Source of the DNA: Gordius albopunctatus
Taxonomy: Eukaryota
Assembly: GCA_964276515.1 (NCBI GenBank)
Contig: OZ193909.1
Location: forward strand, 16,244,001-16,308,000
Direction: 5' to 3'
Length of the DNA: 64,000 nt
Shown: one piece after another, positions 1 through 64,000 of the stretch
Position numbering within the stretch: the first letter of the stretch is position 1
How the letters are laid out: every line of letters begins with the position of its first letter
Notes under the pieces: generated by a model
What the model was told of the DNA's origin: nothing
Databases searched by the model: none
What the model saw: the letters and a program-made list of their open reading frames with translations, nothing else
Made by a program: the position numbers and the translations under genes

Positions 1-281
1 CAAAAGTGATTGATAATCATAATTGTTGCAATTACAGCATACCATATAAATTAATATTAATTGTACTAGTTGTTTTCTTTACCAAAAGGTTAACACGAAT
101 AATTTGTGATGAGTTATACGTTAAGATTGAATGATTATTATATCCCTAAATTCCAATCGCCAAGGAAAAAGTAGTCGATTTAGATCAAATGAAAATAACA
201 TTTGGCTTAAAAAATTTTAATTGCTATGTATTTGATAAATGGAAGCAAAGACTTTCTAATCTATATATATAAAGTAAAGTC

Positions 282-573
282 TATGTATGTATGTATGTAT
301 GTATGTATGTATGTATGTATGTATGTATGTATGTATGTATGTATGTATGTATGTATGTATGTATGTATGTATGTATGTATGTATGTATGTATGTATGTAT
401 GTATGTATGTATGTATGTATGTATGTATGTATGTATGTATGTATGTATGTATGTATGTATGTATGTATGTATGTATGTATGTATGTATGTATGTATGTAT
501 GTATGTATGTATGTATGTATGTATGTATGTATGTATGTATGTATGTATGTATGTATGTATGTATGTATGTATG
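282..573 (+). repeat. (TATG)n microsatellite, about 73 perfect units, directly after a Helitron 5' end
   Basis: Uninterrupted TATG array. It follows TCTATATATATAAAGTAAAGTC (260-281), the same terminus seen inverted at 1374 and 17300. The MYVC/HTYI ORFs are artefacts of this repeat. Confidence 0.98.
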
Positions 574-575
574 TA

Positions 576-1374
576 GTAGCTGTGCCCGGCCAAGCGTTGC
601 TTTGGCTCAGTCCTTAAGTGGTTAAATAAGTATAACCTATTAATAAGACTACTTATCTAAAATGGGGTCATCATATATGAAATAATAATTCAAATAAATA
701 AAATATCCATAATATTTATTTAGAGCACGAATTTTATCAGGTCATGGATTTTATGAACCCACTATTTTTAGTATATATATAATATTACAAACCAAATGCG
801 AATTCTGTTTTAGTCATCAAATCCGGCTAAAATTAATTGTTTTTGAAAAAATTGCTGATTAATGCTGTTACTTATTATACAATAATACCATTATTTTATT
901 TTTCTAGTTAGCTGATTTATTTGAAATACAATTTTCTTTAATATAATATAATAATTAATTGAAGGATGGATAATTATTAAAAATATGCTTCTATGATCGA
1001 CCACGTGATAATAATTTAAATATTATGTATTTAATTTAAATAGTTTGTTAAACCCCAATTATTTTGACCGTATACTGTAACATTTTTATTATACTTTTAA
1101 ATATCTAATTCGAGAAAACTTCAGCCTTGTATGTATGACGTCATTATTGTATATGATGCTATAAATAAAACTGGCCGGGAAATGTCCGATAAATGTGCGA
1201 TATTTTTAAAACTAAAAGTTATTTTAAGAATCTGAAAAGGCTATTTTACCTCTGGCCGCCCTGGGAACCTACGGCTAAATTTTCGCGCGAATCGGGCCGG
1301 TAGTTTCAGAATTTAGCCCTTACATACATACATACATACACATAAATACATAGACTTTACTTTATATATATAGA
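576..1374 (-). mobile_element. Non-autonomous Helitron
   Basis: On the minus strand it starts A|TCTATATATATAAAG, carries a short (TATG)n and ends with a GC-rich hairpin plus GCACAGCTA(C). Both termini match the helicase-bearing copy at 15468-17300. Confidence 0.85.
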
Positions 1375-1725
1375 TAAATGGAATCCAAAAATTAGGAAAA
1401 CAACAAAGCATTCAAACAGTTTATTTATTTTAAATTATTAAAGTTATCTTACATTACATAAGATATTTATCAATTTAGAAGATAATTTAGTGAGAGCGTA
1501 GAAATATAATTTATTACACGATAAAAGAACAATGATCCAAAACTTATAAAAGAGTGAGTTTATATAGCGATAGATAAGGATAACATTCAAATGAAAATTG
1601 ATTCTGTGTGTGTATTCTTTCTATTTTCACCTTGTACGTATTACAACCAAATCTTTCCAAGGTAAGTGTAATTTGTTTCCCTACAGATACTCCCCCTCTT
1701 AAAAAAAAATATATATATATACACA

Positions 1726-4700
1726 TTATAATTTATAAGAAAAATTTTGTGGAATAGTAATAGTTCTTCCATATCTAGAAAATCGTTGTTGAACAGGTAA
1801 AGTGTTACTATAATCTTCTTTTCTTTCGATCCATGCTGGTTTAAGCCTATCAAGTGATATGGTTTCCTCTTTATTACCCTTTTCCACTATGAAAAATTTC
1901 TTTCTCCTTTTTAGTACTTTAAAGGGTCCATCATATGGGGGTTGTAAAGATTTTCTGACCGTGTCATTGCGCACAAAAACATAATCTGATGTTTTTAGAT
2001 TGTTAGGGATATATTCCTTCTTATCATGTCTTCTGGTAGGGCAAAATTTTAGATTTTGCATTATTTCTTTAAGTCTAATTACATAACCTGGTTTTGATGA
2101 GTCTATGAACGATTTTTGAAAATATTCCCCTGGTAGCCTTAACGTCGTTCCATAAACCATTTCCGAAGGGGTGTATCCGATATCTTCTTTAATTGTCGAC
2201 CTAATGCTGAGAAGAATTAATGGTAGTGTTTCACTCCATTTTGTCGTATCTTCTTGTGACATGATGGAAGCTTTTAATTGCCTATGAAAGCGTTCAACTA
2301 AACCATTAGAACACGGGTGATAGGCTGTAGTTTTGATATGGTCAAATCCTAATGTGGATGATAATTCTCGAAATAAACAGGATGTAAATTGAGCACCTCT
2401 ATCAGTAGTTATAATCTTTGGGACACCAAAGTTGGCAATCCAATGTTGAATAAATATTCTTGCTAAATTTTCGGCTGATATATCGTTGATTGGTATTGCG
2501 ATTGGCCATCTCGTAAAGCGATCGATGGCTGTAAGAATATGGGTGTAGTGAGATGAAGGTGGCAAAGGGCCTACCACATCCATATGTACGTGACTGAACC
2601 TTTCGTCGGTGTCGTCAAAAGTGCCAGGGGAAGTAATAGTGTGTTTGTTCACTTTAGACTTTTGACATTTTATGCATTCTTTTGTCCAATTCCGAATATC
2701 TTTATTCATCGAGGGCCACACAAAACTGCGAGTAATTAGTCTTTGAGTTGCTCGAATCCCGGGATGTGAAAGAGAGTGAAAGTGATCGAAGAAATCCTTT
2801 CTTAGTTTTGTTGGTATAAGTGGTCGAGGTGAACCTGTCGATATGTCGCAAAGAATGTCTTCTTGACAACCAGGTCTTTTTAATTTTACGAGACGTAAAG
2901 ATTTAGTGTTGAGCAATAACTCAGTATCATTCATTTGGTTCAAGACTATTTGAATCTCATTCGGACAAATAGGTAAAGTTAAAGAATTTATGTCTGATCG
3001 AGATAGTGTGTCCGCTGTAATATTACTATTACCTTTTATAAAGCGAATGTCAGTGCTGAATTGAGAGACATAATCTAAATGTCGGATTTCTCTGGGTGAA
3101 TAACGATCAATTTTTGCCTGGAAAGAATAAATTAAAGGTTTATGATCCGTAAATATAGTAAAATTGCGTCCCTCTAGTATGTGTTTGAAATGTTTAATCG
3201 CCAAAAAAATAGCTAGTAATTCTCGACTAAATGTACTATAGCGTGCTTGAGCTGCTGATAATTTTTGAGAAAAAAAGGCTAATGGTTCTTGTTTGTGATT
3301 GCTTACCTGATGCAAAACTCCCCCAACTGCTATGTTCGAAGCATCTGTGGTTAATGTTAACCAACTGTTTGATTTCAAAAATCCTAAATTGGTTGCTTTA
3401 ATTATACTTTCTTTTAAGAGAATAAATGAATTCATTTCTACCTCCATTAATTTAATATCTTTCTCATCATTGTTTAATAAGTCGGTAAGTGGTTTCGAAA
3501 TTGAAGCACAATTTGGTATAAAACGTCTATAAAAATTCACCATACCTAAAAAACGTTTCAAACTTTTCATGGTTTGAGGAATTGGAAAATCCCTAATTGC
3601 ATCAATTTTGTTTGACAAGGGGCGTATGCCATTTTGATCGACATGATGACCGAGAAAGTTTAATGATTTTACCCCCAAAGAACATTTTGATAGATTTATG
3701 CGAATACCGTATGTTTGTAATCGTTTAAAAACGGTTGAGAGGTGTAATTTGTGTTCATGTTCTGTGGAACTGGCGATAAGTATATCATCGATGTAAGCAT
3801 ACACAAAATCTAAACCATTAAAAATTTCATCTATTAGGCGCTGAAATGTTTGTGCTGCGTTCCGCACTCCGAACGGCATTCTTACAAATTCAAACAGTCC
3901 AAAAGGTGTTGTGATTGCGGTCTTAGGGATGTCCTCTGGTGCCATCGGAATTTGATGGTAAGCTTTTACTAAATCCAACTTTGAAAAAATGCATTTACCT
4001 GTTAGATTTAAAGCGAAATCATGTAGATGTGGAATGGGGTATCTATCAGGTTTTGTTGCGTAATTAAGCATTCTAAAATCTCCACATGGACGCCATGTCC
4101 CTGGGGTCTCTTTTGGTACCATATGTAAGGGGGATGACCATTTACTATGTGAGGGTTTTATTATGCCTAATCTACTCATCTCTTCAAATTCTTTTTTTGC
4201 TATTTTAAATTTTTCGGGATTTAAACGTCGTGGAGAACAATGTATCGCGGGTCCTTTCGTTATTATATGGTGTTGGGTATTATGTTTCACTTTGTCATTA
4301 AAATCTGGTGGCTTTGTAATATCAGGAAATTGTTTTAATATAGAGTAAAAATCATTATCCTGTGGAATTGGACTGTTTATAGATGACATTGAGGAATTGG
4401 TTATATTCGATAATTTTAGAGAATAATTTTGTGGATTAATTATGCGTTTATTTTTAACATCAATTATTAAACCAAAGTGTGATATAAAATCTGAACCTAA
4501 TATCGGTGAATGAACGTCTGCGATCAAAAAAGTCCAGTTAAATTCTCTTTTTAAACCTATATCTAATTTTAACGATATTTGTCCGTAAGTATTTATATTG
4601 CTCGAATTAGCTGCTTTTAAACATAATTTATTTAATGTTACTTTAGTTTTTGTTGTCGGTGGAATTACACTAATTTGGGCTCCCGTGTCAATCAGATAAC

Positions 4701-4827
4701 GTAAACCTGATATTTTGTCAAAAACATAGAAAAGGCGATTATGGTTGATATGGCCGAATCCAGCTATCGCCTTTACTGGTAGGCCTGCCTGTTTAACCCT
4801 TTTCCAAAATAACATGGTTCGACACAC
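1726..4827 (-). CDS. pol: Gypsy Pol polyprotein (protease-RT-RNase H-integrase)
   Basis: LIDTGA protease motif, RT YIDD, RNase H LTTDAS, integrase HHCC/DDE core and GPY/F-type PPYDGPF. It overlaps gag in the -1 frame. Confidence 0.97.
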
Positions 4828-5534
4828 TTCCTGGCGTTTGATCCCCAGGTGTCATGATACCAGCACAATGGTCTGTTGTTTGAAATCCCAGAAGAGTGAT
4901 AAGGGGTCTGGGGTTGACCTATCTTTTCTAATGTCCTATTTAGAGCAGATAAAACCTCTGTTAGTTCTTTAGAGTATGCATCAGTGGAGTGTTTTTTTTG
5001 GTTATGAATGTTATTAACATAATTAGTTGTTTTTTTTGACAGCACGATGCGGTCGGCTGTTTCAGCCAATTTCTCCAGTGTAGTATCTTCATTAAACGAG
5101 ACCAATATGGGAATGAGTTCACCAGGCAATTTGTTGAGCCAGAGTTCCTTTAGAATCTTTTGGTCAAGAACGTATGTTCCCACTAAACTCTTCATGTATC
5201 GTAAAAGCTGCGATGGGGATCTATCCCCTAAATCCACTGCTTTTAAAAATTCCATCAATCTTGATTCATCTGATTCGCCAACCCTCTTGATAAGTGCTTG
5301 TTTGAGTTTCTGAAATGGTTGATCAGTTGGAATATTAATGATTAAATCCTCCACCTCTTCAGCGATTTCGGGTGGTAACGTTTCAAGAATATAACCAAAT
5401 TTTGATTTTTCGGAGGTAATTCTTCTTGCCTGGAATACGGCCTCTGCCTGGGCCAACCAAATTCTGACATTTCTGCGATAAAATGTGGGTATCTTCAGCT
5501 GTATAGTTGCTTCAATCTCTTGTTTATTTTCCAT
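4773..5534 (-). CDS. gag: Gypsy Gag
   Basis: ATG at 5534 (MENKQEIE...). N-terminal P.F......WLAQAEAVF motif and C-terminal CWYH...C...C knuckle typical of this Gypsy group. The longer ORF-track start lies inside the LTR. Confidence 0.9.
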
Positions 5535-5615
5535 TTTAATGAATAATATTTGGAAAAAAAAAATTGTTTGCGAACGATAACTAATTAATCTCTGAGATTG
5601 TTGAGGGGAAAAAAG

Positions 5616-5628
5616 GTCGGGGTCACCA
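5616..5628 (-). promoter_or_regulatory. Primer-binding site complementary to the tRNA-Trp 3' end
   Basis: TGGTGACCCCGAC 2 nt downstream of the 5' LTR. Eukaryotic tRNA-Trp ends ...GUCGGGGUCACCA (established knowledge). Confidence 0.85.
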
Positions 5629-5937
5629 TTTTTAGTGAGAGCGTAGAAATATAATTTATTACACGATAAAAGAACAATGATCCAAAACTTATAAAAGAGT
5701 GAGTTTATATAGCGATAGATAAGGATAACATTCAAATGAAAATTGATTCTGTGTGTGTATTCTTTCTATTTTCACCTTGTACGTATTACAACCAAATCTT
5801 TCCAAGGTAAGTGTAATTTGTTTCCCTACAATAATAACAACCCCTTTCAGGAGAAATAGCTGAGAAAATACACATAGAAAATGAAACATCCACTCTTCCT
5901 ACCATGAAGGGCTTAATAGTATCAGAGGGCCCTCTCT

Positions 5938-6377
5938 CTGAAAAGGGTTGTTATTATCTTCTAAATTATATCATTAACATGCAATTTATTTACTAATTTC
6001 TAATATAATAAAACAAAATAATTATTACTACCATAATTATCGGGGTTATTTCATAGCCACCTTAAGAATGGATTAAATCTAATTTGTGCATTTTATATAC
6101 CTATCTCGCTTAGTGTGTGACTAGAGGATTAACTATGGCATACTGATGAGCTCTAATAAGAGCGAAAACGTTATATGTCTGTTATCATTTTCGAGTCACA
6201 TACTAAAAAAGATAGGGATATACATAGTTCAAATTAGTCTCTAATTAAAATTGCCCATAGATGGCGCTAATTAGAGTATTCTTTTAATTTAATTGCGGGC
6301 ACTCCTGAAAGGGGTTGTTATTATCTTCTAAATTATATCATTAACCTGCAATTTATTTACTAATTTCTAATATAATA
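5938..6377 (+). mobile_element. Hammerhead-containing 367-bp unit with ~73-bp terminal direct repeat (retrozyme / Penelope pLTR-like)
   Basis: 5938-6010 is nearly identical to 6305-6377. An inverted partial copy lies at 1472-1485 plus 5831-5852, split by the Gypsy insertion. A diverged copy of the 3' half lies at about 15170-15330. Confidence 0.7.
6137..6179 (+). ncRNA. Type I hammerhead ribozyme (minimal helix III form)
   Basis: Helix I GGCAUA/UAUGUC; CUGAUGA (6143-6149); helix II GCUCU-AAUA-AGAGC; GAA; palindromic helix III AACGUU; cleavage triplet UUA with predicted cut after 6173. Confidence 0.9.
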
Positions 6378-7540
6378 TTTATAAATGTTTAATATTTGCA
6401 AGATAATTTTTAAGTTGATATCTAATATAATAGCACTTAATTGAATTGTCCATATGACAGTCAGGTCGAATTTGGGAAAGCCAAAAGCGATTTTGCGGGC
6501 CTCTCTAAATAACGGCTTTTAATTTTTACTAAAAATTTCAACACACATTTATAAAATATGATGCTACTAAGCCTTTTGTTTATACACCTTAATTCCTGTC
6601 CAATTAAAAATAAAAGCTTAAAAACAGCTATTTAAAATAATTAAATGTCATTTGAGACACTGTGTGTTTAGAGGTAATATAAAATTGTGATGTATTAGTA
6701 TTTTCGGTTATTCCTTTAAAAACGACAGGTTTTAACATTAAATGATGAAAAAGATAGAGAAATTTTAAAATTCAACTCGACAATACCCTGCATTAATGAT
6801 AATCTTTAATTTTGATTTAGCCAAAAAGCAGCCATTCACTGCCATGCTATTCATATCTATAAATAAATTAATCTGATATAATTTTTCATTAAACTAGTTT
6901 TTGTTAACTTATAGTAAATTAAAAAATTTAATGTGGCCCAGAATCGATAATGTATCTTTTTTAATATTTCTTATTTAATTAAATAACTTAATTATTTATA
7001 AATAAATATCTTTGTCTAATTTAATAGTGATGGCATTTGATTTAAAATAGAAAATGGCTAGATAATTACACCATAGATAACTCTTTTTAACAAATAAGTA
7101 ATTAATATGATTGGCCACATTAAAATATAATGAAATGTATTTGTCATTAAAATTTAAATCGATAAATTCATACTTTCCCACTTAATTTTTTAGTTTTATG
7201 TAATTAAATTTTAAATTAATAGGGAACCAACAAAATAATAGGTAGGCAAGAATTTTTATGATAATTGTATTATCCATATTATAATTTTCCAGTTGTTAAC
7301 CGATTTCGGAGAAAAATAGCAATTATTAAAACCTAAATTGCATAAACAGCAGGAATTTTTTAATCATTTTTTTAAGATACGTCTAATAAACGTGGTATAT
7401 CAATTATTCGCTTTAAAGGAAATTTATAATATCCATGCATTTTAAATGTGTTTTAATTTTAACCCTTTTCACTCAGATTTAAACACAAAACGGTAATTAG
7501 TATGAAATATCTTTTAATATAAAAGCAAGTTTCCATTACA

Positions 7541-7701
<161 letters not shown>

Positions 7702-9116
7702 TTTTTACTTTTAACAAAGCGATATTATAATTAATACATGTAATAAATCACACAGAATTTTTGGCAATATATAAATTAAGTATTACTTCTACAATCGAAT
7801 TCACAAGAATAGTAAGCAATAGAACAGCGATCCAATCAGTAGAAATTCGGATCACTCCTACCAATAATTCTAATATATAACTACTAGCAATAGCTGAGGG
7901 ACAATTACTTTTCGCCTAACTCCCAGCAAAACTTTGGAATAAAGAGATCGATGATTATGACAATAACAAAAATTGGACTTTATAATGGTAGGAACAAGCA
8001 TGATATGCGAATCTTGTTTGTTATATATCACCAATATTAAAAGGGAAATTGGCTTTCCGATAGTATTAAACCAGAATCCTTCTGGCTGATTGTGTAAAAT
8101 AATGCGGAACTTTGGAAAAACTAAAGATCGATATCTCACTATCTTCTATCTAGATCTTACTTATGATTACAAACATCTGTTTCAAATCCTTCAGTTATCT
8201 CATTATCAATATACATGAATATCATTAGGTAAATAAATTTTTTTAGCAGTATCCTATTAATTTTTTTAAACCTTTTGCACATAATTTGTTTTAAAGGAAA
8301 TTTTAAACCATAGTGATATTTTAGAGCATTTTGATAAGTCATCTAATGAGCTTACTCAATGAAGTCAGCGATTTATTGCAATGTGAGTCATTGGTTAATT
8401 GGAGTAGAAGTGCTATATGATGAGCTATTAAGGGTTCCTAATATTTGGAATTAACACTTTTTAAGCATGATATTCTGGTAAAGTGTTGAAAAAAATATAT
8501 CCGAAATTTCGTTTAAACAATATTGTTGAAAGGGATTAAAAAAAGTAATATAAATTGAAGAATTTTTCGCTAGATCTAAAGAAATATTTTATATCAAACC
8601 ATAAATTATTTGCCGCAAAGTATGATGGAATGTTTAATTTTCGCACTTCTTGATAGTTAGGCTTAGGGCGATGTTGTTGATACGTGAATAGGGACAAAAT
8701 TTGATTGTAGAATGTTTTAATTCTAGTTAATAAATAAAGTTTTGCAAAAAATAACTCGCAAGAATTTATTATGAAAAGCAATGTCATTTTAGTTGCTTTT
8801 TAGATCCATTTGAACAGTATTTAATCCAAGTATTTTAAATTATTTGCTTTGTTTTTAAGTTTGCGGCCCGCAATCAAAAATTCATCTAACTCTAGGAAAT
8901 AAATTAAATTTATGAATTGCTTTATGACATAAAATCTTTTATTGAAAACTACTTTAATTCCTCTTGGGTCTCCCCCAATCGTAGGGTTTGTTTTGGTCAA
9001 TTTCTTCCATCCTAATCGAGTAATAACCATGTCCACTCATCCCCGACACCTTTATAATCAAGCCTTATAATTTACATTACACACCCCTTTTAGTATATGT
9101 TCATGACACCTTAAAC

Positions 9117-9295
9117 CACGAGCGTAGCCAAGGGGGGGGGGGTAGGGAAGGCTGACTGCCCCCCTCTGAATCCAGAAATCCTTTTAAATTTCATATAAAT
9201 ATGGCTAAATTTTCAAAAATTACCATTTTGCCCCCCCCCCTCCATTAATCATTATTGCCCCTTCTAATTCCAAACCTGGCTAGGCTCATGCCGTG
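9117..9295. mobile_element. hAT-type MITE (CATG(A/G)GCGTAGCC family)
   Basis: Imperfect TIRs with G/C runs; 8-bp TSD CCTTAAAC on both sides. Relatives at 28482-28620, ~49940-50091, 54307-54429 and 55781-56055. Confidence 0.75.
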
Positions 9296-10211
9296 CCTTA
9301 AACGATTTTCATGTATATTAACTTTCTTTCCGTAGCGCTTAATATTCATGTTTAACTTCCGTTTTAATTCAGCTATATATTTTTGTTTAATTTCTTAATA
9401 ATAAATACCAAATTTTTGGATTTTTACATATGTATTTTTTAATTGCTATGCAATTTATGGGCTCGCTTTTTGTTGTCCGTCCGTCCGTCCAACGTTCTTA
9501 ATTCTACTGATAATTCTTAATTGCTGGTTCGAATCCCGAAGAGGGCAAATTTTTTTACTTTTTTTAAATTAATATATTGTTCTTGTTAATACCATTGATA
9601 ATATGACTTTTTGACCGTGTCCTGGCTACTGACCAATGAAAAAATGACCATTGGCCAAAGTATAAATCGGTATTTTGTTTTCGTTTTTTGAATTGCCATA
9701 TTAGGTTAACATTGATAATTACCTATGCCCCTACAAGGGCCTATGCCTCTACTGATATGGGTACCTGTGCCCCCCCCCCTACAAAGGCTTATTTTTTAAT
9801 TAAATTAATATATTGTTCTTGTTAATAGAAAAAATGACCAAAGGCTAATGTTTGATTAGAAAATTTTTTCGTTTTTTTAATATCTTGTTTATACTATACA
9901 TATGCGCATGATTTGAATAGAGTTTATAACCCGACAGGTACCAGACCCAGTTCGGCCGAAAATATTTTTATTAAATTTTTTCCTGGGCTTTCTTACATGC
10001 TAAATAAAGCTAAACAATTGAAAAATTTCGAAAAAAATAATTTACTTTGAGAAAAAAATGGGTGTCACCTATAGGTTACACTGGGCAGCACAAATATACT
10101 CGCGTATAAAGAATTTATTAAATTTCACAATTATGTGTGCAATAAATATGAGTTTTTTTTATAAAATACATAAAAATTTATTAACTAACAAATAAATGAA
10201 TATAAAATATG

Positions 10212-11500
10212 TTAATTATTATGATATATTGACCAACAATGTATGTGAAGGCCTACCTTACAATATACACATAAAAATCTAGTAGCTTTATGACAGACGA
10301 CACAACGCCTCTGAGTACACGATTCCTTTTGATGTAAAGTTATATTATTCTTAAAATTAGTTAATTTAGGGTTTAAAATCCGTTTGCGCGGTTGTCCGTA
10401 ATTTTTAAAATAATTTTGCACTATCTCTCTTTTGAAATTACATAATGTAATTTTTTCCCTATTTTTGCAATATAGATGCCATGCATTTTGGCATGCAGCA
10501 TCTAGCCCAAATGCAAATATTGGAAAATACCATTTTCTGCAGCGAAACGATACTCTAGTTGCATCCATATTTTGGTCAAAGCTGTCGACACCGCCCATAA
10601 AACAATTATACATTTTGATCATATGAGGACATTGAATTAAATTTTTTTTCTATTTATTTCGCTTTAGTGATTCTTCCAATAGAGGTGATAGGCTTAACCC
10701 CGTGACAATTTGACAACATTGTGCCAATATTATTATCATTCGATCGGACGGCCATCAAATAGGTGTTTTTTTATAAAAACCCTCGTTCTTTTACATTGAT
10801 GATCGGGCATTTTAAACGATTGACCGGCACCGTTCCTGTGCCCCCAATATTTATCTTTGAAAGACATCTCATTAAATTGTGTCTCGTAAAAAATTATAGA
10901 AATATCAATATTGTATGGACAAAATTCTGGTAGTAGTTGATTTACTATGTCTAATATTACCGCTCCTCCTAAACTTATTTCGTTTTTTCGATTTACGGAA
11001 AATTTAGCCCCCTGGTAAGGTTATAATGTGACAAGGTAGCCATTTTTTGTTGCAGCACACTACATGTTATAGCCGAAATGAAAAGGCTTGCTTTTTATAA
11101 ATTGATTTGCATTGTGGTGCCCTAAATAAGGAACCATTCACTCATCCATGGATATGTGAGAAGAGCTGCGTTGTTTAAAGTTGCTTGAGCTTTTTATTTA
11201 AAAGATCCATATAATCTCGAACTTTGAAAAAAGTGTCAACCCTTACCAATTTGCTGTTTATCGGCCAAATGTATATATTTAATTATTTCTTGGAAGCCAT
11301 TCTACGCATTTCATTAGATAACATTTGGTTAAAACAGTCAACTCTGAGCTCCCAAAACATTTTAATATTTTTAGGAAACAAGTAGCCCGTTATAAAAAGA
11401 ATTGAGATATAGGCTTTAAATTGATGAACAGTTAAATTTAGGTTGTAGTTATGCTGAGAAGCATATAAATTACCCATATTCACCACATACAAAAAAAAGA
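10212..11500 (-). pseudogene. piggyBac (PGBD-like) transposase, frameshifted
   Basis: YN..MGGVD.FDQ and RKWY motifs, C-terminal Cys-rich domain CVVC...C..C...LH..CW..YH. Upstream fragments (SMDE, KPFHFG) carry stops and frameshifts. Confidence 0.88.
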
Positions 11501-11686
11501 AATTGTTAAGTAATCTTCAGGATTTTAAAAGTGGACGGGGTAAAAGGTTAAATTAATTATATAATTTTTACCTCAAATCGATATTAACTTTGTAATAAGG
11601 ATATTTTTATACGAGATTACTTATAAAAAATTAAATTAAAGCGAATAAAAAAGTAGCATTACTCATTACATTAGCTTACGTATGGA

Positions 11687-12952
11687 TAGAGCTCTGGACG
11701 GGCCGTCCGAGGCCCGGCCCGAGTTCGGCCCGGCCCGACGGGCTTTCGAGCCGGGCTCGGGCAAATTTTAAAACATTGATCGGGCCTCGGGCTTGGATCG
11801 GGCCCGATGGGCCAGCCCGACTCGTGGCCCGAGCCCGAAAAAAAATTTGAATAAATATTAATCCAAAATATAATTACAATACAAAATAATCCCCCTACAA
11901 ATAAATATTTAGAATTTTACTACCCCCATATATTAACTTGTTTGATTTTAAGTTTTTGATTTAGACGCGTTGCGTGTTTTTAAACCCTAATACAACCAAT
12001 ATAATAATATATCGGCTGTTTTGCAATCACGGGGTGATTCGGCAATTATAGAGAATATCGATATAGAAATAGTTAAAAGCCTAATAAATTTTCTAAAGCC
12101 ATTCAAAACGGCTAGTGATGAATTGGAGGCTGATGCAAAGCCGACCATTAACATGGTACTCTTATGCTATTACAGACTAATCGAATGTTTGAAAAAACCC
12201 TTTTTTAGGGAAGAGTTTAACACTTTGGCCAAAAAGGCCCTTTCGTTTTTAAATTCAAAATTTGAACTTTATATTATTCATAAATTATCCGCATTATTAA
12301 ATCCAAAGTATCGAAATTTAATAATGCTGCCTCGCTATGAATTTCATCATATACGAAGTTTAATAATTATGGAGAAATACAGTTACGCCTAGTATAGCCG
12401 TCGAGCATGGTAATTTTTTAATTTGCATTAAGCACTTATTATTTTTCTAGATAATATAATGGAGGAATAATTTTTAGATTTTAGTAGTTGGGAAGAGCCC
12501 AGAATAGATAACGAAGCTGAGGAAGATGAATTACATAAATATTTAAATACGAATTCTATTGATGGTATGGAAGTTTTGGAATGGTGGAAGATGCATCAGA
12601 GTGAATTTCCTTGTTTGAGCAATTTGGCTAGAAAGTATTTGGCAATACCTGCTACATCAGCTAGCAGTGAGCGAGCCTTTTCTACAGCTGGGCGAGCTTA
12701 CGAAGAGAGAAGGACTTCGTTAAAACCCGAGAAATTAGACTCCATTTTATTTATTTACCATAATTATTCATATTTTAAATCACATAATATTCGCGATACG
12801 TAATATATTTATAAATAAATTTTTGAAATAAAATTGGTACAAATTTACATTTTTACAAAAGTCGGGCCGGGCTCGGGTCGGGCCTGAGTGAAAAAAATAA
12901 ATCGGGCTCGGGTCGGGCTCGGTCCGATAAAATTCAATTTTGCAGGGCTCTA
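11687..12952 (+). mobile_element. Internally deleted hAT transposon nested in the piggyBac
   Basis: TIR TAGAGCTCTG/CAGGGCTCTA, TSD CGTATGGA/AGTATGGA (7/8), GGGCC(C)G subterminal repeats. ORFs 12021-12392 and 12567-12803 encode the hAT C-terminus (WWK...FP.L..LA..YL.IPATSASSERAFS). Confidence 0.92.
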
Positions 12953-14629
12953 AGTATGGACCTCTCTCTGCCCAGTGTAACCTACAGGTTACACCAAACT
13001 TTGGACAACATTATTCCTATTTTAATTAACCAAAAATAATTAATTTTCATATCAAAATAATTGTGAAAGTGTCAAGATTTTAATGGTATAAATTAAAATA
13101 AGAATACTTATGGTTGAGTCTCCATTTTTAGACAATATATAAGAAGCAGTCGAAATTTGAAAATTATCGATATTTGAGACCGCATTATTAATGAAAGAAG
13201 TAAGAGGAAAGGGAATAAAACATATCAGCGGATTCGTCTATGTTTGCTCTTTCATATTCAATTTAAAAATTAATATTTTATCCAATAGTTTAAAAATTAT
13301 AGGCGTTCAAAGTGGTGTCCCCTACAGGTTACACTGGTACCTCTCGGGATAATCATAATTCAAATTATGGGTCGCCTACACCAAATTTTTAAATTTTTAC
13401 AGTATCAAAAAAACTCTAAATTGAAAGTTGTATGTTTTTGAAGGATGACTATTGGTTTTCCAAGGTCATACCCTCTATTTGCGTTCCTTTCGTCATTTTG
13501 ATTAATTTAGAAGTTGATAAATAAGAACGAATGAAACAAAACATATTCCTCAATAATAGCAGGTTTTACAAAAATTTAACTTTTTAAATATTTGTATAAA
13601 TAATTAACTAATCATTTTGCAGTTTATACCCCCCTATACTATAGGCATTCTCGCCGCTTCCCACCTTTCTCCCCCATAAATTGTATAGCAAATATGCTAC
13701 GTTTATATGGAGTATAGATGAGTCGTTCCCTCTTCCCTCCTGCACCTACCCCCCCCTTCTCTTCACCTCCTTCCCTTCACCTCCTCCCCCTTCCCACGGG
13801 GGCCGAAGGCCCGAGTTTTTATTTTCTAATGCTTTCACTTCTGGCAAACATGTTTTAAAATGTTGTTAAATCTGTTGTTATTTTTTGAGATAACATTTTG
13901 TTACCAATTAAAACCATCAAAATCAATTTTACACCAATCACTTATTTCACTTTCGAGTCGGATCGGGTTTGGTTTAAAACGCGTTCGAGTCTGGTCGAGT
14001 TCGGGTTGAAAAACTCAAACGCTTTCGGGTCCGGGTCGCAACTCAAAACGCTTTCAAGTCGGGTCGGGTTTGGGTTGAAAAAAGTGATAAAAGGCATCAT
14101 TTTTTATATTATAATGGAAAAATAGAATGATTATGGAAATAATTCTGGTGTCCGAAGTCGGCCCCACTTATAGCTAAGCCCATCCTAAGCTAGTTTTATT
14201 ACTATTACGTTCGTCAACGCCGTGCTTGCCAATTTTTTTAAGCCCATCGATGCCCGGCTCTGGCGATGCCAGCTATATTTATTTTAATATTAACTATATC
14301 ATGAGCATCAAAAATTAGACTTAAAAAATAAATTTAACAAACCAGAAGAATATTTAGAAATAGGAGGCTCAATTTCTAAAAAAAAGCGATATTAAAGTAT
14401 GTTTAAAAATAAGCATGCTTGTATGAAATGTGCAAAACGCTTTGTTAAATTGTTATTTACAATGAGTGTTAATTTTTTGTATTTTGTTGGAGCTGGGAAT
14501 CTTTATTTACTACAGGTTTCGAAACGATACAATAAAAATTGCTTAGCAATTAATAGAAAGTGAGTAAAACGTGTATATCCAACGCATATATATAAGTTAC
14601 AACCATATATTGATAATTTGATTCACAAC

Positions 14630-15170
14630 ACCTCGGTAAATAACGTATCCCCGGAGACACTTCGCACTCCTATTACCTCTCTACAGTTCCGCCCTTTTCA
14701 CAGACAAAATCCTTAAGGAATGATGGCGGTTTCCCACTACGCTGTGGGTATCTAACCGTGCTTGGCTTTTATTGTGCCTTATACCCATTTGTTTGGATCC
14801 AAAAACATGCGTACCCAAACCAAGTCTCCTGCGTTGAACATTCGCGGGTTCCCGGTCTCTACCCATTGTTGTGGTACGGTTTCCCTCAATACCTCCCATT
14901 CGGTTCGCATACGCCTTTTTAGCATCACCTCTGCTGGGCTTTTATTGGTTGTGGGGTTTTTTGTGGATCTGTAGTTTTCCAAAAAATCTACTTAACCTTA
15001 CTTTCGACTCGTTCCTAATAATGGCTTCTTTAATTAATCGTACATACCTTTCTGTCAGACCGTTCGACGCAGGATAGTAAGAGTCTGTCCATCGCTGATT
15101 AATGCCTCTCATCTTGCAAAAATTCTGTAATTCCTGCCCTTTGAATTGTGGACCGTTATCTGATATTAAA
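14630..15170 (-). mobile_element. Gypsy integrase remnant with PPT and start of LTR
   Basis: SDNGPQF and YYPASNGLTER integrase motifs; PPT-like GAAAAGGGCGGAAC then TGTAGAG. Same family as 23430-24740. Confidence 0.8.
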
Positions 15171-15467
15171 AGATAGGGATATATAGTCAAATTATAATTA
15201 AAATTGCCTATAGATGGCGCTAATTAGAAGATAATTTTAATTTAATAGCGGCATTCCTCGAAGGGGTTATTATTATCTTTTGATTGTTATCGAAAACCCG
15301 CAATTTATGAACTAATTTCTAATAGAATAATGTTTTATTAAAAGGAACTATTTATGAAACAAGGAAGTAACTTTAGTTTAATGAGAAGTGATTATTAAAT
15401 AAAGTAAATCCCAGCCAAAGGCTTATTAGATTTAACAAATAAATTTGCATAGCATTTTTATAAGTAA

Positions 15468-17300
15468 CTAGCTGTGCCCAACCAAGCGTTGCTTTGGCTC
15501 AGTCCTTAAATCTAAAATGGTGTCATATATGGAATAATTTAACGGCCCGTTAGCGGGGAAGGCGAGGAGGTAAAACGTGGCCTAGGATAGGGAAAGTTTT
15601 TCCCGGAGGGCCGTTTGAGTGGAAGCTGGGTAAAAATATTTTAGTGGATTGTAGAGATAAATACTGATGGTAGTTTATAATACGGGACTATAGGAATATG
15701 CATTTCGATGTAGTAAAAAATATAACACGAAAGGTACCTGGTGATGACGGGTGTAAAACGAAGGAGCGGTTCCTTGGTTTAAGTGGAAATATCGCATCAA
15801 ATGCCATCGTCGGATCATTGCAAGGCCATAGGATATACAACATTTTTGGTTTTACTCTCCGGCGCGAAAATAAATAGGTTTCTTGGTATGCCTACACGGG
15901 AGCATGCTACATATAGTTGGCCACGCGAAAAGCATGAATTTTCTAGATTTAAGCCAACAGTCAATGATTGTCCCTGGGCTTTATTGATTGTCATTGCGAA
16001 TTCTAGGCGTACAGGAAACTGTACACGCTAGAATTTAAAGGGCACATCGGTGGGGATCATGGGGATGCGTGGGTTCATCATGTCCTCGCCTTTATACGTT
16101 CCGCAGACTATAGTAGCCGCAATGACGTTTACCGCAGTTGTTTTACGGCAAGTCTGGTGCCATTACACAACCTCGGGGGATGTAAGTTACGCAGGAGTAT
16201 TATAGGGGCAACCAGGTTTCAAGGTTAATTTATGTGGTGGGAGACCCGAAGGTGTTGACGAATTCAAAAATTCAACTGGATAATTTACAATTTGATCGGT
16301 TTCTATAACCGTATCAATAGAGCTGTAAGTAAAAGGATCACCTGGAATGTGCACTTGAATACAATCATTTATACGGGTGACGGCTGCATTTGTTGGCGCT
16401 AATATTGCGCGTTCCCGGAGCCATGTGTGATTGGTGTAGTGCGTTGCAATGTGGGGGAACACTATAGTTTCAACCGCCTCAGGCGATGGCAATAGGTGAC
16501 AAAAGGTTGTTGGAAAGGTGCTTTCCCTTGGAGACGGGGTAAATGGAAAGGTACCGTTCCCCAAAGCTAGGAGTTGTTGTGCAAATGGGGACGTATCCGT
16601 GAGTAAATGCACGCGCATGTTCGTAGTAAGCGTGAGGATCGTAAACTTCCACCAAAGATGTGACGCCTTCAGGCAGGTATTCAGCTCATCAGCCGGTGTT
16701 GCTCTTGGGATAACAGGTAATGTTTGTCGAAAATCACCGGCTAGCAACCTAAGCTAAAAATATAAATAAATAAATTTAAAAAAGGTGTGGGAAGGGAAAT
16801 GCCCATATTTTGGCAACTAATAGACCTACGGGTAAAATTTGGATGCTTACTTAAATAACAACATAACATAATTTCTTTAATAGTTTCCCTTTAAATTATC
16901 ACACAAAATTTCACAATATAAATAAGAAATAAATAAGTATGAAACATCAATCTTACCATAATTTGAAATAGGCAATGATATAAGATACATTATTCTAGAA
17001 AAAGAACAACAATAATGAACCTGGCCGGGAAATTTCCGATATTTTTAAAACGAAAAGGTATTCAAATTTTCAAAGAACACGATGAGGTTGCGTTTGATTG
17101 ACATTTTAATATACGTCAAAACGTATAAAACAAAATATCTCGAAAAACTAAAAGGAATTTTAGGAATCTGAAAAAGCTATTTTACCTCTGGCCGCCCTGG
17201 AAACCTACGGGTAAAGTTTCGCGCGAATCGGGACGGTCGTTTCATAATTTAGCCCTTACATACATATATATATATATACACTTTACTTTATATATATAGA
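15468..17300 (-). mobile_element. Internally deleted Helitron retaining the C-terminal PIF1-like helicase
   Basis: A|TC start at 17300; hairpin plus CTAG|T end at 15468. Helicase motifs AGDFRQTLPVIP, LTTNMRV, ERAILAPTN, GLPPHKL, and downstream FAMTINKAQGQS and GQLYVACSRV. Confidence 0.93.
15810..16750 (-). pseudogene. Helitron RepHel helicase fragment (frameshifted)
   Basis: ORF 16187-16747 plus out-of-frame continuation to KNVVYPMALQ. Confidence 0.9.
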
Positions 17301-17681
17301 TAAAATAAGATCTTAGAGTTACTTCCATTTTCAATTTTTTTAAATGGATTCCATATTTAAAAGCCAACGTAAAGTAATGACTTTTGAATTAAAAGGTGGC
17401 AATCAATTTATCATCCTCTCCCGAAGCATTAAATACGGAAATTTTATATTTATTTGAGACGTTTAGTATACTAAAATATCCTTTTCACTTATTTTCGCAC
17501 ACTAATCATGAGAAAGTTTTTATAACTTTTCCACACCATCAATATATCCCTTATAGTTTCCTACGAAACATGAAACACATTTTACGAAACAATAATATAA
17601 ACAATAATAATAAGTCAGAAACCCAACAGATCTTTATTAAATATTATACAGAATAATTACCAATCACCTCCTACTACTAAA

Positions 17682-17990
17682 AACCTAATATATAAAATAA
17701 CTTGTAATCAATGCAATAATTTTTATATTGGGGAAACAAAAAGAAACCTTAAAACACGGCTCAAAGAACATCTAGCAGTATTGTATATCGCCCAAACGCT
17801 AATTTAACCGCTATTTCTAATCATTTAATGCAACAGAATCACGGAAATAATTTGAAAACAACCATTTTAATTAATACCGAAACTTATTTTGAAAGAGAAA
17901 CCTTAGAATCCTTCTTCATTAGAAGATTACGCCCAACACTCAATGAAGATATGGGTAAAGAAAATCTGTATCCATTCTTACCGTTAAAGA
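17682..17990 (+). pseudogene. Penelope-like element GIY-YIG endonuclease remnant
   Basis: Manual translation NLIYKITCNQCNNFYIGETKRNLKTRLKEHL, then after frameshift ...AISNHL...RETLESFFIRRLRPTLN. This is the GIY-YIG pattern with CxxC typical of Penelope-like elements. Not in the ORF track. Confidence 0.85.
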
Positions 17991-18199
17991 TTTTTTAACT
18001 CAATCTCTTAAAACGTTATAATTGTTTTTTAAATACAATATTTTCATATTAATAATTTACCTCAATAAATAAAGCATTCATTAATGTTTTATTAAGTTAT
18101 CATTTTGCATTTTATATATTTTGAGGCATAGGTTTTCTTTCACTCATTCTTTATTATAACCTGCTTTATCATTGCCTTATATGAAACTCTAAACTAATG

Positions 18200-19230
18200 T
18201 TATTTATGGCGAAGGGTAAGCAAATAGTGGGGATGACCTTGGAAATGCCAATAGCCATCCTTAACTTTAAATTGAGAGTTAAAGTGGATTCCTTTAACGT
18301 AATATAAAGTTTAAACAATTATTTGGCCATTGGTCAGCAGACGGTCAGAAATTGTATAAATACATAAGGGCCAAATATTAAAAAAACAAAAAAATTTCAC
18401 AATTAAACTTTGGCCAGTGGTCATTTTTCTAATGGTCAGCACTCAGCAGGTCAAAAAGAGTATAATTACATAAGGGCCAAATATTAAAAAAAACGAAAAA
18501 AATCTAATCACACTTTGGCCAGTGGTCATTTTTTCCATTGGTCCGTAGCCAGCAGGCGGCCATAAAACCTAAATATATTATCAATGCAAAATTTAGGTTA
18601 ATAACTAAAAGAAAAAAAGAAATGCACAAAGCAGCAGATATGCAATTAAGATAGCAATTAATTAAATTTATCATTTGGTCGGTGTCAGATAAAGTAGAAG
18701 TAAGCAACGGTCATGAATAATTTGCAGGGAATTATATAGCTCGTTTCGCAATCATCCGTTATAAAGCAACAACCTACACAAATAGGCAAAAGAGAATCAC
18801 AAAACAGCAAATATAAATAGCTATTAACCAGTATTTCGGCCTTTGGTCGAGTTCAGATATATTAGAAGTAAACAAAGTAAACAACGGTCATCATTTATTT
18901 GCCGGGAATTATTTAGCAAGTTTTGCAAACATCCTATATATAGCAAAGCAACAATCTAAACAAGTTGCAAAAATAATTTATGTATAAAGCTAATCAGTCG
19001 AGCCCATAAACAATAATCGAATTTGGGCTCGGGCGAGGTCAAAAAATTGAAGCCAACCAGCGGTTATAAGCTAGTGTATTTGTGAAAGCAAAAAAAAAGT
19101 CATTTACAGAAGCATAAGTCCACAGCCATTAAAACTCCTTATAAGTTTCCACGGCAATAATGCAAAAATTACAAGTTGGACAATCACGACACGGCTACGA
19201 AAAGCGAGCCCATAAATTGCATAGCAATTA
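18200..19230 (-). mobile_element. Diverged Helentron/DINE-like copy
   Basis: subTIR CCCATAAATTGCATAGCAATT at about 19209-19229, TTGGCCA.TGGTCA internal repeats and an internal ~170-bp duplication. Confidence 0.6.
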
Positions 19231-19480
19231 ATAATGACATAATTTAAAAGATATTTCTATTATGCAATATAAGATTCATAACCTTCAACCCGACCCGAGT
19301 TAAAAAAATTTCAACCCAAACCCGAAGGCATTTTAAAATCTTCAAACCGAAACCATCGGGTTGGGTTCGGGTCACCCGTGCAGGCTTTTGTAAATTATAT
19401 AATCTTAAAAAGGTAAATAAAAAATATTGAATTGGGTAGATATTAAAACATCATTCTTAAATAAATATCATTTACACAAT

Positions 19481-20666
19481 TAGAGGTCTGCATGGACCGA
19501 AATTTTAGGTTCAGGCCCGGCCCATACCCGCACAAATATTATCTTTTTAGCCCGCACCCGGCCCGCAAAAAAATCTCAAAATTGCGCCGCATCCGGCCCT
19601 CACGAGCAAAAACAAGTCTACGTTGTTGCAAAATTATTTCTTTGTATAGTAACTATTTTGTATTGTTCAAAAAATAATTTAGCTATAGCATATAAAATCG
19701 GTTTTAATTAAAAATTATAATTTAATATTGTCATTTAAAAATAATAGACTATCTATTCTATCAGGCAATAATTTCGTTCTTCTCTGTACTATAAGGCGAC
19801 TTGCTTTACTGAATGTGCGTTCACTCGTAGCATTGTTGGCTGGAATTGACAAAAACTGACTAGCTAATTTTGTTAAGTTTGGTAGCATAAGTTGGTGTTC
19901 TTTCCACCATAAAATTACATCTAGCTTAGCATCTTTAGGTTTTTTCCCCGTTTCATCATCGTCCCAAATAGAAAATATAAATTGCTTAGTGTTGCACACC
20001 TGAGCTGGATCACTTTTAGTTGAACGACTTATGCAAGAAGATCTGTTCAAGAGCCACGATCTTCTTAAATCATCTAATTCTGTTACCGTAGTTTTTTTAG
20101 AAGCTTTTTCCATATTCGGGTAGCTAACGAGCGAAACTAAGAAACAAGAAAATAAAGGTTAATATTTTACGATAAATATCGATATTTGACTTTGAAATTA
20201 GCATAGTTTGGGCTCTTGACTTCAATTTGTAGATCTTTAAGTCAACAGGATCACCATTATACGTAGGAGATGGAAACAAATTTGCGATGCTTTTTATGAT
20301 GTATAAAAGGGTAACATTTTATAGAGTGTTGGTGTCTTATGCGCTTCTAACTCGATACTTGCTCTTTCATAAGGTGAAAGCATATTAATTAATAGCATGA
20401 TATGTTTTATGGAAATGTCTTCAAGTTTTCCAATAAATCTTTGCCAGATAAAAAACTGATTATTTTATCATTTTTAACATAATGATTTCCACCAGATCGT
20501 TGTTCGGAAAATTAATTTTTTTTTTTGTAAAAAAGCTAATAAGTGAATTTTTTTGTTTCTATATTAGAATTATAGTATAAAGTAAAATACTTTTTAAAGC
20601 CCAACCCCAGGCCTCAATTTTTTTATTGCTCTTTTTTAGGCCCGGCCCGGCCCATGCAGACCTCTA
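19481..20666 (-). mobile_element. Internally deleted hAT transposon
   Basis: TIR TAGAGGTCTGCATGG/CCATGCAGACCTCTA, perfect 8-bp TSD TACACAAT, hAT dimerisation-domain ORF 19715-20113 (WWK...LPNL..LA..FLSIPA....ERTFS). Confidence 0.93.
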
Positions 20667-20989
20667 TACACAATACATAAAAATTAAAAATGTAAAAACT
20701 GTGGTAAAAGTTTGTTTAATAATATAGCGCCATCTATATTTTGTATAATATAAATTTATTGAAGTTCGTTCAAATTTATAAGCTAGTGAGGAATGACTGT
20801 TATAGCGCAAAATGACATGGTTGTAATACGAATCATGTACAACATCCAGAAATTTTACCCTCCAAAAAAGTTTGAAAAATTAGACAATATATCTAAAGCA
20901 TTAAATTAATATTTAAAAATATATGTATTTTGTAAAAATTTCATCTTTATTAAAGCACTAAATAAGATAGTATATTATTTAGCTATATA

Positions 20990-21320
20990 CAGTCAAAACC
21001 GTTTAATTGCAAATCCTTGGGCCTGATTTTTTTTCGCGATTAACCGATATTTCGGGATTAAACGATGGAAATAAGAGTATATGTACATTATATTAAATAT
21101 TTATTTCTTACGCTTCGCAATAAAACAATATTTTATATAATTATCTGGTGGACTTAAGGACTCGAAAATGTTTGAGAATATCCGATATTGTACTATTAAG
21201 TGATTTGTCAATAAACAATTTTTTTGTTAATATTATCGTTTAAAAAAACAAAATGGCCTTTAACTTCGCGATTAAAAGATTTCCGCGATAATCCGATTTG
21301 CGATTAAGAAGTTTCGACTG
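20990..21320. mobile_element. Tc1/mariner (pogo/Tigger-like) MITE
   Basis: TA|CAGTCAAAAC...GTTTCGACTG|TA with ~27-bp imperfect TIRs and repeated TTCGCGATTAA-like motifs. Confidence 0.85.
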
Positions 21321-21495
21321 TAGTAAAGATTTTATAATAACAATGTATTGATATTAAATAGTTGCCTCTCAAGCCTATTAAATAGGAGTTGTTTACTTAA
21401 TATTGGAAATTACTTAATAAAAATAAATAAACATTATTTTGTTAGTGTGTCAAATTATCCCCCATTCCAACTTGAAGAACTGGTGTATTTCAAAT

Positions 21496-21803
21496 ATGCC
21501 ATTTTGTGTTGTTCCATATTGTTCTCATAGAAAAACTCGGGATAAACAATATTCTTATAATAAGTAAGTAACAATCGTTAATATATTTTAATTTTTTTTT
21601 ACAATTTTACATAACTTTTTTTTAATTTTAGGTTACCAATGAAAAATCCGCAAACTCTAAAGTCCTGGATTCAGAAGATAAAAAGGGAATTCCAACCATC
21701 AATCCATTTTAGGATCTGTTCTTATCATTATTCCAAGGACATATATTATCCAACTTCTGAAAAATATCATCAATTGAGAGAAAATGCCAATGCAATTTAC
21801 TAA
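21496..21803 (+). CDS. THAP-domain-only protein, 79 aa, two exons (21496-21563, 21632-21803)
   Basis: Spliced translation MPFCVVPYCSHRKTRDKQYSYNK-LPMKNPQTLKSWIQKIKREFQPSIHFRICSYHYSKD...LRENANAIY*. It has the C2CH THAP signature with conserved P and W, a GTAAGT...TTTTAG intron and AATAAA right after the stop. Confidence 0.75.
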
Positions 21804-21899
21804 AACTAATAAAAGTGACATGTTTATTTATTGTTATGGAGACCAAATATTTAATAGAAATATAAAAACCAAATGTTTTTTTTATTGAAAGAAGGTTTT

Positions 21900-22310
21900 T
21901 ATAATATAAATAACATGCATTATTTCTGGTTTTAAAGCAGTCCCATAATCTGAGTCAATTTTTTGGTCATAATGAAAAGATGAAAACATCACCTGCTTGT
22001 TTTTTTTGGAATATAAGATACTAACGTTATATTTTCTTGAAAAAGAAAGTTTATTGATAAGACTTTTGCACTTTTTGCTTGGCCAAAATTTTGTGTAATT
22101 TGCTTTTTATATTGCATTTTTATTTGAATTTGAGATGTGCATTATCAACCTTGTAACTATGTCAAATGGCTTGTTACGATCTTTATAAGAATCATCTGGT
22201 TGAGAGCTTGTGTATAATTCCAAGTTATATGTATGAAAAGTTTTGCTTCTACAAGGGAATAGTTGAGCCCATATTTGTAAGGCTTATTTGGAATATATTG
22301 TCAAAAAGTT
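21900..22310 (-). pseudogene. Highly degraded piggyBac transposase fragment
   Basis: Manual translation gives YIPNKPYKYGL, YNLELYT, MFSSFHYD and KPEIM fragments in the expected order. Confidence 0.65.
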
Positions 22311-22810
22311 ACCTATTTTATTATATAAAATATTCTTGATTTTCTATACCATATAAATATTTTATTTTTGCAAAGTATGTCCTAGTTCTTCTAATTAAGA
22401 ATTAATATAAGAAATAAATTGAATAAAAATTTTTTGGTCAATAACAGTCAATTTACCCTCCTTAAAAGTTTATATATTTGAACTAACGCTAATAAATTAA
22501 TATTATACATAATATAGATGGTGCTATATTTATTAAACAAACATGATATTTATTTTAGAATGCTGTTTTTTATATCTACCCAATTCAATATTTTTTTATT
22601 TACGTTTTCAAGATTATTTAATTTACAAAAATTACGATTTTCTATATGATTACCACTATACAATGTGCCACTTAAGATGACGGAAAAAAGGTACACATTT
22701 TGTGCATTGATAATGAGTCTATCTAGTCTATGTATATAACCCAACTTACCTGCAAGATGCGTTTTTTAATAAGTTCAAGATGCCGGTAAAACAGGCATCA
22801 CCTTTTTCAT

Positions 22811-22978
22811 ATGCAAAAATTTTTCTTTGTTAAAAAAAAGAATGTTCCCTTACCATTGTAAATAAACTATTTGTTTTTATTCTATTGGTATATAATGCAA
22901 AAATTTTTCTTTGTTAAAAAAAATAATGTTCCCTTACCATTGTAAATAAACTATTTATTTTTATTCTATTGGTATATA
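22811..22978. repeat. Tandem duplication of ~84 bp
   Basis: ATGCAAAAATTTTTCTTTG...TCTATTGGTATATA occurs twice, nearly identical. Confidence 0.85.
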
Positions 22979-23169
22979 ATATATATTGATATTGTTATAA
23001 AAGTTTTTAGCATTCACAACTTTTTAAGTCTTAAATAAATAATATGTCGCATGATATTTTAAATACATGATAGACAAATTTAAGATGCTTATTTTAATCA
23101 TCTATGACAATAAAATTCAAGCAATTAATTCTGATGAATAAAAATATTATATCCGGGCCTATATCAATC

Positions 23170-23430
23170 TTCTCTGCTTTTTTAGGTATTGTCCTTATGG
23201 ATTTAGTGGAAACATTTTTTTTCCTATAGCTGTTTGTCACATTTAGTGGTCAGCTCCTTTAAATAGGTTCTCCATGTATTCCTGCACTTACACCAGCTTC
23301 GCTTTAGCTCGTACCTTCTCAAGTCCATATCTATTTTATGCTTCCATGTCAGTTTAGGTCTCCTTCTCTTTCGCTTACCTTCTTACCACCAACTTTCTCT
23401 GAATTTGAACTACATTTAGTTTTACCATCC
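23170..23430 (-). mobile_element. RTE LINE 3' remnant
   Basis: Translates to ...RRPKLTWKHKI..., matching the C-terminus of the RTE at 30410-31135. Confidence 0.65.
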
Positions 23431-24740
23431 TGCGTATAACGGTCTGGAAGAAAGGTACGTACGATTAATTAAAGAAGCCATTATTAGGAACGAGTTGGAA
23501 GTAGGGCTAAGTAGTTTTTTTGGTAAACTACAGATCTACAAAACACCCCACAAACAATAAAAGCCCAGCTGAGGTGATGCTAAAAAGGCGTATGCGAACC
23601 GAATGGGAGGTATTTAGGGAAACCGTACGGGGTAGATACCGGGAACCCGCGAATGTTCAACGTAGGAGACTTTGTTTGGGTACGCATGTTTTTGGGTCCA
23701 AGCAAATGGTTAGAAAGCACGATAAAAGCCACCATGGTAGTCGTTCCTACGATGTATGGGCACAGGGAAGAAGGCACCACCGACACGTGGATCAAGTAAG
23801 GAAACGGAAAATCTTGTATTGGACCACTCTGGGACAAGAAATGGAATTCGCGAAGCGTCATGGAGCGCTACATAGTGAATTTTGTCGAGGACAAGGCCCC
23901 AAAAGAGCCGCTTGTAACCAATAGACACTTCAAAGATAGGGTGCGACGGGTGACGGTGCAGAAGGGGGCATTTATCCACCAAGCTACTGGGATAACGCCT
24001 GCAGAAGGAAGGTGGGGGCGGAAAATTCGAACCAAGTGGGAGGTGTTACGGCAAATCGAACCGCAACAGGAGACGGGGAGCGGAAAATCGCGCACGTACG
24101 ACGTCGGAAACCGAGTGTAGGTGCGTATGTTTCTTGGGCCCGATAAATGGGTGGAGGGCACCGTTATTTCCAAGCGCGGGGCGAGCTCGTTCGATATTAG
24201 GGCCCGAGGGAAAAGCCATCATCGGCATTTGGACCAGGTGAGACCAAGGAAAATATTGGACTGGAGATTGGTCGGACATGAAAATGGATGGCCGGACCGG
24301 AATATACCCGCGCGATCGAGTCCCATGGCAAACGAGCCAATAGATGCAAGACCCTTACCAACGACGTCCAATCAAGGTGCCCTGCCAATGATTACCAATG
24401 ACTATACCGCTATAGAAGCGGAGGAACACAATGCCCTTCCCATGGCTCCGGAGCTTAGCAACGCCCCGCCTGAGGGTAGATACCCGCGCCGGGTACGACA
24501 GTCCCCAAGCTACCTAAAACATTATCTTTTTGAAAAGACGAGAAGTGTAGAGGATAACTGACGATGTATAATGTACGCTTAAGTTCTATTTTGCTTGTGG
24601 AGCAAAAAGATATAGAACGCGTGTTATTCTTTTCCGATCGCGTGTTTTTATTATTTATCGCGTTTTTGTGTTTCTTCGCGTGCGTGTTCCTTGTAAAGTG
24701 AATTAATTTCCAATAAAGTCAGATCGAATAGATCTAAAAC
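23430..24740 (+). mobile_element. Gypsy integrase C-terminal remnant with PPT and probable 3' LTR
   Basis: NGL.ERYVR motif, two diverged copies of the YR.T.H..T..SPAE....R..RT.W segment, RYPRRVRQSPSYL tail, GAAAAGACGAGAAG|TGTAGAG at 24546. Confidence 0.75.
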
Positions 24741-25368
24741 TATATAAATATATATATCTATTAATTATTTCCTTAAACGTAGCCAAGAAATGGAGTCGGG
24801 CTAATATATAATTTGGGTGTGGTAGCATTCGCCATTTACAAAATCTAATAAAAAATAACAAGATAATATATTATGAACTTAATTAAATTATGCCCAAATT
24901 GCCCAAATCTTATCAGCGTGACCGCCCGAAGATTAAAATTTAAGACAGTTTTCCGGGCCGGGCATTATTGGCCTCTGCTGTGCAGTAGCGGCAGCCTATC
25001 TAGTCTATGTATGAATAAAGCTAAACCTTACTTTTATTTAGGCCCGGTTTGTACCCGTGGTTATTAACGTTATTATTGAACAGGTTCAAGCCTACCTTTA
25101 ATATTTTTTACGGCGGTTTATAAATATATTTAATATTAAATTTTAGATAACACATTGTTTAGTGTACAGATTTAATATTTTCAGATAATAAAAATATATC
25201 AAATAGGCACATTATAAAATTTTGGATAGGATGGAATCAAAAATGAAGATAGCTAATCTAGCCCCAAAATTAGGATTGTGTAACATATGCGTATTTTTAT
25301 TCTGATATCAAATCAAATTTTGCGATTTCTATCAAATTTAATTAAGTAATTATTATTAGAATGCGTTA

Positions 25369-28300
25369 ATGGTCATCCCAATAAGATTCGAGCTTTCAAT
25401 GCGCCACCTCTCTGTTAAATGTGAACTTAGTGATGCCACTTTATCGGAACATAATTCTAATGAACAAAAATCTAAATACTTTAAAAATGTTTCCATATGC
25501 AAATTAGATAATACTATTGACAATTTTCATACTTTGATAAAGTCTGAGAATACTCTCCCTGTTTTAAGTGATAATTTAAAATTAAACAACAACTAAATTA
25601 AGGGGCTAGATGGGCTATAATTCATAAGAAACTAAGAGAAATGCGGGATGTTAAAGATGCACCAGTTGATTCAATGGGTGCCCAATGCCTATATGATGTT
25701 GAAGCTCATCCTAAAGTTAGCCTTAAATTGAAACATTTATCCAATAATATTATAGGTTAAAAGATTTCACATATTGGTATCATTGATGTTGTCTAGTCAA
25801 ACAAAAGATCATATCACAGCTAAAGCTATTAAAAACCTGCAAGAAATAAATTTGACTGTTGAAAATATATCTAAAATGGATGAATATGTTCTTCAAAGCC
25901 TTATATATCCTGTAGGATTTTATAAGGTTAGATGTTTGTAATCTAAAAAATGCTTTTTTAGCATTTTGTTGGATAAACCTTTTTAATTTATTTTTAAAAT
26001 ATAATTAAAATATTAAGATTTTTAGAATGTTACATAAACTTTATTAAATAACTTTTATTGTAATAAAGTAAATTCATGTGATAACTTAGAATTTCAACTA
26101 AATACATCTATAAACATGCTTAATACATAGTATCATAGAAATGATTATTAAATCCCATTCCTCAGTTTTTTTGTTCTTTAATTTTTAGACTTTTATAATT
26201 AAAATCAATAAACAAGTATTTATATTTTAAAATAGCCAACCTTGTGTTTAAATGCTCCTTTCTATGTTACAATAAATGTAAATGTTTAACAATAAAAGTT
26301 ATAAATTTTTTTAATATTACGATCAGGCATGTGGTTAAACAATTTATAATTAAAAATAAAAATTAAACAACCAAAAAGTTGGGCCCTATCGGCATAGGGA
26401 CTGGGTGGACAAACATAGTAAATTTAGATTTTTAAGTAGGCTTGGTTATGCACCATGACAATGAGATTTTTTTTATATAATTCACTATTTTTGTCACTTT
26501 TTTTAATTTTGAGAATTAAATCAATTTTTTTTGATGATATGATAAAATTAATGCTTTAAACTTAAAATCATCATTTTGAGCCCAGCAGTTTGGACAGAAT
26601 TAGTGAATTGGGCATTTGAAGGGTTTGGACAGGCCTGGCGGGCTGTTTATTATCAAACTGTGATGGGTTCTGGCAAAAAAAAATTACACAAATATGATCA
26701 ATGATTAAGGTATTAAATCTGTGTATAAAGAATGTGGAACATTATAATAAATAGTCTTGTGATTTTTCATTTGCCCAGCAACTATCATTTTGAGATTTCA
26801 CTTGAAACAGGGACATTATCTATGATTTGTTAATATTGCCAATTCATTCTATCAATGTCTTGACATCCTATTTTCTGAGTATGGAAAAACTATGATCATT
26901 GATGCATGTGGTGTTGGGTAGACAAAAAAGTGTGGTTAGAGCTTTTTCTTTTTGTGAAAATTTATTTTAAAAATAAAAAGTAAATATATAAGCTTTTACA
27001 GTATTTATAAGTATCTTAGTATTCTATCCGACTACAAATACTTTGAATTAATTTAATATTTTTTTAACATAAATTTGTATTTATTTAAATGGTATAAAAA
27101 AATTTTTGCTAAAGGGTTGCCCTTGGTTACGCCATTGATCTAAATCATTATTTATAACTATAGGTGAGACGTTTTCTTCTACATCATTGGACAATTTAAG
27201 TATCTAGATATTATTTATCAGTTGGTTTAAAAATATTGTATATATAGGATAGGATAGATAATCATAAATAATTTTTATTTTGATAGCCAAGGCTTAATTA
27301 GGTTTAAATTTGCATATGTTTTGTTTATATATGCTCAAGTAAATAATAAACCATAATATTTATAATATAAAATTGAAATATATATGAAATTAATTACTAT
27401 ATTAAACATAATCTCCTAGTTAGCTGCTTACTAGTAATGGGAGGGTTTGGTGTTTTCACGGGGAAAAAATGTTCCGTTAAGTTTCTTTTCATAGCAATTT
27501 GCACAAGGATATTCAGAATATTATAATGGTGGGGTATAAGCTTCTTTCTTGAAAATTCAATTAAAATGAAATATATATCAGAGGTCAGATTTGTTGGGAA
27601 TTTTCTTCCCGAACCCGGCCCGACTAAATTTTTTACCTTCATTGCCCGCCCGAACCCATCTAAGTGTCCTCCGGGGCCCGCCCGAATTGTTAAAGCTGCC
27701 CGAATTGCCCGGCCCGAAATATTAAATTTTCCCGTTAGTCCCGAATTTATGAGGTCCCAAAAAGAGGTCGGAGTAGTTTAAATTTTTCTGCCCGAACCCG
27801 GTCCGGTCCAATTTTAACTAAATTGCCCACCTGAACCCTTCTAAGTGTCGGCTCAGCCATACCCAAACCATTAGAGCTGCCCGCCCTGATTAATAAAATT
27901 TTCCCGGTAAACCCGAAATTATTTAATCCCAAAATCTTTAGCCACTATTACAAAATAAGCAATGGCATATTGATCCAAACAAAGATGACAATATTTTATT
28001 ATTCATATTGTCGACAATTTCCGGGGATAATCTTGTGCGTCTTTCCTCTATTAATCTTCCTGCGATAGAAAAACTTCTTTCACTAGCAGCACTCGTCGCC
28101 GGGATGGCAAAGAGTATTTTTTTTAAACCTTGCTAAATTAGGATACCTAAAATAGTTATAATTTTTAATAACTTTAATGTGACTTGTTTGCTTTATTTTT
28201 CTATCTTGTTTTTTTAGTTGTTAAGAAATTAAATGAATTAAAATTATGCGCATTGTTAGAAAATGGCATGAGCCTTTGTTTTAAGTCTAGACGGCAAACA

Positions 28301-29754
28301 TGTGTAGTGTATTACGAACAATGAAATGGCTTTGGCTACTACACAAATATAAATAATCCAATCCTTTCCATAATGGAGTAGGGCAAAGATTTAACTGAAT
28401 GCGCGTAAAATGTAGTAAAATAATTTACTACCAGAGAGTAAAATGGTTTCTTCCATAGTATTAGATTAGAGTAGCAGTTTACATGGGCGTAGCCAGCATT
28501 AAAATTAGAGGGGGGCAATAATGATTTAGGGAGGGGCAAAATGATCATTTTTTTAAAATTTAGTCATAATTTTAATACATTTTAACAAATTTTTGAGTTT
28601 AGAGGGGGGCAGCTGCCCCTTCCACAAACCAGTTAAACTAATTTATTCGAAATAAAATTTAATTTTGAAGAAATTGAAATAAGGACATTATATAAATGTA
28701 CAATGAAGATTTAAGCGATGGAAAAAAATCTAGTCAAATTTATTATGGCCCAAAATTGTTTATAAGCGAATTTTTCTTTTTTCAAGGAAAATTAATTTGA
28801 TAAAATTTTGGGCATGCCCGAATTGCCCGAATCTTATCAGCGTGCCCGCCCGGGCCCGCCCGAAAATTAAAATTTACGGGCCGGGCATTTCTGGTCTCTG
28901 ATATATATATTATCTTTTCAGGTGTTTATAAGTGTCTTAAGATCTTTTACCTCCTTGGCTACGCGCCTGATTACATGAGATTAATTTAACAGTTTGTATA
29001 AATATATATATTTTATATTTAGAGGAAGGCAAAATATCTAAAAGAAACAGCCCAAATATTAATAGATAAATATGAAGGTGACATACCAAAAACATTAGAG
29101 GAACTTTGTCAACTTCCTGGAATTGGACACAAAATGGCATTTTTAGCACTCGATATAGCTTGGGACAAGGTTGAGGGCATAGCAGTTGATACCCATGTGC
29201 ATCGTATTAGTAATCGGTATGATATTTTTTAGTTTTACATGTTTGCACATAAAAAATACTTAATTTCCTTCTACTTGGTTGTGTTATAAAGATATTATTA
29301 TCAAAAAGTTTAAATTAAGTATTATTAAATGTCTTTATGGTTGTCTTGATATTATTAATTATAATTAAAGACTTATTTTAATGCAACAAGAATTATCTAA
29401 GTATCATTATTAAAATTTGACTTTAGTAGAAATTAGGCAAAAATGTGAAAATCTTCTTATACAAATTAATAACCTATGTTAAATTATTTGAAAGACTTGA
29501 AATTGTTAAAGAACCAACAAAAACACCCAAAAAAACGCGACTAGCTTTGGAATCTTGGCTCCCGAGGTAATGCTTCAATTTATTTTTCTAATACAATAAT
29601 TTTTTTTAGAGAATATTGGAGGGAAATTAATTATCTGTTAGTTGGATTTGGTCAACAAATATGTCTCCCAGTAAAACCCAAATGTCACTCATGTCTCCTG
29701 CAACCACTTTGTCCATACTTTAAGGATAAAAACACGATTAGCGAAAATGTTTAA
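25369..29754 (+). CDS. NTHL1: Endonuclease III-like DNA glycosylase/AP lyase (multi-exon; 5' start uncertain)
   Basis: Exons at about 25602-25715 (DAPVDSMG), 25756-25926 ([12 protein letters not shown]...IYPVGFYK), 29023-29216 (Hh[23 protein letters not shown]), 29495-29566 and 29610-29754 ([10 protein letters not shown], 4Fe-4S C-X6-C-X2-C-X5-C). GT-AG introns in consistent phase. Confidence 0.95.
27579..28900 (-). mobile_element. Non-autonomous hAT derivative in the NTHL1 intron
   Basis: TIR CAGAGGTCAG/CTGGTCTCTG, TSD ATATATAT, CCCGAA/GCCCG repeats, remnant [24 protein letters not shown] at about 28030-28112. A MITE fragment is nested at 28482-28620. Confidence 0.85.
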
Positions 29755-32700
29755 CAATATTTTATTTGCACATTCTTTATTCGAAACAAAAATACACCAT
29801 CATTTTATCATTAATTTTTGCTAAATTAACTATATTATATTCAACTTATTCGTCATTTCCTAATAAACCATTTTCTATTACATATTTTTAAATGGTTCCG
29901 ATATAGAGAAATTTTAAGCAGATAGACGCGATGGCATTTCTAATAATATTTGGTGAAGAATTTTTAATATTTGATATGTATTACTTTTTACTCTATAAAC
30001 TTAAATTTATAATCGGGGCAGAAATGAAACCCAATTTTTTTATTTTAATAGTCAAAAATTAATTTGGATCCGTAAAACGACCTTGCTGCAATTACAGAAG
30101 GATCATTAATTTGTAAGCTTAGGTAAAGAATATTGGTAACAAGGTTTATGAACAATTGACCTATCAGCTAACCTATAGGAACGTGTGACCAGCGAATCCA
30201 CAATGGACCCCATCTAACGATAAATATATGGATAATTATGAGTGAAATAAATTTATAAATGTTATTTTAATCTTGAAGATGGCTTGGGGTGCTTTATTTG
30301 ATATGGCTTAAAAAGCAAAATATTACTAATGCACGATAGTGGAGTATTTTTAAACCCTTTACGATCGAGGGTGGAGTCGCTTTATGGAGGAGACATTTTC
30401 TTCTTCTTTCTATGACTGCTTGTCACCTAGGATGGTGGTCAGTCCTTTCAGCATTCGTTTCCATTTTTTTCTATTTTTACATAGATCTTTCTTTATCTTG
30501 TGGACTTTCATATCATGTCGTATTTTATGAATCCAGGTTAGCTTGGGTCTTCCTCTTCTTCGTTTTCCTGCGAAATTTATCATCTCGATTTTCTTTCCTA
30601 CGTAGCTATCGTCCCTTCTTTTTACATGGCCATACCATCTTAGTCTATTTGTTAGGAGCTTTGTCGCAATTGATGTAGTACCCAAAATTCTTCTTATTTC
30701 TTCATTTCGCCTATGGTCCATTTTGCTTACTCCTAGCACCCATCTTAGCATTCTCATCTCCATGGCTGCAAGACGTTGCTCTTCTCTTTTACGTATAGCC
30801 CATGATTCCGAGATATACAGGACTGTTGGCTGTATGATGGATTTATACAATGCGCCTTTTAGTTTTCTCGGGATGTTTTTGTCCCACAGAACACCTGTCA
30901 GGTCCCTCCACTTGAGCCATCCGGAATTTATCCTTGCTTGGATTTCTTTATCCATTCCACCATCCGATTGAAGTGTTGATCCTAAATATTTGAAGAAATC
31001 CGCGCTTGTAAGTTGCCAATCGCCTAAACTAAGGGATGCACTTTGCTGGTTTTCATCCGATTTAAACTTTGTCTTCATGTATTCTGTTTTCTTTCTATTT
31101 ACCCTGAGACCACTTTCTTCTTTGCATTTACCCATCTATTTACAGTGTTAGCCAATTCTTGTTCGCTTTTGGCACAGAGGATTATATCGTCTGCAAAGAT
31201 CATTGCCCAAGGAGCTTCCTCGCCCAAATCCTTGGTAATATTATCCATTATCATTATGAATAGGAAGGGACCAAGAGCTGAACCTTGATGAACTCCAATG
31301 TTGATGGCAAAGCCTTTTGTAGTCCCCACCGTTGTTCTAACGTACGTTCTATTTCCCTCGTACATATCTTTTATTGCTCTGACGTATACTTGTGGCACAT
31401 TGTTTTCTTCAAGACATTTCCAAACTAAATTACGAGGAACTTTATCAAAAGCTTTTTCAAGATCGATGAAACACATGTGAAAATCCTCTTCCCTTTCTTT
31501 AAACCGTTCCATTAATCTTCTAACACTGTTTAGGGCGTCTGCTGTAGACCTCTCCGGCATAAATCCGAATTGGTTATCTCGAATTTGAACCAAACTCCGA
31601 AGCCGTTTTTCAATCACTTTCTCCCACACCTTGAAAGTGTGGCTCATAAGCTTTATCCCTCCGTAATTGTTTCAATCCTGAATGTCCCCTTTCATCTTGT
31701 ATATCGGGATCATGTAGCTATGCTATCCCTCCACTCGTTAGGCATTACACCCGTTTTAAAGATATTGTTGAAAAGGTTGGCGAGGAATTGTGCACCAGTA
31801 TTCCCTAACGCTTTGAAGCCTTCTATCGGTATATTGTCGGGTCCAAGAGCTTTTCCTGACTTTAGTTTACTCATAGAAACTTTCACTTCCGTTTTCGTGA
31901 TCCAGTCCGCTGTGTTTAATTCTCCTATTGTATTTTCCTGGTTAGTGTCTTCGACTACAGGCCCTTTTTCAATTGATAAGTCGCTATAATAGTCCTACCA
32001 TCTTTGTAGTATATGGCTGTCGTGTGTTATTATTTCTCCCTTTTGACCCTTAATTAGCCGGCATTCTAGGTAATATTTAGAATTTCGGGCCCTTGACTTT
32101 GCGATTTTGTAGATCAATCTTTCTATTTCCTTTGAGTTTAGTTTTACATTTATATCGTCGTACACCTTGTTTTTAGCTTTGGCTACGAATATTTTAGCCG
32201 ATCTTTTAGCTACTTTGTAAGCTTGCTTATCATTACTATCCTTACTTTTATACCAAACTTTGTACAATCTCTTCTTTTCCCTGATACATTTTTGCACTTC
32301 TCGATTCCACCACCACGTTTCCTCGAGAATTCTTTTAGTGGGCTTGCTTTCACCTAGTATTTGTCGTCCCGCTTTTCGCATTGTGGCAGCTATACCATTC
32401 CATTGATCCTCACATCAAGTATTTCCCCTAAATTCAGCAAGTTTAATTACTTTTTCCTGAAACTGTTGAATATTATCCTTTAGTTTCCTCCATTGTATAG
32501 CAGCGGCTACTCTTTGAACTTTTTGCCATTTAAGGCCCTTTAATATAAAGTCCATCACCAACAGTTTGTGTTGGCAGGCCAATATTTCACTCGGTATTAC
32601 CTTAACATTTTGAACATACTTTAAGTGCGCTCTGTTGACTAGAAAGAAATCTATCTGAGTGGTTTGGCTGCCGCCTTTGTACGTTATAAGATGTCCCTGT

Positions 32701-33194
32701 CTCTTTTTAAAGAAGGTATTTCCTATTGCTAGGTCAAAAGCTTTAGCAATTTCTAGAATTTCCGTACCTCCTTCATTTCTTAGGCCGTAACCCCGACCAC
32801 CGTGATTTCTTTCAAATCCTCCCCTTGATTCGCCCACGTGTCCATTAAGGTCCGCTCCGATAATTATTAGTCCCTCTTTACCGAATTGGGATAGAACATC
32901 TTCAAGCTCCTTCCAAAAACACTCTTTATCGGTCTGAGAGAATCCACTTTGAGGGGCGTATGCTGATATAAAGTTTATCATAGTAGATTTATAACAAAGT
33001 TGTATCGCCATAATTCTGTCATTGATTCTCTTAACGTCGGCGACAGTTTGCTGAAATTCTTCCGATAGCACTATACCGACGCCATTCCGGTGAGTTTCTG
33101 TACCGTAAAAATATAATTTGTATCCGTCCCCTATGTATTTTGCTTTTTGGCCCTTCCATTTGGTCTCTTGTATACACGCGATATCGATTTTTCT

Positions 33195-36100
33195 TTTTTT
33201 TTGTTAAAAAGTTTATTTTCAAGAAACAAAGTTACATTAATAAGCGAAATACAAGAATAAAGACATATTGGTTAAATACAAAGATCTATATCATTCTCTT
33301 CTAAAATGGGCCATGAGTCGGCAAAGGATTTAAAGTTGTATCGTGCAACAAGAATCCCTAGTTGTTTCCTGAGTAAAAAGGACGCAGAAATTTTAGATTT
33401 TGGGGTGCGTTTTCCGATTTCTTTAAAAAACCCATTGCCTGTTTGCCAAAGGAACCGGAGCACGTGGCAACGACAGGGATAAAAATAATGGATGCCAAAA
33501 GGGCAGAATACTTTGTAGTTTTACGCCCTTCTTCTGTAGCGATAGGGTCGTAATTAAAATGGGAAGGTGCAAAAAGGTCAATACAAGTAAAATCCCATTT
33601 GAGGGATAGGCCATTTTGCCAGGGGACTAGAGAAGAGCCGTCAGGGCGCATCCTACCTTTAAGGGAGGGATCGGACGGCTCAAGGATTGAGGGGACTTCG
33701 GCCTTTTTAAGGGCAGCTTGAATTAATAAATTAGCTTTAGTGTGCCTAACGTATTTATATTTGTTTGCTAGGCAGTGTAGAGGGTGCCTAGCATATTCGT
33801 CTACAACGGTAAGGCAGTTTTGACAGTTGAATTCTCTGCTGTAACTAATCCCCAACCTTAAAGCTATGGAATATGATAGCTCAAAGTTTTCAAGCAGCAT
33901 TCCCAAAAGTTTGCTGGGATAGGCTTCAAGCCACTCGTGACCGGAACCGTCAAAAGTGAGGGACCTAAGGTTGTAATGCTGGCTATCATCGCTGCTCGAT
34001 AAGAGGTAATCAACGGAGCGCGATACTAGTCCAGAATCCCAATCCTTTTGTCTCGTACTTTGAGGTTGGATGGTCTCGGGTGTGACATTCAAATTCCAAA
34101 GCTCCAAAGCTTGAGTTAGCAGGGGGTCGGAATCATGTTTTATGAGATTAAAAATTAAGTTTTGGACCGACTTAAAAGAGGAAATAAAAGCGGCTAGCGA
34201 TATGCTGCCGGGAGGGCGAATTCCTAATCCTCCAGATTTGGTTGGGAGGGATGCTTGAATCCAATTGTTAGTATTAAATTTAAAATTTTTAATTGCTATG
34301 CAATTTATGGGCTCGTTTTTGGTTGTCCGTCCGTCCGTCCGTCCGTCCGTCCACCAAGTTATTTACACCAGCTTCCCGACCTGGAGGTTGCGGGTTCGAG
34401 ACCCGGAGAGGACAAAAATTTTTTTTTTTTTAAATTAAATTAATATTTTTTTCTTGTTAATACCATTGATAATATGACTTTTTGACCGTCCGCAGGCTAC
34501 TGACCAATGAAAAAATGACCACTGGCCAGATAAATCGAAATTTTTATATTTTCGTTTTTGAATAGTTTAACATTGATAATTACCCTATGCCCTCCCCTAC
34601 AAAGGCCTATGGCTCTATTTATATGGTTCCCTGTTCCCCTCCAAAGGCTTATGCCTCTATTTAATGTGGGTTTGAATCCCGGCGAACGTTCTAAATTGAT
34701 GGTTCGAGACCTGGAGAGGACAAAAATTTTTATTTTTTTTTAAATTAAATTAATATATTGTTCTTGTTAATACCATTGATAATATGAATTTTTGACCGTC
34801 CGCAGGCTACTGACCAATGAAAAAATGACCACTTGCCAGATAAATCGAAATTTTTAATTTTTCGTTTTTGAATAGTTTAACATGGATAATTACCCTATGC
34901 CCTCCCCTACAAGGGCCTATGGCTCTATTTATATGGTTCCCTGTTCCCCTCCAAAGGCTTATGCCTCTATTTAATGTGGGTTCGAATCCCGGAGAGGGCA
35001 AAATTTTTATTTTTTGAATTAATTTAATATTTTGTTCTTGTTAATACCATTGATAATATGACTTTTTGACCGTCCGCTGGCTACTGACCAATGAAAAAAT
35101 GAACATTGGCCAAATAAATCCTAATTTTTCGTTTTTCCTTTTTGAATAAGTTAACATTGATAATTGAAAAAAATTACCATTGGCCAAATAAATCAAAATT
35201 TTTTGTTCGTTTTTGAATAGGTTAACATTGATAATTACCCTATACTTTTTAATAATTGCTATGCAATTTATCTAGTTTTTGGGTTAGAATCCCGGAGTTT
35301 TTTTTGACTCTTATGATTGTTCTTGTTACTATCAATGATAATAAGACTTTTTGGCCGTCCGCTGGCTGCTGACCAATGAAAAAAATGACCATTGGCCAAA
35401 ATGTGTATCCGAGTTTATTTTTTCGTTTTTTTTGAATATTATGATTGTTCCTGTTCCTACCATTGCTATTATGACTTTTTGGCCGTCCGCTGGCTGCTGA
35501 CCAATGGAATAAAATGACCATTGGCCAAAATGTGATTCGAAAATTTTTTTTTCGTTTTTTTTTACTATTATGAATTTATATCCACTTTTACCGTGTCCTG
35601 GCTGCTGACCAATGGAAAAAAATGACCATTGGCCAAAATGTGAATCGAAATTATTTTTTCCGTTTTTTTTTACTATTATGATTTTTCCTGTTCCTACCAT
35701 TGCTATTATGACTTTTTGGCCGTCCGCTGGCTGCTGACCAATGGAATAAAATAACCATTGGCCAAAATGTGATTCGAAAACTTTTTTTTCGTTTTTTTTG
35801 ACTATTATGAATTTATATCCACTTTTACCGTGTCCTGGCTGCTGACCAATGGAAAAAAATGACCTTTGGCCAAAATGTGATTCGAAAATTTTTTTTTCGT
35901 TTTTTTTTGACTATTATGATTGTTCCTGTTCCTACCATTACTATTATGACTTTTTGGTAATAAAACTCCCGTAGAATTTAACTAACCATAAAGCTTCCCC
36001 TTCGCTCCCTCTCTCCCCCTTTATGATATTTGGCATATACACTTATTTAGTGCTTCCAACCTTCGTTTTGCAATATTCACGTAAGTATTTCCATAAATTG

Positions 36101-36818
36101 CATAGCAAATATGATACATTTATACGGAGTGTAGATGAGTTCCCCCTTCCTTCCCCTCCTACCCTTCCCCCTTCCCTCCCCTTCCCCCTTCCCACGAGGG
36201 CCGAAGACCCGAGTTTTTCTAATAACGTTTTAGAAAGCCTTCGTACGACTTTAAAACGTCTGGTTGTAAAAATGCGCCAGATGAGCGAAAACAATGATTA
36301 ATCTTTGAGATGTTAAAATAGTTTTTGATTACGTAAAATGAGTGATGCGCTGGCAAGCATTTTAAAAGTTCCGTTTTAGATTTTAAAATTTCAAGGTTCT
36401 TATGAAGAAAATTTAAGAGAGATTTTTCACCGCCAATGGGTGATCCCAAAAGAGATATGTTTTCTTTCTCTAAAACTAAAAAAGGTTTAAAAATTGGAAA
36501 GTCAATACTTTTGGACCCCTGAAAGATTTCACATTTTTTCGAGTTTAATGTAAGATTCAGAGTGGGTTTAAAATTGTTGATAATTTGTATAGCTTTACTG
36601 ATCTCCTCCGGGCGGCCACATAGGGTGGCGTCGTCGAGATACCAAACATTTAAATCCAGGATACACTGAGATGATATAGCCTCGACTAAATTATAAATGG
36701 CTAAACAAAACAAAGGAGGGCCTAATGGATCTCCTTGTTGGATGCCTTCGGACGAGTCAATGACGTATTCGCCGAATTGAAGCTTGGTTGTAGAACCATA
36801 GCTTAATAAAATGTATTT
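33195..36818 (-). mobile_element. 5'-truncated CRE-like (RLE-encoding) non-LTR retrotransposon inserted into the RTE
   Basis: RT motifs GIQQGDPLGP and WYLDD, LP...GGLGIR, CCHC knuckle, RH, RPDG...WDFT..D...E..K RLE. Short poly(A) and 7-bp TSD AGAAAAA that restores RTE RRRKIDI. Confidence 0.88.
34291..36213 (+). mobile_element. Helentron/DINE-like composite element inserted in the CRE-like LINE
   Basis: T-run flanks, 5' subTIR, (GTCC)n, ~300-bp and ~122-bp internal tandem repeats, inverted subTIR at about 36091, terminal hairpin at about 36198-36210. Confidence 0.85.
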
Positions 36819-37849
36819 TTTTTCTCCTCCTTATAACGTCTGCCAATTCTCTGCTCTTGCTAGTCATTGTACCAATATTCCATGACCCAAACTTTATCCT
36901 ACGCAAACTAATGTCTTTAACCGCTTCCGTTTGTTGAGAGAGCGGTAGCCTTCGTTTATTTCCCACACATTCCAGGCGAAGAATGCGCGCGTAGCTTAAG
37001 AGTGACGCCCTATGGTTTTCATTCTGCGTCTTTGTTGTAGTATAAATCTTGGTTTAAATGGAATGAGGGAGTATTGATATCCCGGCCTTCCAAGCCTGAC
37101 GGAACTATGTTAGATTTTGACGCTTGACTACCTACTATTCTTTATGATGCAGCCATTTTGGTGAATTAAACTTTTCCTTCGACCACTCGTATTGATAGGC
37201 TTAATCTAGCACTTTAATTTCACAAAATACTCCCTCAAAAAGCCCAGAAATTTTAATCTGACCCTTCACCAAGAACCTTGCCAATAGGGTGACCCCACCA
37301 GTAACAAACATAAAAATTGTGTTTGGCTACCAAAGGTATAGCTTCTTGGATCACGAGAGCACACAAGCTCAACCACCACTACAAGGTATTTCTGGCTCGG
37401 TTGAGATGGAGGAGACATATATATATATATCGCCATTGTAATGCGCGGTAACACTGAATGAAGTGTTCAAATGCAAAAAATTGGTCTGAACGATTACCAT
37501 AAGATAGCCTTAAAGTTAATTGTCGGAAATGGTATACATGGAGTGAACGCAGGCTTTCCGCCGCTGAATTATTCCCATTTAAAGTAGACAGGTTTACAGA
37601 CTTGACTCAATACAAAAAAATTAGAAGGGATGTTGCATGAAATGTCAAGGTAAGGATTTAAAGGTCATGGCTCAAATTGCAAAGCCTTTTGGTGTTATGT
37701 AGTACTATAAAAGAATGATAATATGGCCGAAGCAATGCTTACAAATTTATAGTATTACGGGTACTGATCCGAATTCAGCCCGAATGTTAAACGCTACACA
37801 AATTAAGTTAATCTAAGCCATGGTGCTCAGGCTGTTATTCTCAAGCCTT

Positions 37850-38150
37850 GACCCCTAACGCTCAACCATATGATGAACGACTGCCTCAAAGCAAAAATAA
37901 TAATCAACCTAGTGTTGTAAAAACGGTGGACTTAATAAATAAAAATCGATTGAGGTTGTAGGGTCATATACTAAAAAGGGATACCGATATAAAGCGAAAA
38001 AAATTACTTATGGAGATGTCATTGCAAGTGGACAAAGATATGAATAATAAAATAGATTCACACATAGCCTTTACTCGACAAGATGGAAGAAATTTATCAA
38101 AATCTGCCCCCCCCCCAGCTGTGGAATTAAATTCACGATAAAGAAGAAGT
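37850..38150 (+). mobile_element. Degraded RTE 3' fragment
   Basis: KNRLRL*GHILKRD resembles RTE RLRWYGHV.RR; ends in AAGAAGAAG. Confidence 0.5.
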
Positions 38151-39064
38151 ATAAGCGGAACGTGTTAATAAATTTATAGCTACTCCTTATAATAAAATTA
38201 ATTAAGTGTAGCAGTTTTGCTAAAATTGCGCGCAATATAAATTATATCAACCACTATTAAGTATATTCTATGCCTTTTCAAATATTACCTCTTTATTTAT
38301 TGTAACCGAATTGGCAAATGTCTATTACATTTTAAAACAAATTTCTGCAATTTAAATTTTGAGGTTACCGAATTATAAATATTTGATTAATAATGAAGCC
38401 ATCTTCATAATATATTCAGGTCCATGATTTATAATTATGGCAGCCTTTGCGTAAAAATAAAATTACTTTTGGCACATGGAAGCTTAGTTTTAATGTAACA
38501 TATTGGGCATTCTTATATAAAAAGCTGCACCTTGTATTTATTAAAGCACTTACTCACAATAGCACAATTTAAGATTATATTTAAATAACGTGTGCCAAAG
38601 AGCTATAAAGTATATCCCAAATACTATCTTAGGCTTCTACAATTTATATAGAAAACAAAAATGTTATTTTGATTATTTGATTGCACCTTTGAAGTTATTA
38701 ACTTACTTACAATTCTGCTTGGTGTTATATATATAACTTGAACTATTTTTAAATTGTTAATTAGAAAAAATACATTAAGCACTTATAAAATCTTCGATTG
38801 GGGTTGGGTTCTTTATTAAATAGTCGCCATATGTTTTTGCAGGCAACAATAATAAGGTCCTTTCGTACTCACTTTATATTAGATTAATAAAAACCTATAC
38901 TCGTAGAGATGCTATATGATTTTCCGAGTTTTCGAATTATTCAGCTTTAGGTTTATTAATATATATTCTAAATATCATAAATTTGTGTAAATATAATTTA
39001 AAAGATTTACAATATGTTAGATTATTTATTGTCGAGTATAACAAAATTGCAGTTGCGATATGCA

Positions 39065-42000
39065 TTAATTTTTTGATTTAAGTCGATTCTGATAAGTTTT
39101 GACAAATTCACTAGCCACCTTGTCACTTGCAGCGCGATATTCCAGTACCATGAACGGACTTTTATCTATTCAAGTGTAAATAAAACATGATTTCAATAAT
39201 AAATAGATTTAAAAAATATAATAATTTACTTAATTCAATCTAATTTAAAATCGATAATTGATAGAATAAACTACGTTAGACTAATAAGTTGTAGACTCTA
39301 GATATCAAAAAAATATTAAAAACACGTTTTTTAGTTAAATGAATACAATATAAAGGTTCAAAATTAATGATACCGTAATTTTGAGATTTAATTAGTTGTA
39401 AATGGATTGGTAAAATTTCGCTGAAGTTTTTGATGGTCTCTCCGTCTAAGCCGGGAATGTCGTTCATTGACAAAAAGCATTCTCCAGCAAAATCATTTTG
39501 AAACATGTAATCATGATCAAGGATGGTAAATTGAATTATAGCAGTTTTGTGGAGGCACAATTTGGGATTTAAATTACTATGTAATATAAAATACAGTTTT
39601 CGATTAATATCATTTTAAATTTTATCAATTTGTCTGGTTATTCTCTAACTATTATAATAAGGGAAGAAGTTGTCAGTAGATAACACATTTTATATTTATA
39701 TTAAAAAATATAAAATATGAATGTTGATCTTTGAGAATATGGCTTGTATGATAGAAGTTATACACTAAATCATGTTTCGAATATTTAAGAATTTAGTTTA
39801 AGGTTTAATAAATCACCACGACGTTTTTAATTAGATTAAAGTTATTTATGTGTTATAAAGGAGTATATTTAAGTCTTTAATACATTGAAAATGAAATAGT
39901 ATTCCTTGCTTCTTAACTAACTGAATTGACTATCCTATAAGTGTTATTACAAATTTATTGCATTCAATGATATAATGAAAGATGAAATATTATCCTTAAA
40001 CTACTTTTTAACCGAATCATTTGATGTAGATATAATGTGAATTAAGGCAAAAATGTTAAATTTAAATATCATTAAAGTGAAATAACATTTTTTGCCAATT
40101 TTGACCAATATTGCGAATTTTTAAGACTTAACATGGGCTATGGCCTTGCAAACTTCATCAATTATATTACAATGGTAATAAATATATTGATTATTTAGAC
40201 GAGTGTTGCTAATAATTATTAACGATTGGATGTGGTTAGTTAAATTATTATTGGTAAACTTACAACGTAAATTCTTCGTCGTAGAAAGGATTTAACGTCT
40301 TTTTGACAACTTTAGTTTTTTGTGGGGCTATACCTTTAAACACATGTCTTGGAACTAGCTCGATAACGATATAAGGGTCACTATAACCTTAACAATTTTT
40401 AGGCTATACATATAATGTCAGCTAAAATATACCATTGGTGTCAAGCGGTGCCAAATTTTGGGCAGAAATGACTGCAACATAAAAATATACAGAATTATAT
40501 TTTCGAAAATAGGTTGTGTATGTATTACCTTTTAAATGCAGGTTAGAACCTCCAAGGTCGAAATATGTTTTTATCGTTAAAATGCCATACTGAGAACTTG
40601 GATTAACCATCTATATATTATTAAATCATATATAACACAAAAAAAGAAAATTCGGATTTTTACCTGTTCGTCCATCTTTTTGAGATAAACTAAATCAATC
40701 AGTTTCTTTGTTTCCATTTGATACCATACACATTGATCGAATAAGAGCTATTTAATAAAATTTATAGTTTATTAAAAGCATATTTTTGCATAAAAATTTA
40801 GATTTTAAACTTTTAGGCATCACTAAAAGAAAAAATTTAGAACGCTAACAACCAAACCAACCTTATATCTCTTGTTTTCTATGGTTTTAAGTGGTAAGCC
40901 CTCCTCGTTGGCGTGAAAGAAATCGCGTACAATAATTAAAGTCTCTTGCAAACGTTTAAAAAACGATGGCGGTTTCTGAAAAATAATATAGAAACTGCAT
41001 ATATCTTTAAAAATTTTATAACTAATAAAAACAAAATAATCAAAATGTTACGTCTCTATTTTGATCAAATGTTTCCCCTAATTCTCCGATCAAGCCCAAG
41101 AATATGCATTCCAGACTTATGTCCAAGGGGTATTTGAGTAGGTTTTGATTTAATATAGTCAGAGTGTGGTTTAGGTAAGTTACCAACGGTTCTATAGCCT
41201 AAACATCAAACCTCACACAGTTAATGCAGTTTTTAAATATAGTGTTATAAAAATAATTTTTATTTTGATTACATCGTCTATGTTGACAGATGAGGGTGAG
41301 TAGGACAAATGAAAGACATTCTTGTGGTTCATTTGCTTGACCTATCGTTACATTAAATATATTAATTATTTAATATTTTATGTTATTATGATATAAAATG
41401 GTTTATGAAACTACTTTTTCAGCATATTTTTCCGACACGATTTTGATTTTGGTATTTAAATAATCCTCACATTTCTCGAGTTGACCATTTAACCCGCTTC
41501 TACAAGTGTTGCAGACACTTTCTTCGTAAGTCTTCGAAGATAAAAGTACAAAAATTTAAATATTAAATTTCAAACATGAGAGAATGTCAATGGTTATACT
41601 ATTATACTTTATCAATCACATAGATGCAATCTTTAAAAGATAATTGTTCAGGGACTGAAGCAAGATATTTGTTCAAATACTCTATATCGTTCATTATTAC
41701 GCACACCTAAACAATATAAAATAATTTCGATTTATTTAGTCAAAATTAATAAGAACCTTGATAGTAATTTCATCACTGAGGTCTTGCTCTTTGATATTCA
41801 ATTTATTGAATTTTTCATTGAGTAAATCGACATAACAAATGGAACCTGAGTATAGCACCTTGTGTCATATAAATCAAAATAATTTTGCTAAATAGATTCA
41901 ATTGAAATATCTGAATTTTAATTAGAAAAACTAATATGGGAAGCATGTTTTATAATTTAAGTTAGAAAAGTATGTTCAAATATCTACTAACTTCGACTAT

Positions 42001-45000
42001 TTTGTAAAGAAACATATAAGAAGAAACGGGATCTGGCCAAGACAACTGACGCCAAAACTCCTTTACCTAAATTAGTTTAATAAATTGTAACTTATAAACA
42101 AATATATTTTATGTTAAAATGGTAATGATTAAGTTAATAAACCTGAGTAAAGCAATACATGACATCTAGGCAGCTTGTGGAATTCATCATTTTTGCATCG
42201 GCCATGGATAACTAATAACAATAAATGTTTAGAAGCATTTAGATTTCATGTCTTAAGACATACAATAGTATAATGTAATATATATAAATATAATTTGTTT
42301 TTGAAGTAAATCTAATATAATTTATTTTGCAAAGGTTTTAAAGAAAAGTCTCTCACAATGGAGATGATTTTTTCTATGATTTACATATTTTTTGCAAAAC
42401 TTTGTAATTGAAATGTATCAAATATTCTAAAGCATAGCCTATCTGTTCTATGTAAAAGTAACGTAATTAAAATGTTTTTGATTTAAATTGTTTATGTTAA
42501 ACGAGGTGAAGGTTACTAACTATATCTATTTCTACGGCTTTTTGAACTCTCTTTAGAACCTTTTGTTTGGCTATTGTAAACCAACGCAATATAGGTGTTT
42601 TGAACCACAAATAGTATTTGTTGATATTCATGTTCTTTCTCTCTGAACTATACAATTTTTCGATGAACATTATATAATTAAGCGTCAGCAATTTAAGGAA
42701 CGTACTTTGATAAGTATTCGGAATATTTATTGAATTCTTGTAATTCTAAATAGATCTCGAAAAATGTTGTGTCTATTAATTCCCCTCTAGCCGTAGCGTT
42801 ACTTTCAGCGTATTCATTTTCATTCTTTATGTAGTCTTCAAGGCTAAAATCACCATAGTCCACAGACTAAATGAAGTAATATATAGTACTTATAAGTTAG
42901 TTTAAAAGTAAAATGATAAGTTTTTTATTAAAGAAATTGCATTTTTATACTAAATTAAAATACGATGTAAATATTATACTTCTTCTTTAATAGATTTCAA
43001 TGCGTCTTCTGTGATCTATGAAAGAGAATTTAGTTTAAAATTTATATGACTCACCAATCGTTCCACGTGTTTATACACTAACCCGAGATAATTGACGTTA
43101 ACAATACTATATATAAATGGAAAAAGTCAAGTTTTTCAATTTGTAATATACCTCTTAAAGATTTCATCATAACATATGACGGATTTGTAAATTTCGGCAT
43201 TGACTAAACTTAGTATTTCTAACATGTTTGACAGGCTATCATCTTCTTTCTAAGTGCAAAAAGGAAAAATTAAGCAGTTACATAGGTGTATAAAGTAGAA
43301 TTACATCGACCATTTTTGCCAAATTTTCTTTAGTATTTTCGTACCATTCACCAATTCCTTTCTTTATAAATAAAAAATCATTTTATTTTATTTAGTAATA
43401 TTTACTTTGAGAACGGTCGAAATTTCGGCAGGCAAATCTTTTGCGAATGGGCAACATATTTTGAATATTTTCATCTTGTATATCAAATCTAAACAACTAT
43501 AAATACGTCATTTAAATATATTTTTGGTGAACACTATAATTTGGAAATTTTAACTTGTAATTTTTGAAATATTATTATTTTTAATTAGGTGGGGAATTTC
43601 ACCTCAGCATGGTTTCTAATCTTTTGCAGGCAGCTTTATTGAAAGCTGGGAAGACATCATGAATTTTGCGAAGTAATAATAAAGAGTGATCAATAAATTT
43701 GGTAAATGACGCGGCTAAGGACTCTTCCTAAATAGGTATAATTTAAATAATAATTAATTTCAACTTTGTAAAATGAATGGTTTGATAATAATTTTATGTT
43801 TTACAAATTACTTCCTCTTTATTTATGTTTTGATCTTCAGACATATAATCCAAATTTTGCAAAAGCCTCAACAATAGCGAATAATCCAAGGAATATTCTA
43901 GATGTTTGGCGCTAAAAGCTATCCATTTGCTATTAAATAAAATATCATTATCTATATATAATGTGATATAATAAGAAGTATATATTAAATTTTACAACAT
44001 AAATTTCTAGTTTATGCCGTTATATTACCAAAGCGCTTCTTGAGTTTCCGTTATATCGCCTTGTATAGCATGCTGATGCAAAATTATATTTGCGCGTGAG
44101 GGCAAGTTGCCATTCCACATATATGGAGGAATGTAGTCCTAATGTGCAATAACATACTTTAAAAGGAAATTACATTTATGATTGAATGGGATCGATGGTG
44201 AGAAGGAGAGAGGAATTCCCGTAAGGATTATAAATGGCCATTTTTAGGGATAAAATAAAAATTTAAAAAGGCAAACTAGTATGAAATAAAATTACATTAA
44301 AACATATTAATTTAAGTTAATGAATTTAACTCATTATAAATATGTTCAAATATAATTGCAAATTTTTAAGTCATTCGTCCAAATATTTACGATTGCATCC
44401 TGTTCAAAAAGTATATGAGTGCATTACTTGTTTTTATGTAAAATAAATTTAAAATTAAATAGCTGCAATAAAAGTTGGAGGTTTGAATAATATGTACAGT
44501 GAATATTTTCCCAAATCTCATTATGGCCAACCTTATATTATAAATTTAATAAAGCTAAGTTAAAACTTACGGGGAGTTTGCTAATTTCGCTGTCAATGAA
44601 AATTTTGATCAAGGCTTCATGTTGTTCTAAATCGGCCCAATTTTCTTCCTCGATGTCTGTGCCATTGTCCTCTTTAGTTGACAGGCTCAGCCTTAGCCGG
44701 ATTTTGCCTTGGATACTTGAACGAGCGGTTCGACCCTCTAGACTATACCATCTATCAATTCCTTGAGAGGGAATGTTCTGACATTGGAAAATTGAAGAAG
44801 AAAAAACGTTTTTATTTAAGTCAGCCTTTTAAATACAATATAATTTTGAATTTAAGAATAAATGATATTTTAAGTTAAATAGATAATTTGAACTAGATAC
44901 CATTCTAAACATGAATTTATTAATTTAAATGGACTTCAATTTAAAAATAGTAAATTATAAATAAATTATTTCATCGCAAGAATGATGATTTAAAATAAAT

Positions 45001-48000
45001 TTTTTAATCCGGGTTATCAATATATTTAATTAAAGACTCGTCAATATTTAATTTTATAGCAAAGAGCTTATAATGCAATTTTATTATACTTGTAGTTCAA
45101 ATTTAATATTCGATTAAAGTACGAATGGCATTTACATTCCCATAATTTATATAATTAATTGTGATTATATATACTACTGCCTCAAAAAATGTTTTTAATA
45201 AAAAAGAATATTTCCTTTTTTTAAATTTGCTAAGTTTTGCGAGCTGATGATAAAGTTTGGTTAAGTACAGTTGTAGATAGGTTAATAATATATAACCAAA
45301 GAGATTTATTGAGAATCTATGAATAATTTTGCATAACCCCATTGGTTTTATTGATGAAAATATTTATTTGTTTCAAACAATAAGATGTCTATTTATTTTA
45401 TATAAATCATAAAGTTTAAATCTCTTGAAATTTGAGCGAATTACTTTTGCATCGTCAAATACTAAAGGTAAATGAGACTTATTTTTTCCGTTTTTTTTAA
45501 AAATAAATCTATATTATTTAATATAATGTTATAGTTTGCTCTTTTCCAGATTTAACAAGAATTAATTATATTTTGTCAAACTATATTAGCATGCATCATA
45601 CACAATTATTTGAGATAAACCTCTATTAGTGTCAATTATAGCATAAAAAATAATTTATTATGGTTGAGAAATTGTACAGCCCTGAGCTTAAGGAATGAAG
45701 GCAAGGCAGGTAGGCTGCCTTTAGAAGTGTAGTCAATAATCTGCCGTTGTTCGGAAAAATACGGGATAATTAAAAAAAATTATTGTTAGAAATTTAAAAC
45801 GATAATTTTATTCAATCTATTTTTCTGCCAGGCCATGAAAAAATTAATATTTGTGCAATAAAGCTATTCTACGCATCTAGAACAAACTTACATCGAGCTT
45901 TAGCGTGATACAACCAAGAAAATCATCTATACTAGCACCTTCACTAGTACGTGCTGACTGAACGATTTGTTTAAAATACCTGTTGAGAAATAATGGTGTC
46001 AATGTGTTCAAATTATATATCAAGTCAAGGTTAATAGTTAATAATGTCATAAAATCAGCAAAAAGGTATAAAAATTTGCTCTTTAGGGTGGGTAAATTTG
46101 GATACATATTCTAGTATAATTTTAATAGAGCTCCTCCAAGTTGAATTTGCCAATCTTATTTAATCCTAAATCCTAAATTAATGATATTAATTGCCAATAT
46201 GTTAGAATATTTTCTAAATTTATAGGCATATTTCTGATTTCAACCTTTTAATAAATCACTTATTTTACCTGCCCATTCCTTTAATTCCTTGAACTTGATT
46301 CAATTTTTTGGCCGCTTCTGATACTGAAAAATCATCGTCATGGTCCCAAATATCCAAATGCAACTGATCCCGTGTAATGTCCTGGATCACGCTTTAATCC
46401 AACAATTTTAAAATGATCGATATTTATTAATATCCATTAATTTATCGGTATAAAAATATAACCTATAATTATACCAGATCTTTGTTAAAAAAGATTATAA
46501 AATCCTTATTTTATATGTCACATTTTTGAATTTTTTGTCTCAAAAGGTGATATATGAATCAATTTATAGAGTAAGAGTTGGTTTGAGTGTAACTAAAGAT
46601 AAATTTAATTTAGCTTGTCTTAAGCTAAAGAAACAAACTTAGACACTTACATCACATATTGGAAAATTTTCTTTGATATTTTATAAATTGTATGAAAATT
46701 ATTACCATCTAAATTTTTCGTTCCAAATAGGATTTAATGTTTTGTGTCTGACTGAAGTGACGTGAATGTATTTTGCTGGAATCAAATTTTTGTTAATTTC
46801 TTTTTCTTTTTTCTCCTTGGACGGGGTTATATGTTTTTTCTTAAGACTAGCTATATTTAAGTTACAAAAATTAAAATATTGTGCAACATTTAAAAATTTT
46901 ATGTTAGTTAAGATTTGATAAAAACATGATATTAAGCTTTTTTACTATTAACCTACAATTTCTAAATACTAATATAATAAAGAATTACTATATTTTTCAA
47001 ATTTTTATCATAAAATTTCCACTTTAGTCATTTAAAATCACTCAAGTCAACTTATATACGATTTATTCAAAATAAATGGTATTATACTTATTGTAAAATT
47101 AAATATTTCGCCTGTTTTTACTAGTGAAATTTAATTTTTTAATCGCTCTCATTTTTCCTTTCTCCTTCTCTTTTTCTTTCTCCTTCTCCTTTTCTTTATC
47201 TTCATCAAGCGCTGATCCTGATGCCTTAGCTGCAGAGGTCGGGGCGTTGTCACCTTTTTCACTAAACGAATTTGATGATGGCACTGCAGGAACCCCGACT
47301 ATTTCACTCTCAACATTTCTATCGCCTGGAATGATACCCAACATGCAATAGGGATCGCTGAATCCTAGGAAAGTTTAATTTAAAACATTTTACCAATAAA
47401 ATAACGACTTTTATAAGTTGAAATTTTTTGTAATAAACAACCATTGGCATCTTTGGATTCAAGATCCCTGGCTTCGAGCACTTCCACGTTTAGCACCAAT
47501 ACCGGAGGTTTCTCTTCTGACGCGGCTGACAATAAGGCTCTGTGTTTTTCGTTCGATACTCCAAATGCTTCTTGGGCAAACAAGTAGAGATCATGCGGCT
47601 GTACATTTTTACCCGGGCCCGCTTTACCCAACTTATGTTGGATGGTGTATAATACTTCCACGTATAACTTTTCTAGCTAAAGTATATAATGTAAATGCTT
47701 AGTGTAGCTTCTATCAGTCAACGCGTTTGAATAGCAATTAAACCAATTCCCTTACTGCTTTGTTCGTTAGGCCATTATCCACGAAGACCTCGGTAAAATC
47801 TTTCTCCATCGGTGGTGCTTTATCTTTCTCTTTTTCAGCCTAAAAATCGATTCGGTAAATAATGTTGGCATCCATATTTAAAAAAACGTTGCACATGAAT
47901 GATTCTGTTGCCTATTATAATTATTTATGAATTTTTTCTAAATAGAAACATTTGTGCATTAAAAATTAATCTCTGCCGATTAATCCATACATATAATGTG

Positions 48001-51000
48001 GAGGAGACGCTTTAATCAATATGACTTCTTAATCCATGCACAACGCGGAAAAGCATTTATCATAGCCAATTAAGCTAAACGATTGACCTATAACTTTTTA
48101 CTTTATATTATAGGACTACATTTTTGATAAATATTTTCATCAATAAAATTTTGATCGATAAGTATAACTCGGGCCTTCGGCCCTCGTGGGAAGGGGGAAG
48201 GGGAGGAGGGGAGGGAAGGGGGAACTCATCTACACTCCGTATAAATGTATCATATTTGCTATGCAATTTATGGGCGAGAAAGGTGGGAAGGGGTGAGAAT
48301 GCCTATAGGCGGGGGGGGGGGGGTATTAAATGTAAAATAATTAGTTAATTATTAATACAAATTTTCGATTTAATTAAAAAAAATTGCCTTCTCCGGGATT
48401 CGAACTCACATTAGTAGAGCCAGCCTTATGGTTATTTTATTCCATTGGTCAGCAGCCAGCGGACGGCCAAAAAGTCATAATAGCAATGGTAGGAACAGGA
48501 ACAATCATAATAGCCAAAAAAAACGGAAAAAATAATTTCGATTCACATTTTGGCCAATGGTCATTTTTTTCCATTGGTCAGCAGCCAGCGGACGGCCAAA
48601 AAGTCATAATAGCAATGGTAGGAACAGGAACAATCATAATAGTAAAAAAAAACGAAAAAAATATTTTCGATTCACATTTTGGCCAATGGTCATTTTTTCC
48701 ATCGGTCAGGAGCCAGCGGACGGCCAAAAAGTCATAATAGCAATGGTAGGAACAGGAACAATCATAATAGTCAAAAAAAAACAAAAAAATAAACTCGGAT
48801 ACACATTTTGGCCAATGGTCATTTTTTTCATTGGTCAGCAGCCAGCGGACGGCCAAAAAGTCATAATAGCAATGGTAGGAACAGGAACAATCATAATAGT
48901 CAAAAAAAACTCCGGGATTCTAACCCAAAAACTATATAAATTGCATAGCAATTATTAAAAAGTATAGGGTAATTATCAATGTTAACCTATTCAAAAACGA
49001 ACAAAAAATTTCGATTTATTTGGCCAATGGTAATTTTTTTCAATGGTCAGTAGCCTGCGGACGGTCAAAAAGTCATATTATCAATGGTGTTAAAACAATA
49101 TATTAATTTAATTTAAAAAAAGCTGGCGCCAATAACTTGGTGGATGGACGACGGACGGACGACGGACGGACGGACGGACGGACGGACGGACGACGGACAA
49201 CCAAAAACGAGCCCATAAATTGCATAGCAATTAAAACTCGGGCCTTCGGCTCTCGTGGGAAGGGGAAGGGGGGAATGGGAGTAGGGAAAGGGAAGGGAGA
49301 ACTTTTCTATACTCTGTATAAAAGTAGCCCATTTGCTATGCAATTTATGGGCGAGAAAGGTGGGAAGGGGCGAGATTGCCTATAGGGGGGTATTAAATGC
49401 AAAATGATTAGTTAATTATTAATGCAAAATTTCCATTTAATTATAAAAAAAATTGGCCTCCCCGGGTATCGAACCTACTTCCAAGCGGTTTCAGTAGTAA
49501 ACACGACGAAAAGCGTGACAAGACAATCGGTGTAAGACATTTGGTGCGTGACAAGACATCGGAAAAAGGAAAATGAGCCCATAAATTGCATATTGGATTT
49601 AGGGGGGCAGCCGCTCTTCCCTGCCCCCCGCCCTTGGCTAAGCCCATTAGGCTAATCCTAGTATAAATCAATTTGCTGGCTTTTTACATTTCATAAGACT
49701 CTTAAATAATTTGGATTTAAGGGCCCTCTAGAGTATTTATGTGAATTTGAAAAATTTTAAATCACGAAAAGAAATGAGTTTAGGTAATTTTAACTATCCT
49801 TGATAATGTGTAGAAAAACTTAAATTTAATTAAAAAACGAGGAAAAAAATATTTTCGTCTTCCTTGAATTAATAATTTTATAAACCAAAAAATTATTTAA
49901 ACGAATTCACATAATGTTTTATATTTTATTAAGTGGGTGGATCAAGGAGGGGCGGCTGCCCCCTATAAATCCAAAAACTCTTTCAAGTTTATTAAAATAT
50001 TGGCTAAATTATTATCAAAAAATATTATTTTGCCCGTCCCATAATCATTTTTGCCCCCCCCCCTCAAATTCCTATGCTGGCTAGGTCCATGCTATATATG
50101 AAAGATTATTTGCATTGTATGACGTCATGAAGTAGGGATGATTTTGGGGGTCATACTAATTGTGGATGTAATTTATAAACACCTGATCAAATAAGCAAAA
50201 TAGTATACTAATTTACTGATTAAAGTTAAAGTATTATGCTTTCAAAATTTGAAGATTTTACATTATAGAAAGTGAGGAGGAAAAAAGGAATAAATACTGT
50301 GCCTGCTTGTGTCTTGGTGGCACTGACTTATTTTTATTTCTAAATTGTTGATGTTTAGATCACAATACAAGATAGTGGGGGGAATATCAGTAATGCCAAG
50401 TCAGCGGTGGGCTGATAAGAGGAATGTAGTTTAACCTTGGCATATAAATAGCGCAGTATAAACCCCGTATCGTACCTAAATATATTACACTTGGATAGAA
50501 TAGAATTTGTTTCGTATAATGGTAATTTAGGATTGATAAAATGCGAGGGTGGAAATGGGTTTAGATATTTCGGTCGTCCAGCAACCATTATCAATAATTA
50601 AAGAAAATAAAAAAAATATTTGATTGGGGAATGAAACCATTTTTATGGACCGTGTGAAAGCATTAAGGCGGCTAAGATTTCCCCCCTCCAAAAACACGAC
50701 ACATGCCCCCCCCCTTAAAAATTAGTTAATTTATTTTATTTCTATAATTTATTGTTATTAAATTGAGATGGTGTTAAGCGACACCCTTTAGCCACAGCTC
50801 CAAAATTTTCTGCAATTTTATGATTTTTTTAACGCCAAAAATAAACGAAATATAAGTTTAAATCAGACAACAAATCATGTCATATATTTTAGCAAAATGT
50901 TTAATCTTTTTGGTTAAGCAAATACAAAACGACGGGATATTTGTATGCATTTAGTTAGTAACACATCTAAAAATATGATTTGCCCTCGCCGGGATTCGAA

Positions 51001-51578
51001 CCCACATTAATAGAGGCATAAGCTTTTGTAGGGGCACAGGGACCCATATCAGTAGAGGCATAGGCCCTTGTAGTGGAGGGTATAGGGTAATTATCAATGT
51101 TAACCAATTAAAAAACGAAAAAAGAAATTTCGAATCACAATTTGGCCAATGGTCATTTTTTCATTGGTCAGTAGCCAGGGCACGGTCAAAAAGTCATATT
51201 ATCCATGGTATTAACAAGAAAAAAATATTAATTTAATTTAAAAAAATTTGTCCTCTCCGGGGATTGAACTCGAACCTACAAGTCAGAAAGCCGGTGTAAA
51301 TACATTGGAGGGTAACGGACGAACGGACAGACACCAAAAAACGAGCCCATAAATTGCATAGCAATTAAAATATGGTTGGACTACCATATAGATTGCATTT
51401 CCTATTATACGCCAGCCTCCAATATTGATAACATATTTGCAATGAATTATTAATTTAGATTTCGCTTAATTTGCACGCGATTAAATTTACTTCACTCAGC
51501 AGACGGCGTTGACGGTTCTCTTGTTTCCATTGCAGAGCCATGAAGTTTTCGAAAAAGCAACCATCCGCCTCTTGGACA
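39065..51578 (-). CDS. BAIAP3: BAIAP3 / Munc13-4 (unc-13-4) family C2-MUN-C2 vesicle priming protein, multi-exon; start codon not located
   Basis: Exons encode DGCFFENFMALQWKQEN, LYVEVLYTIQHKLG, C2A (EARDLESKDANG/FSDPYCMLGI/TLNPIWNEKF/LHLDIWDHDD/DDFLG), ILHQHAIQGD, MUN region (WPDP) and C2B (APLDTNG/SDPYIVIELVPRHVF/TLNPFYDE/DHDYMFQNDFAGEC). Stop at 39065-39067. Confidence 0.92.
48168..49232 (-). mobile_element. Helentron/DINE-like composite element (intronic)
   Basis: Reverse copy of the 34291-36213 architecture, including the same internal junction, (GGAC)n and terminal hairpin. Confidence 0.85.
49237..49595 (-). mobile_element. Second-subfamily Helentron/DINE-like element, head-to-tail with the previous copy
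   Basis: Hairpin end abuts 49232 across AAAA; subTIRs present; GTCACG repeats replace GTCC. Confidence 0.75.
50970..51366 (-). mobile_element. Truncated Helentron/DINE-like copy
   Basis: 5' subTIR at about 51345-51366, GGAC remnants and one internal ~300-bp unit. Confidence 0.75.
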
Positions 51579-52524
51579 CTATTATATCAACAAAATAAAC
51601 ATACTTAAGACATGTCTACACTTTAAAAGGAGTTTATAATTTGATTCCATTAAAACACTATGCCTATCAGCAAGATTTTATCTGAAAAACTGAGCTTCTT
51701 TTACCATTAGCTCTAGCTCAGCCACAAGTTAAAGTGTGTATAATTTAAATTTGAAAAAAAACAACACCTAAACCGTAATAATTTTTTGTTTATATAAGCT
51801 AAAAGCGATGGAATTTTAAACTTCCAAATTTTTTTTGAACAATTACTTAATTTTTTATTAAATGGTATACAAAAAATTACATACACGACTAAAAAAAATA
51901 TAAAAACGTGCTATAACTAAACGGATGCCATTGATCCGTGTATGGATATCGTGTTGGATTTAACGATTTCCATTATGATCTTTTGCCTGATAAAAAAGTA
52001 CTCTTTCAAATCTAAGGAGACGCTGGAGATCGATTTTCCAATTTGTTTCAGGAGAAGTTAAAAAATTTAGAATGATTGTTTAAAGTAAATAATTTAAATA
52101 TATTTATTTAAGCATATTATATAAGTTGCCCTTCATTATTTATTATTGTTGCGTGCGTCAACACAATTGCTTTAGCTAGTCTTTAAAAACTAGCTGCATT
52201 TTATCATACATCTAAAATATAATCATTAAATAGTCTTCCTTTAAATTAAAACGCAGTATTTGTACATTTAACTTAATTAAGTTTATTTAATTGCATAGCA
52301 TGTTATGAACACATAATATAATTAACTCTAAAAGCATATTAAAAATAAATATATATAATTAATGACACACTTACAGCATATATCTGTTATATGTCTTTTG
52401 CTATTTATTATTTGTTATTAATGATGTCAACGGGTTAATTACTAAATATAGTAAACTTAAAATTGTGAAAATATATCCATTTAGAGCGCGAACAAAATTA
52501 TCTTTTACGGTGATTTGTGAAGAC

Positions 52525-52973
52525 AATAGACTAGATAGACTGCTCGTGCCATATGTAGCATATGGTTAATGGTTTGTCAAATTTTCCTCCATTTTGAAGA
52601 GTGCAACTGGTGTATTTTAACCCCATGTAATTTTGCCCTATAACAGTCAATTTACCTTCCTCACTAGTTTATAAATTAAAACGAACGTAAATAAATTAAT
52701 ATTATACAAAATATTGATGGCGCTATATTATTAAACAAACATTAATCGCATTTTTTACATTTTTATTTTTTATGTATTGTGTAAATGATATTTATTTTAA
52801 AATGCTGTTCTTGATATCTACCCAATTCAATATTTTTTATTTACCTTTTTAGATTATTTAATTTGCAAAAATTACTAATTTCTATATGATCACCACTTTA
52901 CCATGTTAACATCAAGATGGTGGAAAAAAGGGTACACAATTTATGAGTTGGTGGGCAGTCTATCTATTCTATG
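52525..52973. mobile_element. MITE with (C)ATAGACTAGATAGACTGC TIRs and 8-bp TSD (P- or hAT-type)
   Basis: TSD GTGAAGAC/ATGAAGAC. Partial copies at 22441-22732, 19390-20830 (reverse) and a terminus near 25000. Confidence 0.75.
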
Positions 52974-54306
52974 ATGAAGACTATTAAAAGCAAATATATA
53001 AAAAGTATATTTTGTGATATTTTAGAAAGATCGTAATTGATCCTTTTTAATATAAAACACTTTTGGCAAAATTATTTTACAAAAATTGATAAAATTTTTA
53101 ATAAGAATAATGCAAAAAACTTTTGGTTGTTATAGCTTTGTTGTATATTACTCATTCTTAAATCTGTTAAATTGCATTATATTATTCATCAATAAACACT
53201 AAAGACCAAAGCTAGGTTTATATAAGCAAAAGGGAGCCAGCATGTGCTTTTGAATTTATATATCATTGTTATGAGTTATTATATTATGTAAATCCGAAAA
53301 AAATTTTTAACTTAAGTTTAAAAAAACATAAACCAGTGAAGAGAAATTAAACGTAATACGATGACTACTTATTTTTATAATGTTAACACAGATTTTAAAA
53401 TACATATATGGATTCACAATTATTTTAGTCAATATACTACAAGGTGCGTTATTCATTATATATAATTGGAAATGTTTTTGGTAATTCTAATATTTAAATG
53501 GTTTAAAAATCCTAGTAGAAATTTGATTTTAGGGGAAAACGACATCGCGCTTGGCTAGCCAATATTAATAATTTTAAAGGATGATTATCAAGTAAAACGC
53601 TTTTAATTATATTTTAAATATAAATTATAAAATCATAAGTCTCGTTTTAAAATTGCTATTAGCAAATTAATAACGATTGATTTGTGTCTTAATATAAGCA
53701 TTTGGTTTACAAAATTGTGTTATAAAGTTTTTTGATGATTTTTAAAATTATGAAAACGATAAAATGTTAAATAGTTGAAAGGGTAGTTAAACTTACATCA
53801 TAATAATTGGAATGGTTTGATACTGGAAATAATTAGGACATTCATAAAAAGGAATCGATTTATGTACAACGTCGTTTAAACGATTTACTGACTATAGGTT
53901 CGTATTAGTTTTGTTGAAATAGTGTTGTCACTACTCTATTGATTATCCTACAAAACACGAAAGTGTATTTATTATTAATGTGTATATGTGTGTATAGAAT
54001 ATGGTAGTAGAGTGCTATCTGTATAATAATATTAAGACCAACACTTTAGCGCTCCGACTCTAAAGGGGATTTATTGAGTGCGGACCGCTTTGGCAAACAA
54101 TAGCGGCGAATCGAACGCAATCATCGCCTCTCTTAAATAGAGCACTTCCTCTTCATATCATTTAAGACCGACTTCCGCTAAAGCCTAACATCGCGACAGT
54201 GCATAGAAATTACTGTAAATTACTTTAAAACAGCGCGTTTTTATGTTATGAATGATTAGAAAAGTGCGCGTCATTATAGATCAAACGTCCACTTGGGGAT
54301 TGTATT

Positions 54307-54429
54307 CATGAGCGTAGGCAGGAAAAGGTCAGGGAGTGGCGGCTGCCCCTCTCTAATCCAAAAATTTGCTGAAATTTCATTATAAATCATTATTGCCCCC
54401 ATCTAATTCCAATGCTTTCTACGCCCATG
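54307..54429. mobile_element. Short hAT-type MITE
   Basis: CATGAGCGTAG...CTACGCCCATG with perfect TSD ATTGTATT. Confidence 0.88.
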
Positions 54430-54762
54430 ATTGTATTATAAACGATCTTTTGTGGCGTGGCAGAAATATTTTTGTCACATAATGAAAAGTTTTTATTTTG
54501 CTTCTATTTTAGGTTTTATTTTTATTTATAAAATATATTTCTACACGATTTTATTATTTCAGGGGAAAATCCACTATATTTTGTACGTTTCTTGAAATTT
54601 TTCTAAACTTTATATCACTTAAAAAAGATTTATTTGAGGACTATCTTCATGTTGTGCGGTTAGAATAGGCGTAAAATTTTGTTAAATCAAGATTAAATGA
54701 GACCTTTTGCTCAAGATTGCTACGTCAAATCGATGTAATCAAGATTAATTGATAATAGACTA

Positions 54763-55456
54763 TCCCAATGTGTTTTATAATTGAAAACTAACATAAATAA
54801 TCGCTTAATCATTTGTCAAAAAATCTTTTATACTTAAGTATTAATTCTACAATAAGCATTTATTTCATTATGGGGTGATATCGATTTTATTATATAGAAT
54901 GGATGTCCTGATAAAAATTTTAAAGCGATCACTAAAATTTTGATGTAAAGCAATTTATTTTATTAAGTTAATATCTTTTAAAATTGTATTAAGCATTAAA
55001 ACATTACTTAGGTCCAAAAAATGCTTTGTCGCAATAAATATTTGCTAATTTATAATAAAATTGCCTAAACAATTATTTAACTATATCTCCTAAATATCAA
55101 TCACTAGAGTCCCAATGTGTTTTATAATTGAAAACTAACATAAATAATCGCTTAATCATTTGTCAAAAAATCTTTTATACTTAAGTATTAATTCTACAAT
55201 AAGCATTTATTTCATTATGGGGTGATATCAATTTTATTATATAGAATGGATGTCCTGATAAAAATTTTAAAGCGATCACTAAAATTTTGATGTAAAGCAA
55301 TTTATTTTATTAAGTTAATATCTTTTAAAATTGTATTAAGCATTAAAACATTACTTAGGTCCAAAAAATGCTTTGTCGCAATAAATATTTGCTAATTTAT
55401 AATAAAATTGCCTAAAAAATTATTTAACTATATCTCCTAAATATCAATCACTAGAG
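54763..55456. repeat. Recent 347-bp tandem duplication
   Basis: 54763-55109 and 55110-55456 are nearly identical. Confidence 0.92.
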
Positions 55457-55654
55457 TTGTTAAATTGCTAACTTTCTTCGACTCCAGCTACCATCTGCTC
55501 GAGTTTCTGCTCGGTCCTCGAGCATTTCTATATGCTAATGTTCTACCTAGTGCACCAAACAGAGAGCACATATTGTGCTAACGCGCATATTAAGCAACTC
55601 AGTGTGCGTGCGCGCGTCTGGAGTTTAAAGAAAGTTAGCAATTTAACAACTCTA
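55452..55654. mobile_element. hAT MITE, 203 bp
   Basis: Perfect 27-bp TIR TAGAGTTGTTAAATTGCTAACTTTCTT and 8-bp TSD TCAATCAC. Confidence 0.95.
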
Positions 55655-55780
55655 TCAATCACATATATTTACGTTATATGTAACAATATATTTAATACCA
55701 ATTAATTGGTATTACCCGTAAAAATAATCTAAAAAATAGACTTTAACATAAAATGGTAAATATAAATATATACCTAAGTA

Positions 55781-56055
55781 CATAGGCATACGCAGGTTTT
55801 GAATTAGGGGGGGGGCAGATAGTTTTTAACAAAAAAACTTTTTACCAAAATTTTCCTGAGAGCAAAAAAAGGTCTCCACGTCAAATTTTTTTTAGCAATG
55901 CCTAATTAGGGAGGGCAGTGAATAATCAGGGGGGGGGGCAAAACATAATTTTTTTTTAATTTTTCTTTAATTTTTAAAGGTTTTTGTATTGAAAAATGTT
56001 TTTTTTAAATTAGGGGGGAGGGGCAGCCGCCCCCCCCCTCCTGCGTACGCCCATG
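55781..56055. mobile_element. hAT-type MITE
   Basis: CATAGGCATACGCAGG...CCTGCGTACGCCCATG, TSD CCTAAGTA/ACTAAGTA. Confidence 0.85.
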
Positions 56056-56589
56056 ACTAAGTATGATTTTGTTCAATCCCCTAAAAATGTTCTTTTAAAG
56101 TTATACCCATAAATTGCATAGCAAATAATAATACGAAAAAAAAATATGTAATATATAATCAAGATTATTATTTACAAAATGTAGCGTTTGGTAGAAACAA
56201 AAAAATCAATAAATATACTATGTATGTAGTAATGTTTGAACTAAAATTAAAAATAAGGTTTTCTAGGAGCTTTAAAAGAAACCCTTTTCGATATATGACC
56301 CATTTACATTGTGACACAAATAAATTGTATATGAAGGTGCAATTAGTGGAGAAAAGGGGTCGAGAGCTTTGATGTCATATTTCTATTGTCAATAGTCGAA
56401 CTCAAATTGGCTGATAGACCCTAATTAAATTGAAATATGAAAGGACTCTATTTTAGTAAATAAGTTATAAAAAAATTATTTTAAAAGATATTTTTGCCTT
56501 CCAGTGCGTTCAAACGTTTTTTAACGTTGCCAAAGATTGTGTTCAGACATTAAATGCTAAAATATGAGAATGTTCCGAATTTGGCCGAC

Positions 56590-58616
56590 TAGACATGCCA
56601 ATATATTTACATATCCCTGACCCATCCAGGCAAATTGAGTTGTGGCCTAGCCCATACTTGCCCAATTATATTTTTTGGCCCGCACTTTGTCCGCAGATAA
56701 CACCTTAAATGCCCCTCGATCCGCACTCATTAAAAACAAACCCACAATAAGACGACATTATTTAAAAACTATATAAAAATGTAATAATATGGTTGCTTTT
56801 ATAATATGTAACTAAAATAGGGCTTAAAAATATGATTAACTTATAAAATTATAATTTTATTCAGTATTTTAACAAATTCAGTATCGATTTCATAGGATTT
56901 AATCTTATCTTCTCTCTTTCATAAAACCGTGTGCATGGCTCAAGAGCGCTCAAAGTGGCGCTGGAAACAGGAATCAAAAAAAACTTTAATTCTTAATTTA
57001 AATAAATTTGGCAGTAATGGTTAAGATATTCGATTCGGATTCGATTTTTTCCCAAAAAAATATTCGATTCGAGATTCGTCGTATATTGAAATTAAGATAA
57101 GTGTTCGAAATCGATTCGAATATATATTAAGTTTTTTTTATTATAAATTAACACATTAAAAAGGCTACTGTGATTCTTAATTTGCATAAACATTTGAAAT
57201 TTTTTGAAAGATATTAATATTAATAAAAATGAAAATATTAAAGGCGAACAAAAACTATGGCGATATGTGTAAAACAATCAAGAAACGTTTTTGGCCAACT
57301 TTTAAGGCAAATTATCTTCCTAACATTTTTTCCGTCAATAAATTGGTTCCGGTTGAAAATAATCCTTTCGACGGGGTAAATAATCCAGGTATAGAGAGAA
57401 AATTTTATGCCAATTTTTGCGTGGCTGGGAAACGAATTTGATTCGATTTCCACCATGTAAAGGCTCAACTGGAGGCCGCACGTGGTTTGTGCAAAAATGT
57501 CTCCAATGAAGACTTCGCCTCCGCTTTTAATTGACGATCTAGTGTTGATACCTCGCTAGTTGATTCAAATCGGGCTGACTTCATATAGCAGTTTCGAAGT
57601 CATCTTTAATATGCCATGTATTGGTGATAAACACTCAAAATTTGAGCCTTAAATCGACGACACTCGCTAATAAGACTATCTTCTTATTGAATGCAATATA
57701 TCTTCTATTTTCTGGTTGGCTGACAGCATGCTCTTCTATGCCTGGTTGATAATATACCGTTCATTGTGGGATTTGCCTCCCCCCCGGATATTAAATTAGT
57801 TGCACTGTAAAGGGGAAAAAGTATGAATTTAACCTTTCAATTAGTTCTCATTCAATGTTGGATAGTAATTCTTTTAAGAGGAATTTAAAGGCCAAACCCA
57901 ATGCCTGCCTCACTAAAATAGACTCTTCTATCATTATATAGGTGCCGTTCTACCTGACTACTATGTTCAGTTTCGCCTTTACGTAATTAATTAATGGGTT
58001 AAAATTCTGTATTTTTACATATAGCCTTTAATAGTGAAATATATATGGGCTGTCTTGCAATTTTTATAAAAGTCCATAATTTAATTAAATTGTGATCCAC
58101 GTTCCCCATATGTAAATTTGAAAAATTTTAAATTAAACTTTTTCAAATCGTAGCAGGAAAAATAACTAAAATGCGGTAAGATAAAAACAGTTAAATATTT
58201 GAGTGTCGTCTATTTAAATTAAAATTTAAAAAAAATTTGATTTTTTCAAGGATTCGATTCGGATTTTAGAATCCTAGCAGCGTAAATATTTGATTCAAAC
58301 TTACACATATGGATTCGAATTCGCGAATTTGAATCAAATCTCGAATCGAATCTCGAATATTTCCCACAAGCGTATTTTAAATCGATTAGTTCGTAAATAT
58401 GTTTAAGTTAATAAATATCAAAGTTTTGATTATAATCCTTAATAAATTAATTCCTTTCTTATAATTAAAATCATAGATCTTTCCTATAATAAACTTAATT
58501 TCTTTTGACATTAAACTACAATGTGTTTGCATTTAAATAATTTACCTAGGCCCAAGCCCGGTCAGCACTTTTTATTTAACACTTTTTTAGGATCACCCAC
58601 TTCATGTAGACCTCTA
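56590..58616 (-). mobile_element. Old degraded hAT region (left boundary uncertain)
   Basis: Right terminus CATGTAGACCTCTA matches the 19481-20666 family; IPVSSAT-like remnant near 56950; ATTCG repeat clusters at about 57030-57120 and 58250-58360. Confidence 0.45.
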
Positions 58617-59269
58617 TTAAAGATGGGAGTTAAAAAATTTACTTGTCAACAAAAAACAATTGAGGAGCACGTAAAAGAATTATCAATATATTTTTCGTTC
58701 ATTTCCTTCCTATAGATCAATTTTTAAAATGATTGGGGGCAAAGTAAGGAAATAAATGTTTTTGCGCCTTTTTTAAGGATGCATATACTGCAAAAACAAA
58801 TTAATTAAATTCGAAAATAAACCATCAGTTGTTAAACCACTTGGGACTCAAACTTTAAAAAAACTTGCTCTCTTAGTCTTAATTGTTGCTTTCTTAAAAA
58901 ACATACACTTACTGCCTGTATTCCATTTTGCAAAGCCACGTTAATTTGCTATACCTCGCTTCCCTATCCCATTGGGATTGGCATATATACAATTATGGTA
59001 ACACATTGCACTGGCTGTGTCGTGGGAATTGTGTAGTGATAGTGAAGATACGACAACTAATTACGTAACATAAAAACTAATTTTTGCACCCACTTCCTCA
59101 ATTTGAAGATTAAGCTATACTCTTTATTTATATGCCTTTTAACCAATGGATTGAAGGGAGAGTGAATACTTTATTTGCGCAAATTCGCAATCTAAAATAT
59201 TTGGAATAAATTAGTTTGCGATATAAATCAAAAACTATAACAAATTGTTTTTTAAGGTTTAACCCCAAT

Positions 59270-61460
59270 AACACTACCTACGACGGTCCCATGTCCTTGT
59301 GTAAAAGGTGGAGGGTTGGCGTCAGGGCGGAAACCTGCTTTAAAAACCACTTAAAAATCATATAGTTTCAATAAAATTTTGCTACAGGAAGCTAGAGCGT
59401 CCTCCACTAATGACGTGCACTGCATCTTCGCGGCAATCATACATACATACATACATATCTCGCCCGTGCGATGTAAAAAATACACTAGGGTGCCTGAATC
59501 ACTTATAAGGCTGTTTAGAAATTTAGCTGTAAATAAAATGCGAATAACGTGCTAGAATGTAGGCACGTTGACAAGAAAGAGCATTGAGATCTCACAGATG
59601 TTAGAAAAAATGTACACATACTGTCTATAAGATATGAGGTGGAATTAAACGAAGGCTCGGGAGTTGTGAGAGTACAAGATATTCTAAAGTGGGTATCGTA
59701 GAAACGAGCTGGGTATCGTTCTAAACAAATCGTTCAAGGATGAGGTGGTGGAAGTCAAGCGGTGTTGATACGGGTTTATGTGGGTAAAAATGGCATATTA
59801 AGGAAGCCTCCTAAACATTTGTGCGTGTATGCTTCCCAAACTCGGTGTATGAAATCAGAAAAAGACATATTCTTCTATAAATTGGAAAAAGAAATACATG
59901 GAATAGGGCAGGAAGAAAGGCTAATTATATTGGAGCGGATTTCACGACGTAGGGAAAGATCGCCTCGGTATAAACGCAATCATCGAGGCTATGAGAAAAT
60001 TTTTAAAAACAAAGAAAATAAAAAAACTTCTTCAAATATCACAAGGCTACGACATGCCGATCGTTAACTCCTGTTTCCAAAAACGCGAAACTTAAAAGAG
60101 TGGGAAGCATTCAATTAAAATGACTAACTGCTCCTACGGCGAAACGATTTATGGGGGTCAAATTTAGAGAAATACCGGGAGAGATTGCTAGGCAATATCG
60201 TCCACTAGTTATGGATCTTGAAAGAAAAATATTTCCGGAAAGAAGAAAAGTTTATGAACCTTGAATTCGATATGAAAAAATCCGCTGACGAACGATAAAC
60301 ACCCTCAGAAAGCCTCCACACTCTTAGATACAAGGACGTTGGAAAAGAACGTAAACGACGATTGGGAAACGCTAACTGCAGACAAAAAGGAAACGGCAAT
60401 TCAGAGGCTAGGACAACCCAAAGGAGGTTAAGCTTTGATTAGAAAATTCTGGTGCTCGAATCAATCGGTCTGGGGTTTTATTTAAAGAAAAACTTCTCTA
60501 TAGATGGTAGCATAAATCAAAAAAGTGAGAAAAGTATCAAGAATATCGAGATACAAAGAGAACAGAGAAGAAGACCGATACAATAGTTAAGAATGCTGCG
60601 TCACTGAGAAGGCAAATAGACTCGATCATAAAGGGAACGACAGGCTATGAACACATTGATCAAGAGAAGGGAAAAGAAAAGCCGCGATGTCGGAGTCCTT
60701 AAAATAGTCGTAAACAAGAAGGGTCAAACCTTATTTAAGCCGAAGGAAGCGATGGAAAGGATATTTTGAACAACTTATGAGTAATGCAAATTACAAAGAT
60801 TATCTTCCCGATATTGGTCCAAACATAAGTATAATCAACTCTTTCAGGGTGATGAAGCTAGGACACATCTGATTAAGATGCAAAAAGGGAAATCTAATGG
60901 TCCAGATGATATTTCAAAGGAAACATGGGTCGTTTACCGTGAAGAAGGAGACACGACCATCACGAACCTCATTAACAAAATATTGGTAAAAAGAGCTAAT
61001 TTTAACCAATGAAGAGCAAGTATATACCCTTATTCAAAGACAGAGGACCCTCAGGAATGTGGAAATTACAGAGGTATCATGCTATTTACCATTTCTTAAA
61101 ACTTGAGGAAATTATCTTAGTAACAAGGCTGAAAAACCTCGTGGAAATATCAAATAACAAGTTAGGATTTGTACCCGGCAAATCCACACACGACCAGATC
61201 TTACCTCTAAAAAAATTATGGATGAATATGGGAAAAGAGAAGAAACCTACATATGGTCTTTATCGACTCGGAAAAAGCTCGTGACGCGTTCCCTCACAAT
61301 ATATTATGGTGGTGCTTGAGAAAACAAAATTTTCTAACTCATATGTACGCTCAAGGAATATATTTTTGAAAGATCAATTTCTTGCGAACAATAGGGACTC
61401 TAAACCTTTTCAGTTTGCCATCAGAATACATCAAGGATCTGCTCTAAGTCCATATTTATT
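59270..61460 (+). mobile_element. Heavily degenerate RTE LINE, truncated at a Helentron-like insertion
   Basis: RTE-type 5' UTR GGAGGGTTGGCGTCAGGGC..AAACC; fragments WLECRHVD/NVGTLT, VYASQT, GPDDI, CGNYRG, GFVPGKST, FIDSEKA and IHQGSALSPYL. Confidence 0.8.
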
Positions 61461-64000
61461 AATTTCTATGCAATTTATGGGCTCACTTTCCATTTGTTTA
61501 TGTCACGCTGTTCGTGTCACGCACCGAATGTCACGTCACGCTGTTCGAGTCACGCACCGAATGTCACGTTGTTTATTTTTTGTTCGTATTAATTTAACAA
61601 TCCCGGAGATGCCAAATTTTTTTTAATTGCTATGCAATTTATGGGCTCGTTTTTTGTTGTCCGTCCGTCATCCGTCCGTCCGTCCGTCGTCCTCCAAGTT
61701 ATTTACACCAGCTTCCCGACTTGCAAGGTTGGGGATAGAGACCCGGAGAGGACAAAATTTTTTTATTTTTTTTTAAATTAAATTAATATTTTATTCTTGT
61801 TAATGCCATTGATAATATGACTTTTTGACCGTCCGCAGGCTACCTACTGACCAATGGAAAAAATGACCACTGGCCGAATAAATCGAAATTTTTAATTTTT
61901 CGTTTTTGAATAGTTTAACATTGATAATTACCCTATGCCCTCCCCTACAAGGGCCTATGCCTCTATTGATATGGTTCCCTGTTCCCCTCCAAAGGCTTAT
62001 GCCTCTATTTAATGTGGGTTTGAATCCCGGCGAACGTTCTAAATTTATGGATCGAGACCCGGAGAGGACAAAAATTTTTATTTTTTTTTAAATTAAATTA
62101 ATATTTTGTTCTTGTTAATACCATTGATAATATAACTTTTTGACCGTCCGCAGACTACTGACCAATGAAAAAATGACCATTGGCCAAATAAATCCAAATT
62201 TTTCGTTTTTCGTTTTTGAATAGTTTAACATTGAAAATTACCCTATGCCCTCCCCTACAAGGGCCTATGCCTCTATTGATATGGTTCCCTGTTCCCCTCC
62301 AAAGGCTTATGCCTCTATTTAATGTGGGTTTGAATCCCGGAAAATGTTTTAAATTGCTGGTTCGAGACCCGGAGAGGACAAAGAATTTTATTTTTTTTAA
62401 ATTAAATGAATATATTGTTCTTGTTAATTCCATTGATAAAATAAATTTTTGACCGTGTACTGGCTACTGACCATTGGAAAAAATGACCATTGGCCAAATT
62501 TTGTTCGAAATTTTTTTTTCGTTTTTCAATTGGTATATTAATTGCTATGCAATTTTTATGATTGTTCCTGTTATTGCTATTATAAATTTTTGGCCGTCTG
62601 CTGGCTGCTGACCGATGGGAAAAATGACCATTGGCCAAATTGTGAATCGAAATTTTTTTCCCGTTTTTTTGACTCTTATGATTGTTCCTGTTAATACCAT
62701 TGATAATATGACTTTTTGACCGTCCGCAGACTACTGACCAATTAAAAAAATGACCATTGGCCAAAGTAAGCATCAAAAAATTTTTTCCGTTTTTTTTGGC
62801 TATCATTGACTTATAGAGTATCTGTTGGTACTGACCAATGGAAAAAAATGACTATTGGCCAAAATGTGAATCGAAATTTTTTTATTTTTTTTTGACTCGT
62901 ATGTATTTATAGACCATCTCTGGGTACTGAACAATGGAAAAAAATAACCATTGGCCAAAATGTGAATCGAAATTTTTTTTTGTTTTTTTTTGACTCGCAT
63001 GTATTTATACCCCATCTCTGGGTACTGACCAATGGAAAAAATGACCATTGGCCAATTTTAGTTTTTTTTGAATCGTATGTATTTATAGACCGTTGTAATG
63101 ATCTGAAACGTCGACATTCCCCCCCCCAGAGATGCATCCAGATTTTAAGGATTTGAAAGATTACGAAGCATCTACTACAATTGCTTGGGTCACCAAAATG
63201 TTTTTAGACCAAAAAATTTGCGGTTCACCCAAAATTCGTTAAAGAATCAGAGAAGTATTATGCTGCACAAACTGAATCCCTCAATTTTTGTTAAATTATC
63301 TATAATATATTCATTTTCTATTATTGTTTCATTTTATTATATAATAAACATAAAACACAACTTTATTATTTCATTATCTATATAAATAACATAAAAAATT
63401 CTACAATTTTAATACCAGCATTGTATGAGTGATTATAGCGAACAGTTTACTGACTCACAGGTTGGGTCGAGACCCGGAGAGAACAAATTTTTTTATTTTT
63501 TTAAAATTAAATTAATATTATGTTCTTGTTAATACCATGGATAATATGACTTTTTGACCGTCCGCAGGCTACTGACCAATGAAAAAATGAACATTGGCCA
63601 AATAAATCCAAATTTTTTGTTTTTCGTTTTTGAATAGGTTAAAATTGATAATTACCCTATGCCCTCCCCTACAAGGGCCTATGCCTCTATTTTTTTTAAT
63701 TAAATTAATATTTGTTCTTGTTAATACCATTGATAATATGACTTTTTTAAATTAAATTTTAATATTTATTGTTCTTGTTAATACCATTGATACTATGACT
63801 TTTTGACCTTCCGCTGGCTACTTACCAATGAAAAAAAGTACCATTGGCCAAATTGTGATCGAAATTTCTTTTTCGTTTTTTTTAACTCATATGTATTTAT
63901 AGACCGTCTCTTGATACTGACCAATAAAAAAATGAGGCCATATTATTTTTAAGTAAAGGCTCAAATTTCAAAATGCTTCTCCCAAAATCATTATAAAATA
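61460..64000 (+). repeat. Helentron/DINE-like elements with an expanded internal tandem-repeat array running off the window
   Basis: subTIRs at about 61463 and 61625, (GTCC)n, and many copies of CTGACCAATG(G)AAAAAATGACCATTGGCCAAA in ~120- and ~300-bp units. Confidence 0.85.

What the first reader, a model, noticed from the sequence alone, without database searches (positions are those of the whole stretch)
6094..6221. Intact minimal hammerhead ribozyme at the apex of a long rod-like hairpin
Seen: all conserved hammerhead core nucleotides in order (CUGAUGA, helix II GCUCU/AGAGC, GAAA, UUA), helix I GGCAUA/UAUGUC, and helix III reduced to the palindrome AACGUU. Helix I extends outward through UAAC/GUUA, UUAGUGUGUGACU/AGUCACAUACUAA (with G-U pairs, which favour the plus strand) and CCUAUCU/AGAUAGG. 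Established: type I hammerheads with a tiny palindromic helix III are characteristic of Penelope-like elements and metazoan non-LTR retrozymes, and cleave efficiently as dimers. Inference: this is a self-cleaving RNA, and the extended helix I could supply tertiary contacts to loop II or form the rod of a circular RNA.
Basis: partly seen in the sequence, partly recalled or inferred. Interest (0 to 1): 0.9.

Follow-up and report, generated by a model that had tools for sequence, protein, structure and literature searches.

The report
Solo hammerhead retrozyme with Penelope footprints
A complete hammerhead ribozyme motif sits in one copy of a 367-base, multi-copy repeat that is likely a known kind of protein-less jumping element (a retrozyme), is predicted to cut its RNA well only when two copies pair up, and likely borrows the enzyme of a Penelope-type retroelement to move.

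Summary
The motif is real: a complete type I hammerhead at 6137-6179 (+), predicted cut at 6173/6174, capping a predicted 40-bp interrupted rod (z -5.8). None of 300 shuffled windows gave one under strict criteria. It has the canonical metazoan geometry (6-bp helix I, 4-bp helix II, 1-bp helix III with palindromic tetraloop), like the axolotl Amex1 ribozyme, not the 'minimal' Penelope type. It lies in a 367-nt non-coding unit (6011-6377) preceded by a 73-nt copy of its own 3' end. Sequencing contigs of two organisms hold over a thousand matching pieces each, with the ribozyme conserved and common variants outside it. A second, 5'-truncated copy ends at the same point, and an inverted fragment (split by a young Gypsy element) ends 40-43 nt earlier, resembling the Penelope 'tail'. 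Best reading: a solo copy of a non-LTR retrozyme, likely Penelope-mobilised. With one ribozyme at this locus it should cut poorly and make no circle. Cleavage, expression, arrays and a partner element were not shown. The scan has noted similar retrozyme or Penelope hammerheads on other DNA. New member of a known kind.

The parts
6137..6179 (+). Type I hammerhead: helix I 6 bp, core, helix II 4 bp + 6-nt loop, helix III 1 bp + palindromic tetraloop; predicted cut between 6173 and 6174
6094..6222 (+). Predicted interrupted rod (40 bp) extending helix I; proximal 3x1 internal loop 6134-6136/6180 is the candidate loop 1
   Evidence: variants
6011..6377 (+). One 367-nt non-coding repeat unit (30% GC); depth of matching contigs falls to the flank level beyond 6377
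5938..6010 (+). 73-nt copy of the unit's own 3' end (71 of 73 identical to 6305-6377): partial tandem / pLTR-like repeat
6335..6377 (+). Last 40-43 nt of the unit, absent from the inverted fragment: candidate Penelope-type 'tail'
   Evidence: inference from PMC8557442 and PMC11167929
5831..5853 (-). Inverted fragment of the unit (equals 6302-6324), right half, next to the Gypsy element
1472..1486 (-). Inverted fragment of the unit (equals 6320-6334), left half; the 5 shared bases are the Gypsy target duplication
5854..5937 (.). 84-nt spacer between inverted and direct repeats; piece of another multi-copy sequence, origin unresolved
15168..15330 (+). Second, 5'-truncated copy (82% to 6207-6377), no ribozyme core, same 3' end within 1 nt
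1487..5830 (-). Bystander: intact Ty3/Gypsy element of the CsRn1 group, identical 199-nt LTRs, 5-bp target duplication, inserted into the inverted fragment

Best explanation
The motif is a complete canonical type I hammerhead inside a dispersed single copy of a 367-nt non-coding repeat, which is likely a non-autonomous non-LTR retrozyme that a Penelope-like element's RT/endonuclease likely copied into this site. Inferred cycle: tandem source loci are transcribed; two ribozymes pair through the AACGUU palindrome and cut after A6173 one unit apart; the 367-nt monomer may be ligated to a circle; a PLE protein nicks AT-rich DNA and starts reverse transcription at one of two internal points (about 6335 or 6377), runs more than once round the unit and leaves a full unit preceded by a 73-nt repeat, plus an inverted short piece. 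This copy has one ribozyme, so it is predicted to cut poorly and to be a dead-end offspring. Shown: motif, repeats, multi-copy nature, core conservation. Inferred: cleavage, dimer dependence, circles, the PLE partner.
For: Geometry matches the published canonical metazoan type (PMC4209133) and the axolotl Amex1 helix III, which cut 6% as monomer and much better as dimer (PMC7229834). Active monomer lies 9.1 kcal/mol above its best fold, the double hammerhead about 3.8 per ribozyme above the best two-strand fold. Unit of 367 nt, 30% GC, no long ORF, within the 150-450 bp, low-GC range of retrozymes. 1794 and 1296 contigs from runs of two organisms lie on 6080-6240. Of 10 positions varying at >=10% in 6113-6202, 1 lies in the 43-nt ribozyme (a loop II base) and 9 in the other 47 nt (Fisher p 0.016, range chosen after seeing the table). 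The 73-nt repeat belongs to the element, since the second copy carries it. One contig in X1 runs from 6329 back to 5999, a head-to-tail junction (table 5c). Both direct copies in the window end within 1 nt of each other; the inverted piece ends 40-43 nt earlier, resembling the partial tandems, inverted 5'-truncated copies and 30-40-bp tails of PLE insertions (PMC8557442) and the two RT start sites of PAc (PMC11167929).
Against: No array with two ribozymes was seen (1 motif in 64 kb; contigs too short). No autonomous PLE was found; none of the 18 window ORFs scanned gave a GIY-YIG domain and no genome is held. The tail rests on 1 inverted fragment and 2 direct ends, is slightly longer than 30-40 bp, and the inverted piece is 84 nt away instead of adjacent. 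Loose ends at 6377 are inconclusive. Rod variants: 4 of 7 common changes at paired sites keep the pair (all G-U/A-U swaps), 3 break it, and no two-sided change could be shown because haplotypes are not displayed (4 of 4 against the reverse change gives p 0.06). Conservation may partly reflect a young family and the 80% laying cut-off. The predicted best fold is inactive in monomer and dimer alike. In Xenopus 8 of 9 retrozyme dimers tested did not cleave.
Confidence: 0.68

Rival explanations
1. It is the left-over pLTR end of an autonomous Penelope-like element: two successive 5'-truncated copies (73 nt and 367 nt) plus an inverted piece, and the family is a mass of truncated PLE ends, not a self-contained retrozyme.
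For: All insertion signatures are those of PLEs themselves. Hammerheads with a small palindromic helix III occur in PLEs of flies, rotifers, shrimps and mosquitoes (PMC4209133). Retrozymes and pLTRs are related (bioRxiv 10.64898/2026.07.22.740005).
Against: Helix sizes are canonical, without the extra base 5' of helix II or the long helix II of PLE ribozymes. Upstream of the unit lies its own 3' end, not an ORF; a head-to-tail joint exists in another contig, and depth stays high on both sides of the 6010/6011 junction (no listed contig bridges it by the tool's 31-letter rule, the best has 30). The spacer's 45-residue reading has no protein match (weak evidence).
Confidence: 0.2
2. It is a retrozyme or satellite unit, but moved by a LINE or spread by DNA-level amplification; the 'tail' and the inverted piece are accidents.
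For: PMC7229834 leaves LINEs or PLEs open as the mobiliser. RT fragments of non-LTR elements lie in the window. The inverted piece is short and not adjacent.
Against: No poly(A) or simple-repeat tail and no target duplication at either direct copy; shared 3' end of two dispersed copies plus terminal redundancy fit PLE-type copying better.
Confidence: 0.08
3. The rod is a DNA-level inverted repeat (MITE-like) or an endogenised viroid/delta-like circular RNA, with the ribozyme as cargo.
For: Arms 6094-6122 and 6194-6222 are near-perfect inverted repeats. Rod-shaped delta-like RNAs of toad and termite carry hammerheads (PMC7936874).
Against: The family extends 80-150 nt beyond both arms and the second copy starts inside the 3' arm. 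The + strand folds much better (-48.6 or -49.4 vs -37.7 kcal/mol) and common variants swap G-U and A-U. Delta-like ribozymes are type III, on both polarities, in 1.5-1.7 kb genomes with an antigen ORF; here there is no minus-strand motif, no ORF, and no exact match in viral contigs.
Confidence: 0.04

Closest known systems
Metazoan non-LTR retrozymes (Cervera and de la Pena 2020, PMC7229834; Li, Clavereau, Pollet bioRxiv 10.64898/2026.07.22.740005)
   Same: Type I hammerhead in a non-coding, low-GC, multi-copy unit of 150-450 bp; dispersed monomers are described as likely offspring of active arrays.
   Different: No array with two ribozymes shown here; this copy fails the 'active' criterion of two consecutive complete ribozymes. 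The ribozyme caps a long self-paired rod and its best predicted fold is inactive, whereas most metazoan retrozyme circles are predicted to leave it free. Expression and circles untested.
Axolotl HHR_Amex1 / newt satellite hammerhead (PMC7229834, PMC6155905)
   Same: Helix III of one base pair capped by a palindromic tetraloop; poor monomer and good dimer cleavage expected; unit size similar (330-350 vs 367).
   Different: Host here is likely an invertebrate, whose retrozyme ribozymes usually have a 2-bp helix III plus tetraloop; no sequence comparison to Amex1 was made.
pLTR hammerheads of Penelope-like elements (PMC4209133; PMC8557442; PAc, PMC11167929)
   Same: Partial tandem, inverted 5'-truncated piece, candidate tail, 3' end downstream of the ribozyme, AT-rich sites, palindromic helix III.
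   Different: No RT/GIY-YIG ORF; canonical rather than minimal helices; 3' ends lie about 160 and 204 nt past the cut versus about 85-92 nt for the main PAc start site; inverted piece not adjacent.
Rfam Hammerhead_HH9 (RF02275)
   Same: Core and helix II/loop II nearly identical to the model consensus over positions 18-55.
   Different: 26.6 bits, below the gathering score 52; distal helix I not matched; helix III shorter.

Membership tests
Type I hammerhead ribozyme | All conserved core nucleotides in order with helices I and II and an A15.1-U16.1 pair, NUH triplet | tested here: met
   triplet UUA
Type I hammerhead ribozyme | Score above an Rfam gathering threshold | tested here: not met
   HH9 26.6 bits vs 52, E 2.8e-4; models are tuned to other subfamilies
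Type I hammerhead ribozyme | Self-cleavage at the predicted site | not testable with these tools
   needs in vitro assay or RNA ends; no RNA holder listed
Canonical metazoan type I hammerhead | Helix I 6 bp, helix II 4 bp, helix III 1-2 bp with 2-4 nt palindromic loop (PMC4209133) | tested here: met
Canonical metazoan type I hammerhead | Conserved loop 1-loop 2 tertiary contacts | tested here: inconclusive
   3x1 internal loop and 6-nt loop II ending in A are present and show no variant >=2% except the first loop II base; the contacts themselves were not compared with a reference
min-HHR of Penelope pLTRs | Helix II of 6-8 bp with an extra base at its 5' end, helix I of 2-5 bp, little or no helix III | tested here: not met
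   helix II 4(-5) bp, no extra base, helix I 6 bp
Non-LTR retrozyme | Non-coding unit of 150-450 bp, GC below 50%, with a type I hammerhead | tested here: met
   367 nt, 30% GC, no long ORF
Non-LTR retrozyme | Multi-copy in the genome | tested here: met
   second copy in window; 1794 and 1296 contigs on 161 nt in two organisms
Non-LTR retrozyme | Tandem units with at least two consecutive complete ribozymes somewhere in the family | tested here: inconclusive
   this locus has 1.2 units and one ribozyme; one head-to-tail joint in one contig; contigs too short to show arrays
Non-LTR retrozyme | No LTR, PBS or PPT of its own | tested here: met
   the LTRs and PBS nearby belong to the Gypsy element, which has its own target duplication
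Non-LTR retrozyme | Expressed as linear and circular monomer RNA | not testable with these tools
   only contig runs, none on record as RNA
Autonomous Penelope-like element | RT plus GIY-YIG ORF between pLTRs | tested here: not met
   no such ORF at the locus
PLE-mobilised insertion | Partial tandem, 5' truncation, inverted copy, 30-40 bp tail | tested here: inconclusive
   all four seen once, but tail is 40-43 nt from one fragment and the inverted piece is 84 nt away
Delta-like or viroid-like circular RNA | Whole-genome rod, ribozymes on both polarities | tested here: not met
   rod is 129 of 367 nt, no minus-strand motif

The most novel reading that the evidence does not exclude
An invertebrate retrozyme family with a canonical, dimer-dependent hammerhead carries the full Penelope insertion footprint (partial tandem, inverted piece, two 3' ends about 40 nt apart). 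That would be direct genomic evidence that a PLE reverse transcriptase mobilises retrozymes from two internal start sites, which published work infers only from co-occurrence and pLTR similarity in vertebrates. The conserved 40-bp rod would act as a lock that keeps solo copies and circles from cutting until a protein or a second unit refolds them.
Probability: 0.3. Interest if true: 0.55.

Novelty: new member of a known kind. Interest (0 to 1): 0.3.

Why it matters
Hammerheads in short repeats are common in animal genomes, so the motif alone is ordinary. The value lies in the footprint around it. Which autonomous element moves animal retrozymes is still open: PMC7229834 names LINEs or PLEs, and the 2026 preprint argues for PLEs from vertebrate data and says it did not examine other organisms. 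A high-copy family shared by two organisms, with a candidate PLE tail and a 367-nt template, would let that be tested by counting insertion ends. It also offers a simple system to ask how a long helix I extension controls a dimer-dependent ribozyme.

Tried and rejected
No whole genome is held, so copies could not be collected. No RNA holder listed among 10 runs of 5 studies: says nothing on expression. Runs X5 and X10 gave 1 contig each and do not cover the core. X2 has a contig identical to the flank and may be the window's own source, so organism A is not independent support. A pattern scan of metagenome contigs gave 2 loci; both are type I hammerheads with full helix III in unrelated, prokaryote- or phage-like DNA and were dropped. 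The family-specific 30-nt pattern found 0 loci in viral contigs and 0 in prokaryote genomes. The idea that 5856-5990 is the end of a PLE endonuclease ORF: 8 candidates, none scored E<=10. The 73-nt repeat as a long target duplication: rejected, the second copy carries it. A link between the ribozyme and the Gypsy element (LTR-retrozyme style): rejected, the Gypsy has its own target duplication and inserted later. A common 5' start at 6128: rejected, the loose-end consensus there stays in register with the window, so it is alignment clipping (by eye). A tRNA-derived SINE: no tRNA found; A/B-box-like words seen by eye are weak and T runs lie inside the unit. Three other TAGATGGCGC-like sites belong to a different repeat without a ribozyme. 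Summed contig depth (about 1.4 million on the core vs 324 in the flank) is not a copy number; overlapping short contigs inflate it, so only 'hundreds to thousands' is inferred. Host taxon was not identified; Gypsy relatives at 49-56% identity are named from flatworms, too distant to name the host. The scan holds no notes on this genome.

Full report
Observation. Numbering: C3-A9 at 6143-6149, helix II 6150-6153/6160-6163, G12-A14 at 6164-6166, A15.1 at 6167, U16.1 at 6172, H17 at A6173, helix I 6137-6142/6174-6179. It is the only such motif on either strand of the window; 0 of 300 shuffled windows give a strict hit and 4 of 300 a relaxed one. Rfam finds nothing at gathering level, but an E-value search of 5800-6600 ranks Hammerhead_HH9 first of 6 matches (26.6 bits, E 2.8e-4, gathering 52). 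The region folds into a rod of 40 predicted pairs (z -5.84; pair table); 0 of 390 windows of similar GC match its energy, while 6 of all 1061 do.

Which kind of hammerhead. PMC4209133 (sections read: abstract, results, discussion) defines the canonical metazoan form as helix I 6 bp, helix II 4 bp and helix III 1-2 bp with a 2-4 nt palindromic loop, and the PLE min-HHR as long helix II, short helix I and an extra base before helix II. This motif is the canonical form. Its helix III, one pair plus an ACGU tetraloop, is the geometry of axolotl HHR_Amex1, which cut 6% in an hour as a monomer and much more as a dimer (PMC7229834, results and discussion read). Nearest-neighbour energies agree in direction: active monomer -39.5 vs best monomer fold -48.6 kcal/mol; double hammerhead -93.7 vs best two-strand fold -101.2. 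The active shape is never the best predicted fold, and the model ignores core and tertiary contacts. Forming the dimer needs helix I to swap partners, which a local 40-bp rod would hinder; this is inference.

The element. 5938-6010 and 6305-6377 match at 71 of 73 bases, 367 nt apart. The unit 6011-6377 is 30% GC with no long ORF. As a circle it folds with z -4.9 (60 shuffles), but four segments outside the rod have z between -1.0 and +0.7, so the signal is the rod alone. A second copy at 15168-15330 is 82% identical to 6207-6377, lacks the ribozyme, and ends within 1 nt of the same point. An intact Gypsy element of the CsRn1 group (1487-5830, minus strand, 199 of 199 LTR bases identical, 5-bp target duplication) sits inside an inverted piece of the unit: 5831-5853 equals 6324-6302 and 1472-1486 equals 6334-6320. 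That piece ends 40-43 nt before the direct copies do. An 84-nt spacer from another multi-copy sequence separates it from the direct repeat. The Gypsy is a later bystander.

Copies elsewhere. No genome is held. Ten runs of 5 studies hold part of the stretch; I laid 6 of the 10. Depth is high from about 5970 to 6376 and drops to the flank level beyond. On 6080-6240, 1794 contigs of X1 (organism A) and 1296 of X4 (organism B) were laid; X5 and X10 gave 1 each. The table lists 23 variants at 20 positions. Ten positions vary at 10% or more in X1 or X4: 1 in the 43-nt ribozyme (6154, first base of loop II) and 9 in the other 47 nt of 6113-6202 (Fisher p 0.016; the range was set after seeing the table). 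Inside the ribozyme the other changes are below 4%, including G12 at about 2% and both central palindrome bases. At paired rod sites 4 of 7 common changes keep the pair (6115, 6126, 6127, 6202; all G-U/A-U swaps that work only on the + strand) and 3 break it (6113, 6114, 6184). Haplotypes are not shown, so no compensatory pair is proven. One X1 contig runs from 6329 back to 5999 (table 5c; 47 joints and 65 variants were not displayed). No listed contig shows two ribozymes.

Mechanism. PLE insertions are 5'-truncated, form partial tandems, often carry an inverted truncated copy and a 30-40 bp tail (PMC8557442, passages). For the anole element PAc the tail equals the distance between two internal RT start sites downstream of the ribozyme, the endonuclease prefers AT-rich DNA, and the ribozyme cut only with protein present (PMC11167929, main text parts 1-2). 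The locus shows each footprint once, without an ORF. The 2026 preprint (parts 1-3 of 5 read) argues that animal retrozymes are non-autonomous PLE derivatives, finds dispersed monomers common, counts only two consecutive ribozyme units as active, and saw cleavage in 1 of 9 dimers. I therefore read this as a solo retrozyme copy laid down by more-than-unit reverse transcription with PLE enzymes (0.68), against a pLTR remnant of an autonomous PLE (0.2), LINE-driven or DNA-level spread (0.08), or a MITE or delta-like rod (0.04; PMC7936874 passages).

Novelty. The ribozyme, its dimer logic and the repeat type are known, and the scan has noted four comparable cases in other genomes (unchecked AI notes that did not change my reading). 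I found no description of PLE tails or inverted pieces on retrozyme insertions: the preprint's main text has no relevant use of 'tail' or 'inverted', and two searches returned only PLE and curation papers. The library lacks most subscription papers, and I opened no supplements; those of PMC4209133, PMC7229834 and the preprint may show such ends or a similar rod. PMC6155905 and PMC1636495 were seen as passages; the latter lists GUC, GUA and AUA triplets but not UUA. That only the proximal loop of helix I contacts loop II, and the label 'CTCF-like', are recalled knowledge. Verdict: new member of a known kind, interest 0.3.

Noticed in passing
window 1487-5830 (-): Intact, apparently very young Ty3/Gypsy element of the CsRn1 group: identical 199-nt LTRs, overlapping gag (330 aa) and pol (1041 aa) frames, best named relative Clonorchis Q9BM81 at 55%. 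Its LTR is also high-copy in organism A.
   Followed up: partly
window 5854-5937: Spacer from another multi-copy sequence, about as deep as the retrozyme in organism B; its last 12 nt loosely resemble the bases before the 3' repeat, so it may be a sister family.
   Followed up: partly
window 6258-6267, 15211-15220, 20727-20736, 22515-22524, 52714-52723: A TAGATGGCGC word (CTCF-site-like, recalled) occurs in both retrozyme copies and in three copies of an unrelated repeat; 5 matches vs 1.4 expected, explained by the repeats.
   Followed up: partly
window 6018-6040: Weak 8-bp A-U hairpin with an A/C-rich loop 7 nt past the point where the family's copies end; recalls the AC-rich stem-loop at the PAc start site, only -2.0 kcal/mol.
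   Followed up: partly
window 6164, 6169, 6170, 6192, 6193: Low-frequency variants cluster at CG dinucleotides, partly as C>T and G>A, a hint of CpG decay in the host.
   Followed up: no
window 259-600, 1208-1378, 15470-17304: Helitron-like non-autonomous pieces with a long (TATG)n tract, and a PIF1-helicase fragment at 16187-16753.
   Followed up: no
window 30410-36830 (-): Broken non-LTR retroelements: an endonuclease-RT element in several frames and further RT fragments; also hAT and DDE transposase pieces at 19715-20158 and 10212-10649.
   Followed up: no
window 34286-35957, 48428-49236, 50966-51373, 61619-63935: A dispersed repeat family with internal 120-130 nt tandem subunits.
   Followed up: no
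L001 1501-1530 (-), L002 1110-1139 (-): Two unrelated type I hammerheads between genes in prokaryote- or phage-like metagenome contigs; the one in L001 starts right after a stop codon.
   Followed up: no
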